DNA of 60,989 nt from a virus (Duplodnaviria > Caudoviricetes): positions 1 through 60,989 of IMG/VR virus record IMGVR_UViG_3300020207_000025, one strand, 5' to 3'. This document shows positions 1 through 60,989 of the stretch, piece by piece (within the stretch, counting starts at the first letter, position 1; every line of letters begins with the position of its first letter). The notes below the pieces were generated by a model, which worked only from the letters and a program-made list of their open reading frames with translations, had not been told where the DNA came from and did no database searches. The position numbers were made by a program, and so were the translations under genes.

Positions 1-123
1 TGGTGATACGTGGGTCAATTCCAATAACTTTTGTGTTTGAATGTCAAATAGTGACCAACCAATAGTTTTGGTTGAAATGTCTAACCCCAATACCTTTGGA
101 GTATTCTTCAAATTGTTTCTCAT
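1..123 (-). CDS. RuvC-like Holliday junction resolvase / RNase H-fold nuclease, N-terminal part (runs off window)
   Basis: Manual translation from ATG at 123: MRNNLKNTPKVLGLDISTKTIGWSLFDIQTQKLLELTHVSP. LGLD-x-S-T-x-x-x-G-W matches the first RuvC/RNase H catalytic strand. Not in the ORF track because it is truncated. Confidence 0.7.
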   Translation of the reverse strand, partial: MRNNLKNTPKVLGLDISTKTIGWSLFDIQTQKLLELTHVSP

Positions 124-128
124 ATTTC

Positions 129-2333
129 TTAGAAATCGAACTTTATCGTGTACTGTTGTACCCCCACTCTCTTTTCAGGGGATTGTACCTTAGACATAAT
201 CATAAGGTCTTTGTCCGAATTATAAAGTCCAACTTCGGTAACATAAGGTGAGTTACCTGTCCATGTAGGATTCGAACTATCTAAAAATTGTGTCTGACCT
301 AAGTTGACTTGATAGTTCATTACATATATTGTGGCTGCGATATCGGACTTTAATGTTCCGTAGAAGAAGAACTCATCACCGAAGTTTAACTGTGAGTCAC
401 CCGTCTGTGGAATATCAATATAATTCTCTAATACATAAGAAGAACCTGCGTCATAATTTTCTTTTGTGATTTGGAATGTTTTGGACGCCATATTAGATTC
501 AGAGATGTAAGAACCTGAAGTGATACCCGAAATTTGTGATGTCATATCAATCTCCTTCCAATTTTCAGGAGTCGGTCTCGAACCTGTCGTAGTCTTTTGT
601 ACCAACATAACCAATTTGTTTGCACTAAAACCATCTGGGTTGCCTGATGGTGAATCATTTAAGAATGGAAACTCAGGACCGAAACTTACAGTAACGTTTT
701 TGCTTGTACCGTCACCACAACCCGCTTCCTCACCAGTAATAGTAATATAGTAGTTACAGTGTAACGAGTCAGTAAATGCAGTATTATTAAATCTATATGT
801 GACCCACAATGTTTCGTTAGAACCGGTTAAGATACCCTGATATCCTGTTGTAACTGAGTCAGAGTTAGTTGGTGAAATATACCCTAACTTAGGTGCTGGT
901 AATGTCCAGTTTCTATTTGATTTGTAGTTTAATGCCGCAACTAATTCTTCATCATCGATTACAACAATCTTCAAATCAGGGAAGACCTTACCCACTCTGT
1001 TTGGATATCCATTGATGTCTGTGTTCGTATCCCATAAGTGGTAATATCTAATACCTGGGTCATTCATATTTGAATTAGGTGTCGACATTATGTAGTGAGG
1101 TGTGAACAAACCTAACGTATCATAACCAGCAGGGTCAGTGTAGAATGTTTCACCCATTGTACCACCTGTTGATTTATGCCACATCAACCATGGAATATCT
1201 AAGTTGAAGTTACGTGCGGCACCTGTATCACTTGCCAATGTCTTTGATGTATCTCTATTCTTTTGGGCTAATTTCTCACCGTAGAAATTATCAATGGCGT
1301 TATTAGTATAGTGGATAATAGCAATAGACTTTTGGTCTGATGGTTTAACATTAACCTTCTCACTGAAAGAATTGTAATAATAAGTCGAATCAGAATCTGT
1401 CTGACCACTATCACTATGGTACCCTAAGTACTCTTTGGTACCTGTGTATCCTGTTGAACCGAAGTAACTAAACCCTAAGTCATTGATTGTAAAACCGGCT
1501 GGTGACTCAGTCCACGGAATGTTCATATTCCATATTTTAACATCTTCACCTGTAGTACAGTTTGTTTCAAAATTCAAATCTTGAGCTTGGATGTAAGATA
1601 GTGGAGTGTTTGAATCATAAATCTCAGTCATTTCTGATGGGAAGAAGTATAATCTACCATTACCATTTAATGACATACTTGAAAAATCAGGTAAGTCTCT
1701 ATCTACCTCAACAGTAATACTACCCGATGTTGCTTGTGTTGAACCATTAATACTTTCAACTCTATACACTAACATTGGGAAATTTCCTGACCACTCGTTA
1801 CAATCGGCTGAACCATCCATCCAAATAGCAACATAATCACCGGCTTGAGTATCAGCAGAAAATGATGTACCACAATTAGAGAATGATGCGGTAAATGTTT
1901 TACCTGAATTCAAGTTGGCTAAGTTGACAATCCAATTAGAAGACTTCACATAAGTTGAAGATGATTGGTGGTAAAAAGAACCTGTAGTTCCTGTGAAGAA
2001 CCCTCTCGGAGCCGCACTATTATAGATTTCATCAACTTCAGGTTTAGAGAATGGAATACCAAAGAATGATGTTTTACTCGAATCAATATACAAAGGATAT
2101 TTGATATTCAATTGGTTTTTTTCAGGGATTGAAGTCTTATTCTGAGCGTTAAACGCAGGTGATAAGACTTCCAACGATGAAAGGTTTGCATTTTCGATAC
2201 AATCATAACAAACTTCACTATCACCCACTTGGAAATAACTGATGTTAAAATCTCCTCGTGAGATAGCTCTACGACCGGCGTCAGTAATTACTGAGTTAAT
2301 TAATGCTGAAGTATCTTTTATAATGTATCCCAT
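129..2333 (-). CDS. Virion structural protein with tail-collar/baseplate-attachment-like termini
   Basis: 734 aa. N-term ITDAGRRAIS...ISYFQVGDSE and C-term VTEVGLYNSDKDLMIMSKVQSPEK resemble the two halves of the tail-fibre N-terminal (DUF3751-like) fold. TATTTATA motif 5 nt upstream. Confidence 0.6.
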   Translation of the reverse strand: MGYIIKDTSALINSVITDAGRRAISRGDFNISYFQVGDSEVCYDCIENANLSSLEVLSPAFNAQNKTSIPEKNQLNIKYPLYIDSSKTSFFGIPFSKPEVDEIYNSAAPRGFFTGTTGSFYHQSSSTYVKSSNWIVNLANLNSGKTFTASFSNCGTSFSADTQAGDYVAIWMDGSADCNEWSGNFPMLVYRVESINGSTQATSGSITVEVDRDLPDFSSMSLNGNGRLYFFPSEMTEIYDSNTPLSYIQAQDLNFETNCTTGEDVKIWNMNIPWTESPAGFTINDLGFSYFGSTGYTGTKEYLGYHSDSGQTDSDSTYYYNSFSEKVNVKPSDQKSIAIIHYTNNAIDNFYGEKLAQKNRDTSKTLASDTGAARNFNLDIPWLMWHKSTGGTMGETFYTDPAGYDTLGLFTPHYIMSTPNSNMNDPGIRYYHLWDTNTDINGYPNRVGKVFPDLKIVVIDDEELVAALNYKSNRNWTLPAPKLGYISPTNSDSVTTGYQGILTGSNETLWVTYRFNNTAFTDSLHCNYYITITGEEAGCGDGTSKNVTVSFGPEFPFLNDSPSGNPDGFSANKLVMLVQKTTTGSRPTPENWKEIDMTSQISGITSGSYISESNMASKTFQITKENYDAGSSYVLENYIDIPQTGDSQLNFGDEFFFYGTLKSDIAATIYVMNYQVNLGQTQFLDSSNPTWTGNSPYVTEVGLYNSDKDLMIMSKVQSPEKRVGVQQYTIKFDF

Positions 2334-2338
2334 ATGTT

Positions 2339-2346
2339 TATAAATA
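2339..2346 (-). promoter_or_regulatory. TATTTATA putative late promoter element
   Basis: Plus-strand tataaata, 5 nt upstream of the ATG at 2333. The motif recurs before many structural genes. Confidence 0.65.
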
Positions 2347-2366
2347 CCTTATTGGTTCTTTTTATT

Positions 2367-3734
2367 TTAGTTAAATGGACTCGTTGATACGTCTTGATTA
2401 GTACCACCACTACCTGTTGCAGTACCACAACTCGTTCCGTTTATTGTTACGTTTTGTACACCGACACTATAGTAATTATACCCATAAACAGGACAAGACG
2501 AATCACGAGGTAATAAATTCGATACTGTGAATGTATCCACACCACTTACAGTACCTCCTGATATTGTAATATCAAGTGTTTTAGTAAACCCTGAATTATT
2601 CCATCCATTCACATAAGAACCACCACAAGACCTTTGACCACTACTTGTACTCAGTGATTCATTGGTAGCGTCTATAGATGCTGCACCACTTACTGATGTA
2701 GTACTACCTGAGGTGAATGTGGCATTTTGAGTAGAAGTATAATATTCAGTAAAGAAGTTTGTGATAATAATCTTACCACTTACAGATACCCCATTCGGTA
2801 ATGCAGGTGTCACTGACGCTGTCCAATTCACTGTTTTAGATTTGTATAATTGTGCATTACTATTTGTACTTGTCGATGTAGTAAGTTGTAACGTATATAC
2901 AGTAGCATTACTTCCCGAACCAATGGTAAAGTTTCTTGTGATTACAGTATTGTTAGAATCTTTGATATATACCGTACCATTTCCTGAAGGTAAGTTTGTA
3001 AACGTCGCAGAACTTTGATAAGTCACACCATCTAATGAGTATACAATAGGACCTACACCACCCCACGCATTTACAGTGACAGTACCATTATTAGAACCAA
3101 CACATGTTTCATCCGTCTTCGTCACGGTGGCATTTAATCCAACAGTCACACAAGTGCCAGTATTCAATAACCATGTAAAACTCGAACCTAATTGGTTCCA
3201 CGTTCCTGTTGGAATATTTTTATTACTATTCTGAACTAAGTATCCTGGTGTGAATCCACTAACATCCCATCTTGATTGTGACGTATTATATACAATATCA
3301 AAAGATGAACCACTCCATGATGGTTTTCCATTGATAATACCTTGGTAGTCAAATTCGTACTGGTCGTAAGATTCTTGATTTTTAGTTAAACATACTGTAG
3401 ATGGGTATGTTGGGCTTGGTGTCGCACTTGGAGTTGGTGTTGGTGATGGACTTAATGCAGGTGGTGGACCTGCAACCACACAACTCGCAATATCCGTAAA
3501 ATCACCATAATAATCAGTAACCGTTGCTGTGTATGTTCCAGGTACAACATTTAAGATTTTTGTGACATCTCTTGCACCTGTAGACCATTCAATAGTATAT
3601 GGAGGAGTACCACCAGTGATGAATATTTCCATTGAACCATTCACACCAGTACTCGAATCTGTAGTCACACAATTTACCCCTAACGGGTAAACCGTATAAA
3701 CTCCACAACTATTATTTGTTACTGTATCACTCAT
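2367..3734 (-). CDS. SprB-repeat-containing virion adhesin-like protein with short Pro/Thr linker
   Basis: 455 aa. SprB-like units GSMEIFITGGTPPYTIEWS...PGTYTATVTD and NGTVTVNAWGGVGPIVYSLDG...FTNLPSG..VYIKDSN, plus a [13 protein letters not shown] linker. Confidence 0.7.
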   Translation of the reverse strand: MSDTVTNNSCGVYTVYPLGVNCVTTDSSTGVNGSMEIFITGGTPPYTIEWSTGARDVTKILNVVPGTYTATVTDYYGDFTDIASCVVAGPPPALSPSPTPTPSATPSPTYPSTVCLTKNQESYDQYEFDYQGIINGKPSWSGSSFDIVYNTSQSRWDVSGFTPGYLVQNSNKNIPTGTWNQLGSSFTWLLNTGTCVTVGLNATVTKTDETCVGSNNGTVTVNAWGGVGPIVYSLDGVTYQSSATFTNLPSGNGTVYIKDSNNTVITRNFTIGSGSNATVYTLQLTTSTSTNSNAQLYKSKTVNWTASVTPALPNGVSVSGKIIITNFFTEYYTSTQNATFTSGSTTSVSGAASIDATNESLSTSSGQRSCGGSYVNGWNNSGFTKTLDITISGGTVSGVDTFTVSNLLPRDSSCPVYGYNYYSVGVQNVTINGTSCGTATGSGGTNQDVSTSPFN

Positions 3735-3740
3735 TATTGT

Positions 3741-3748
3741 TATAAATA
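3741..3748 (-). promoter_or_regulatory. TATTTATA putative late promoter element
   Basis: 6 nt upstream of the ATG at 3734. Confidence 0.65.
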
Positions 3749-3760
3749 TCTTTTATAAAA

Positions 3761-5158
3761 TTACTTTTGGAAAAATTTGATGATTAGGTCGTTTCCATCA
3801 TTAAAATAATTACCATATGGGGAATGCTTCATTTCATTCCAATTACCATTATAATATCTGTTTTGTGTACGAACACTGTAACCGATAGTGTAAGAACTGT
3901 TAGAAGTATCAGTCCATCCAAAACTATCCATAGCAGCTGTCATACTGAAACCATAAGAGACTCTATTACCGGTAATAGAGTCGAAACCATCAAAATCAGG
4001 TACCCTAAATATATTATAGATATATAACGCACACTTACTATATGGATTATTCGGATTACCACTCCACAAATCGCCATCGATAATTGCAATGTACCAATTA
4101 GAGGTTCCACCTGACGGTATCAGTTCTAAAGCACTCGAAAAATCTTGATATGAATTATAACTGGTTGTGATAATAGGATTCGCGTATTTTGGTAACTGTA
4201 TGGACCTGAACGTCCAAAATTCTTTATTCCCTGAAGAATTATATATTTGATTACCATTTGAATCAACAAACGGGGCTCCCCCTAAGTTATAATTAACAAA
4301 GGTACGACTGGCAGTAGAACTATTACTCGGATAGTTAGATATTTTACCATAAACAGGTTCAAAATAAAGAGCACCACCTAAATACGGAACCATATAATTA
4401 TAATCACCATCATTTTGATTAATACCAAAAACTACCCTATCATAGTAACCTCCACTAATTAAAGCATCACTTGAAGTAGCCTTTCTCGTCGTATAAGTAC
4501 CAAGATTCCATTCATACCCCCAATAATTTACGGGACCAGTATACTTACTTGCCTGAGGTAATGAACTACCACCAAACGCAGCCGGCGGTGTAGGTAACAT
4601 TGAAGCCATTGTCGATACTTTCATATAAGACGTTTCAGCTTTTGGAGAATTAGGTGTTAAGTCAACAATATCTTTACCACATTTGTGGCAAAATAAAGTT
4701 CTTCCTTCCCCTAACCCACTACCGTCATTAGATACTAATAAAGAATTTTGTGTTACAGTTTTACTTGCATTGTAATTAGTATTAAGATAGTCATTTAAGA
4801 CATCATAATATTGTACTTGAGATACACCAGGTATAGGTCCTTCCGCACTCATAACATAATCGAATACAGTATCTCTTAATGCAAAAATAGACGCTTGATT
4901 TTCAGTCGGACAGTTCTGACAGATATCATCACCAGTAATAATACTTGTACTACCATTACTACAGGTAGTTTCTACTTGATAGTAATAAGTTCTGAATGGA
5001 GATGGGTCAACATCCATATCATACCACGTCCCAACATAAGGAGCAACAGTGGCTTTCAAAACCCACGGTCCATTACTACTATCTGACCTATAAATTTTAT
5101 AAGACACAGCATTAGTACTGGTCGTCCATGTTATCTTAATTCTTGCGGATTCTGCCAT
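3761..5158 (-). CDS. Fibronectin type III-domain protein, putative virion/receptor-binding
   Basis: 465 aa. N-terminal IKITWTTS..AVSYKIYRSD...WYDMDV...TYYYQVETTC is FN3-like. The remainder is aromatic/Asn/Ser-rich and unassigned. Confidence 0.65.
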   Translation of the reverse strand: MAESARIKITWTTSTNAVSYKIYRSDSSNGPWVLKATVAPYVGTWYDMDVDPSPFRTYYYQVETTCSNGSTSIITGDDICQNCPTENQASIFALRDTVFDYVMSAEGPIPGVSQVQYYDVLNDYLNTNYNASKTVTQNSLLVSNDGSGLGEGRTLFCHKCGKDIVDLTPNSPKAETSYMKVSTMASMLPTPPAAFGGSSLPQASKYTGPVNYWGYEWNLGTYTTRKATSSDALISGGYYDRVVFGINQNDGDYNYMVPYLGGALYFEPVYGKISNYPSNSSTASRTFVNYNLGGAPFVDSNGNQIYNSSGNKEFWTFRSIQLPKYANPIITTSYNSYQDFSSALELIPSGGTSNWYIAIIDGDLWSGNPNNPYSKCALYIYNIFRVPDFDGFDSITGNRVSYGFSMTAAMDSFGWTDTSNSSYTIGYSVRTQNRYYNGNWNEMKHSPYGNYFNDGNDLIIKFFQK

Positions 5159-5174
5159 AATACTTATTTATTTA

Positions 5175-6947
5175 CTAACCCCAAATGAAGTCAGTCATAT
5201 ATTCATTCTCTACGTTTATGTTACTCGCACCTCTACAAACAGGTGTAGGTGTGGTCAAACTACTATTACATCCCGTACAATTTACATAGAAGATTGAAGG
5301 ACTGCCAAATACATTAGTCGAAGACGTTGAATAAGTCTGTCCTTGTGGCGGAGTATAAGGTTTACTAAACATACCAACATAATACCAACATGAACCTTGA
5401 TATGAGAATGATGTATTATAAGGTATCGGACCAACACTCACATCTTGACCAATCATAGTATTTGAACTACAAGATGCATATACAAAGACATTCTGTGGCA
5501 CACCCTGAGAGGTTGATGGTGTAATAGATGAAGTTATCGTTGGTGTTTGAGTTGGTGTTGGTGTATGTGTCTGAGTATTCGTTGGTGTTTGAGTCGGTGT
5601 ATATGTTGGTGTGGCAGTTTGAGACTGTGTAGGTGTCGGTGTTGGTGAAAGACATACACAACCTGGGTCTGCGTAAACATTCGCACCATCACCTGATACT
5701 ATATCAGCACTAACCGCACACACATTAACCCTTTCACGTCCATTTACAAACAAAGAATATGTTAATTTATCACAATCTTCAATTTCAAATTGAGCTCCTC
5801 GAGTACCGCCATATAATTCCCAATTCGTACAACACGGAGTAGTGGCACTCGGTGTTGGAGTATACGTTGGTGTAAAGTCAGGTGTACGTGAAATTGTCGG
5901 TGTTGGTGTTTGACTAATTTCTGGTGTATCTGAGACCGAAACAGTCGGTGTATGTGTTGGTGTTACCGCTGGTGTTTCTGATGCCGTTGGAGTTGGCGTT
6001 TGACTTACAGGTGGGGTATCAGAAAGAGATACAGTTGGTGTGTTAGTAGGTGTAGAGTCAGGTGTACGTGAAATTGTTGGGGTTGGTGTTTGACTAACAC
6101 CTGGTGTATCCGATACAGAAACAGATGGAGTATTTGTTGGGGTTACGGCAGGTGTTTCTGAAGCAGTTGGAGTTGGTGTTTGACTCACTGGTGGAGTATC
6201 AGAAAGAGATACAGTTGGTGTGTTTGTTGGTGTTACCGCAGGAGTTTCTGACGCTGTTGGTGTTGGTGTTGAACTTGAACCAGGAGTATCTGAAGGTGAA
6301 ACAGTTGGTGTATAAGTTGGTGTAATACTCGGAGTCATTGACTGAGTCATAGTCGGCGTATTAGATGGAGTAACCGTATTTGTTGGTGTGTTACTTGCAG
6401 TAATAGATGGTGTAATAGACGCAGTTGGAGTTACCGTTTGAGTAAGGGTTGGTGTTTGTGATGGAGGGTTAGATGGTGTAGGAGCTGGTGTACCCGTCGG
6501 AGTATTCGTAGCAGTTGCAGTTGGTGATGAGCCAGGTGTCGCAGAAACAGATATAGTTGGTGTATGTGTTGGTGTAACTGAAGGAGTTGCTGTTTGTGTT
6601 GGAGTTACTGTGGGAGTTGCCGTATTCGTTGGAGTCGGTGTACTACTCGGAGTATTTGAAGATACACACACACCACAGGTATTATAGACTCCATTGATTG
6701 ACATAACGTAGGAGTCAGGTGAACCATCAACATCACTATGATAAGTGAAACATTGAGTTACCTGTCCATTTGGTGTTTGTAATGTGGCTCTGAAGATATC
6801 CCCAATAGATATTGGATTTGTATTATATGAAAGGTCTCCATCAACATAAAAATAATTATTGGTATTACACTGTAATAATTTTTTAATATCATTACAACAT
6901 TCAGGTTGTTCACCAAATACATTAAAACCTACTCTTCCTGTTACCAT
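5175..6947 (-). CDS. Mucin-like Thr/Pro-repeat protein with Cys-rich modules
   Basis: ORF track gives 5175..6965; the start at 6947 (MVTG) avoids overlap with the protease gene. Long TPT/TPS repeats separate small Cys modules (CC...C, CxxC). Confidence 0.8.
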
Positions 6948-6948
6948 T

Positions 6949-8181
6949 TTAGGTTCTTGTTCCACCTTGCCAGTATGTGTTACCTGACAATTCCAAATTT
7001 ATGTCCCCACTAAGACCATTTACTATATGTAATTCAGTAGTCCCTGTATCTGAAAAGTAAACAGAATTACCCGTCCATGCGGAAATAGATAATTGCTCGG
7101 CAACTTTGTCAATGCGGTTCGCTAATCCATAAATAGTTTGACCGTTATAATTTGCACCGGCAAATACTAAACCAACAATCTTTCTTGTACCTGAAAAATC
7201 AGCTACCAAAGCAGAACCAGAATCACCACCATACACAGGATAAGGACATATAGAACCTGCAGGTGTTGTTGAAGCACTGGCGTAATATCTTATACAATCA
7301 CTGAAGTATATGGTTTCATTGACACCTTGATTATTATACTGAATACTTATGGTCGCGGCAACTGATGATGCAAATAACTTCATATCCCCCTCACCTTTAG
7401 GTCCTGTTGTACGACCAGCACTAAATAAGTTAATTCCATTGGTAACAAGACTATCAATTTCAGCGGTAGATGCAAATTCCAAAGGTTGAGTCCATCCATT
7501 CATACCATATTGTCTGTATGATGTCGTTGAACTAATATCACTTTGGTTTACAGTTGCTAATGCACCATCAACAGAGTTATATTCAGGAGTACCACTGATT
7601 GGTACATATCTTTTAACCAGACCAATCGAGTTTTGTAGACCACTGTTACCACTTTCATTAGGTTGAGTCACAAAATTATTCACAATATCTGTGTGTACTC
7701 CACTTTGTTGTCTTTCAGAGGCTAAGAACGCATTTTTTACCAATACATGATTATTAGAAACACCAACTAACGAATTAGTCTCAGTATCTACCGCCAAAAA
7801 CCCTAAAGTACCCACATAACTACCTAAATTAGTGTAATTTGTTACTGAAATACCACCTTGGAGTGGTCTAATCTGGTTTCTATTAGCAGGTGGAGTATTA
7901 ATCCACGTATAAAAATCTGAAGGGCAATTCTCCATGAAAACGAATTCACCTTCTTCAACATCCGTCTTTAATATTGACCCGTCGACCTCGATTTCTGATG
8001 GTAATAACTCATCTTCAGGTATTTCTTCCAATGGTCTTTTTTGTTTTACTGTAAAAACAACTGCATCTTCATCTGTCATCTTACCACCAACCGTTTTCTT
8101 TGTAATGGTCACACCCACCACATCCTCAGGGGTTATGTTATGGTAGTGTTTTGTTAGGTCTCTTAATAATTGGTTATCCAT
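6949..8181 (-). CDS. Trypsin-like (PA clan, Nal1-like) serine protease
   Basis: 410 aa. GTLG...SNNHVL (His), VDGALA (Asp), GGDSGSALV (Ser). N-terminal VVGV...VFTVKQKRP...LPSEI...TDVEE domain is typical of Nal1-like proteases. Confidence 0.85.
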   Translation of the reverse strand: MDNQLLRDLTKHYHNITPEDVVGVTITKKTVGGKMTDEDAVVFTVKQKRPLEEIPEDELLPSEIEVDGSILKTDVEEGEFVFMENCPSDFYTWINTPPANRNQIRPLQGGISVTNYTNLGSYVGTLGFLAVDTETNSLVGVSNNHVLVKNAFLASERQQSGVHTDIVNNFVTQPNESGNSGLQNSIGLVKRYVPISGTPEYNSVDGALATVNQSDISSTTSYRQYGMNGWTQPLEFASTAEIDSLVTNGINLFSAGRTTGPKGEGDMKLFASSVAATISIQYNNQGVNETIYFSDCIRYYASASTTPAGSICPYPVYGGDSGSALVADFSGTRKIVGLVFAGANYNGQTIYGLANRIDKVAEQLSISAWTGNSVYFSDTGTTELHIVNGLSGDINLELSGNTYWQGGTRT

Positions 8182-8184
8182 ATC

Positions 8185-11100
8185 TTAAAGGTTTGGTATA
8201 AACATAAATACTGTGAATGGTCCACCTTCAGTTGGAGTGACACTCGGAGTCGGGGTGTATGTTGGACTCACAGAGATTGATGGTGTATTTGTCGGACTAT
8301 TAGAAATCGTTGGAGTATTAGTCGGACTTACCGAAATTGTTGGCGTATTTGTTGGACTCACCGAAATGGTAGGTGTATTACTTGGACTTGGTGTTGATGT
8401 AATTGCAGGTCCACTACAACAGTTGTTACATATATTTGTTAATGTATATGCTGAAGTTGGATATTGAGGTGGGAATATTACTGTATTTTGTTGTGCACAT
8501 ATAGTAATAGTTGTCGGTACTTTATAGATAATACCATGTGACTGTCTTACAGTACCACATAATGTATCACTACACTCATCATACCAATATTCGAATAATC
8601 CTTCCGTACCCAATTTAGTAACTTCTAATTCATATACACTACAATCCTGTAAAATACTTGATGTTGATGGAGTTACTGTATGTGTCGGAGTAACAGTAGG
8701 TGTTGAAGTTACCGTAGGGGTTTGGGTTGATAATGGTGTATTAGTTGGTGTAGGACTTGGTGTTCCTCCCGGTGTTTGAGTAACTGTAGATGTTGGTGTA
8801 ATTGTTGCTGTATTTGACGGTGTCGGTGTATTAGATGACGTTACAGTTGCCGTTTGTGTTGGAGTGAGTGTCGATGTAGGTGTCGATGTTGGAGTTCCAC
8901 CAGGAGTCTCTGAAGGTGTAACGGTTTGTGTTACCGTTTGGGTTGGTGTATACGTAGGAGTAACACTTGAAGTAATAGACGGAGTAACTGTAACAGTTGG
9001 TGTTTGAGTTGCCGTCAATGATGGAGTTACCGATGGTGTCACAGAAGAAGTGATTGAAGGTGTCGGAGTTACTGTTGCCGTTTGAGTAGGGGTATTTGTT
9101 GGAGTACCACCTGGTGTCTCAGAAGGAGTTACCGTCTGAGTTGGAGTTGATGTTGGTGTTTCACTTGCAGTTACAGTTGGAGTTACAGAACCCGTAGGTG
9201 TATTAGTATTTGTTACCGTCGGAGTCACTGATGAAGTAACCGATGGTGTTGGCGTAATAGACGATGATGGAGTCACCGTTTGAGTCGGAGTAACTGAAGC
9301 TGTTGGAGTTACAGACGATGTCTGAGTAACCGTTTGTGTTGGAGTATTTGTTGGAGTAGAACCTGGTGTTTCTGACGGAGTAACAGTCTGAGTAGGTGTC
9401 AATGTTTGTGTATTTGACGGAGTAATAGTTGCGGTCAATGTAGGTGTAACACTTGCCGTTGGTGTAACTGATGCAGTTGGTGTCACACTCGCGGTTGGGG
9501 TAACAGAAGCCGTTGGAGTAACCGATGATGTAGGAGTATTTGTCGGTGTAACCTGAGGAGTCTCAGACGGAGTAACTGTTTGTGTTGGAGTTGACGTAGG
9601 TGTTTCACTCGCGGTCACAGTTGGTGTCACCGAAGCAGTTGGTGTATTCGTTGGTGTTTCAGTAGGAGTCGAAGTGACCGTAGATGTCACTGTTTGAGTT
9701 GGTGTACTTGTGTTAGTAGGTGTTACCGATGCTGTCGGAGTTACAGATGCCGTTGGTGTAACTGAAGATGTTGGAGTATTTGTAGGTGTCACCCCTGGTG
9801 TCTCACTCGCAGTTACAGTTTGAGTAGGTGTCAATGTTTGAGTATTTGACGGAGTGATTGTCGCAGTAATAGATGGAGTAACAGTCGATGTAGGCGTTAC
9901 CGAAGATGTTGGTGTTACTGAGGAAGTTGGAGTAACTGACGATGTAGGTGTTACAGATGCAGTTGGAGTATTCGTTGGGGTAGATATTGGTGTCTCAGAA
10001 GGTGTCACAGTCTGAGTAGGTGTAGATGTTGGAGTTTCACTTGCAGTGACAGTTGGGGTAACCGAAGCCGTAGGAGTCACACTCGCAGTAACCGTAGCCG
10101 TAACTGACGGTGTTGGGGTTACTGAAGATGATGGAGTCACTGTTTGTGTTGGTGTGACTGAAGCTGTTGGGGTTACAGATGAAGTCTGTGTAACTGTTTG
10201 TGTAGGAGTATTTGTTGGCGTAACCGCTGGTGTCGATGTCGGTGTCAACGTCGCAGTAACCGTAGGAGTAATAGTAGATGTAGGAGTAACTGATGCAGTT
10301 GGTGTTACACTTGCCGTTGGAGTGTTAGTTGGCGTCTCAGTTTGAGTTGGAGTCACTGAAGAGGTCGGAGTTACCGATGACGTAGGTGTGTTTGTTGGTG
10401 TCACACCAGGTGTTTCTGAAGGAGTAACAGTCTGAGTTGGAGTAGATGTGGGAGTTTCACTCGCAGTCACAGTAGGAGTAACTGAAGCCGTTGGTGTTAC
10501 ACTCGCAGTAATTGTTGCAGTCACAGATGGTGTAGGTGTAACTGATGAAGTAGGTGTTACTGAAGCCGTAGGTGTGACCGAGGCAGTTGGCGTAACTGAA
10601 GAAGTAGGTGTATTTGTAGGTGTACTTACAGGTGTTTCAGTAGGAGTAACCGTTTGTGTTTGAGTCACTGTTGGTGTATTACTTGCCGTCAATGTTGGTG
10701 TAACTGAAGCCGTAGGGGTAACTGTTGAAGTAACTGTCGCAGTTACCGATGGAGTTGGTGTATTTGATGTGGTTGGAGTAACAGAAGCAGTTGGCGTTAC
10801 CGATGCCGTTGGTGTGACAGATGAAGTCTGTGTTACCGTAGCCGTTGGTGTTGATGTAGGAGTCACTCCTGGCGTTTCAGAAGGTGTTACTGTTTGTGTT
10901 GGAGTAAATGTAGGAGTAACCGTCGCAGTAACAGTTGGGGTAATACTCGCTGTTGGTGTTACCGATGCCGTCACAGTAGCAGTCACTGAAGGTGTTGGCG
11001 TATTCGTTGGCGTCTCAGTCTGAGTCGGAGTGACCGATGAAGTAGGTGTTACGGAAGCAGTAACAGTTTGAGTCGGTGTAACAGTATTTGTTGGAGTAAC

Positions 11101-14100
11101 ACTTGCAGTTGGAGTGACTGATGAAGTCGGAGTATTCGTAGGTGTACTACCTGGTGTTTCTGATGGGGTTACTGTTTGTGTCGGAGTGAATGTAGGTGTA
11201 ACCGTAGCAGTAACAGTTGGAGTTATAGATGCTGTTGGCGTAACACTCGCAGTAATAGTGGCAGTCACAGAAGGTGTCAATGTCTGAGTTGGGGTTACTG
11301 AGCTTGTAGGTGTAACACTTGCCGTTGGAGTAACCGATGCAGTAACAGTTTGTGTTGGTGTTACAGTTTGAGTCGGCGTCACTGAAGCAGTTGGGGTAAC
11401 TGATGAAGTTGGTGTGTTAGTCTGAGTAACAGCAGGAGTTTCAGAAGCAGTCACAGTTTGTGTCGGTGTAAATGTTGGGGTTACAGTTGCTGTAACCGTT
11501 GGTGTGATACTTGCCGTTGGAGTGACTGATGCCGTCACTGTCGGAGTAACAGAAGCAGTAGGAGTATTAGTTGGCGTTTCAGTCTGTGTTGGAGTAACCG
11601 ATGAAGTTGGCGTATTTGTAGGTGTTAATGTAGGAGTAGGCGTAACACTTTGAGTTGGTGTAGGTGTCGGAGTTGGAGCAACAAAGATTACATCAACAGG
11701 ACAGGTACATGCGGAAGTGTTAACATTAGTAATACCCCAACTACTAATCACCTCACCAGGAGGAAGAATAGAATTAAAGTTATATTCAACTTGGTGGTCT
11801 CCAGCTGGCCATGTTCTCGTACCAGAATACGTAAATCCTGAACTACCAACCATATAACCACTAACCTCATAATCACATAAGGATTCTGCATTTACTGATA
11901 ATCCAGAATCTTGATATAAAGACAATCTAATCTTATCACCTTGTACCACATAACCCGTTAAATATTGAGTTGTCTGTGGACACGTTGCTGACGGAGTAAC
12001 AGTCTGAGTCGGTGTTGCCGTCGATGTAGGTGTTTGTGTTGGAGTGACAGAACTTGTTGGTGTAACACTTGCAGTTGGAGTAACTGATGCAGTAACAGTT
12101 TGTGTTGGTGTTACTGTTGATGTCTGAGTTACCGATGGAGTCACCGTTTGAGTTGGGGTAACTGAGGCAGTTGGAGTTACCGATGCTGTTGCTGTAACAG
12201 ATGAAGTCGGTGTATTTGTTTGTGTTACCGCAGGAGTCTCAGACGCAGTAACAGTTTGTGTTGGGGTAAATGTAGGAGTTACAGTAGCAGTAACTGTTGG
12301 AGTGATGCTCGCAGTTGGAGTAACCGATGCTGTTACGGTTGCCGTCACTGATGGTGTTGGGGTATTTGTTGGCGTCTCAGTCTGAGTTGGTGTGACAGAT
12401 GAAGTTGGAGTCACACTTGCTGTTGGAGTATTTGTAGGTGTCTCCGTTTGTGTAGGAGTGACTGATGAAGTCGGTGTAACTGATGATGTTGGAGTATTTG
12501 TAGGAGTGATTGCTGGCGTCTGTGAAGCAGTAACAGTTTGTGTTGGAGTAAATGTTGGGGTAACAGTTGAAGTTACAGTTGGTGTAATACTTGCCGTTGG
12601 TGTTACAGATGCCGTAACTGTTGCAGTTACAGAAGGTGTTGGAGTATTAGAAGCTGTTACTGTTTGAGTTGGAGTCACACTCGCAGTTGGAGTAACAGAG
12701 GCCGTTGGTGTCACACTCGCCGTAACTGTTTGAGTAGGTGTAACCGTGGCAGTTGGAGTAACAGAACTTGTTGGTGTATTAGTTGGAGTTATCGCTGGTG
12801 TTTCAGACGCAGTTACAGTCTGAGTAGGTGTGAATGTAGGTGTTACCGTAGCGGTCACTGTTGGGGTGATAGATGCCGTTGGTGTTACCGAAGCAGTCAC
12901 AGTGGCAGTAACAGAAGGTGTTGGAGTATTAGACGCGGTTACTGTTTGAGTTGGTGTTACGGAAGCCGTAGGAGTATTAGTCGGTGTGGTAGTATTAGAA
13001 GGTGTTACAGTATTAGTAGGTGTGACTGTTGACGTTGGAGTAACAGAAGCCGTTGGAGTATTAGTTGGTGTGATTGCCGGTGTAGATGAAGCCGTTACCG
13101 TTTGAGTCGGAGTAAATGTCGGAGTTACAGTTGCGGTGACTGTAGGTGTAATCGACGCAGTTGGAGTTACTGATGAGGTGACCGTAGGCGTCACACTGGC
13201 GGTTGATGTAAATGTAGGTGTCACTGTAGGAGTTACAGAACTTGTTACACTTGGAGTCAAAGTAGGTGTTGAAGAGGGAGTAAGGGTAGGTGTTGGTGTG
13301 AACTCAGCAGAACATACAACTCTTACATCATCAAGGAAGTTACCCAAACTCGTCGCAGTCGTCGAACTAAACATCAAGTTTAAGTTAGCATCAGGGGCAG
13401 TAAAAGTAACATACCTTAAATCCCATTGAGAAGTACTACCTGTAAATTCAGGTCCGACGAATTGTATACCATTAGTTGAACCAGATATAGCAACTCTCAA
13501 CCTATTTGCAGCACCACTCCTACCGCGATGTGCAAACTGAATCTGATAAGATTGTGATTGGATAGCATCAAAGTTTTGATATAGTGCTTGTGTAGAATCA
13601 TTAGCCGCTACCTCAGCAAAATAAGTACCCTGATAAGATGGGACACTTTGGAAACCTGTTCCCCATATCTCAATCTTATTATCACTGGCCGTAGTTTCCC
13701 ACGCTTGGATACATGATGCGTCAAATTGACCGTAACCACCAGCACCAGGTGCGGTACATCCATTTACAAAGGTTTCAAATCCTCCGTTGGTTAACTTACC
13801 ACAAGGTTCAGTGACCGATGGAGTAAGAGTTGGAGTTACAGTTGATGTTCTTGTCGGCGTATTCGAAGGAGTCACTGTATTTGTTGGAGTAACACTCGCA
13901 GTTGGGGTGTTTGTTGGGGTAACCGTATTAGAAGGTGTAACCGTATTTGTTGGAGTGTATGTTGGTGTGACTGTATTAGACGGAGTGACTGTATTAGTAG
14001 GTGTTACTGATGCGGTTGGAGTGTTAGTAGGAGTGACGGTATTCGATGGCGTTACCGAATTTGTGGGTGTTACGGAAGAGGTCGGTGTATTCGTAGGAGT

Positions 14101-16458
14101 GACGGCTGGTGTCGAAGATGCGGTTACCGTTTGAGTCGGAGTATAAGTTGGAGTTACCGTAGCAGTAACAGTTGGTGTGACTGATGCTGTTGGTGTTACA
14201 GACGCAGTTACTGTTGCCGTAACTGAAGGTGTCGGAGTATTAGAAGCGGTAACTGTTTGTGTTGGAGTAACTGAAGCGGTTGGAGTGACGGACGATGTAG
14301 GCGTATAAGTTGGTGTCACTGTATTAGATGGTGTAACCGAAGCTGTTACCGTTGCCGTTGGAGTTATTGTCCTCGTTGGGGTATTTGTTGGGGTAGCAGT
14401 GTTAGAAGGGGTAACTGACGGAGTAGCCGTAGTTGAAGGGGTTAGTGTTGCAGTCTTAGTCTGAGTAATAGTTGCAGTAATAGTAGGTGTTACCGAAGCG
14501 GTAGGTGTATATGTTGGAGTTACTGTATTCGTAGGTGTATTACTTGGCGTGACTGTATTTGTAGGTGTAACCGTATTTGTTGGTGTAACAGATGCAGTTG
14601 GAGTATTTGTCGGCGTCTCAGACGCAGTAGGAGTATTAGTCGGAGTTACTGTATTGGTAGGAGTATATGTTGGTGTAACAGTATTAGATGGTGTGACTGT
14701 ATTAGTCGGCGTAACAGACGGAGTTACCGTATTTGATGGCGTAACAGATGGGGTGACAGTATTAGATGGTGTGACTGTATTAGTTGGTGTTACAGATGGG
14801 GTAACCGTATTAGATGGAGTGACTGTATTGGTAGGGGTATAGGTAGGTGTAACAGTATTTGACGGTGTTACCGTATTAGAAGGGGTAACAGAAGAGGTTG
14901 GTGTATATGTAGGAGTCCTTGTAGGAGTTCTCGTAGGTGATACCGATGGAGTAACAGAAGGAGTTGCCGTTCTTGTTGGTGTACGTGTCGGTGTTCTCGT
15001 AGGCGATACTGATGGTGTGGCAGTTCTTGTTGGAGTTCTTGTCGGCGATACTGATGGTGTAACAGAAGACGTAGGTGTCACGGGTGGTGTAGTAGACGGT
15101 GTAACCGATGGTGTTGGTGTAGGTGAAGGACATGTTGGGCACTCACCATAATTACAAATATCTTCAATCCAACTACCTGCATCAATAAATACGTCAGGAG
15201 TACCAGTTGAATTTGTTACAATAGCATAACATTTATTATTACCCAATGGATTGATAACACCATCACCTTGGTACAATACGGTACCCGCTTGAACTGACAC
15301 TATTATAGTATCATTTGAATCACAACAATTCGCCAATAAGTATTTATTAATTGCAGGTGTAGAAGTGGGTGTAGGTGTAGGTGTTTTTGTCGGTGTTCTT
15401 GTTGGTGTTCTCGTAGGTGTCGGTGTTGGGGTTGCAGATACAGGTGTATCACCACAACAACTGGTACATGTTTCAAATACAGACGCAGTACATGAAGCCG
15501 CAGATTCACAATCAGGAACCACACCCTCAACAAAATAACAACACCCGTCACATCCGTCTAACTTTACAACCTGACCAGCATTAGGACATGGAGAAAGGTT
15601 AGTTATCGTTACAAATTGATTAGCCAAAGCATAACTACAATTAGAACAGTTACCAGGGTCTATTTGGTCACAGGGTATTAAGTAGACACAACAAGGGTTA
15701 TTAATGTTTGTAACATCATAACCGTCACCTGGTGGCATACCCGGCTCATAGGCAATTGGACCCTCTTGACCTTGACAGGCATCACATCCCCCACCTGGAT
15801 AAGTGGTTACAACACTACCAACAAATGAAACATTAGCCTGAGGACAATTCTCAGCACAAGAACCAGTGGCAATTACTTCCCAACAAGCGTTAATATTATC
15901 AATAAAGGAATCACCAATTGAAAAATTGTAGACATTCTGAATACAAGCGAAGTTACTACCAGTACGACAGTCTACGATACATGCAAACCCAACATTATGA
16001 ACAATATAACCATCAAGAAAATAATAATTTGGACCACTTAACGTAAAGTTATACAATGGGTCCATCGAATAAACAATTTCTTTGGATGTGACAGGTTCAT
16101 GAGTAATTTCACCATTAACCATCCTAACCAAATCATAATCACCCCCAACAATAAAATTTAAGGTCTGAACAAAACGATACTCACCTGAAGGTTTGTGATA
16201 ACCTAAAAGATGTTCGTCAATAACCCCCAAGTCATTTATCTGAAGGTAATTTCCCTGATATTGATAGACATCAACAACTTCAGGAGTCTGAACATCTTCA
16301 ATATTAAGTGTTAATGATTGTATTTCGGTAAAATCAATACCTGTTACAATTTCAGGTATATCGAAAGACAGAACTTGGTCCCCGAGTTGGATGTTTTCTA
16401 TCGCAACCTGAGAACCATCAGATAATAAAACTTTTTGTCCTAATTTATATCCTGCCAT
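8185..16458 (-). CDS. Giant mucin-like virion protein: N-terminal Hint domain, Cys-rich modules, about 2000 aa of Thr/Pro/Ser/Val repeats, internal galactose-binding-like domain
   Basis: 2757 aa. Residues 1-155 are Hint-like and end in IVHN. A Cys-rich region follows, then (TPTxxV)n repeats interrupted by an NGGFE...FAHRGR...FLDDV domain. Confidence 0.85.
8660..15445 (-). repeat. Degenerate Thr-Pro-Thr-X coding repeat tract (approximate bounds)
   Basis: Protein-level repeats such as [12 protein letters not shown] and TPTNTP. DNA copies differ at third codon positions. Confidence 0.85.
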
Positions 16459-16476
16459 TTCCTGATACCCTTAACC

Positions 16477-16484
16477 TATAAATA
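16477..16484 (-). promoter_or_regulatory. TATTTATA putative late promoter element
   Basis: Lies in the intergenic gap upstream of the 2757-aa gene. Confidence 0.6.
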
Positions 16485-16504
16485 ATCGGTTAACCCCTTT
16501 TGTA

Positions 16505-18403
16505 TCAGGATTCTTTCCTTAAACTTCCGTCGTAATGGTCAAATCTATCATGTTCTGTTGGACTTAATAATAAGATACCTGGATTAATGTTTCCTTTGAT
16601 TGTTTCTTGGAACATATAAGACATCCATGTTTGTTCATATGGACGAGCCCATTTCTCAGTTAGGAACATCTTTTCGTTACCGTATTTTGACACCACTTGA
16701 GGCCAGTTACAGTAATATATCTCACCATGAGCAAAGGGGATACCTTGGAAGGAATCCACCTTAGTCAGTTTTGTTTTTGGTGCATTTGGGTCCAACCCTT
16801 GAACAGGTAAGTTTGGTTTTTCAGGCCAATGTTCTTCTCTAATATGTTGAGGTACATTGTACCACGCCCACTGTACTCTGTTATCACCATAGAATTCGGT
16901 GAATGATAGTTTTACGAAATCAAAGTTGTTTTTCTTTGCAATTTTAAGAGAATTTCTATAAAGATTTTTAACATATCTATTGAATCCATTCTTACATACC
17001 TCACCCTGTTTTGGATAGAAGAACATATCATCTTCAAAGAAGAAATAATAGTCAAAACCTCTTTCTTCAGCATCCTCAGCAATCCATTGACGACCACCAC
17101 AAATACCTAAGTTGTCTTTCTTAACATAAATCATGTTATATTCTTCAGCCATCTCTTCATACTCAGGTGATGTTGATAAATCCGTTGAATTATCCAACAT
17201 TACCCACTGTGGTTTCGTTACAAAATCTTCATCGTATTGTTTCATTGATTCAATCAATGTTCTTACCTGATTAGGACTGTTAAATGTAATCACATAAAGA
17301 CCCACATTGTCAATATCCAAATCGTTGGTGATGATTTCAAACTTCGCTTCGTGTAATGGTTTGTGATTGTCATTTTTAACGTCTTCAAAGAACTTATTAA
17401 TTAATCCGTTACCATTGATTGGGAAATACTGATAATTTTCAGGGTATCTATACAACAATAATGTGAATAAAGACTCTTCCGTACCCATATATCCCTCATT
17501 TAGGGTAGATTTCATAATACCGTAGTATTCGTTGTTGAAATCAGCAATATCTTCAATAGGTCCACCGAAGAAACCACCACGACAAACCTTATTGACCTTA
17601 GCCCTGGCAATTTCATTCATCTTTTTAATTTCAAATCCGTGAATTTCAGTGTCAGACTCGTAAGGGAATGCCACGAAAGTCATCTTATCAATCTTTGTCA
17701 ATTTGTCTAAGACTCTATCGTGAGTAAAGTACCCTGAATGTACCGTGTTAGTGATACCCGCATCCAACCAGAATAAGTGTGTTGAACCAAACTTATCCAT
17801 AATCTTAGCATCATGTAATAAATAAGGTTTTGACATCACCAATGGATTATACATATCTAACCTACCTTGAGTAGACTCCGATAACCACCCTACTTGGTTT
17901 TGCCAATCAGGGTTTGTTCGGATTCTTTGAATCGGTTCATAGAATTCTCCTTTGAACCAGTCTTGGCTACGACCAATGAATTGTGTGTTTTCATCAGTTC
18001 TTCTTTCCATGACAAAATCTCTTAATTCTTCATCACCAAACACAATCATGTTGTAAGGTATCTTAAGAATCTCGTCAAATTTCTCTAAATAATGTTCAAA
18101 ACTACGTGACCATCCTTCTCCTAATTCATCACGTTTGATGTTCCATAAACCTGTAACTATAGTAATTCCATTGTTTTCCATTTCTCCGTAAAGTTCTTTG
18201 TATATGTAATTTTTTATTCCGACGATGTCTCCACCTTCTAATCCATAAACATAATCATGTTCATCAAATTTTTGTATGATTTTTTCCTTATCTTCATCAA
18301 CTAAACTTGACCATTCTAACCTCACAACTTTTGGTGAATGTCTTTCAAAATCAATTTGTTTGAAAATGGTATAATCATGTCCTTCAGCGTCAATTTTTAT
18401 CAC
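16505..18403 (-). CDS. Multidomain glycan enzyme: FkbM methyltransferase C-terminal part + HtrL/WlaTC-like domain + GT-A (GT2-like) glycosyltransferase
   Basis: Begins IKIDAEGHD (FkbM motif). ITIVTGLWNI...FWLDAG...GGFFGG...GTEE is HtrL/YibB-like. YVITFN...LDNS...NLGICGGRQ...FFEDD is GT-A with a DxD-type motif. Probably continuous with 18400..18864 across a frameshift. Confidence 0.75.
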   Translation of the reverse strand: MIKIDAEGHDYTIFKQIDFERHSPKVVRLEWSSLVDEDKEKIIQKFDEHDYVYGLEGGDIVGIKNYIYKELYGEMENNGITIVTGLWNIKRDELGEGWSRSFEHYLEKFDEILKIPYNMIVFGDEELRDFVMERRTDENTQFIGRSQDWFKGEFYEPIQRIRTNPDWQNQVGWLSESTQGRLDMYNPLVMSKPYLLHDAKIMDKFGSTHLFWLDAGITNTVHSGYFTHDRVLDKLTKIDKMTFVAFPYESDTEIHGFEIKKMNEIARAKVNKVCRGGFFGGPIEDIADFNNEYYGIMKSTLNEGYMGTEESLFTLLLYRYPENYQYFPINGNGLINKFFEDVKNDNHKPLHEAKFEIITNDLDIDNVGLYVITFNSPNQVRTLIESMKQYDEDFVTKPQWVMLDNSTDLSTSPEYEEMAEEYNMIYVKKDNLGICGGRQWIAEDAEERGFDYYFFFEDDMFFYPKQGEVCKNGFNRYVKNLYRNSLKIAKKNNFDFVKLSFTEFYGDNRVQWAWYNVPQHIREEHWPEKPNLPVQGLDPNAPKTKLTKVDSFQGIPFAHGEIYYCNWPQVVSKYGNEKMFLTEKWARPYEQTWMSYMFQETIKGNINPGILLLSPTEHDRFDHYDGSLRKES

Positions 18404-18864
18404 GTCATACGCAAGTATTTCATGCTTTTCAGAAGACTATCTAATGTTATTGTCGGTACTGTAATTCTTGTACCATATTTCTCAACAGTTTCTCTATCAC
18501 CTTCACTACCCAACCCATTCTTTGGTGGATATATTGCACTCATCCCCATAAAACAAGCATGAATCTTACCTTCTTCAATCGCAAAAGGATTGATGGTAAC
18601 CATTTCCACCTCACCATTTTGGTCAGATACTGCCGCATTTTCAAACTTATGTCTGTCACCCAAATTCTTAACTAATTTTTGAAAGTAATATGGAATTGGT
18701 TCAACATATAAACCAGTGAATTGATATGCATTGGTGTACCCAATCAACTCGTCAAAAGTTTGACCGTCCATTGCACCAATATTAAGTGTAAAAAGTTTGT
18801 GACCTTGTTTACCTAAGTGGTGTAAGGCTTCATTGAAATAATCTGTTCTCTCTAATACCACCAT
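18400..18864 (-). CDS. FkbM-family SAM methyltransferase, N-terminal part (frameshifted from the downstream ORF)
   Basis: LNIGAMDG..FD, GLYVEP, ENAAVS and VPTITLDSLL motifs. Track start is 18894, but the ATG at 18864 forms a TAATG overlap with the upstream stop. Confidence 0.75.
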   Translation of the reverse strand: MVVLERTDYFNEALHHLGKQGHKLFTLNIGAMDGQTFDELIGYTNAYQFTGLYVEPIPYYFQKLVKNLGDRHKFENAAVSDQNGEVEMVTINPFAIEEGKIHACFMGMSAIYPPKNGLGSEGDRETVEKYGTRITVPTITLDSLLKSMKYLRMT

Positions 18865-19391
18865 TATGTTAAGACTATAAAGTTTTTCTGCCACCCCTCA
18901 TATTGTGTCCATGTTTTCCCTAAAAGTTCTGCAGTTTCAATCGCAAAGTTGTACTCATCTTCTCTGTGAGTATCATCCATAATAATTGGCACATCCGTAT
19001 TGAATCTATCCCAATACTTCGCAATATTATTTCTCGTTTTTTGTTGGTCAATGTTTGGTGGACCATCTACAATAATCAAAGAATATTCTTCTGGTAATGA
19101 ATTAAATACCACTTCAGGGTCATACCATCCGTCAACAATTTCAGCTAAAATGTAATTTGCTTTTGGTGCCAACCTTGTAAATCTCTCCTGATGTTCAATA
19201 GGATAAACAATATGGTATCTACTTAACTCAATAGTTCCACTACCACTACCAAATTCAATAATAGTTTCACCTTGGGGGATATTATCAAGAATCCACTCAT
19301 AACATTCAACAGATATCGCCCATCCATCGAGGTTATTAAAGTTAATGTCTCTTGCTTTTAGTTTTGGATAAATTTCATTTAATCTATTCAT
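18864..19391 (-). CDS. Class I SAM-dependent methyltransferase-like protein
   Basis: 175 aa. IIEFGSGSGT (motif I), IIVDGPP and IIMDDT.R..E are typical of small methyltransferases in glycan loci. Confidence 0.75.
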   Translation of the reverse strand: MNRLNEIYPKLKARDINFNNLDGWAISVECYEWILDNIPQGETIIEFGSGSGTIELSRYHIVYPIEHQERFTRLAPKANYILAEIVDGWYDPEVVFNSLPEEYSLIIVDGPPNIDQQKTRNNIAKYWDRFNTDVPIIMDDTHREDEYNFAIETAELLGKTWTQYEGWQKNFIVLT

Positions 19392-20266
19392 AATTGGTCA
19401 AAAAATGTGTAAAAACTGATTTTATCTTTTAAGAACTCAGGAGTTACAGATTTATCAGTCATTGAAGAATCATCGTGATACCAAGTATTGAACTTATATG
19501 AACGATAATTTTCAGGTTTATCGTAAACCATAGTAGACATCATGGCTTCATGGTTTAATAAAAATTCTTTTGTTAATGCAGTCTGAGCATAGTCCTCAAA
19601 CCTTTGGAAAAAGTCAGGTAATTTACTTACATGACCTCCAATAATACCACCAATAGATAATGAATCATACATATGGTCTTTATCTAATATCTCATTAAGT
19701 TTTCTGTGGTCGTGGAAGAATAAAGTATTTCTAATATCAATCAATTTATCACCCACCCAATTGTTAATCTTTGGGAACGTTTCAGTATTAAAAATACCAT
19801 CATAAGTGTACCTATATTTATTTACTGAAAGACCTGTAATCTTATCCGCGTTTGAGTTGTATCTTCTCGGATACAAACCAATATGTGATAATCCACAATC
19901 AATCCAATATAGATAATCTAAACCCTCTTCCATTTCATCTTCCATCAAAGCAATTTTAGCCCAACCAACTTCCAAATAAAATTTGAACTTATCAGGGTTC
20001 TTTTCTTTGATTTCAATCATCTTTTTACTGTGACGGATATCTTCCAATTCTTTTACTTTGATGGTTACATTGGTCACCCCATTTTCATCAAGGAAATCTT
20101 GTAACGCCTCTGCAGTATTTGAACCAGTATAACATACAATAGGTAAACCCATCTGAGATAGTTGTACCAACGAATTGATATACCTGTCCCAACGGGCTTG
20201 AACCTTATGACCGAAGAATGGGAAATCCCCCAATCCGAAATATAAAAATGTTACTAATTTTGTCAT
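19388..20266 (-). CDS. HtrL/WlaTC-like glycosyltransferase-related protein
   Basis: YLYWIDCGLSH and IGGIIGG motifs parallel the WLDAG/GGFFGG domain of the 632-aa ORF. Track start is 20299; the ATG at 20266 gives an ATGA overlap. Confidence 0.6.
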   Translation of the reverse strand: MTKLVTFLYFGLGDFPFFGHKVQARWDRYINSLVQLSQMGLPIVCYTGSNTAEALQDFLDENGVTNVTIKVKELEDIRHSKKMIEIKEKNPDKFKFYLEVGWAKIALMEDEMEEGLDYLYWIDCGLSHIGLYPRRYNSNADKITGLSVNKYRYTYDGIFNTETFPKINNWVGDKLIDIRNTLFFHDHRKLNEILDKDHMYDSLSIGGIIGGHVSKLPDFFQRFEDYAQTALTKEFLLNHEAMMSTMVYDKPENYRSYKFNTWYHDDSSMTDKSVTPEFLKDKISFYTFFDQL

Positions 20267-21834
20267 TTTTTGAAGTAGTAATCCTCTAATAAGAGACAAT
20301 CCATCTCTGTTTTATCATACACCTTAAATGCATCTGAGTATCTTGATAAGATTGGTTTACCGTTTACGTTGAATGAAGTATTCAACAATACACCAATACC
20401 CGATTTCTTTTCAAACTCAGTCAATAAGTTATACAACCAAGGATTTTGTTCTTCAGTTACAGTTTGAACACGAGCAGTACCATCAACGTGAGTGATAGAA
20501 ACTAATTTTTCTCTCCACTCTTCTTTAACCGTTGGACAGAAACTCATCCATCTACTCTCACCCTCAAAGTCAAAGTACTTTTCAACATCCTCCAACTTAC
20601 AAACAGGTGCAAATGGTCTGTACCACTCTCTGTTTTTAACCTTAGCATTCAAAATATCTTTCATATCAGGATATGCTGGGTTACAAATGATACTACGGTT
20701 GCCCAACGCTCTCGGTCCGTGTTCTGAGGTACCTCTAACAACACCAACGATACTACCGTTAGCCAAGTCATCAGTCAATGTATCAATACTCAACTCACGA
20801 CCACGTCTTTCCTCAACGTGAGACATCAATGTATGTTTATCCAACACAGGTACACCCGCATATGTTACGTCAACAGCCTTCTCAGGTTTCATATGATTCA
20901 AAATCATACCTGTAGCAATACCACAGTCATTAGGGTTAGGTGGAACAAACACAGGACGGTCCAATATCTGTTGTAGTTTGGTGTTAAGAAGTATATTAAG
21001 AGCACACCCACCAACTGTAATCAACGGAATATTTGGATACTCATCCAAAAACGGTTGAGCCATCTCCATGAAAACATTCTCAAAAGCAATTTGTGATGTT
21101 TTGGCAACATCCCAAGATGTCTGTCCTGTCAATCGGTTATTAATATCAAAAACCAACCCCGTTTGTTCACCTAATTCACCTAAAAACTTGATATAGTTCA
21201 AACCATCAGGTTTTCTTCTATAGTAATTCTCAAAGTGTGGTAACCAATCTTCATTTACCTCACCATAAGAACATAATCCCATGATTTTTCCTGAATAGAC
21301 TAAGTTACCAATATTCAATGCAGGTTCCTTACGGATATCACCCAAGTAATCACCGAATGACATATAAGGGAAACCTAAATCTAAATTATATTTGTCCAAT
21401 AACGTAATTGTTTCCCTATCAGAAGCGTGATATACATTGAAGAAACCATCATTACCTCCTCCATCAAAAGAGATAATCAAAGCTTCATCGTAATCAGTTT
21501 GATATAGACCACAAGCCGCGTGACTCAAATGGTGAAGACAGTTAATGTGTTCTTTAGCAGGAATAAGTTTCTCATAGTGAACTTTAGTTCCACCTTCCAA
21601 AGTATCTGAGTTTAAGTAGTAACACTTATCATACTCAGAAATTCCATATTCATCTTCAATAAATTTTAAGATATGTTTAAGTAGATAAGGTCTTGTATAT
21701 GAAACCAAATACTGTGCATAACCCGCATTCTTTTCACTTAAAAATCTTTCTACTTCAATTACTGTAATTAATTCTCCATTCTCCTCAACCGCTACCGCTG
21801 CGTTGTGGGAACCATAAAACGCTATATTCGCCAT
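20263..21834 (-). CDS. NodU/CmcH-family O-carbamoyltransferase
   Basis: 523 aa. GSHNAA, HHLSHAA, SFDGGG, GKIMGL, GGCALN, NDCG, EHGPRALGNRSI, KNREWYRPFAP, THVDGTARVQTV, LLNTSFN. Confidence 0.93.
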   Translation of the reverse strand: MANIAFYGSHNAAVAVEENGELITVIEVERFLSEKNAGYAQYLVSYTRPYLLKHILKFIEDEYGISEYDKCYYLNSDTLEGGTKVHYEKLIPAKEHINCLHHLSHAACGLYQTDYDEALIISFDGGGNDGFFNVYHASDRETITLLDKYNLDLGFPYMSFGDYLGDIRKEPALNIGNLVYSGKIMGLCSYGEVNEDWLPHFENYYRRKPDGLNYIKFLGELGEQTGLVFDINNRLTGQTSWDVAKTSQIAFENVFMEMAQPFLDEYPNIPLITVGGCALNILLNTKLQQILDRPVFVPPNPNDCGIATGMILNHMKPEKAVDVTYAGVPVLDKHTLMSHVEERRGRELSIDTLTDDLANGSIVGVVRGTSEHGPRALGNRSIICNPAYPDMKDILNAKVKNREWYRPFAPVCKLEDVEKYFDFEGESRWMSFCPTVKEEWREKLVSITHVDGTARVQTVTEEQNPWLYNLLTEFEKKSGIGVLLNTSFNVNGKPILSRYSDAFKVYDKTEMDCLLLEDYYFKK

Positions 21835-23102
21835 TATAATGTACCTGTTAGTCTATCACACCATCCTTTTGAAGTTGAATACGGCCAAACAACCCAATAA
21901 GCTGGTTTTTCAGTTATGTTAAATTGTCTCCAAACTTTACAATACCCATCAGGGTCATTCATCATTCGGTCAATCTCTGCTTTGTCAGCATCCTTTCTGT
22001 AAATAGTGTTATCTTCCTTATCGTGGAACGCAACAACCCAATATTCATAATCTTTTTCAGGTACTTGGTCGTAACCGACATCAATACAGTGTTTATAGAT
22101 GGTAGCAAAACTTTCCAACCACTCTTCTTTAGTCTCAAATGAATCAATACCAGGGTTAGGTGGATAGTTCTTATCCAAAGTGTATTGTTGTACACCTCTT
22201 TTACTAAATTTCAATCCTGAGAATTCTTCATATTCTTCCAAAGACCTTACAGGACCAAAACCATATTTACCTTCGTGACCTTCTTGAGATTCACCGTCCA
22301 TACCAAACAACTTTCTGTTTGTTAGGTGTGATGTGTTGTTTTTACTTACCCAATCTTTGTCATCATCCCATTGTTTTGTTCTACCTTTACGAGTGTATTC
22401 GTGCCAAATCAAGACTTTGTGTGGGTGGAACATATCATAACCCCATGTGAACGCTCTTGCCGCGATTGAAATCTCCTCACCGTGGAAATAGTATTCAGGG
22501 TTGTGTTGTACCTCTTCACTGAATTCACCCAAAGTGAAACAGAAGTGTGCCGAGTAGAATCTCGCAGGAACAGGTGTGTCTAATTCTCTCCAACCTGGAA
22601 TAGTTTCAGGTAAAAAGAATACCGCTCCTTCAGGAATGAATCGGTCAAAGACCATTCTCCATGGTTCCTGAACTCTTGCGCCAGGGTCATTTTCAGGGTC
22701 AAATGATGATACATAACCCGTCAATAAAGGCTTTGGAATACCCATACCTTGAAGTTGTTTTACCATCGCAATCATCTCAACATCCCAATCCTTAGCGAAT
22801 CTCATGTGTGAGTCAATCTGTAAGGTATACATCTCACCACCATACATTTGTTGAATCTGATGTCTTGCCCAACATGCCCCTTTAGATTCTTCATAAGGAA
22901 CATCTAAAATGCGGAATCTTTCATCATCACGGTACTTATCCAAATTATCAAATCCATCCTCAGGATGGTATTGTCTACAAATCCCTAATATAACATTTTG
23001 GGGACGTTTTGCGTTTTTTAACATATCTTCAATAGTATTGACCAACTCAGGGTCACGATATGACGCAATCTGTACGAAAATTTTCTGTGCTCTTCTTGCC
23101 AT
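21834..23102 (-). CDS. GT60-like polypeptide/hydroxyproline alpha-N-acetylglucosaminyltransferase (Gnt1/OGNT family)
   Basis: 422 aa. IFVQIASYRDPEL, SKGACWAR, LQIDSHMRF (DSH metal motif), SAHFCF, YFHGEEI..AARAFTWGYD, WHEYTR. Confidence 0.88.
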   Translation of the reverse strand: MARRAQKIFVQIASYRDPELVNTIEDMLKNAKRPQNVILGICRQYHPEDGFDNLDKYRDDERFRILDVPYEESKGACWARHQIQQMYGGEMYTLQIDSHMRFAKDWDVEMIAMVKQLQGMGIPKPLLTGYVSSFDPENDPGARVQEPWRMVFDRFIPEGAVFFLPETIPGWRELDTPVPARFYSAHFCFTLGEFSEEVQHNPEYYFHGEEISIAARAFTWGYDMFHPHKVLIWHEYTRKGRTKQWDDDKDWVSKNNTSHLTNRKLFGMDGESQEGHEGKYGFGPVRSLEEYEEFSGLKFSKRGVQQYTLDKNYPPNPGIDSFETKEEWLESFATIYKHCIDVGYDQVPEKDYEYWVVAFHDKEDNTIYRKDADKAEIDRMMNDPDGYCKVWRQFNITEKPAYWVVWPYSTSKGWCDRLTGTL

Positions 23103-23154
23103 AATTTTTAATGTTTGTATTAAGAATAATCAAGAATTATTTAAGATAAAGGGA

Positions 23155-23162
23155 TATTTATA
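23155..23162 (+). promoter_or_regulatory. TATTTATA putative late promoter element for the plus-strand small ORF
   Basis: Motif is on the plus strand, 3 nt before the ATG at 23166. Its orientation flips with the gene orientation. Confidence 0.6.
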
Positions 23163-23165
23163 GAT

Positions 23166-23339
23166 ATGAAACTACTTAAAACAATAAAAAGATTAGTTAA
23201 AGAGTCAGAAGAAAACTTGGACCAAGCTATACAAAATAGTGCAACTCCAAAAGAAGTTAAGGCTCTTGAAGAAAGCTATACAGAATCGTTAAATCTACTT
23301 TCACTATACGAAAGTATTGAAAACGAAAAAGAGGACTAA
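23166..23339 (+). CDS. Small (57 aa) helical protein, hypothetical
   Basis: Manual translation MKLLKTIKRLVKESEENLDQAIQNSATPKEVKALEESYTESLNLLSLYESIENEKED*. Fills the intergenic gap, with the motif upstream and a terminator at its end. Below the ORF-track size cutoff. Confidence 0.7.
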   Translation: MKLLKTIKRLVKESEENLDQAIQNSATPKEVKALEESYTESLNLLSLYESIENEKED

Positions 23340-23357
23340 TTTCTTAATCCTCTTTTT
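23326..23357. terminator. Bidirectional intrinsic terminator
   Basis: AAAAAGAGGA...TCCTCTTTTT inverted repeat between the convergent genes 23166..23339 (+) and 23391..26333 (-). Confidence 0.75.
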
Positions 23358-23390
23358 GTCATTCTTTATATTTTATTGGGTTTCTTTTCT

Positions 23391-26333
23391 CTAATATTCA
23401 ACCGTAATCTTTTCAATATCTTTTCTTTCCGCTTGGATGAAGTAGTAACAGTCAATCTTGTTACTGAATAGGTTTCCATTTCCAATGTAAACTACGTTGT
23501 CTTCAATCTTCTTAACATATAAGTTTTGGTGTGAACCTACAGAAGTTAATTGAACAGTAATACTATCAGGGTCAACTAAATCTCTCCAGTACTCAGGGAG
23601 TTCAATTTCTTTGTCATTCAATTGTCTACCTCTAACATAAACACCGTGTTCAGGTCCCTCAAGGTTACCATGCTTCAACCTCATTCCCTGTTCTTGCTTT
23701 TCAGGGTTAGGGTGTGGAATATCGAAGGCTTTTGATATGGCGGTTAAGTTACCTTGAGCATCAACTCTAAATACCGAAGCTTGACCTTGGTCATAACCTT
23801 CAACTAAATTAGGTGCTCCACCGTTAGCAAATAACTCCAACACATTTTGATATGCGTCTGTCGCTTCCATGAATACTCTCGTAGTCGTATTACTTGTCGT
23901 CGTAGACCTATAGAATTTAGCATCTTCAGTACCAGTCGCTCTAAATTGTAAATCACTACCACTTTGGTTCAATGTTCTTGTACCACTCAATGTACCATCA
24001 GCAGAATAGATAGTTAGGTCGTCATTGAACCCTGAAAGGTTAATATTCGCCTTAGTAAGTTTTCTTTGAACGTTAGAAGTGTCAACCACTGCGAAGTAAT
24101 CACCATCTCCATTAGATGTTGAAGTTGTCAATTCTGAAAGGTCAACAGCCACGGTTATATTACCACTCGTAGTAATCGGTGAATTTGTAACGTCAATCAA
24201 AGCACCTGCGGTAATACCTACAGATGTTACAGTACCTTGATTATTAGTGAACGGTAAGGCTGCTACCGTATATTTCTTAACATTGTTAGAGGCGTCACTA
24301 ACAGGAATATACATTGATGTAGTTATATCACCCGTACCAGTCCCTGCTGCGTATATGTAGTTGTCTGTTCCCGCGTAGTCAAGTGCGATGTCGTTCGCAT
24401 TTACTTGAATACCTGTACCTGCACCTACATTAAGAGTTACCGAACTACCTAATGATACCGAACCACCATTTGCCAAACCATTACCCGCTGTTACGGTAAC
24501 CGATGAGTTAGCTAATGAACTATTTGGAACATTTGAAAGACCTAAGGCTATTGTACCTGATGAAGTAATAGGTGAACCTGAATCAACATCAATACCGTCC
24601 GAACCTGAAATCGCCACCGAAGTAACGGTTCCTGAAGTATTTGTAAATGGTAAGTCAGAAACAAGACCTTTCTTAACGTTATTGTCAGTTGCATCGTGAT
24701 AAATAATAGTATCACTCGTAGAAATTGAAGTTCCTTCTAAGTTTGTGGCTGAATCAATGAAGTTGTCAGTACCTGCGTAATCCAAAGATAAAGTTCTGTT
24801 TGATGCTATTGTACCACCACCAGATAAACCTGTTCCCGCAGAAATACTAACACTGTCATGGTCCACATTTCTTGAACTTGATGTATCTAAAGAGATATCA
24901 TTAGCACCAACACTGATACCACCACCAACAGCAGCACCTACATTCAGAGTAACCGAACCTGAGGTACCACCACCAGTTAAACCATTACCTGCCGTGACCG
25001 CAGTGATATCACCCACATTAATTGAACCACCTAACGAAATAGCACTACCATTAATAGTTATAGATGAATTTGATAAGGCTGAGTTAGGAATTGAAGACCA
25101 AAAACCTGTAATATCTTGTGCAGATGAACCATCGTTCAACTCTAATGAAAGTGTACCACTTGTAAATGTACCACCAGTCACATAAGTATTAACTGAACCT
25201 GCAACTATCAAGTCTATAGTATCTGTAGTTGAATTACCTGCGATGGTAACTGAACTATCAGATGATGTGAAATTCAACGTACCACCTAACGGTACCACAG
25301 GGTCTGAACCTGAAGGTGCATTAACAGTAAATGATGAATTCGCCAATTTAGCGTTGGTTACATTTCCATCAGTAATTTTTGTCGTAGTAACTGCGTTTGT
25401 AGCTAATTCAGTTGAACCAACCGCACCTGAGACGATTGACGCATTCAGTGTGAAGTTGGCTGAACCATCAAACGATACGTTACCTGATAAGTCCGTACCT
25501 AATGTTAGTGTCCTTGAATTTGCCCAAGTATCGGCTGATGAGGCAGTACCATTAACATCACCTGTTAAATCACCAACAAACGCTGTTGACGTAACCGAAC
25601 TTAACCCACCTAAAGTTGTTGAAGAACTACCCAAACTAATTGAAGTGGTACCCACAGTTACTGATGAGTTTGCCAATGAACTATTTGGAATATTAGAAAG
25701 ACCTAAAGTTATACTACCACTTGTTGTGATTGGTGAGCCTGCATCTACATCAATACCGTCAGTACCTGTAATACCTACAGAAGTAACTGTACCACTATTG
25801 TTCGAGAATGGTAAGTCAGAAACAAATCCTTTCTTAACATTATTGTCAGTGGCGTCATGATAAACAATCGTATCACCTGCCGCGATTGAAGTACCTTCTA
25901 AGTTAGTAGCAGAATCAATGAAGTTATTAGTACCTGCGTAATCAATAGACACACTATCAGCAGCAACACTAATACCCGTCCCAGCACCTACATTGAGTGT
26001 TACAGAGCCCGAAGTACCTCCACCTGTTAAACCGTTACCGGCAGAAACACCAGTGATGTCACCAACATTAATTGAACCACCTAATGAAACCGCGGTACCA
26101 TTAATAGTGATTGATGAATTGTCCAATGATGCGTTTGGAATAGTAGAGAAAGATAGTGCACCTGAACCATTTGTTAATAATACAGTATTCGCAGACCCAT
26201 CAGACGTTGGGAAGGTATATGATTGATTGAATTGAATCACACCTCCCGTTGAAATACTCATCTGAGTGGTTGCGTTTGTTTTCAGGAGTAAACCTGAAGT
26301 ACTACTATAATTAACACCGTTTAATGTTGCCAT
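23391..26333 (-). CDS. Tail fibre-like protein with internal repeats and conserved C-terminal K-x-F-x-I-x-HP...LEGPE domain
   Basis: 980 aa, Gly/Ser/Thr-rich. Repeats PNSSLANSS, AGNGLTGGGTSGSVTLNVG and DYAGTxNFIDSA. C-term SKAFDIPHP...HGNLEGPEHGVYVRG...LPEYWRDLV is common at phage fibre ends. Confidence 0.75.
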   Translation of the reverse strand: MATLNGVNYSSTSGLLLKTNATTQMSISTGGVIQFNQSYTFPTSDGSANTVLLTNGSGALSFSTIPNASLDNSSITINGTAVSLGGSINVGDITGVSAGNGLTGGGTSGSVTLNVGAGTGISVAADSVSIDYAGTNNFIDSATNLEGTSIAAGDTIVYHDATDNNVKKGFVSDLPFSNNSGTVTSVGITGTDGIDVDAGSPITTSGSITLGLSNIPNSSLANSSVTVGTTSISLGSSSTTLGGLSSVTSTAFVGDLTGDVNGTASSADTWANSRTLTLGTDLSGNVSFDGSANFTLNASIVSGAVGSTELATNAVTTTKITDGNVTNAKLANSSFTVNAPSGSDPVVPLGGTLNFTSSDSSVTIAGNSTTDTIDLIVAGSVNTYVTGGTFTSGTLSLELNDGSSAQDITGFWSSIPNSALSNSSITINGSAISLGGSINVGDITAVTAGNGLTGGGTSGSVTLNVGAAVGGGISVGANDISLDTSSSRNVDHDSVSISAGTGLSGGGTIASNRTLSLDYAGTDNFIDSATNLEGTSISTSDTIIYHDATDNNVKKGLVSDLPFTNTSGTVTSVAISGSDGIDVDSGSPITSSGTIALGLSNVPNSSLANSSVTVTAGNGLANGGSVSLGSSVTLNVGAGTGIQVNANDIALDYAGTDNYIYAAGTGTGDITTSMYIPVSDASNNVKKYTVAALPFTNNQGTVTSVGITAGALIDVTNSPITTSGNITVAVDLSELTTSTSNGDGDYFAVVDTSNVQRKLTKANINLSGFNDDLTIYSADGTLSGTRTLNQSGSDLQFRATGTEDAKFYRSTTTSNTTTRVFMEATDAYQNVLELFANGGAPNLVEGYDQGQASVFRVDAQGNLTAISKAFDIPHPNPEKQEQGMRLKHGNLEGPEHGVYVRGRQLNDKEIELPEYWRDLVDPDSITVQLTSVGSHQNLYVKKIEDNVVYIGNGNLFSNKIDCYYFIQAERKDIEKITVEY

Positions 26334-26368
26334 TTTATATTGTTCTTTCTCTTTTTATTTTTTGGCTA

Positions 26369-26390
26369 TGGGGGAGGGTTAACTCCCCCA
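26369..26390 (-). promoter_or_regulatory. GC-rich hairpin in the putative 5' leader of the 980-aa fibre gene
   Basis: TGGGGGAG-GGTTAA-CTCCCCCA, an 8-bp stem with no U-tract on either strand. Lies between the TATTTATC motif (26403-26410) and the ATG at 26333. Confidence 0.5.
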
Positions 26391-26437
26391 ATCATATCTA
26401 ATGATAAATACTTTTCAAATAATTTATAGTGTATAAA

Positions 26438-29308
26438 TTAGATTACTTGTACCCATCCGAATGATTTATTAATGTACACACCTTCGTCACCGTCAGTTTG
26501 ATATACCATCAAACCTGTTGCTGGTGAACCGATTGCACTTCTCTGAGCTTCTGTCATCCTTGGGAATAAGAAACCTTTCGTTGTTGAAGCAACCTCTAAG
26601 ACTGCTGTAGCATCAGGTGCAGCTACCCCAACACCGACAGCACTTTGTGAATTATCAACTGAAAGTACTGTACCATCTACTGTAAAGTCACCACCTGAGA
26701 ACGCTAATGAATTACCACTCTGAGTAACTGTTCTGTTACCTGATAAAGTACCATTAGTGTTGAAGATGTTCGTGTTTACAGAAGCACCTACTGTAATATC
26801 AATAGTATTTGAACCAGTACCATTGATTGTTACAGAAGAATCCGAAGACGAGAATGTTAATGTGTCTGAGTTAGAACCAGCCACTGGGTCTGTACCTGTA
26901 GGTACGTCAATTGTCTTGAAGATATTCTGTGAAGAACCTAAATCAGTGTTAGCGATTGTAAAGTTAGGGTAAGTTCCCGTTGCCGAGATACCTGAACCAC
27001 TTGTCAATACAACTGTTTTATCATACAAGTTAGTTGAACCTTCTGATACGTCATCAGTATCAAGAACAACAACACCTGTTTGACCGTTTACCGATTCAAC
27101 AGCATCTTCACTATCGATTTTCTGCCATACAGAACCATCGTATAATACTAAGTCACCAACCGAGAAAGTGATTGAACCACTACCCAAATCTTGAGTACCA
27201 GCAACACTTGTACGGTAAGTATCACCCGCATTACCTGAACCATCAGCTAATGTTGGAGTGTTAGTATTTGCATTCCATGCTCCTTTGTATTCAAATACTG
27301 AAGATGGTAATTGAGATGTTGGTACTTTACCGTTAGCATCAAGAGAAGCGTAACCGTTATTTGCACCTTTTTCTGATTTGAACTGTACTGTAGCAGTATC
27401 AAGATTAACTGTCATTGTATCAGTGTTAGTACCAACAAAGTCAATACCTGAACCACCGACAAAGTTCATAGTATCACCCAAACTAATTGTTTGGTTAACA
27501 CCTGAATCACCTGCCAAGATAATAGCTGAATTCGTCAATGAACCATTACCAATGTTAGTAATCGTATTGTCCGAACCTGAGATAGTTTTATTTGTTAATG
27601 TTTGAGAACCACTCAAAGTTGCAACTGTATTATCAATTGCGATTGTCACTGTACCTGCCGATTCAGTAGCATCAATACCTGTACTACCATCAAAAGTAAG
27701 TGTTTCACCTAAAGCAACTGGTGAAGTATTTGTACCATCACTTACAGTGAATGATGAATTCGCTAATTTAGCATTTGTTACGTTAGAATCAGCAATCTTA
27801 GCTGTTGTTACCGCCGAGTTAGCTAATTCTGTAGTACCTACTGAACCAGCTACGATACTCGCGTTCAATGTAACATCACCTGAACCATCAATTGACACAG
27901 AACCTGAAAGGTCAGTACCTAAAGAAAGTGTTCTTGCAGTTGCCCATGCAGATGCCGTATCAGCATTACCTGTAACATCACCCGTTAAGTCACCAGCAAA
28001 TGCAGTAGATGTAACCGAAGTTAAACCTGCTAATGTTGTAGATGAAGCACCTAAAGCAATTGCAGTTGTACCAACAGTAACTGAAGAATTAGCTAACGCT
28101 GAGTTAGGAATAGAAGTCCATAAACCTGTAACATCAAAGTCAGAACCATCATTCAATCCGATAGTTAAAGTACCACTTGAGAAAGTACCACCTGTTGAGT
28201 AAGTATCAACACCTGCACCTACAGTCAAATCAATTGTACCAGTACCTGAGTTACCTGTAATATCTACAGAGTTATCAGAAGAAGTGAAATTCAATGTACC
28301 ACCTAATGAAGTTACAGGGTCTGTACCTGCAGGAGCATTAAATGTAATAGTAGAACTTGCAAGTTTAGCGTTTGTTACGTTAGAGTCAGCAATCTTAGCT
28401 GTCGTTACAGCTGAATCTGCCAATTCTGCAGTATCAACAACACCAGCGTCAATCGAAGCAACCAAAGCAACGTTACCTGTACCATCAAAGTTAATACCTG
28501 ATGCAGTAATATCACCTGAGATTGAGAATGACCTTGCGTTTGCTAAAGCAGTTGCACTATCAGCATTACCTGTAACATTACCTGTCAAGTTACCTGAGAA
28601 TGCCGTAGATGAAACTGATGTTAAACCTGCCAATGTAGTTGATGAAGCACCTAAAGCAATTGCAGTAGTACCAATTGTTACATCGTCATTTACTAATGCC
28701 GTATTTGGAATAGAAGTCCAAATACCATTAATAGCAACTGTGTTACCATCGTTTCTTGTTAAGGTAGCCGTACCATTAGAGAATGTCGCACCTGTAACAA
28801 ATGTGTCGTCACCGTCAATACCGTTGATTACGATATCCGATTCCAAACCACCGTTTATACTTAATGTGATTGTACCGTTAGAGTACGAACCACTCGTAAT
28901 GAAAGGTAAATCAATTGGTGAAGAACCAATCGTACCTGTACCTGCCAATGCAATGTCCCATGCACTGTTGTATGTCACCGCCGTTACCGCTTGAACCGTT
29001 AAGTTAGAGGTATCTCCATCAACATCTGTTAAAGTAACAACGTTATTTGAAATTGAACCACCAACTAACACATCGCTGCGATAAGACACGACACCGTTTG
29101 CGTTAGTCGCCAAGATACGTCCATCCGAACCTGACGCCAACCCTCTTACTCTCAATGGAGTAGAAGTAGAACCAGAAATATCAACCAAGTTTGTTGGTGA
29201 TAAAACACCGAAACCGTGATTACCGTTTGCATCAATAACTTCTCTTTTTGAGCCATTCGTAGTAAACGTTAACGTATTTCCAGAACTGTAATTTAATCCG
29301 TTTGCCAT
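26438..29308 (-). CDS. Tail fibre-like protein, paralogue of the 980-aa fibre, with PRMT-type C-terminus
   Basis: 956 aa. Repeats ELAxxAVTTAKIADSNVTNAKLA. Fibre motifs KGANNGYASLDANGKVPTSQLP and YKGAWNANTNTP. C-term LEVASTTKGFLFPRMTEAQRSAIGSPATGLMVYQTD. Confidence 0.75.
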   Translation of the reverse strand: MANGLNYSSGNTLTFTTNGSKREVIDANGNHGFGVLSPTNLVDISGSTSTPLRVRGLASGSDGRILATNANGVVSYRSDVLVGGSISNNVVTLTDVDGDTSNLTVQAVTAVTYNSAWDIALAGTGTIGSSPIDLPFITSGSYSNGTITLSINGGLESDIVINGIDGDDTFVTGATFSNGTATLTRNDGNTVAINGIWTSIPNTALVNDDVTIGTTAIALGASSTTLAGLTSVSSTAFSGNLTGNVTGNADSATALANARSFSISGDITASGINFDGTGNVALVASIDAGVVDTAELADSAVTTAKIADSNVTNAKLASSTITFNAPAGTDPVTSLGGTLNFTSSDNSVDITGNSGTGTIDLTVGAGVDTYSTGGTFSSGTLTIGLNDGSDFDVTGLWTSIPNSALANSSVTVGTTAIALGASSTTLAGLTSVTSTAFAGDLTGDVTGNADTASAWATARTLSLGTDLSGSVSIDGSGDVTLNASIVAGSVGTTELANSAVTTAKIADSNVTNAKLANSSFTVSDGTNTSPVALGETLTFDGSTGIDATESAGTVTIAIDNTVATLSGSQTLTNKTISGSDNTITNIGNGSLTNSAIILAGDSGVNQTISLGDTMNFVGGSGIDFVGTNTDTMTVNLDTATVQFKSEKGANNGYASLDANGKVPTSQLPSSVFEYKGAWNANTNTPTLADGSGNAGDTYRTSVAGTQDLGSGSITFSVGDLVLYDGSVWQKIDSEDAVESVNGQTGVVVLDTDDVSEGSTNLYDKTVVLTSGSGISATGTYPNFTIANTDLGSSQNIFKTIDVPTGTDPVAGSNSDTLTFSSSDSSVTINGTGSNTIDITVGASVNTNIFNTNGTLSGNRTVTQSGNSLAFSGGDFTVDGTVLSVDNSQSAVGVGVAAPDATAVLEVASTTKGFLFPRMTEAQRSAIGSPATGLMVYQTDGDEGVYINKSFGWVQVI

Positions 29309-29353
29309 TGTCTTAAATTTTTTGTTAGTTTATGTTTAATCCTTCAAAAAGGC

Positions 29354-31027
29354 TTATAATACATTCACCCACCCATTAGACTTATACATGTACATACCTT
29401 CTTGACCGTTTGCATCGGTATCTGTACAGTAAACTAAAAGTCCTGGTAGTGGTGAGTTTATAGCTAATCTTTGTACCTGAGTCATCCTTGGTATCAGAAG
29501 ACCTTGATTGGTACTCGCTAATTCTAATAAAGCACATACAGGTGTTGTCGTACCAGTACCCATAGATACTGAACCCCCACTAAATGTGACACTGTTTGAG
29601 TTTTGGTCAATAACTCTATTACCATCCAACTGACCGTCTGTGTTATAGATATTGTCAGAAGAGAAGGTAATCCCTGTAATACTAATAGAACCATTAGTAT
29701 TGTCATTTAATGTAATCGTACCATTTGAATAAGTACCACCCGTGATTTCAGGAGCGAAACCTGTAACATTGAAATCAGTACCGTCACTCATACCTAAAGT
29801 AAGAGTTGTTGGTGTGTACGTAGCACCAGTTAAATAGGTATCATCACCATCAATACCTGTGATTGATATACTGCTTTCTAAACCACCATTAACACCTAAA
29901 GTAATTGTTCCATTTGAGTAAGTACCACCCGTAATAAATGGTAATTCAGTCCCTAAGTAAATCAAAGTACCAGAAGTGGTACCTGTTAATCCCCAATTGT
30001 TATATCCCAATCCTGTGATTGCATCAATACCAATTAGAGTGGCGTTTCCAGCGTTATCGGTAACCGTTAAATTATTATTATTCTCAGTAATTGTCTTAAT
30101 ATATGACCAACCTCCAGCACCTACGTTCTGACCATCGTTTCTACTAAGTGTTAGAATACCCGTTGATTCTGTGTATGTTGCACCTGTAATGTAGGTATCA
30201 GAGTTTACTGTGGTGAAACCTGAAACCGATACACTTGAACCTAAATTGTCTGATAATGTAAGTGTTGAACCCACTAAAGTTGCACCTGTAATAGATGTTA
30301 GACCAGTAATATCAACATTACTATCATTATTTAGACTTAACCTTAAACGACCTTCTGAGTTATAGGTAATAGTACCCCCTGTGATGTATGTGTTTGTACC
30401 ACCACCTGATGTGAAACCAGTTATGTTGATAGTACCTCCCGTATTATTATTTAAGGCTAAAGTTCCAGTCTCTGAAGTATAAGTACCACCTGTAATTTGC
30501 CAGTCAGTACCCCAGAATACTCTCCATCTGGCGTTATTTCTTGTTACACCACTAACACCTTCAACAGAGTCGTCTAACCACGCGTTGATAAAGTCTACAC
30601 CACCTGGTGTTGAGGTGGTAACGTTTGTACCGTAAGTAGTTTCAGTAGTAGAACCTGAGGCAGCATTCCAAAGAGATTCGTAATTAGGAATTGTGTATTG
30701 GTATGTACGCTCTGTTTCGTGTACATAGACCAACATACCCAACCTTCTACGTCCTGATGAAATATTATCAGAATTAAGGGTTAACGTATCAGGTAAGAAA
30801 GGTAAAGTTCTCTTAGAATAGTTTACAGGAATAGTATTACCGGTAAATTCAATAAGACCTGTATCACCCGAAGGAATGGTAAATGCAAGGTCATCCAAAG
30901 TATAGACTTCCATATAACCCCCCGTTTGAAGGACACTAAAATTAGTACCGAAAACTTTTTCTCTTCCTACTGAATTAGTACCTGTTAACAGTGTTGCACT
31001 AATCGGGTTTTTATATATGAAACTCAT
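29354..31027 (-). CDS. Fibre-like structural protein with YITG[GA]T repeats and PRMT-type C-terminus
   Basis: 557 aa. RRRLGMLVYV motif, repeated (Y/F)ITG[GA]TY...L.L units, C-term LELASTNQGLLIPRMTQVQR. Confidence 0.7.
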   Translation of the reverse strand: MSFIYKNPISATLLTGTNSVGREKVFGTNFSVLQTGGYMEVYTLDDLAFTIPSGDTGLIEFTGNTIPVNYSKRTLPFLPDTLTLNSDNISSGRRRLGMLVYVHETERTYQYTIPNYESLWNAASGSTTETTYGTNVTTSTPGGVDFINAWLDDSVEGVSGVTRNNARWRVFWGTDWQITGGTYTSETGTLALNNNTGGTINITGFTSGGGTNTYITGGTITYNSEGRLRLSLNNDSNVDITGLTSITGATLVGSTLTLSDNLGSSVSVSGFTTVNSDTYITGATYTESTGILTLSRNDGQNVGAGGWSYIKTITENNNNLTVTDNAGNATLIGIDAITGLGYNNWGLTGTTSGTLIYLGTELPFITGGTYSNGTITLGVNGGLESSISITGIDGDDTYLTGATYTPTTLTLGMSDGTDFNVTGFAPEITGGTYSNGTITLNDNTNGSISITGITFSSDNIYNTDGQLDGNRVIDQNSNSVTFSGGSVSMGTGTTTPVCALLELASTNQGLLIPRMTQVQRLAINSPLPGLLVYCTDTDANGQEGMYMYKSNGWVNVL

Positions 31028-31043
31028 CTATCTTTTATTTAGT

Positions 31044-31051
31044 TATAAATA
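31044..31051 (-). promoter_or_regulatory. TATTTATA putative late promoter element
   Basis: Lies in the short gap upstream of the ATG at 31027. Confidence 0.6.
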
Positions 31052-31055
31052 TACA

Positions 31056-33908
31056 TTAACCTACCAATCCACCCTTGAAGTAGATAGCAGTTGACGTGTT
31101 ATCCAACCTAAATTCCTGACTTGGATTAGTAGTGTAAATTCTGTAAGTACCACTTAAGAACCCTGTAGGGTTAACAACAGTAAATCCAGTGTAAGAAACC
31201 TCCATAACTTTAGGACTTAAATTATTTGCCCCTTGACCGAAAGAAACTTCAATTTCAAGTTGTCTGTTACCACTTGATGTACCACCAATTGAGTCATCAG
31301 GGATTAACCATGTGTACCATGCATTACCATTAACAGTACCTGAACGGATTTCTGTTGTCTCAAATTTGTAGATTTCAATCGCATTACCGAATGAGTCATT
31401 ACCACCTGAAGCTTGAGGGATGTTAGATGACTTAATAGCAGGTACATTACCTGTTCCTGCATTTAGGTTGAAGTAATCTACGTAATCTGCTAAGTCAGCA
31501 TCACTTGTCGGTGTACTTGAGTTACTAAATCCATACCATGCAGCACCTTGATTGAACATGTAAGTTCCTATGTTTGTAGCGTCAGCATCCATCTCAATCA
31601 ATAAGTAAGCTGGAGGTGTAGCTGCACTTGACGGAGTCACCGTCGGAGTTTTAGTTGGCGTTGGAGTAAATGACACTGATGGTGTCACTGAAGCAGTTAC
31701 CGATGGTGTCGGTGTGAACGAAGTAGATGGTGTTACACTGATAGTCGGAGTAACTGATGGTGTCGGAGTGTTTGTAGGTGTTGTTGTAGGTGTCAAGGTA
31801 GGTGTAGCAGAAGGAGGTACAGGACAAGAAGCAACATTTGCAATGTTACCACCAGCATCAATTAAGAATTTAACAGTACCTGTCTGTCCAAATATATCAC
31901 CTAAGTCATACCACAAGTCAGCACCATTGAATGGTTGTGTAAGTCCGGCATCCGTAAATACTCGGTCGTTGATTCTACCACCTGAAACAGATGAGAAGTC
32001 ATTCGTGTATAAATCAATATTAACAAGTTGACATAGTTGAGAAGAGTCAGGATGACCTGTACCCTGACCTGTATTAACATATATCGTATATACAACAGGA
32101 CTCGGAGACGGTGTAACTGATGTAGTCACCGATGGAGTTACTGTTGATGTTGGAGTGTTAGTTGGCGTTACAGAAGGTGTTGATGACGCAGTTGGTGTTG
32201 GTGTCTGAGTAGACTCAGGAGTAGACGATGGAGTTACCGATGCCGTCACTGAAGGAGTAACCGAAGCCGTTGGTGTAACCGTAGGTTGTGGTGTTGAAGT
32301 AGCTTCTGGTGTTGACGATGGAGTTACCGACGCCGTCACCGATGGTGTTGGAGTATTTGTTGATGTTACTGTTGGTGTAACACTTGCACTTACCGATTGA
32401 GTCGGTGTATTTGTAGGTGTTACTGAAGATGTTGGTGTATTTGTTGGCGTTCTTGTCGGCGTAACCGTCGCAGTAACAGAAGGAGTAACCGTTTGTGTTG
32501 GTGTGTATGACGCCGTCACTGTCGGTGTAACACTTGCTGTCGGTGTATTCGTTGGTGTTGAACCAGGAGTATTTGACGGAGTTACCGAAGCAGTTACAGA
32601 TGGTGTTACTGATGGTGTTACCGTACTTGTTGGTGTTGTTGATGGTGTTGTAGTAACAGTAACCTGCGGAGTACTTGAAGGAGTAACTGTTGGAGTTACT
32701 GAAGCAGTCACCGATGGTGTTACTGAAGTAGTTGGCGTATTTGTAGGTGTTACTGCCGGTGTAGAAGATATTGTCGGTGTAGGAGTAGCACTTGATTGAG
32801 GTGTTGAAGATACAGACGCCGTAACTGTTTGTGTTGGCGTTGTTGTAGGAGTTGCCGTTGGTGTTGATGTAGACGTTACAGTTGGAGTTACTGTTGATTG
32901 AGGTGTTTGTGTTGGAGTTGCAGTATTTGAAGGAGTAACCGTCGCAGTATTTGTCGGTGTATTCGTAGGTGTTACAGTATTTGTCGCAGTTGGTGTTTGA
33001 CTCACACCTGGTGTATCAGACACTGAAACCGTAGGAGTGTTTGTCGGAGTAATAGACGGACTTACTGAAGCCGTTGGTGTAACTGTAGACTGAGGTGTAG
33101 ATGTTGGAGTAGAAGTAACCGTAGGTGTTGCCGTTTGACTTACACCTGGAGTATTTGAAACAGACACAGATGGTGTTGGAGTTACCGTTACACCTGTAAA
33201 TGTTGAAGATGGAGTAACCGACGGAGTTACCGTAGCAGTAGCTGTTGGTGTAACACCCGTCAACGTTTGTGTTGGGGTAGGTGTTGCCGTCAACCCAATA
33301 GATGGTGTTGGAGTTAATGTTGCTGTTGGTGTTGGAGACGGAGTACCTGAGAATTGGTAATCCTCACTCACTGTAAAGTTATTACCGGCAGGTACACCAT
33401 TAAATGTAAAACCACTAAAGATAACATTACCTCTATCAATCAACTCATAGTTTTCAGATGTAGCAGACAATGCAGTACTCGCAGATAATGCACCAACAGG
33501 TATATTAATAGTAGGAGTAAACGTAATGTAACCACCTGTAGTCTTACCAACTAAGTTAGTAAAGGCAACTGCCAAATTAGAAGTTTGTCTTACATTAGAT
33601 ACTACATTGTATCTCGCAATAACCGAACCTGGCTCATACTCAGCAGAAATCTCAATAACCTCTGTCGTACCATATATGATAATCTGTTTAGTTACGGTTT
33701 GGTCACTACAACCTGGCTGATTGTTTTCAAATGTTAAAGTGTACTGTGTACCACCTGTTGTGGCAGGGAAATCATAGACAACACCCGCAACCAATTGGTC
33801 ACGAGTTTGGTTTGTCAAAATTGGTGTTCCTGTGGTGGAACCTGTATATATACTGAAGGGTCCAACTGCGTTGGTTCCCAATGTTAATCTTAAAACAACC
33901 TGAGCCAT
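31056..33908 (-). CDS. Mucin-like Thr/Pro-repeat virion protein
   Basis: 950 aa. Globular N-terminus, about 400-aa TPT/TPS tract, small domain, second tract, globular C-terminus. Confidence 0.8.
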
Positions 33909-33997
33909 CTAATAGTTTTAATAATAAATAGTTTATATTCTATAAATTACACTTGTAATCCCTTTACTTTTTATATTCTTTTTTTTTCGTCCAATAA

Positions 33998-34021
33998 AAA
34001 ACCCCTCCGTAGAGGGGTTTT
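33998..34021 (-). terminator. Intrinsic terminator (C-UACG-G tetraloop)
   Basis: Minus strand AAAACCCCTC-TACG-GAGGGGTTTTTTATT, just after the stop of 34041..35996. Confidence 0.85.
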
Positions 34022-34040
34022 ATTATTTATGTAATTTTTA

Positions 34041-35996
34041 TTATACTCCTTGACATGCATTACAACTTGCAAATGTTGACCATGGACCGTCATGGTCATA
34101 TGATGGACCCGATGTAGAATTATTCACCGTGTAACAAGTACCCACATTTGGACCCACAACCGCACCAGGACTCAATGTCTGGGTAGTTCTTAATACAACA
34201 GGGGTCCCAATAGTACCACCACAATCAGGTCTTAATGTCGTCACACTATAGTAGTTATAGTTTGGTGATGGAGTTGGAGTTTTTGTTGGTGTCGGTGTTG
34301 GTGTTACACAAGAGCTTGCTCCGAGGAGTGTTGCAACGTGTGGAGCAACCGCCGAACCAACGATAGTCGCGATAACACCTGCATATCCACTACCTGAAAC
34401 TTCATAAGTCCCTGATAATCCACTTTGTGTACTTCTTGCAACGAAGTTAGGACTAACACCATCACATGGACTCATATTGTAGTAGTAATAACTCACTGAA
34501 GGGGTTACCGATGGAGTCGCAGTATTAGTCGGTGTAACCGTAGGTGTTACACTTTCAGTTATCGAAGGTGTTGGTGTCGGCGTAACACAAGATGTCTGAC
34601 CAAGTAGTTGAGCCACTGAAGGGTCACTTGTAGTACCAATAACTGTTGCCTTATGACCAACATACCCAACACCTGAAATGTCATATGTTAAACCAATAGT
34701 ACCTGTACCATCAGCAACGAAGTTAGGTGTCTCTCCATCACAGTCACTCATAATATAGTTCACAACTGATACTGAATTAGATGGTGTAACCGTTTGTGTC
34801 GGCGTTACATCAGGACTAACTGGTGGTGTATTTGAAGGAGTAGCCGTTTGTGTTGGTGTAGGTAGTGGCGACGCACAAGGGTGAGAACTCTGACATGTAG
34901 TACAGTCATCAGGTTCTGTATACCATTCAGTAATTGTGTATTCTGTTGGCTCTTCAGGACCTAATTGAGTTATATTAGTAATTAAATGACATGCATCACC
35001 CTCACCTAAATTAATTACAATAATATCATTAGTTTGTAGGGTTCCTCCGATTTCAACAGTGAATTCGCCAACAGGCTCACTACTACAACAGTCATCTATA
35101 TTGACTCTATATTTGTTAATAACCGTCGATGGTGTTACTGTTGGCGTTGGTGTTTGACTTACACCTGGAGTATCAGAAACAGAAACGGTAGGTGTTACCG
35201 TAGCAGTATTAGTTGGAGTATTGGTTGGTGTCACTGTTGGAGTATTAGTTGGTGACGCAGTTACTGTTGGTGATGGTGTAGTGGTACTCGACGAAGTTAC
35301 TGTTGGTGTCGAAGTAGACTCAGGAGTACTTGTTACCGTTGGAGTAACTGTCGACTCAGGAGTATTTGTAGGTGTCGGTGTTTGACTCACACCTGGAGTA
35401 TCAGAAACAGAAACGGTAGGTGTTACCGTAGCAGTATTAGTCGGTGTAACCGTTGACTGTGGTGTACCTGTTGGCGTAGAGGTTGATGTCGCAACTGGTG
35501 TACCTGTCGGTGTAGATGTCGATGTTGCCACTGGTGTACCTGTCGGTGTAGATGTTGGAGTTGGAGTTGCAGTTCCACTTACACCAGGAGTATTAGAAAC
35601 TGACACTGTTGGTGTCACACTGGCAGTATTACTTGGTGTAACTGTTGATTGTGGTGTACCCGTTGGAGTTGCGGTAACTGTTGCAGTTGGTGTAGTTGTA
35701 ACTCCTGTAATCGTTTGAGTAGGAGTGAGAGTTGGCGTTACGGTTACCGTGGCAGTTGGCGTTGGCGTGGCACCTGTAAAGTTGACAGTATCTTCTGAAG
35801 AACACGGAGAGTCACTAACAACAACATATACATTGTGACTATCGTCATCAACAAAGGTATAACCTGAAAGTAATTCGTTACGAGTTACTCCAGAGGCAAT
35901 TAGATTAGCACCACTAACCGAAGTGTGATAAATACTTAATACAGAGATACTTGTACCGACCGTTGTCCCTGTTAATGTTACCTGTCTATTTGCCAT
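34041..35996 (-). CDS. Mucin-like Thr/Pro-repeat protein with tandem Cys modules
   Basis: 651 aa. N-terminal domain similar to that of the 950-aa protein, TP tracts, and two copies of Y.MS.CDG..PNFVA...SG.GY.G..AT..G......A.LLG..SC. Confidence 0.8.
   Translation of the reverse strand: MANRQVTLTGTTVGTSISVLSIYHTSVSGANLIASGVTRNELLSGYTFVDDDSHNVYVVVSDSPCSSEDTVNFTGATPTPTATVTVTPTLTPTQTITGVTTTPTATVTATPTGTPQSTVTPSNTASVTPTVSVSNTPGVSGTATPTPTSTPTGTPVATSTSTPTGTPVATSTSTPTGTPQSTVTPTNTATVTPTVSVSDTPGVSQTPTPTNTPESTVTPTVTSTPESTSTPTVTSSSTTTPSPTVTASPTNTPTVTPTNTPTNTATVTPTVSVSDTPGVSQTPTPTVTPSTVINKYRVNIDDCCSSEPVGEFTVEIGGTLQTNDIIVINLGEGDACHLITNITQLGPEEPTEYTITEWYTEPDDCTTCQSSHPCASPLPTPTQTATPSNTPPVSPDVTPTQTVTPSNSVSVVNYIMSDCDGETPNFVADGTGTIGLTYDISGVGYVGHKATVIGTTSDPSVAQLLGQTSCVTPTPTPSITESVTPTVTPTNTATPSVTPSVSYYYYNMSPCDGVSPNFVARSTQSGLSGTYEVSGSGYAGVIATIVGSAVAPHVATLLGASSCVTPTPTPTKTPTPSPNYNYYSVTTLRPDCGGTIGTPVVLRTTQTLSPGAVVGPNVGTCYTVNNSTSGPSYDHDGPWSTFASCNACQGV
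35149..35441. repeat. 65-bp direct repeat pair (35149-35213 and 35377-35441, one mismatch)
   Basis: ggtgtttgact[t/c]acacctggagtatcagaaacagaaacggtaggtgttaccgtagcagtattagt. Confidence 0.85.
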
Positions 35997-36012
35997 TTTT
36001 TATTCTTATTAA

Positions 36013-36020
36013 TATAAATA
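36013..36020 (-). promoter_or_regulatory. TATTTATA putative late promoter element
   Basis: Upstream of the ATG at 35996. Confidence 0.6.
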
Positions 36021-36063
36021 TATGTTAACCAACTTTAACTTGTATAGTAATTTCAATTAAGGA

Positions 36064-39000
36064 TTAGGAGGTCACCCTGAACTGAATTGAACCCGCCCCT
36101 TGCAGTGGTGTTATGTCTCCAGCAGTAACCGTAGTTGTTGCACCAGACGGCCAATTTTCGTACCAAGACAAATTAGCAAATCCCAACGCAAATTCTTCAC
36201 CAACAGCCGCAATTGATGGTACATCTATTTTTATGTAATTTTCAGAAGTAGAACCTGTTGTATTCATCCACAAATACCCCTGCATTGAACAATTAGTGAT
36301 ACCACCATTAATATCCGATTTATTATAAATTTTAGCTAACCCATTTGTATCATAGGTACACGGTAATGCAAATACATTTTCAGAATTATCAAATGAAACA
36401 TCAGGCCAAGTAGTAAGTAGTGTCGATGCAGTATACACATATGACAACCCAATACTTTGTAATGATGCACCTTGACCTTTAGTTATGTACACATATTGGT
36501 TTGGATTTTGAGCCGTAAAATTGGCAATTCTAAATACCGTATCAGATACTGAGTTTTCTAATTTTATATAGTATGATTGACCAGCAGATACTGGGAAGTA
36601 GTTAAATACGTATCCTTCATTACTACGGTCGGTTAAGTACGTACTACTTGCCCAAACTCCGTATGGGTCATTAGCTAAATTTTCTGTAATATAATCAACC
36701 GTATCATTAAATGAAGTACCAGTAGACACTATCCATGTAAATTCTGTTTGTGCCTGAGCCGGTGTATTAGAAGGGGTTGGTGTATTAGTTGGTGTATTAG
36801 CTGGCGTTGAAGTGAACGTTGGTGTATTAGTTGGTGTTGGTGTATTAGTTGATGTATTAGTTGGTGTCTGTGTCACACTCGCAGTATTTGTTATTGTGAC
36901 AGTTGGGGTGTTTGTTGGTGTTACCGAAATCGTAGGTGTCGGAGTTGGTAATGATGGCCCAAATGAACCATCAACCACTAAGTCACAATCTAAAGTTGAG
37001 AAAGAACCCACAACCACCAAATCACAATCTAAACTTGATGAAGTAGGTGTATTAGTTGGTGTTGGAGTCTGACTTACACCAGGAGTATTCGATACTGAAA
37101 CCGTAGGTGTATTAGTCGGCGTAGTGATGAATGGTGTGGCCGTGATATCAGGTGTCGGACCTGGTGTATCAGAAGGAGTAATCGTAATTGTAGGTGTTAA
37201 TGTAGGTGTGGCACTCGGAGTTGGTGTAGGAGTTACAGGTAATCCAGCACAATCAACATCAAAATCGAGATTCAACTCAATATTAACAACCTCATCAGTC
37301 GCACCATCGGTTGTAATACTTATAAGGTTTTCCAATGGATTAACAGTAACATCAGTCACACCCACAAAATTACTTACAACCTCTTCTATAATTGAAGCCC
37401 ATAAAAAGTCTGAAGGCACATCGGTCATGGTATAACCTGTATAGAACGAACCAGAAGCGTGTTGACCATTATAGTTAATATCGTAATTGAACACACATTC
37501 GTTCAATGTACAACCAGTACCACTAATATTTGCAACAAAAGTTTGATATCCACTATTAAGGATTTCTTCAAATCCTTCTTTACCCATAGTAGTTACAAAC
37601 GTATCACTACATACCTCAACTAAGTTGAAACCTTCAACAACACCTTTACTTTCTTCAACACCATATTCGGCAGTATCTTGACATCCATTACTATCAGTGA
37701 CTCTAACAGAATAGTCACCGACAGTAGACGCAGTTACAGTTGAACCTGTTGAACCGTCATTCCATAAGTAAGTGAACGGAGCAACACCACTAAGAGTGGT
37801 TGCACTTAGAACTGCAGGTGTCTCATAAGTGGCTGGTGTTACAGTGATAACCACACTTACACCAGTAGAACCTGTGATATTGATTGTTTCAGTAACACTA
37901 CATCCTGCACCGTCAACAACCTGAACAGTGTATCCACCTTCAGATACATTATAGAATGTATACGCAGTTAACGGAGTGTCGATAATTGATTGACCATCCG
38001 AAAGGATGTAGTCTAATGGTAGTGTGTAACCACTACTTGGCACTATACTAACAACTCCACTACCACCATTACAAGTATCACCTGTTGTTGATATTGTAAG
38101 TTCGAACTTAGGAGTTGCACTTACAGTAAATTGACCTGTGTAACAACATCCGTTACTACCTTCAACGGTAAAGTCATAAACATCAGATACTAAATTAGTA
38201 AATTGTTGTTGAGTATTTCTTGTAGTTACCGACGAAGTACCACCTGAAGTCTGACCTGTGTAACTGTAAGTATATGGACCACCATCACCCACAACAGTAA
38301 TGGTAACATTACCTAAAGTACCACAGTTCACGTAGTCCAATCTTGTAGTAACACTTGTAATACCACCTAAGTCACCAATGTTTACATCGTCTGTGATTGT
38401 ACATAAACCACTATCAGTAATTGTGAACTCGTAATTACCTGAAGCACATCCAGTAAATGTAAATGAAGTATCTGAAGTTACACCTGAAGAACCATTTTGA
38501 CCTAAATAAGTATATGGTGCGGTTCCACCACTAATATAAACAGTCACCTGACCATCTTCACTCAAACAACTCGTTGGTGTTGTGGTGTGTGATAAAATTG
38601 CGAGATTTTGACTTGTTGTGATTGTCGCACTCTTAGTAAGTTCACAATTATTACTGTCAGTAACAGTTACTGAATATGTCCCACCACTTAAATTACTAAT
38701 TGTATCACCAGTTGCACCATTTGACCATAGGTAAGTATACGGTGAACTACCCGTCAATCCTGTAACCTGTATACTACCAACACTAACACCACAAGCAGAT
38801 GTTCCTGTTACCGCCAATCCGAAGTCTAATGAGCTTACACCCGATATTGTTACCGTCTGAGTCTGACCTGTTGCCCCACCAAAGTCCTCAACATACGCAT
38901 AGTATTCACCATTTGGTAAGTTTGTAAATATCGTTGGATTATTTGGACTACTAAGGTTACTATATACCAACCCATCTTTATATAAGTCAATTAAGTATGG

Positions 39001-42000
39001 CAGAGATGTTGAGTCCCCACTAACACTTATGTACCCAGTCTCAGCACCACAAGTAGTACCTGAGTAATCATCAATAGTAACATTCAAACATCCGTCAACA
39101 TTTACATTGATGTATAGTTCATTGTTTGCATCACCCAAACTGTCATTCAATCGGAAAGTATAAGTTCCCGCTGAAAGACCTGTCCACGTGAAAGGCTCGT
39201 TTGATGTACCACCCGCTAAAGTTCCAGGTAATATATTGTCAATTGTATATGGTGGAACACCCGCAAACGGAGCGATGGTAATCACACCACTATTTGCACC
39301 ATCACAAGTACCAGTGACCGAGAAGTTGTAATCTAAATCACCCTCATTACAATCTTGTGTGGCCGGTGTACCATTTACACTAATACCAAGATATGGTTGA
39401 GTAGTATCTAAGGTTATAATATCACCCACACTCTGACCTGAACGGTAGAAACCACAACAATCCGTGTAGTAATATGTACCATCTGTAACACCTTGAACAC
39501 AATTACCCCCACTACCACTCGTTGATGGTGTAATCGTAGGAGTAACCGCAGGTGTATCACTAATAGTAGGTGTTGGTGTTGAACTATTTCCTGGCGTGTC
39601 TGAAGGAGAAACCGTAACCGTATAAGTTGGCGTGAATGTTGGTGTGATTGAAGGTGTTGGTGTTGGAGTATCACTCGTACCTGGTGTATCAGAAGGTGAT
39701 ACCGTTACCGTATATGTCGGAGTTATTGTTGATGTATATGTTGGTGTATATGTTGGTGTATATGTTGGTGTATAAGTCGGAGTAACCGTTGGTGTCGGTG
39801 TTGGTGATTCACAAATACATGGTGCAGTATCACATATATTTTCAGTAAGTGCACTAAAATCTACAGTGGCTACAGCGGTACCAGTAGTTTCTTGAGTAAA
39901 TGTATAACAACTTCCATCATAGGTATATCCATAACCTTGCGATAGGTCAGTAGAAGTTAAGAAGGCATCTAATCTTTCTGCTACAAATGCCTCAGTAAAT
40001 CCTGTCACTGAAGGGTCAACAACTACCCCAAAATTTTTGAGTCCAGGTCCATTTTGGTATGACGGATTCAAATTACTATAAGCAGTAGTTGCTGTAAATG
40101 CACTGAATACATTTATAGACGTCAAACCTGTTAAATTGAGAGACTCCGGACCCACATCATCAATAGGTTCCCCATACTTATTTAGATATTCACTCGCAGT
40201 AATAGTTTCACCCTCAACAATACCAACGACATGTGGAACAAAAGATTCTCTTGAAAAATTATCATCAACAACAGGATATACAAGACCATTTACCCTACCA
40301 TTTTGTTGTTTTATATCTTCCCAAACTTTTAAGTACTGTTCATAATCATACTCCACCCTATCGGTAGTCAAGTTATTTGGGGAGAACGGTGGACTCCAAC
40401 CTGAACCAGCTAAGTAGAAAGGATAAAGAGGACTAACACCAACATTACCATGATAAAAACCAACAAGCCCGTCAGACTCATCTATAATATTGATAACAAT
40501 ATAATTTGTATCACCACCGGCAAATGTACCAGAACCCGTAGATGCCGACATGTTTAAGTCATCATGATTAAACGGGACACCATTAGACCTTGAGTCGGGA
40601 TTACCTGTATCTAAATCAAGACCCCTATTGATTCTTTGATAGGTAGTACCACTATCATTGAACTGTACCCTTCTCGGTACACATTCACCTCCAATATTTG
40701 CCTTACACCAACGTGAGTCATAATCAGAATATTGAATCGCAGTATTTAGAGAACTGTATTCAACAATTGATGTTGAGTCACTCAAAGTTCCACCAGTCAG
40801 AGAACCTAAATATGGATATGTATTCCACCAAATCCAGTTTTCACCATTATGTGAGTTCTGACCAACAACTGATTCGTATAGCTGATTAACTTCACCATTA
40901 ATACTTTGAGTATTAAACCAACTACGAATTGATTTTGAAGCTTCTTCAGCCGTTGCACCATCTAATGAAGTTGCATCATAGAAAACATACACATTCGGAG
41001 GTGCAGGTACATTTACATCTAAAATAATAGTTTCAGAAGAGTCACAACAGTCCTCTAATAACCAAGTTTCGACACTACCCGCAGGTGTTGTGGATGGTGT
41101 TATTGTTGGAGTTACACTTGGTGTAAATGTTGGCGTATATGACGGAGTAGGTGTCGGAGTATCACTAATTGTAGGAGTGACAGTCGGAGTTGGTGTTTGC
41201 GTAATAGGAACAACACTACAGCAATTACCGGTACTATATGAACTATTAATACGATTACTAACAATTACATCATTTTGTTTATAGTACAGTAATGAATTAG
41301 GTATTGTCGATAGTAATGCACAAACATCATCATCATAATTACCTTCGGCAGTATAATGTTTTACCAACTGACTGCCCCCACAACCAGTATAAACCAAAGT
41401 GACCCTTCCATTATCATCAGGATTACTGTTTCCTGAAGCAGCATCTAAATCAGTCTGAGAAATTTGTACAGATATATACTTACAATCACATTCAGTAGGA
41501 CATAATGGGTCAGTACAATCACCCTCTAAAGTAGTTGCAGTACCATTGAAACTATAAGGACCAACATGTGATGTCTCAGCTATAAATGTATAACAACCAT
41601 CAGGTATATTAGTATCACCTGATATTAATACAGTCCCAGTAGTTGAAGCCATCCATGATGACCTTATCACTTGGTATACCGTACCACCTGTACATCCCGA
41701 TAGATATAAAGGTAACGGACTCACAGTAGGTGTAGTAGTAAGTGATATGGTTGGAGTGACAGGTGGTGTATTAGACGGTGTTGGTGTAGGTGTTTGTGAA
41801 GCAGGTACACCCGACGGTGTTGGACTTTGAGTTATAAATTCACTTGGACATACAATATCAATAGCATCGAGGAAGTTACCACCATTTTGACTCGAAGTGG
41901 CTGAGAATATTAAATTATATTCAGATTCTGATGCTGTAAATCCGTAGGCGTGTAAATTCCATTGAGTAGTCGAACCAGTATATTCAATAGGAAAAAAGTT

Positions 42001-42678
42001 AATACCAGTTGAACCACTAAGACCAACTTGCATCGTATTTAAGAACCCATTTCTACCACGGTGGGCAAACTGAAGTTGGTAAGAGGTACCAATACTTGCA
42101 CTAAATGTTTGGTATAACGCCTGTGAAGCACTGGAAGAGGCATTGATTTCAATAAAATTAGTTCCCTCATAAGCCGGCACACCTTGGTAATTATTTCCCC
42201 ATACCTCAATAGTATTATCAGTCGCCGTTGTATTCCAATAAGGTATACACTCTTGAGGGTAGAAGGTATATTGACCGTTACTCGTTCTTGAACAAAAAGT
42301 CCCATCAACCGTTGAACCTGTCGTAGCATTACAAGGTGAGGCACAAGTCCCTAAGTCATTTTGGAATATATCAAACGATGGGTTTTTTAATAAACCACAA
42401 ACATCATTAATTGCAATGATTTTACCGTTGTTCGCAGAAAAACTACCATCCACAGTATAAATCTTATTTCTTAATGTAGATACACTATCAATCGCAACAT
42501 AATAATTAACACCACCACTACTAATACTCGAATTACAAGTTGTATTACCATGAACAGTATCATTAACAGCAGGAACCGAACCCGCAATATTAAAGGAACC
42601 ATCGACGACCAACCCACCACCATTTTCCACAGTAGACTGAGTTGTACTCCACCTAAAACTATACGTCTGACAAGCCAT
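36064..42678 (-). CDS. Large multidomain virion adhesin: galactose-binding-like domain, Cys modules, vWA-like insert, about 7 SprB-like repeats, Thr/Pro linkers
   Basis: 2204 aa. NPSF...FAHRGR...FLDAI domain; VYVFYDATS...IIDESD; repeats such as [16 protein letters not shown] and [30 protein letters not shown] (about 37665-39340). Confidence 0.8.
   Translation of the reverse strand: [2204 protein letters not shown]
39727..39774. repeat. 12-bp tandem repeat x4 (TGTTGGTGTATA) encoding TYTP
   Basis: Three exact copies at 39739-39774 plus one single-mismatch copy at 39727-39738. Confidence 0.85.
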
Positions 42679-45617
42679 TAGCCACAGTTAATTGTTATGT
42701 TTATACCCACATTCAAGGTGATTGTCTTATCGGTAAAATCAGGATTACATCCCGTATTACTAAAAGTGATTGTGTTACCATTAATAGAGTAACTTAAACC
42801 ATCTTGATATAAATACTGGAAGTGTGCAATTGCCGCGTTCAACCAATCTGTGTTTGTAGGTGCATCACTACCCCCATATCCTGTGTAGAATTTCTCCTGC
42901 ACCAAGATATCTGAGTCTAATCTTAAATCTATATACCATTCACTAACTACACTATTGATATCACATTCGAAAGTGGTGTACCCACTCGAAGAAACCACAG
43001 AGTTAATCTGCTGAGATAATATCTGATTAAATCTATTGGTTGGGTAGAAATTACAATCAACCGTTTGGTCTGTACAATCGTAATTCCATAAAGGACCGTC
43101 GGTCGTACATGGAACACAATCCACCTCGATAATCTCACAACCTCTTTGAACTCTATATACGTGACTCTGTCTGTGGAATACCGCATTCTCCATTCTCTGA
43201 CCACCATTCCATAGTGTAGATGCAGGAATTACCTGTTCCACCAATCTCATCCAGTAGTCACCAATACCATTGGTATAGTCAATCATCTTTTGGTAAGTGT
43301 ACTGATTAGAAGGTATGTTTACATCCTGTTGAGAATTTAAGTATTTCCAATACAAAGAGGCTAAAGTCAAGTAACCACCATTACTCGTTTGTCTGTTACG
43401 AACATTAATCATGTTCTTGTAGAACGATTGAGCAAACTCAAAGAATGATTTGTCCTTCGGTCTCGGGTCAATCACAGTCCAATCAATACCACCAGGTGAT
43501 GGGTATGGTGAAGTCAATCCCGTCGCAGGAATTGGGTACCCTCGGTCTCTACTCATTTGCCATACATCGTATGTAAGACCCTGACCCATATTCATAAACA
43601 ACTCAATGTTCTTTCTATTCAATACTAATCTTTCGTCTACTACGTTATAGTATGAAGTGAACTCACCAGTACCTTTTCTTATACCAACATTCTCTTCTGT
43701 CCATGATTTCTTGTTATCTATGACTGATTTGAGTTCGTAACCCAAATTCATATTAGGGAAATTACGGAACTTGTTGAAATATTTCTCACCGTAAGTGTAA
43801 GGCTCTAATGTAGTCTGAATATTAGGATTTGAACCCGTAAAATTAGAGTTGGCAACATCAATACTTTCATTGGCTCTATGTTGTGGTGTTTGTTCAAACC
43901 AACCAGACCCCATTTCGAAGTAGTAACTATCAGTTTCTGAGACCGCTTTAGGGTATCCTTCATCATCCATTGGGAAATCACCTCTAACCTCTTGAGTAAA
44001 GGTAGTCACCGACTGAGGTGTAAAGGCAGTATATGTTTCACCCTTAATTTTGTAGGTACTATTAGGTACCAAAACAGGTAAAATATCCAATTTTGTACCA
44101 CCACTAAGTTCTGCCAACTCTTCTTCGAATTGTTGAAGGTTGATAGGACCATCGGCCATATAAACAGTCTCATTGAATTCAACTAATGCTTTCGGAGCAC
44201 CAATCATTCTCATTAAAAACTCCAACCCTGCTCTTGTACCCTTAGATTTGTACAAATATCCTGAGTTTATGATAAGTTTTCTATAATATTCGTAGTCTAA
44301 CTCCTGAGGTGTCTTATCCCTTGTCTGACCAGGGTATATAGACTGATTTTTGGTTCCAAATACCGAAGTTAAGAAGTCATCTTCAGTAATCGGTGAAATA
44401 TTAATGTCAAAGCCGAGTGTTTGTGCCAAGTTTTTCAATAAAACAGAAGGGATATCATCCTTTGGATTGTAATTTACTGAGTTGATGTATGCCAATCCGT
44501 CGATAAACTTCTTAGTCTCATCAAAACTTCTACCATAAATCTGTAGAACCTTCTCCATCTTTTGGTCACCAGTATCGAAGTCCTTAAACGCACCTGTTAC
44601 CAAGAATCTACTGATAAGATTGGTCTTGTAACGGTCCATTACCTCAGAAATTTCGTTGATTCTGTTTAGATAGTTGTCAAAACTAATTGTACTAATGTCT
44701 AAATTCCATAAACCTCTGATTGGCCAAGTGATATTCTCAACTGAAGTATAGTATCTACCTTGTTCATCCTCTCTTGGTACTTTGAATAATGCAGTATACT
44801 TCGGAGTTACCAATCTATTCAATAAAAACTTCTCTACTTCATCGAATGCATCATCAAAAATCTCTTCTGTATAGAATTTATTAGGTCTTAAGATGATATT
44901 CTCCATTGAAGAGGTTGCAGAACCGAAAGGTTTACCCTGAACTACCACCTGTATTGTACCTGCGGATAGTGAAGTGGATGGTGTAAAGTCCTGAACCTTG
45001 TATTCAGTCTCACCAGTACCCACAAATAAAGAATATCTAAGGTACATTCTCGTTAGATTTCTATATGGCGAAGTCTCCATCGGACGTAGAGACATATTTC
45101 TATCGGCATTTCTACTGTAGTCAATATCAAATGGATTTTTGATACGACTAACACTAATATCGAAAGTTGTTTCATCTTCAACAGCATCGTATGACACATT
45201 AGTCACCGTACTGGCAGTCGTATAGTCAGTGAAAATCAAATCAACCTCCAATGCAGCAGGAAAGAAGTTGATAATTCTCGTAATCGAAGATGATAATCTT
45301 TTTTGTAATGAGCCGTAGTAAGAGAAATTGGTAACAACAGAAACATCATAGTTAGGATATACCCCAAAATTACGAGCCCAAATCTTTCTCGACTCTTCGA
45401 GGTTCTCCATATCCATATTCTCCAAAGTAAATGGATTGGAAAAGACACCCGTTTCAAAAGTACGATTGACCTTCTCAACAATAGCAGTAGTAAATTCAAA
45501 GTTACCCTGCGTCAGACCACCACCATCAACAAGCTGAAACCCCACCAAGTCTGGTGAGAATGTTTCTGCTCCTGAAGGGGGTGCTGGTGGGTAACGATAT
45601 TTTTTCTTACTTGCCAT
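42678..45617 (-). CDS. Baseplate wedge protein (T4 gp7 / P2 gpI-like motif)
   Basis: 979 aa. LKNLAQTLG and YLYKSKGTRAGLEFLMRMIG are wedge motifs. Sits in the baseplate operon. Confidence 0.65.
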   Translation of the reverse strand: MASKKKYRYPPAPPSGAETFSPDLVGFQLVDGGGLTQGNFEFTTAIVEKVNRTFETGVFSNPFTLENMDMENLEESRKIWARNFGVYPNYDVSVVTNFSYYGSLQKRLSSSITRIINFFPAALEVDLIFTDYTTASTVTNVSYDAVEDETTFDISVSRIKNPFDIDYSRNADRNMSLRPMETSPYRNLTRMYLRYSLFVGTGETEYKVQDFTPSTSLSAGTIQVVVQGKPFGSATSSMENIILRPNKFYTEEIFDDAFDEVEKFLLNRLVTPKYTALFKVPREDEQGRYYTSVENITWPIRGLWNLDISTISFDNYLNRINEISEVMDRYKTNLISRFLVTGAFKDFDTGDQKMEKVLQIYGRSFDETKKFIDGLAYINSVNYNPKDDIPSVLLKNLAQTLGFDINISPITEDDFLTSVFGTKNQSIYPGQTRDKTPQELDYEYYRKLIINSGYLYKSKGTRAGLEFLMRMIGAPKALVEFNETVYMADGPINLQQFEEELAELSGGTKLDILPVLVPNSTYKIKGETYTAFTPQSVTTFTQEVRGDFPMDDEGYPKAVSETDSYYFEMGSGWFEQTPQHRANESIDVANSNFTGSNPNIQTTLEPYTYGEKYFNKFRNFPNMNLGYELKSVIDNKKSWTEENVGIRKGTGEFTSYYNVVDERLVLNRKNIELFMNMGQGLTYDVWQMSRDRGYPIPATGLTSPYPSPGGIDWTVIDPRPKDKSFFEFAQSFYKNMINVRNRQTSNGGYLTLASLYWKYLNSQQDVNIPSNQYTYQKMIDYTNGIGDYWMRLVEQVIPASTLWNGGQRMENAVFHRQSHVYRVQRGCEIIEVDCVPCTTDGPLWNYDCTDQTVDCNFYPTNRFNQILSQQINSVVSSSGYTTFECDINSVVSEWYIDLRLDSDILVQEKFYTGYGGSDAPTNTDWLNAAIAHFQYLYQDGLSYSINGNTITFSNTGCNPDFTDKTITLNVGINITINCG

Positions 45618-46522
45618 TACTCAATTACATTATTGAAGTTCTTACTGAAATCGATATTATCACCTCTATCCTGACGAACCTCAAACAATAGGTTATTGAA
45701 CTCATCTCTAATCTCAAACAAGTTGTATTGTTTGTAGATGTTATTCGATGGGTCATAAAGTGTGTAAATACCATCCTCCATACTCTTAGTCTGATTACCG
45801 TAAAGAGCAATCGCGAGAGTATCGATGTCGTGTTCAGCCATTTCAATATCTAATGTAACTGGGTTGAAGTATGTATTCGTGATTATGATATCCTGATTTG
45901 GTTGACCGATAAATGGTGTTGCATTTGGTTTGTTAGACGGAGCACTTGACGGTGACAACGTACAGAATAATAAATCACTACCGTTTTCAACATAACGATA
46001 ACGGATTGTCTTTTGTGAACTATTTGTAAGATTAGTAGTTACAGGCTCACAATAGAAAGACGAAGTAATAATTCTGTAGAAGTTTGGTACCTTCGTTCCA
46101 CTGTCATTTAAGTATTCCACTCTAAATCCAACCAATCCCTGAGCAACAAATTTGTTACGGAATTGTGGGTCAACATTATTCAAATCAATGATGATACCTT
46201 TAACATTCGGTAATGCGGATAAAACACCACAATCAGTGATTGTCGTTCTCATCTCAACAGGACGAATATATAAAGTGTAAATTCCCGTTTGGTTAAATTC
46301 ATTGGATGGTAATCTTAAATTATACATTCCACCCAAAATTTCATTTGTATTTCCACCCGTATCGTTGTTGTGGAAATAAGGCGTCAAAATAGAAGCCGCG
46401 TCTAATTTCTTAAGTACAAAATCTTCGGTTACGTCTCTACTCGGCGTGTAATGCATGATGATTTCTACATCCTCAGGGGACATATCCGCAGGTCTTGTAA
46501 TACCATAAGTTCCTAATGCCAT
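45617..46522 (-). CDS. Putative baseplate/tail structural protein
   Basis: 301 aa, TAATG-coupled within the baseplate operon. No family recognised. Confidence 0.6.
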   Translation of the reverse strand: MALGTYGITRPADMSPEDVEIIMHYTPSRDVTEDFVLKKLDAASILTPYFHNNDTGGNTNEILGGMYNLRLPSNEFNQTGIYTLYIRPVEMRTTITDCGVLSALPNVKGIIIDLNNVDPQFRNKFVAQGLVGFRVEYLNDSGTKVPNFYRIITSSFYCEPVTTNLTNSSQKTIRYRYVENGSDLLFCTLSPSSAPSNKPNATPFIGQPNQDIIITNTYFNPVTLDIEMAEHDIDTLAIALYGNQTKSMEDGIYTLYDPSNNIYKQYNLFEIRDEFNNLLFEVRQDRGDNIDFSKNFNNVIE

Positions 46523-46525
46523 TTT

Positions 46526-47608
46526 TTAATTTTCATTAATTTTATAGAAACCATAACCATATCTTGTCAAGTCTCCTAAGTTATCAACTTCCCCCAATCT
46601 CTCTAATCCTTCGAAAGCTGAGTTCTTGCCTCTGTCTATAAATACTTCACTCTGAATTTCTGGTGAAGAAACCATGTCTAATAATACTTCTTGTTTTGTA
46701 ATCGCACTAACACTGATGTCATTCGCAGTAATACCTGAAGAATTTTCAACAAATAATGTTGTCCCATCAGGATAATCATAGTAATCAACATTATTAATTG
46801 TATAGGCAGTATAATCTGTATCCATTTCATTAATCACACCATACAACTGACCGTTTTGGAATATCGGTACATTTGTTGCATATCTAACAGAACCGTAACT
46901 ACTCAAACTCGTCAACTTACTTTTGGTATACCCCGAAACAATAAAAGGAACTGTAGTACTATTCGAAGATATTTGTGCTTGAATGTTATTTTCAGCGTCA
47001 CCACTAAAGATAAAGTCATAACTCAACGGTGTACCCGCCCAACTACCACCTTGAGGGGTGAATGTGATTGTACCATCAGGGTTAGGTATAGTAGCACCAA
47101 CCATAGGTACCTCAATAGTTTTTTTAATCTCAGTGGTCCCCCACGGGTTTGTTTGAGTCATCGTAATAGTGAACTCAGAAGCGTAAGGATAAGTGTGAGA
47201 CAGACTATTTGGTGATGTCTGATTTATCTTTTGTGTTGAACTACCGTCACCCCAGTCAATTATATAATCAGCCAACTGTAAAAACTTTTTGAAATCTCTA
47301 TCCGACGTATTATATACAAACACCTCATACCCATTGTTAGGATTACCAGAATAAACAAAGTTATTTACCACATCTTTTTGTAAGATATACCCATCAAAAG
47401 GTGTGTAATATCCTAAGTCGTTGAATGACTGAGTAAACATCACAGGTATAGTCAATCCCGTTAGTAAAGAACTACCATCAGTACCTCCACTCAAAATCTC
47501 TGTTAGACCCGAGTAAACCCCAAAGGTATTTCCACTGTAAGTTTCTTGAATTACATCGTCCTTCAAGACCTCAGGAGAAATCTTAATATATGTTCTTTGT
47601 GTTTTCAT
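46526..47608 (-). CDS. Structural protein with PKD-like domain
   Basis: 360 aa. IIDWGDGS...LSHTY...FTITMTQTNPWG is a PKD signature. Confidence 0.65.
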   Translation of the reverse strand: MKTQRTYIKISPEVLKDDVIQETYSGNTFGVYSGLTEILSGGTDGSSLLTGLTIPVMFTQSFNDLGYYTPFDGYILQKDVVNNFVYSGNPNNGYEVFVYNTSDRDFKKFLQLADYIIDWGDGSSTQKINQTSPNSLSHTYPYASEFTITMTQTNPWGTTEIKKTIEVPMVGATIPNPDGTITFTPQGGSWAGTPLSYDFIFSGDAENNIQAQISSNSTTVPFIVSGYTKSKLTSLSSYGSVRYATNVPIFQNGQLYGVINEMDTDYTAYTINNVDYYDYPDGTTLFVENSSGITANDISVSAITKQEVLLDMVSSPEIQSEVFIDRGKNSAFEGLERLGEVDNLGDLTRYGYGFYKINEN

Positions 47609-48414
47609 TATGGGTTAACATATTCATAGAATTTTATTGGGTTTGTTTCTGTACCTATTCGTACACCATTTAAGTTGTACATCTCATATTCATAATTATT
47701 ATAATCCAATTGTAATTTGGTATAAAAATTATCAGCCTTATTGAAATTAAATCTATTACTAAAATTCGATTGTGGTTGAATCATCAGTCTTGTAAACTCA
47801 CCTGTCTTTCCATTGAAGAATTTTACTGACATATAAAATTGGTCCAAATTGATATAATCCCTATTTCTCAGCCAGTAAATAAAGAACCCTTCTTTATCTC
47901 CCACGTAATCCAATTTGTATTTTGGTATTCTAATATCCACAACGTTGGGAACAACAGGTGTACCAATATCTGCAGAAGTTATCTCACCTTGTTGTGTTGG
48001 AATTACCACCGTAAAATATAATTTCTGTTGCTGACTATTATTGGAATCATAGAAGTCTAACTTAAAGAAACTATTCTTAAATGAATTGGCGTAATAATGA
48101 ACTTCTTTGTCATTGAATCCAGCACCACTGTAACTATTAGTCCAATCTGTAGATGTCGCCCCTGTAACATCAATCAAAGAATTGATGAAGTAGAACTCGT
48201 AGTTTATACTCGACGCAGTTGTACCATACATCTTATGGTCGAATCGTGTAACCTCAAAGTCTTCCGTTGGATTAATGACCTGTTCAATAACCTCCTCCTC
48301 GAAAACATCAATTGCGTCGTCGCGTCCAGCAACGTCCCACCCCTGTTCGATAGGAATCTGAATTTCCCTTTCTATACCTCTATCTGAAAATCTATACTTA
48401 TTCACAGTCATCAA
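47608..48414 (-). CDS. Putative structural protein
   Basis: About 268 aa (exact start uncertain), aromatic-rich, coupled in the baseplate operon. Confidence 0.6.
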   Translation of the reverse strand: MMTVNKYRFSDRGIEREIQIPIEQGWDVAGRDDAIDVFEEEVIEQVINPTEDFEVTRFDHKMYGTTASSINYEFYFINSLIDVTGATSTDWTNSYSGAGFNDKEVHYYANSFKNSFFKLDFYDSNNSQQQKLYFTVVIPTQQGEITSADIGTPVVPNVVDIRIPKYKLDYVGDKEGFFIYWLRNRDYINLDQFYMSVKFFNGKTGEFTRLMIQPQSNFSNRFNFNKADNFYTKLQLDYNNYEYEMYNLNGVRIGTETNPIKFYEYVNP

Positions 48415-50098
48415 TTAATGGTTGAGTTATCACACCAAGACCGTAGTTCAGTGTTCTTTGTGGCAATACTTGTAAGAAACTTATATTTTTGAATGGATAA
48501 TGGGCGCCATTTAAGAAAGGATAGTCAACACCCACACCCTCAGCATCTATAAACCCATAAGGATATAAGTCTCTCCATCTCCATCTCTGCTCGAAACTCG
48601 AATAAAACGCATAATCAGGGATACCTTCAACATCCTCAATGTTACCCGTTTCAACATATGGTGAAAAGTCTCTAACCTGAATGGCGTGGTGAGGATAATA
48701 CAAATACCCACTCGGTAAAACGACCGTATCATCATTTAGATAATGGTTCGGATTAAAACTATATTTGTGTAACATCGGAGATACAACATTCTCCTGCATT
48801 TCATAGTCATTCCATTCACAGAAATCACCTAAGATAATGTCCCCCTCTGAAAGGTTTCTATTGTAATAGAAGGTCTGATTATTCACCTGATAATTAGCAG
48901 TTGGGATATCATCTTTATTATTACTATTATCCTGTCTCCACCATGGGTCAACTTCTAACGATAAACAATTAAATTCCCAACCAATATTCATAGCAGATGC
49001 CGACCTACCATAAGGCTTATTGAACCAACCCATATAACCTTTATTAATAATGGTCACAAAAAGTTCAGTAAGAGGTCTTTCTTGATTGTCTTTATATTTT
49101 GAAATATCAATCTGTTTTTCAAATGTAAAAGAAACAACCTGACTACCATTTCTGGTTGATGTTCGTTGTATATTATTTGGTGTTAGTGCAGAATATTCTA
49201 ATTTGGTGTCATTATTAAATGGGTTATTTTCAAATCCCATTTTTGCCATATTATAATCTTTAACATCTGTTAAAATCTTATGTCTTCTGACGTAATATTT
49301 TGATGTGGTTTCTTCTTTATTATTTTTACTTAAAACTCTCTTAAGTGTACCAGTAACTCCATCACCAAATGTGGTACCGGTATATCCCAAATTATAAATG
49401 GAAAAGACCTTTCCTTCACTTTTATAATCTTCGTCACCTAACTCATATACTTGAAAGTAGTTCTCACCATTATAATCAAAAGATAACTTAACATATTCAC
49501 CAACAGTTAGATTGTGAGTACCACCACAATAGAAAGTAATAAGGGTCTTACCATTTACAACTCTATTTTTGATAGCAAATGGAATACCATCACTTACATT
49601 GAATACCGTTGTTGCACTTAACTCTTCATTCTTATAAGTCATTGTTTGACCCGTATAATTGTCATGAACATATGAAAGGTAAGCGGTCCAATTATATGTT
49701 GTTGAACTCTTTGGTATAAAATTTACATGTCCATCGATTCCACTTGTTCTGATAAAACTAAACTCATCATATTGCGGATAACCTTGCCAAACGTTTGTTG
49801 TCACAGATTTCAGGGCATCAGTATAATATAGAACATTTTGATATGGGGTATAATTCGTTCTACCTGAAATGACATTATCCATAAGGTTGGTTAGTTTACC
49901 GGTAACCCTGATTAAATTTGAACCCTGACGTTCTTTATCGAATCTTTCTGCCAGATTCAATATAACAGTACGGTCACCGTCAACCATCAACCTTTTCTGA
50001 CCCTCTAACGTAACATCTAAAGAACCATCTAATGTTGGTGCACCCTTGTATTGTTTTTCACTCGGGACTATCCTTATTTGACTTGGTTCCTTACTCAT
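48398..50098 (-). CDS. Putative structural protein
   Basis: 566 aa, ATGA-type coupling with the upstream gene. C-term WRWRDLYPYGFID...DYPFLNGAHY. Confidence 0.6.
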   Translation of the reverse strand: MSKEPSQIRIVPSEKQYKGAPTLDGSLDVTLEGQKRLMVDGDRTVILNLAERFDKERQGSNLIRVTGKLTNLMDNVISGRTNYTPYQNVLYYTDALKSVTTNVWQGYPQYDEFSFIRTSGIDGHVNFIPKSSTTYNWTAYLSYVHDNYTGQTMTYKNEELSATTVFNVSDGIPFAIKNRVVNGKTLITFYCGGTHNLTVGEYVKLSFDYNGENYFQVYELGDEDYKSEGKVFSIYNLGYTGTTFGDGVTGTLKRVLSKNNKEETTSKYYVRRHKILTDVKDYNMAKMGFENNPFNNDTKLEYSALTPNNIQRTSTRNGSQVVSFTFEKQIDISKYKDNQERPLTELFVTIINKGYMGWFNKPYGRSASAMNIGWEFNCLSLEVDPWWRQDNSNNKDDIPTANYQVNNQTFYYNRNLSEGDIILGDFCEWNDYEMQENVVSPMLHKYSFNPNHYLNDDTVVLPSGYLYYPHHAIQVRDFSPYVETGNIEDVEGIPDYAFYSSFEQRWRWRDLYPYGFIDAEGVGVDYPFLNGAHYPFKNISFLQVLPQRTLNYGLGVITQPLIDDCE

Positions 50099-53000
50099 AA
50101 TTTTTCTTGATTCAGAATAAATTTATCAATGAACTTATTCATAGAAGTACCACCCCTTCTCAATCCAAAGTAGAAGAAATACGGTGAACCCGCGTGTATC
50201 TTGTTTTGGAACGATGCTGGTTTAGAATCTGTCACCTCAACTTGATTACCTACAATATTAGAATTGTAAATGTAACCAGGTCTCTGTGTTGACGGCATTG
50301 ATGTATTAGTACTGAAGGTATTTTGTGAGGTCAGTCTATCTTCACTTTGGAACTGTACAGAACCAATACCATCCTGAGACCTCTTACTATACCAATCATT
50401 CCATTGTGTTCCGAAGATTGTAGAACCTGTACTAACTATTTCCCATTTGTGGTACGGTACCAATTGGTCATTATGTCCATAGTTATCCGTCAAGAAGTTT
50501 GTAAGGGTATCTTCAAACGTAAATCTACCTGGACTAATCAAATCTCTGTTGATAGTATTAGCACTGAAGAAAATACCCAATACAGGGTCATATACTCTAT
50601 CGTTAACAGGAGCACCTGGATTAGATAGTTGTTGGATATATTTGATTTGACTATCCGAATAGTTTGAACCCAAATAAGGTACAACACCAAATTCAGAGTT
50701 GATACTCAATAATTGTGAAATATCACCATCCAATCTTTGGTTATCTCTTGAGAATAGTTTTGCAATTGAACCGTCACCCAAACCTATTATTTGTTCCCAG
50801 AATCCTGCGTCCGTCAATCTACTAATTGCAAACAACTGAAGAATATCTGATGTGTCGTTGTATGACGAACTTCTAATCTTATCCACAATGTACCCTTGGA
50901 ATTCAGGGTTATAACAAATTTCTTTTGTGAATAAATCTCTTGGTCCTAAATCCATCATAGTCGTCGGATTACCCAAGAACTTCTTATTAGCACCGTTGGA
51001 ACGTCCAAGGATATTCACCAATGGTGTGTTATCTCTACCGATAAATCTCTGACCTTGTGGTCGATTAGGATTGTATGGGGAAGCCCTATAGTAGAACGAA
51101 TTAGTAACTATTTGATAGACAGCGGTATCTTTACAGTAAACATAAGTTGGGGAAGTGGTAAATGTAGTTTCATTAACATCATTTCCATATACGTCATCTT
51201 TTTGGAATGCATACATATACAATGAACCATTTATCCAGTTGTTTACGAATGTCAAACTAACCACATTATTACATAAGGCAAACATCATTCTGAATCTTGC
51301 TCTCCATTCTGCAATAGATTGGAAGTCTTCGGCAAAGGCAAAGTTCTTAGTTAAAAGGTAATAACAACCTTTGTACATCTTCTTAATTTCCTTTTTATCA
51401 GACATGTAGTAACATCTATCATCTTCAGGTAATACACCAATAGTTTCACCATTACCTGAATAACACTCCAATGGTACCATACCTTCACAAGAGAATGTCT
51501 GATTGATTTGTGTTGCAATTGCACCAGCATCTTCATTGAAGTCATCTGCTCCATCTCCAAAACTATCACTCGACTCTAAATTGAACGATACAGATGTACC
51601 ATCATCACCGACGGTATAAATCGCAAACCTCTTATTTTGATGTAGTTGGAATCTTTTATATGGGTCATCTGATGTTGGTAACCTATCCGTTCTCATCACA
51701 ATTTTTTGCGAATTCAACATAGGTAAATCCAAATTAGGATTTAATTGATAATATACAGGCGAAACATAAGACCAATCACCATTACCTAATCCCAACTTCT
51801 GAGCCGCAGTAATATCATTATTTTTAGACTGAATAAGACTTCCACCTTCTACCACCTCATCATTTCTATAATTAAATTTCCAATCACTATTACCACCTTC
51901 CATTTGACTCCAAGAACCAGGAGAATTTACAGTCCTTACTGCTTGGTTTTCTGTTTTGACTGAATTTTTATAAAACGCATTATTAGGATAAATTTGATTA
52001 TTATCAATCTGATAATCCATCGATGAATAAAACTTAATGTTTTTATTCTTATAGGTTTGGTACATGTTATTGTTTGGACTAAATGAAAATGAATTAAAAT
52101 AGATTGGTAATCCTGTTTCAGTACAGTTTTGTCCATTTGCACCAATTCGATTGTGTCTTGGTATTCTCCAATCAGAGTTTGCATTTGCATATGGTTGAAT
52201 AGGAATATTCATTTTGAAATTACCCCTTACCTGTGGACCTTGACCCATATTGTACCCATATAATTTTGATAAATCATATTTGATGTCTTGTCTTGGGGTA
52301 TGTGGGTCAACACCCCTAACTAAAAATATTACACAGTGGTCTTCCCAATCAGAATTAAGCTTAATATTTGGCACTTCATGTTCGAAATAATTATTACTGG
52401 TGTTCCCATTTGGGTACACATCAGGATTTTTAGTACCAAAACTATAAAACTTTTCCACTTTTTGCCAACCAAAAATGTAAAACTGACCGAGAGTATTGTT
52501 GGGAGTACCATATGTTGACAATCCTTTAGCAGTACTGTGTAATGTGTTTTCAAATTCAGAAAGTGTCTGACCTGTAATTACTTGGAAATACTCAATATCA
52601 GTACCAAATTCATAGTTTACTGAACTTGCGGTTTCACCTGTAATTGTATATGTCTTTTGTGCCGAACCTAACGTATCAGGGTCCATATATGTAACTGTAA
52701 CATTAGAAGTACTTTGATTTTGGAACACTGTAGTACCTGTTGTTGTCCCACTAACATTAGGGTCATTTGTATTCTCAGGATTATTAAATGTGACTATTGT
52801 TCCTGATTTGAACGAATTTAATTGACCTGGGTCGAGTAACAACATCAAAACATTATCACTGTGTTTTTTGAAATTATTTTGAGTTGGATTTACATAAGTA
52901 TCAATCCTATTTTGTCCACCAAATTGGTGGTATTTTGCCTTAACATTGAATAAATTAAACCTCTCACTTAGGGTTAAGTCTCTTGACCATGTCTTTGCCT

Positions 53001-55347
53001 TAGCTTGTGGATTATCCCCACCCTTCAACCAAGGAGTTAGTGATTTAATCTCATTGTCACCCTCATATATATCATTACCGGCCATAACCGTTTGGAAACC
53101 AAACGTAAATTTAGTCCAATCGGCCTTTTCATCATCATTATAACCCACTAACCTGTCGTAGAAAGTGTTTACATTAGAATCAATTAGTAAAGTCGTATTA
53201 TCTTCTATTTCAGGTAAGTTTTGACCTTCAGCCTCACCAGCTTCTCTACCCTCACAAGCACAAGCCTGACACTCAGGATATGATAAGTTTGGTAAAGGAA
53301 TTGCAGATAACGGACATTTTTTTGGTAAATTTATACGTGAATATTTCGGACATTTAACTCTTGCACCAAACAACCATGCAACCCCATTGATAATATTACA
53401 CAACAATACAAATATTGCAAATATCACTGATAAAATGACCGATAAGAGAAGTCTTAAAATAGGCCACAGGAAACAAATTACATGACCAACCACTGTAATA
53501 GCTAATAGTATGGGTGTAAATAGTGTAACTAATAGATTAACAATTAAAAATAATAGACTGAAGTTTCTAACCCCATCATTCGTTGGGAACTTATTGGTGT
53601 CGTTCTCACATCCTCTATCCAAAATTTCTTTAATACCCAAGAACCTCGCTCGACCATAACCCGACCTATACTCGTCAATCATCTGTGACGGAGTATAAAC
53701 CTTGTTGTAGTTCATCAAATAGAACGAATCCTCACATTGTACCGCAGCATCTTTATCTGCATATTCATCCCAATCCAATGAGAACGCATAAGACTTTTGG
53801 AATTGAATGTAATCGTAGTCATACTGTTTCACCTCAACAGTAACATCCTGACCAAGAGTCTGTGGTGGGTTCCCAACTTCAATCGTAGTCTTAGTAACCT
53901 CAATAGTTAATGTACCACCATTAGGGAACTCAATCCACTTTTCATTTCTAACAACACCATTGACTGTCAGATTGATTGCTTCAAGATTCTTATTATAAGG
54001 AACAGTAACCGTAGTATTTGACGGTATCGAAATACTTTTTGTCTCAGTAATCTGACTTTGGTTAGTGAAATCTACCTCAACTATAGTCTCAGTATCTTTA
54101 GTTGCTGGGTCTACTCCTGAATTTTGTACACTACCATTCCACCCATACTCACGGATTTGTGGAACAATAAAGTTGGCTCTTTGTACCTCCCCAACAATCG
54201 GGAAAATTTGGTCACCCTCGAAAGGTGGTCCATTCTCTTCAGATTGGTACTTAATCTTAAATCTATACTTACCCTTTGTTGGAATACCAATGGTCGGGTC
54301 GTTAGATAATACGGTCTCACCAAATTCATTGGTAACCACATAATCTAAGTTCATTGGGATATCAGTGACGAACGCACCATTCTCGTCAATTACTTTACCT
54401 GAGTTTGGTAAACTGTATTGTTCCAACACAGGGTCACCATTCTCATCCACATCAATAGTCTGTCTGACCGCTAAAATTTCACCAGGTCCCGTAGCTAAGT
54501 TACATAAGTCACCCTGTTCTGTTCTCGGTTTACAGTTTGGTTTTACAGGTCTACTTTCAACATCACTGAAGACTGAACCCATAAACACCGCTGTTGGCTG
54601 AATCTCAATACCCAAATCCCTTAAATCGAAGTCGTTTCTCGTAATACCAATGTTACATAAGTCTTCTTGACCCCAAAAGGATGCCACATCAATATCTTTT
54701 ACTGAACTAATAATTTGTGGTAATTCATCAATATTTGTGGAAGCTTTGAAGTTAGAACCGTCGAACTGTTCTGCAACCCCCATGTTCATTCTAATCAAAT
54801 CCTGAGGTCTCAAAGAGAAACAACCCATATCTGATAAGTCCATATCCAATACGATTTTCTGACTACCCAATGGTACACCAGTAATCATAAAGTCACCCGA
54901 TGTGTTTGTTTTTACCGTAAATTTGTAGTATTTGTCATAAATCTCCAACACCTCACTACGAGTCATCACATCAGACCTCGAAGGGAAAGTCCCTGTCGGA
55001 GTATGTCCATTGTATTGTTTCTCGTATGGTAATAGATTATAACGGTATCCGTCCTCGTTTTTATCAGTTGGACTCTTGTATGGATACAAAGTAGATATTA
55101 CCGGGTCTTCGAGGTCCATATCATCCACAGGAATGAAGATAGACACCCTCGCGTTTGGAATACCAAAACCACTGTTGGCAACAACCCTACCAACAACCAC
55201 ACCATAATCAGCACAGAATCTGGAATAGACATCTTCCTGTCTCAACTTCAACGATAAGATTTCGAGGAAGTCAAAGTCTTGCTCAACATTCACACGAATG
55301 TTTTGGTCTGTCCCTAATTTTGTACGTATTCTATATGACTTAGACAT
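50095..55347 (-). CDS. Large baseplate/tail-associated protein with N-terminal prealbumin-like (carboxypeptidase-regulatory-like) domain and internal hydrophobic segment
   Basis: 1750 aa. GVVVGRVVANSGFGIPNARVSIF...TNTSGDFMITGVPLG. About 65-aa hydrophobic stretch followed by CxxCxC. Confidence 0.65.
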   Translation of the reverse strand: MSKSYRIRTKLGTDQNIRVNVEQDFDFLEILSLKLRQEDVYSRFCADYGVVVGRVVANSGFGIPNARVSIFIPVDDMDLEDPVISTLYPYKSPTDKNEDGYRYNLLPYEKQYNGHTPTGTFPSRSDVMTRSEVLEIYDKYYKFTVKTNTSGDFMITGVPLGSQKIVLDMDLSDMGCFSLRPQDLIRMNMGVAEQFDGSNFKASTNIDELPQIISSVKDIDVASFWGQEDLCNIGITRNDFDLRDLGIEIQPTAVFMGSVFSDVESRPVKPNCKPRTEQGDLCNLATGPGEILAVRQTIDVDENGDPVLEQYSLPNSGKVIDENGAFVTDIPMNLDYVVTNEFGETVLSNDPTIGIPTKGKYRFKIKYQSEENGPPFEGDQIFPIVGEVQRANFIVPQIREYGWNGSVQNSGVDPATKDTETIVEVDFTNQSQITETKSISIPSNTTVTVPYNKNLEAINLTVNGVVRNEKWIEFPNGGTLTIEVTKTTIEVGNPPQTLGQDVTVEVKQYDYDYIQFQKSYAFSLDWDEYADKDAAVQCEDSFYLMNYNKVYTPSQMIDEYRSGYGRARFLGIKEILDRGCENDTNKFPTNDGVRNFSLLFLIVNLLVTLFTPILLAITVVGHVICFLWPILRLLLSVILSVIFAIFVLLCNIINGVAWLFGARVKCPKYSRINLPKKCPLSAIPLPNLSYPECQACACEGREAGEAEGQNLPEIEDNTTLLIDSNVNTFYDRLVGYNDDEKADWTKFTFGFQTVMAGNDIYEGDNEIKSLTPWLKGGDNPQAKAKTWSRDLTLSERFNLFNVKAKYHQFGGQNRIDTYVNPTQNNFKKHSDNVLMLLLDPGQLNSFKSGTIVTFNNPENTNDPNVSGTTTGTTVFQNQSTSNVTVTYMDPDTLGSAQKTYTITGETASSVNYEFGTDIEYFQVITGQTLSEFENTLHSTAKGLSTYGTPNNTLGQFYIFGWQKVEKFYSFGTKNPDVYPNGNTSNNYFEHEVPNIKLNSDWEDHCVIFLVRGVDPHTPRQDIKYDLSKLYGYNMGQGPQVRGNFKMNIPIQPYANANSDWRIPRHNRIGANGQNCTETGLPIYFNSFSFSPNNNMYQTYKNKNIKFYSSMDYQIDNNQIYPNNAFYKNSVKTENQAVRTVNSPGSWSQMEGGNSDWKFNYRNDEVVEGGSLIQSKNNDITAAQKLGLGNGDWSYVSPVYYQLNPNLDLPMLNSQKIVMRTDRLPTSDDPYKRFQLHQNKRFAIYTVGDDGTSVSFNLESSDSFGDGADDFNEDAGAIATQINQTFSCEGMVPLECYSGNGETIGVLPEDDRCYYMSDKKEIKKMYKGCYYLLTKNFAFAEDFQSIAEWRARFRMMFALCNNVVSLTFVNNWINGSLYMYAFQKDDVYGNDVNETTFTTSPTYVYCKDTAVYQIVTNSFYYRASPYNPNRPQGQRFIGRDNTPLVNILGRSNGANKKFLGNPTTMMDLGPRDLFTKEICYNPEFQGYIVDKIRSSSYNDTSDILQLFAISRLTDAGFWEQIIGLGDGSIAKLFSRDNQRLDGDISQLLSINSEFGVVPYLGSNYSDSQIKYIQQLSNPGAPVNDRVYDPVLGIFFSANTINRDLISPGRFTFEDTLTNFLTDNYGHNDQLVPYHKWEIVSTGSTIFGTQWNDWYSKRSQDGIGSVQFQSEDRLTSQNTFSTNTSMPSTQRPGYIYNSNIVGNQVEVTDSKPASFQNKIHAGSPYFFYFGLRRGGTSMNKFIDKFILNQEKL

Positions 55348-55360
55348 AATGCAGTTTTAA

Positions 55361-55378
55361 GATAAATACTTATTTATC
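55361..55378. promoter_or_regulatory. Palindromic double late-motif GATAAATA-CT-TATTTATC
   Basis: Perfect 8-2-8 inverted repeat 13 nt upstream of the ATG at 55347. Confidence 0.55.
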
Positions 55379-55422
55379 CATTTTACAAATGTAAACCCAC
55401 AAGTATCTGATGTAAATTATTA

Positions 55423-57261
55423 TTATTTGTAGTCGACGTTTTTAAGGTTCTTTACTCTGACCTTAATATCCTTCTCAGGGAACCTCACTTGATAGATTTG
55501 TGATGGTTCGGCAAAGATTGTCTCATCTATTAATTGAATCTCTTTCGTCTCATTATCAGAATATCTTTGAGATGTTTCTGAAGAGGAATATTGTCCACCG
55601 ACTTTATTATAGATTTTCAAATCAGTGATTGATATTACACCTCCAACATTTTGAATGATTTGTTTCAACTGAGAAACGAATATATTCTGACCCATTGTTC
55701 TATCAGTCGGAGCCATAAATCTTGATACCTCATCAATAATTTTTGTGATAACAGTTCCTTGATTCTGACCTGAATCTAAAACAACAGATAAATCATATTC
55801 CAAATCAATGACCTGACCTACATTAATAGAAATGTAATCATTAATCATTCTGTATTTAGACAAATAATTGGCAATATTTTGTTTCAATGTATTCGATACT
55901 GTCTGTGTTAGACTACCATTAGAATCGTATGATAAAACATTGATATTGATTTTATTGTCTTTTTCAGTGATTGCCGTCTTAGCGGGTGCACCATATTTTC
56001 CTGGCATTTTTCTTATTAAAGCATTGTAGTCATTGATGGTAACCGCTCTGTTCTGAGATGCAAAGTTGAATGTTACCATATTTCTTACCTCTTCAATAGA
56101 TGGTTGATTAGCACCACCGATAGCAGCTGTTACGTTATTTACAGTCAATGAATTGACGACTGTTTGATTGTTATTATTTGATGGACCATTTACAAAGAAA
56201 TTCACAGTCCCAACTTGATTGATTGCATTCACACCAATGTTAGATGCCGCACCACCACCTACTCTATATTTGACAAATAATGTTGTATTCGCCTTAACCG
56301 TCCTACCCAATCCAATATTATTTTGGTAATCTTGAATTCTCAACGATACACCGTTTCTTGCAAATTCAGCCAATTGGTCATCGGCCGTTGTTGAACCACC
56401 ACCAAATTGTACTTTCATAAAATTATTAGGTGTATACTCAGTGATAAATCTGTTTTCTGTTTCTATATACTTCCCTACTTTGATACCAGGTACATCAGAT
56501 GGTTTAGTACTATCTTCAACAAACACAGTCGTTTCTGCCAACGATTCCACCTCATACCATCTATCCTGTGCGTTAACAAATTCAGTATATGTTGGTGTTG
56601 ATTGGAATGACGTACCATCTTTTTGTATGATATCAACAACTTCTAATACATTTCTTTCAGGTAAGAAGAATTCGAAGAATGGTTTAACATCGTTAGGATT
56701 GATTACTTTTTTGAATACTTTGGTTAGACCGTTAACAACCACCTCTCTTTTTGTGATGGTATAGTTTACCAATACATTATTAGAATCAAAATTAGGGATT
56801 TTAGTTCTGTTAGGGAAACCTTCATTATTGTATTGAGATGCAAAGTCTATATCATATACGTTCTCAAATACTTGACCTGCACCAATAACTTGTGAACCGG
56901 CTCTAAGAATACCTAAGTATCTTGAATCTTCTTGGTCACCAAGTGCCGGTACCGTAATCGAAAAATCGACAATAGCCACCGATGGTCTATTACCTGGTAT
57001 CTTCAATCCATAAGTTCTGGCTATATTGAATATAGATGAACGTTGTTGGGCGTATTGTAGAACAGTCTCTTGAATACTTCTATCAATATGGTAATTTAAG
57101 TTATCACCTATCGCGGCGTTGAGGTCCATTAACACTGAATAAACCGCAGCATCATTGAAGTTGTCTATAAGTTCAGGATAGTACTGTTTAGTATAATTTA
57201 CTAAGTCCTGTCTTAGACCTTCGAAGTCTCTTTCTGTATATGAAATCTTTTTACCTGCCAT
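55423..57261 (-). CDS. Baseplate wedge subunit (T4 gp6 / baseplate J-like)
   Basis: 612 aa. RDFEGLRQDLVNY...LMDLNAAIGDNLNYHIDR...AQQRSSIFNIA, VKYRVGGG, QNRAVTINDY. Confidence 0.85.
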   Translation of the reverse strand: MAGKKISYTERDFEGLRQDLVNYTKQYYPELIDNFNDAAVYSVLMDLNAAIGDNLNYHIDRSIQETVLQYAQQRSSIFNIARTYGLKIPGNRPSVAIVDFSITVPALGDQEDSRYLGILRAGSQVIGAGQVFENVYDIDFASQYNNEGFPNRTKIPNFDSNNVLVNYTITKREVVVNGLTKVFKKVINPNDVKPFFEFFLPERNVLEVVDIIQKDGTSFQSTPTYTEFVNAQDRWYEVESLAETTVFVEDSTKPSDVPGIKVGKYIETENRFITEYTPNNFMKVQFGGGSTTADDQLAEFARNGVSLRIQDYQNNIGLGRTVKANTTLFVKYRVGGGAASNIGVNAINQVGTVNFFVNGPSNNNNQTVVNSLTVNNVTAAIGGANQPSIEEVRNMVTFNFASQNRAVTINDYNALIRKMPGKYGAPAKTAITEKDNKININVLSYDSNGSLTQTVSNTLKQNIANYLSKYRMINDYISINVGQVIDLEYDLSVVLDSGQNQGTVITKIIDEVSRFMAPTDRTMGQNIFVSQLKQIIQNVGGVISITDLKIYNKVGGQYSSSETSQRYSDNETKEIQLIDETIFAEPSQIYQVRFPEKDIKVRVKNLKNVDYK

Positions 57262-57267
57262 CTACTA

Positions 57268-57732
57268 TTAAATATTGATGATTATGAAATCTTTTGATTG
57301 GAATGTATTGTCGGTGATGGTATAATCTATTCTCAATTTTGCCGTATATTCTTCAACACCACGACCTGGTATTCTATATATACCACCGATACCTAACTTT
57401 TCAGTATTCAAATCACCTTGCGCATCTAAATCATCCAAATAAGGTGTAATCGTTATTTCATTAATTGTTAAGTTAGGTATGTACTTTTCAACCGAATTTG
57501 TAATATCCTCTTTGATTGCTTCGAAGCTTGTACCATCCATCGGTTCGAAAATAAATTCATAAATTCGTGTTCCAAAATCAGGTAAATAATATCTACTACC
57601 CTTTCTGGTAAGTATCAAATGAAGTAAGTCAGTTCTAATCTCCTCATCAGCAGTCTGTGAAAGAGAAAGATACTTACCATCTTTACTATCCTGAAAAGGA
57701 AAATTAATACCGTATGTTTTACCGTCAGCCAT
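57268..57732 (-). CDS. Baseplate wedge subunit / sheath initiator (T4 gp25 / gpW-like)
   Basis: 154 aa. GINFPF...IRTDLLHLILTRKGSRYYLPDFGTRIYEFIFEP. Confidence 0.88.
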   Translation of the reverse strand: MADGKTYGINFPFQDSKDGKYLSLSQTADEEIRTDLLHLILTRKGSRYYLPDFGTRIYEFIFEPMDGTSFEAIKEDITNSVEKYIPNLTINEITITPYLDDLDAQGDLNTEKLGIGGIYRIPGRGVEEYTAKLRIDYTITDNTFQSKDFIIINI

Positions 57733-57736
57733 TACC

Positions 57737-57744
57737 TATAAATA
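57737..57744 (-). promoter_or_regulatory. TATTTATA putative late promoter element at the head of the baseplate operon
   Basis: 4 nt upstream of the ATG at 57732, just downstream of the nrdA terminator. Confidence 0.65.
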
Positions 57745-57767
57745 CTTTAACAATATAAATTATAAAA

Positions 57768-57791
57768 AAAAGAGGACCGAAGTCCTCTTTT
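57768..57791 (-). terminator. Intrinsic terminator (C-UUCG-G tetraloop) after nrdA
   Basis: Minus strand AAAAGAGGAC-TTCG-GTCCTCTTTTTTTT. Confidence 0.9.
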
Positions 57792-57818
57792 ATATTTGTT
57801 GTTTGTTAAAAATAACAA

Positions 57819-59525
57819 TTAACCTTCACAAGCAACACACTGTAAGTCATTCAAATTCAATTTCTTTCTTGCAAAAGCTTGAGCTGAATTCATTGAGTGT
57901 TGGTAGTATAATGTCTTAACACCCAACTGCCAAGCCTCAATAAGAAGTTTGTTAACATCCCTTGTCGGCATGTCAGGTGAAATCATTAAGTTTAGTGATT
58001 GTGATTGGTCAATGTAATCTTGACGAACCGCAGCTTGGTTGATAATTGATGATTGGTTAATCTCAGCAAATGTTCTGAAGATATCCTTTTGTTCATCACT
58101 TAAGAAGTCCAAGTGTTGTACTGAACCATCATTTTGTTTGATACTGTTCCATACGTCTTTGGTGTCCTTACCCAACTCAGCCAATACTTTCTTTAATACT
58201 GGGTTTTTGATGGTTACCTTCATCTTAGCAACGTCCTTCACATAACAGTTAGACCAAATTGGTTCAATTGATTGTGATACCTGACCTAAGATAAACGCTG
58301 AAGATGTTGTTGGTGCAATAGCATTCAACGTAACATTTCTTCTACCATAACCTTTTAGGTATTCTGGTTCACCGAACATCTCAGCTAACTTCTCTGAAGC
58401 CGCGTATGATTTCTCTTTGATAAGTTTGAATACCTCAACATTCAATCTTGCAGTGTCTCTTGTATCAAAAGCTAATCCACGTGATTGAAGTAGTGAGTGC
58501 CATCCTAACACACCCAAACCTAACGCTCTTTGTCTCTTAGCGAAGTTGTAAGCTTTCTCCAAATAGAAGAACCCTCTCTTACCTTCAATAGTTCCGTTGT
58601 CTCTAATGTCCTCAATCTTAGTTAAGAACTCTGTAACAACTGCGTCTAAGAACATAGTCATCGTTTCAACTGCGTCGGTATCTTTCCACTCGTCGTAGTG
58701 TAGAACATTCATTGATGACAATACACAAACAAATGACTCTTCTTCAGAGTTGTGAAGAGCAATCTCTGAACATAAGTTAGAGTTGTAAATCTTTGCACCT
58801 TTGTCTTTGTATACATCAACTGTTTTGTTATTCATCGTATCGTGGAACATGATGTATGGATAACCAATCTCACCTCTTCTTTGGATTACCTTTGCCCAAA
58901 TCGCTCTCTTTTCCTCATCACCAGCAATCATCTCATTCATAAACTCATCAGTCACTGTAACCGCGTGAGTTAAGTCTTGAATTGGGAAACCTTCCGTACC
59001 AATCTCCAAGAACTCCATGATATCAGGGTGTTCAACTGGTAGATATGGTGAGAAACGACCACGACGTGTTGAACCCTGAGAAATGTTATCTACAACACTC
59101 TCAAACAAGTTCATGAAGTGTACCGAACCTGGTGCAAGACCGTTGTCAGTAATTTCAGCACCTCTTTCTCTGATGTTACCAAAGTAACCTGAGGTACCTC
59201 CACCCATCTTACTCATCTCTCCAACCTCTGCTTGTGTATAAAGAATTGACTCAATATTGTCACCGATGTTAGAACCGAAACAACTTACTGGTAGACCTCT
59301 CTTCTTACCGAAGTTTGCCCATACAGGTGATGATAGTGAGTACCATCCTTTACCCATATAGTCATAAAATTTATCTGCGAAACCTTCAATACCTAAAAGG
59401 TTCTCAGCGTGGTCTGCGATTGTTCTAATTCTTTCCAACGGTTCCTCTCCCTCACTAAGATATCCTCTTTGTAGGAAGGTAATTGATTCTTCGTTAATCC
59501 ATTCAAATGGTTTTCTATCGTTCAT
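57819..59525 (-). CDS. nrdA: Ribonucleotide reductase class I alpha subunit, compact, no ATP-cone
   Basis: 568 aa. PVSCF, SNLCSEI (catalytic), FVCVLSS, AIAPTTSS, QSQSLNL, KTLYY, C-terminal CVACEG. Confidence 0.95.
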   Translation of the reverse strand: MNDRKPFEWINEESITFLQRGYLSEGEEPLERIRTIADHAENLLGIEGFADKFYDYMGKGWYSLSSPVWANFGKKRGLPVSCFGSNIGDNIESILYTQAEVGEMSKMGGGTSGYFGNIRERGAEITDNGLAPGSVHFMNLFESVVDNISQGSTRRGRFSPYLPVEHPDIMEFLEIGTEGFPIQDLTHAVTVTDEFMNEMIAGDEEKRAIWAKVIQRRGEIGYPYIMFHDTMNNKTVDVYKDKGAKIYNSNLCSEIALHNSEEESFVCVLSSMNVLHYDEWKDTDAVETMTMFLDAVVTEFLTKIEDIRDNGTIEGKRGFFYLEKAYNFAKRQRALGLGVLGWHSLLQSRGLAFDTRDTARLNVEVFKLIKEKSYAASEKLAEMFGEPEYLKGYGRRNVTLNAIAPTTSSAFILGQVSQSIEPIWSNCYVKDVAKMKVTIKNPVLKKVLAELGKDTKDVWNSIKQNDGSVQHLDFLSDEQKDIFRTFAEINQSSIINQAAVRQDYIDQSQSLNLMISPDMPTRDVNKLLIEAWQLGVKTLYYQHSMNSAQAFARKKLNLNDLQCVACEG

Positions 59526-59544
59526 TTTTTGTTAATGTTTTTTG

Positions 59545-60825
59545 TTAAAATAAATCGTTTGATGTAATTGATTTAGATTTCTTACTGTAGTTAATACTTC
59601 TTTTGTTGAAGAAATCTGTGTGTTTTGTAGTCAGAATTTCATCATCAAACCACTCAGTCGTTTCCAACAACGCCTCATTGATTTCAAAAATACTTTCAAG
59701 ACCAATAGAGTTTAATGATACATTAAATCTATGTTTAATAAATTCCATAGTCTGACTTTTCGTCAAGAAATCCAAATCACCTTCCTCAAAAATCCAATCT
59801 ATAATTTCTGTTTCTGCCTCAAATGCTTCCATAGTCGCATTGATAAGGTCTTCCTGTAATCCTTCTGTCCACCATGATGGGTTCTCTTGTTTGATAAGGT
59901 TTACCAAATCAAACCCAAACTCTGCGTGGATATTTTCTTCTTTTGATGTTGCCTCAACAGCGTTACTAATACCTTTCAACATGTTCTTATGTTTGTTGAA
60001 TGATAACATAACCAAGAATTGTGAGAACAACGACACATTTTCTACGAACATAGAGAATAACACTACAGACTCAAAGTAGTCTTTGTTTTCTACTGACTTT
60101 GAGTTTGAAATTGACTTCTCTAAGTATTTGATTCTTCTACGAATTGCCGGTACTTCCATAAGAGTTTCAAACTCTGCGTTAAGACCCAACAATTGAATCA
60201 AATGAGAATACGCATCTGCGTGTCTTACTTCTGATTCTGCGAATGTTGCACCTACATTACCAATTTCAGGTTTCGGCATCCTTTTGTAGATGTCACCCCA
60301 AAACGTTTTAACTGCAACTTCAATCTGTGAGATTGCCAACATCGCTCTTTTTACTGCGGTTTTTTCTTTCTTATCCAAGTGAACTTTGAAATCTTGGATG
60401 TCTGATGTAAAGTTAAACTCAGTGTGTACCCAGTATGAGTGTCTGATAGCATCTACATACTCATTAAGATTTGGGTATTCATAAGGTTTAAGATTGGTTC
60501 TCTTTGAGAAGATATCAGGTCTGTGTTTTGCACGGTACACGATATATTCTCTTGCTACGTCGTTAAGACCATTATCCATCAATTTGTTTTCAACCATTTC
60601 GTGGATTTCGTCTACGTGTGGAACTTTATCTTTATCATCTCTGAAGATTCCCTTACGAGTGATTCTCGCAATCTTTTCTGCCATTTCATCATCAACCTCA
60701 CCCACTGACTGCATCGCCTTCAGTACTGCGTATTTGATTTTCTCCGCTTCAAAGATTACCTCTTCACCACTCCTCTTAATTACATAACGAGTTTCTTTAC
60801 TGTTCATAGTATTAAAATTTACCAT
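59545..60825 (-). CDS. nrdB: Ribonucleotide reductase class I beta subunit with N-terminal ATP-cone (class Id-like)
   Basis: 426 aa (start may be 60807). VIKRSG...FEAEKI..AV.KA...VDEIHEMVENKLM...VAREYIVYR is an ATP-cone. Ligand motifs QIEVAVK, ESEVRHADAY, VENVSLF, EENIH; C-terminal DFF.KR...Y. Confidence 0.95.
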   Translation of the reverse strand: MVNFNTMNSKETRYVIKRSGEEVIFEAEKIKYAVLKAMQSVGEVDDEMAEKIARITRKGIFRDDKDKVPHVDEIHEMVENKLMDNGLNDVAREYIVYRAKHRPDIFSKRTNLKPYEYPNLNEYVDAIRHSYWVHTEFNFTSDIQDFKVHLDKKEKTAVKRAMLAISQIEVAVKTFWGDIYKRMPKPEIGNVGATFAESEVRHADAYSHLIQLLGLNAEFETLMEVPAIRRRIKYLEKSISNSKSVENKDYFESVVLFSMFVENVSLFSQFLVMLSFNKHKNMLKGISNAVEATSKEENIHAEFGFDLVNLIKQENPSWWTEGLQEDLINATMEAFEAETEIIDWIFEEGDLDFLTKSQTMEFIKHRFNVSLNSIGLESIFEINEALLETTEWFDDEILTTKHTDFFNKRSINYSKKSKSITSNDLF

Positions 60826-60838
60826 AATTTATTATTGT

Positions 60839-60988
60839 TTAGTTTTGTTGTCCCTCACGTTGCTTACGCTTCTCCATGAGTTCCTTGATTCTATCCCTCT
60901 GTTTCTCTTCCCTTTGTTCTTCCAAACCTAAGAAAGTCATACTCTGTTCAGTATCAATAACCAACATCTCATTGTCATATTTAGAGTT
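60839..60988 (-). CDS. C-terminal fragment of an upstream gene, possibly a replicative DnaB-like helicase
   Basis: Manual translation ...NSKYDNEMLVIDTEQSMTFLGLEEQREEKQRDRIKELMEKRKQREGQQN*. The frame is open to the window edge. The helicase call rests only on recalled similarity and context; no catalytic motif is in view. Confidence 0.45.
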   Translation of the reverse strand, partial: NSKYDNEMLVIDTEQSMTFLGLEEQREEKQRDRIKELMEKRKQREGQQN

Positions 60989-60989
60989 C

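Follow-up and report, generated by a model that had tools for sequence, protein, structure and literature searches.

A Hint domain at residue 1 of giant phage fibre proteins, a candidate self-removing N-terminal cap

The window, by which we mean the whole stretch of DNA that was analysed, is a 60,989-bp viral fragment from IMG/VR with a GC content of 38.6%. Since its completeness is estimated at 20%, the genome of the source phage should measure about 300 kb, and we take the source to be an uncultured, myovirus-like jumbo phage of roughly that size. The window carries a giant open reading frame (ORF) of 2757 amino acids (8185..16458, minus strand), and its translation has orthologues of 2499, 2574 and 3120 amino acids in three other IMG/VR loci, L002 to L004. 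The gene is housed in a structural module, with baseplate-wedge genes at 55423..57732 and a tail-fibre-like gene at 26438..29308.

Upstream of the giant ORF lies a cluster of modification genes (16505..23102, minus strand), which was annotated with Pfam and PHROGs on the ORFs of the window only. The cluster comprises an FkbM methyltransferase/HtrL gene, present in the window as two separate ORFs, two unknown ORFs, a carbamoyltransferase and a PF11397 GlcNAc-type glycosyltransferase. Judged by ORF size and order, it is partly syntenic with L002 to L004; a 523-aa ORF of carbamoyltransferase size is found in L002 and L004 but is missing from L003. A megablast search of the DNA from 16400 to 24000, which covers this upstream cluster, found no similar phage DNA among cultured-phage records. 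Next to the giant ORF, an ORF of 410 amino acids (6949..8181) matched a PHROG annotated as "protease" with an E-value of 5e-22; it gave no Pfam match and no convincing PDB match.

The giant-ORF protein begins with a Hint domain, which is followed by a Cys-rich region and then by long Thr/Pro/Ser-rich tracts with small Cys-containing globular segments between them. With 30.5% Thr, 14% Pro and 11.5% Ser, its composition is mucin-like, as the original prediction of a giant mucin had it. The Cys-rich region (residues 156 to 335; 15454..15993, minus strand) belongs to no known family and contains 22 cysteines in its 180 residues, while residues 1 to 155 contain none. The sole match to the non-repeat segments of the protein was a weak one, to DUF642 (E 0.013). 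The giant-ORF protein is probably a glycosylated, Thr/Pro-rich fibre protein of the virion, and each genome of the window's phage lineage carries a single N-terminal-Hint gene.

The Cys-free head of the protein, of about 17.5 kDa, corresponds to residues 1 to 155 (15994..16458, minus strand). The original prediction had read a Hint pattern in these residues, and all the motifs it quoted are present and map exactly to this interval. It had also proposed a search with Hint profiles, and here the outcome depended on the query. Searched alone against Pfam, the sequence matched Hom_end_hint with an E-value of 5e-4 and 20.5 bits, below the cut-off of 32.1 bits, and the match covered only residues 7 to 33 (block A). 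Against the PDB, the same query gave weak matches to block A of Prp8 and PI-SceI. The gathering cut-off of PT-HINT (PF07591) was not reached, as the query had no match to that family at E<=10; one relative, P0095, passes this cut-off with 32.1 versus 27.7 bits.

A profile of the family gave a positive answer. The close homologues of the head are five database proteins of 63 to 69% identity, together with L002 to L004, and a profile of the six closest sequences was searched against 1.84 billion representative proteins. This search returned 115 matches at E<=1e-3, among them P0013 (E 2e-15) and P0017 (E 3e-11), both of which are Pfam-verified Hint proteins (Hom_end_hint at 4e-46 and PT-HINT at 5e-36, respectively). 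When 20 of the 115 matches were scanned with Pfam, 16 contained Hint-type families (Hom_end_hint, PT-HINT, Intein_splicing, Hint, Hint_2 or Vint), several of them with scores well over the gathering cut-off; nothing in Pfam matched P0009, P0015 or P0106, and P0078 matched Collagen only. Against the PDB, a profile of the N-terminal-class proteins alone, the proteins that start with this Hint, identified BIL2 of Tetrahymena thermophila (6y75) with an E-value of 6e-4, and a wider profile of 47 rows identified BIL2 (E 4e-12) and the Clostridium thermocellum BIL (E 1e-11).

The predicted structure led to the same family. AlphaFold2 gave a model with a pLDDT of 87.2 and a pTM of 0.79 when supplied with the 47-row alignment, on which this confidence depends and which includes canonical Hint proteins that the library-wide searches had recruited at significant E-values; an alignment limited to the six close sequences gave an unusable model, with a pLDDT of 40.6. 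All Foldseek matches in the PDB among those listed (ranks 1 to 50) were Hint folds of BILs, inteins, Hedgehog or Vint proteins, with target-normalised TM-scores of up to 0.75-0.76. The best matches in BFVD were mostly phage proteins annotated as "Hint domain containing protein", and a few were annotated otherwise, for example as fibronectin type III or PASTA. A protein-language-model search independently indicated phage clusters of PT-HINT and Intein_splicing. Membership of the Hint superfamily is thus indicated both by the fold (AlphaFold2, Foldseek and BFVD) and by sequence homology (the family profile), and the predicted presence of a genuine Hint (Hedgehog/intein) fold in residues 1 to 155 is confirmed at the level of profiles and models.

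The catalytic positions were mapped by alignment to PI-SceI and to relatives that carry the full set of motifs (e.g. ...GNS-C-FAKGSQVLMADGS..., TKEH, ...VHN). Gly3 (16450..16452, minus strand) aligns with Cys1 of PI-SceI and of the Cys1-bearing relatives, so that it stands at Hint position 1, the catalytic Cys1/Ser1 of inteins, and is preceded by Met-Ala only. The equivalent of block B is I80-D81-E82-H83 (16210..16221, minus strand), aligned to TKEH, TGDH or TYEH of the canonical relatives. Here Ile80 takes the position of the block B Thr and His83 that of the block B His, which is replaced by Asn or Tyr in the closest homologues. Asn137 and Asn144 correspond to positions 4 and 13 of block F. 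His154-Asn155 (15994..15999, minus strand; CAT AAT at 15999..15994) occupies positions 6 and 7 of block G, aligns with His-Asn143 of BIL2 and, from its conservation, is the predicted asparagine-lyase site. The +1 residue is Val156 (15991..15993, minus strand; GTT), where the predicted new N-terminus, VGFACIVDC..., would begin.

The N-terminal form of the domain was found well beyond the window. Together with two added searches that used a 10-sequence alignment, we gathered 49 proteins that start directly with this Hint, including those of the window and of the three loci. A scan of viral contigs with a head of the collagen type added 17 further viral loci, all 17 of which encode collagen-like proteins of 947 to 2184 amino acids that begin with the Hint and have an in-frame stop 1 to 4 codons upstream; several of the 17 are near-identical to one another, and L009 is 96% identical to P0134. 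The bodies behind the N-terminal Hint are giant fibres, either Thr/Pro-rich or collagen-like. The class falls into heads on giant Thr/Pro-rich bodies (the type of the window), heads beginning M[VI]GYKVGQKV..., heads beginning MAG[LK]N.QLVRLP... or MSVKNGQLVRLY... on collagen-like bodies, and a small group, MSR[YF]-C..., in which Cys1 and TGDH are retained behind a four-residue leader. At L024, the neighbouring genes encode a collagen-like tail fibre, 2OG-Fe(II) oxygenases and a glycosyltransferase-oxygenase fusion. By sequence comparison, the N-terminal Hint is a recurrent module, present as well at the front of giant collagen-like fibre proteins in other phages. Searches by tblastn with the 340-aa N-terminus or the collagen-type head found no cultured phage with the N-terminal form, and in the literature searched we found no description of an N-terminal Hint domain on phage fibre proteins.

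Since a Hint at residue 1 is odd, the start codon of the giant ORF deserves attention. An N-extein might be supplied by upstream translation, frameshifting or trans-splicing if the start were mis-called, which would make the domain an ordinary or split intein, and the position of the Hint is the only oddity that speaks for this. The 46-nt spacer 5' of the ATG (16459..16504, minus strand), the sequence of which is kept in L002 to L004, has an in-frame TAA at 16471..16473, four codons upstream, so the open frame extends only four codons upstream of the ATG. In L002 to L004, a stop codon immediately precedes the ATG. The open frames coincide with the ORFs. The upstream gene terminates 46 nt from the ATG, in a different frame. 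With in-frame stops 0 to 4 codons upstream in the window and in L002 to L004, an N-extein is impossible, and a hidden N-extein was ruled out by these stops together with those of the 17 collagen-type loci. Moreover, all 49 class members, from many contigs, share the start point; the AlphaFold2 model shows a complete Hint and not a split half; the +1 residue is non-nucleophilic; and neither the window nor the 99%-complete relative contains a second clear Hint, one marginal match apart. We therefore regard a mis-called start as extremely improbable.

In the 297-kb, 99%-complete relative, a second Hint was sought with a wider profile and PF05203, and nothing clearer than one marginal match of 29 residues (E 0.012) appeared. 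Ligation of two proteins, in which the unmasked N-terminus would attack the thioester of a second Hint protein of the same phage, was also considered and is unsupported, as no second clear Hint was found. A class 2 or class 3 intein mechanism was ruled out, because the +1 residue is non-nucleophilic and Asn, in place of Cys, occupies position 4 of block F. The original prediction had described a domain with no N-extein, no Cys or Ser at position 1, IDEH in place of TxxH and a non-nucleophilic Val at +1, and had expected no splicing; each of these readings holds. The Val at +1 excludes splicing, and because N-extein, position-1 nucleophile and +1 nucleophile are all absent, the domain is not an intein.

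We then compared the catalytic positions across the N-terminal class. In these counts over the 49 sequences, 15 fragments end before block G, and three fragments with junk alignments (P0016, P0141 and P0151) were left out. At position 1, the 49 sequences have Cys in 2 and Gly in 19, and the position is deleted in 28. The block B Thr is retained in 5 of 48 sequences and an aligned block B His in 12 of 48. At position 13 of block F, Asp occurs in 18 sequences, Ser in 7, Asn in 4 and His in 1. The His-Asn pair is present in all 30 class sequences that reach the column and in all 17 further viral loci. The +1 residue across the class and the 17 loci is Pro, Val, Ile, Ala, Gly, Glu or Asn, and never Cys, Ser or Thr; Pro accounts for 11 of 34 class sequences and 11 of the 17 loci. 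In the 10-sequence alignment, which spans 26 to 69% identity, His154 and Asn155 are two of only eight invariant columns. As read from these alignments, the decay in the N-terminal class is one-sided: front-end catalytic residues have been lost and the His-Asn pair is invariant.

Among the four full-length genes, the pairwise dN/dS of the Hint was 0.14 to 0.21, with dS of about 1.0 to 1.7 and thus near saturation, and the dN/dS of the Cys-rich region was 0.19 to 0.39. The Hint is under purifying selection, with a constraint at least that of the adjacent Cys-rich region.

Because the front-end features have been lost and the His-Asn pair never has, the pattern suggests selection for the C-terminal half-reaction and favours cleavage between Asn155 and Val156. 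This half-reaction is known in other Hint proteins. According to PMC4031507, cyclisation of Asn G:7, assisted by His G:6, cleaves the C-terminal junction, and the C-terminus of type A BILs is cleaved by Asn cyclisation in the absence of a +1 nucleophile. When uncoupled, Asn cyclisation is termed "C-terminal cleavage" in PMC7765530, which describes its use in self-cleaving tags. Cyclisation at His-Asn with release of a chain starting VGFACIVDC is the best-supported mechanism; cleavage, its timing and its purpose are inferred. After the Hint has folded, the side-chain amide of Asn155, aided by His154, would attack its own backbone carbonyl, forming a C-terminal succinimide and severing the chain between Asn155 and Val156. 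This would yield a free Hint of 17.5 kDa and a mature fibre that starts VGFACIVDC and is about 2600 amino acids long. On this reading, the Hint would be an N-terminal cap that removes itself and serves either as an intramolecular chaperone or, during assembly, as a mask over the fibre end by which docking to the tail normally takes place. Removal of the cap may be slow or pH-dependent; C-terminal cleavage is described as favoured by low pH and as often slow if uncoupled from the earlier steps (PMC4031507).

Two further observations bear on the cap. The same head is found on two unrelated fibre bodies, Thr/Pro-rich and collagen-like, which we count in favour of it. One collagen-like member with an N-terminal Hint, P0071, also has a Peptidase_S74 chaperone at its C-terminus, and the presence of this self-cleaving domain alongside the Hint fits a maturation module. 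Counted against cleavage is block F position 13, which is His in many inteins, Asn in the window and His in a single class sequence; in some inteins His F:13 is reported to be dispensable (PMC4031507). Also counted against it are the frequent Pro at +1 and the slow rate described for uncoupled Asn cyclisation in many inteins (PMC4031507). Taking these points together, we put the probability that the N-terminal Hint is a single-turnover asparagine lyase and a self-removing fibre cap at about 0.5.

The N-termini of phage fibres are usually attachment domains, and the giant ORF sits in a baseplate and tail-fibre module. The Hint could accordingly be a catalytically dead domain retained as a structural head, either as an adaptor through which the fibre attaches to the baseplate or tail, or as a folding nucleus, with the His-Asn pair kept for packing. 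The front-end catalytic residues are gone, the block F position 13 His is found in only one sequence, and purifying selection fits a structural role equally well. However, block G is lost in Hint lineages without C-terminal cleavage, as illustrated by type B BILs, which PMC4031507 describes as lacking it. As far as that source goes, the Hint fold does not need His-Asn, and a structural role therefore does not predict an invariant His-Asn pair (30 of 30 and 17 of 17) amid the decay of Cys1 and of the block B Thr and His. We consider a purely structural head rather unlikely, though a serious competitor of the cleaving cap.

The variety of bodies behind the head also raises the possibility that the Hint serves mainly as a recombination handle, or as the border of a mobile cassette, through which fibre bodies are swapped, in the manner of a pre-toxin Hint before variable toxin modules, with cleavage being secondary. 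Related heads do occur on unlike bodies, Thr/Pro-rich, collagen-like and, in one protein of 871 amino acids, without collagen repeats, and the relatives commonly carry their Hints in tandem or at the C-terminus. But the heads of the Thr/Pro-rich and collagen-like bodies are only about 26 to 31% identical, which is too low for homologous recombination between the two body types, and the dN/dS of 0.14 to 0.21, at a dS of about 1 to 1.7, indicates a constraint at the amino-acid level and thus selection on the protein and not on the DNA. A role mainly in recombination appears improbable to us.

Among known systems, the nearest functional analogues of the Hint of the window would be type A BILs and intein tags engineered for C-terminal cleavage. 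Of the features of an intein, it has the C-terminal His-Asn (His154-Asn155) and has neither an N-extein with a nucleophile nor Cys, Ser or Thr at +1. With type A BILs (Amitai 2003 and Dassa 2004, as cited in PMC4031507 and PMC7765530), it shares the His-Asn end with no +1 nucleophile, predicted cleavage in place of splicing, the Hint fold (2lwy, the C. thermocellum BIL, TM 0.75 and profile E 1e-11) and a location in variable, surface-type proteins. Type A BILs, however, begin with a Cys that forms a thioester with a preceding N-terminal flank. The Hint of the window has a degenerate block B and, because it has no Cys1 and no N-terminal flank, is not a strict type A BIL. Nor does it act as a Hedgehog/Hog domain, which frees an N-terminal cargo through a Cys1 thioester, as there is no cargo in front of it and no Cys1. 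In the engineered tags, modified mini-inteins described in PMC7765530, the intein likewise stands before its cargo, the N-terminal chemistry is disabled and Asn cyclisation frees the cargo with a defined N-terminus. Those are laboratory constructs, whereas the Hint of the window would be natural, conserved and placed on phage structural proteins.

The best structural and profile match, the BUBL BIL2 of T. thermophila (6y75/6tmm; Foldseek E 2e-6, profile E 4e-12), is presented in PMC8616854 as a Hint that the host uses for protein maturation and not as a selfish element. BIL2, in contrast, lies within its protein, retains Cys1 and uses a thioester to conjugate a ubiquitin-like domain (PMC8616854). 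The Peptidase_S74 chaperone (PF13884) of phage tail fibres and spikes is likewise a self-cleaving terminal module on fibrous phage proteins, with which the N-terminal Hint is joined in P0071, but it is C-terminal, uses a Ser-Lys dyad and has an unrelated fold. In cultured jumbo phages, Hints of this clade are placed at the other end of virion proteins: the canonical relative P0095 matched 53 records with E-values down to 2e-15, mostly of Erwinia phages, plus Dickeya and Yersinia phages. An example is gp108 of Dickeya phage AD1 (NC_048054), a collagen-like protein with the annotation of a virion structural protein. In gp108, the polarity is reversed and the chemistry is full: the Hint is C-terminal and has Cys1, THEH and His-Asn, with Thr at +1 and a tail of 10 residues behind it.

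Known Hint domains are placed either internally, as inteins and BILs, or C-terminally, as processors of the Hedgehog type, and the front-end thioester is central in all of them. Extended to the whole class, the cap reading would mean that in large uncultured phages the Hint has been pared down to a single-turnover asparagine lyase and nothing more. It would open, at residue 1, the largest fibrous proteins of their virions, mucin-like as well as collagen-like, and would serve there as a natural N-terminal cap that needs no protease for its removal and either shields the docking end or acts as a chaperone for the fibre. We advance this broader statement tentatively, at slightly less than even odds. 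A conserved family of Hints that start at residue 1, have given up the front-end chemistry and retain just the His-Asn end would demonstrate that the C-terminal half-reaction is employed by itself in nature. If true, splicing, Hedgehog-type transfer and BIL processing would be joined by a fourth natural role of the Hint fold, and the laboratory C-terminal-cleaving intein tags would have a natural counterpart. The class would supply naturally optimised, Cys-free, C-terminal-cleaving Hints with Val, Ile, Pro, Ala or Gly at +1 as candidate self-cleaving tags. For annotation, the encoded N-terminus of these giant proteins probably differs from the mature one, and removal of the cap would add a step to the maturation of phage fibres, beside that of the C-terminal S74 chaperone.

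Directly upstream of the gene for the mucin-like giant protein, we found a cluster of modification genes on the minus strand (window 16505..23102). Pfam and PHROGs searches of the window ORFs identified in this cluster a PF11397 'GlcNAc' glycosyltransferase (E 4e-68), a carbamoyltransferase and an FkbM methyltransferase/HtrL gene. A counterpart cluster was found in the three related phage loci that carry orthologues of the giant gene (L002, 3351..9954; L003, 6958..9954; L004, 3671..9954). The family assignments cover the window ORFs only, and the clusters of the three relatives, which were matched by ORF size and order, show partial synteny with that of the window by this criterion. An ORF of 523 aa, the size of the carbamoyltransferase, is present in L002 and L004 and absent from L003.

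In L002, the methyltransferase/HtrL gene consists of one 796-aa ORF. The window version (16505..18894, minus strand) is divided into ORFs of 164 and 632 aa that overlap by 4 nt near position 18400, the result of a frameshift or else of an error in assembly.

Between the cluster and the giant gene lies a spacer (window 16459..16504) that corresponds to the 60 nt preceding the ATG in the three relatives. The sequence AAAAGGG.TTAACC.ATTATTTATAGGTTAA is common to all four phages, and in the window the spacer lies between the arms of an inverted repeat, CCTGATAC...GTATCAGG. This conserved spacer may have a promoter or regulatory function.

The giant ORF itself contains a stretch outside the repeats (window about 12949..13560, minus strand) that weakly matched DUF642 (E 0.013) and may form a module of carbohydrate-binding type in the fibre. 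The ORF immediately downstream of the giant gene (410 aa; window 6949..8181, minus strand) matched PHROG 20754 'protease' with an E value of 5e-22; the same ORF had no match in Pfam, and its PDB matches, to 3C-type peptidases, were at chance level.

Hint domains also occur in other arrangements. Many relatives, including P0013 (1757 aa), P0052 (4119 aa), P0019 and P0025 from the Hint-family profile search, carry head-to-tail arrays of at least four complete Hint domains each, in which the next Cys1 follows within a few residues of His-Asn. In gp108 of Dickeya phage vB_DsoM_AD1 (NC_048054; L008, 5014..6453), annotated as a virion structural protein, the N-terminal part is collagen-like and the Hint domain, with Cys1, THEH and His-Asn, is at the C-terminus, followed by a +1 Thr and a 10-residue tail. 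Homologues were found in 53 cultured jumbo-phage records, the majority from Erwinia phages.

In L024, a 168-kb IMG/VR contig, a giant collagen-like protein that begins with a Hint domain is encoded next to a second tail-fibre gene, also collagen-like, as well as a 2OG-Fe(II) oxygenase and a glycosyltransferase-oxygenase fusion (3886..16261). These oxygenase and glycosyltransferase neighbours parallel the modification cluster adjoining the mucin-like protein of the window. The enzymes of that cluster, its position upstream of the giant gene and its partial synteny in three relatives suggest that the phage O-glycosylates and decorates its own Thr/Pro-rich fibre with enzymes that it encodes.
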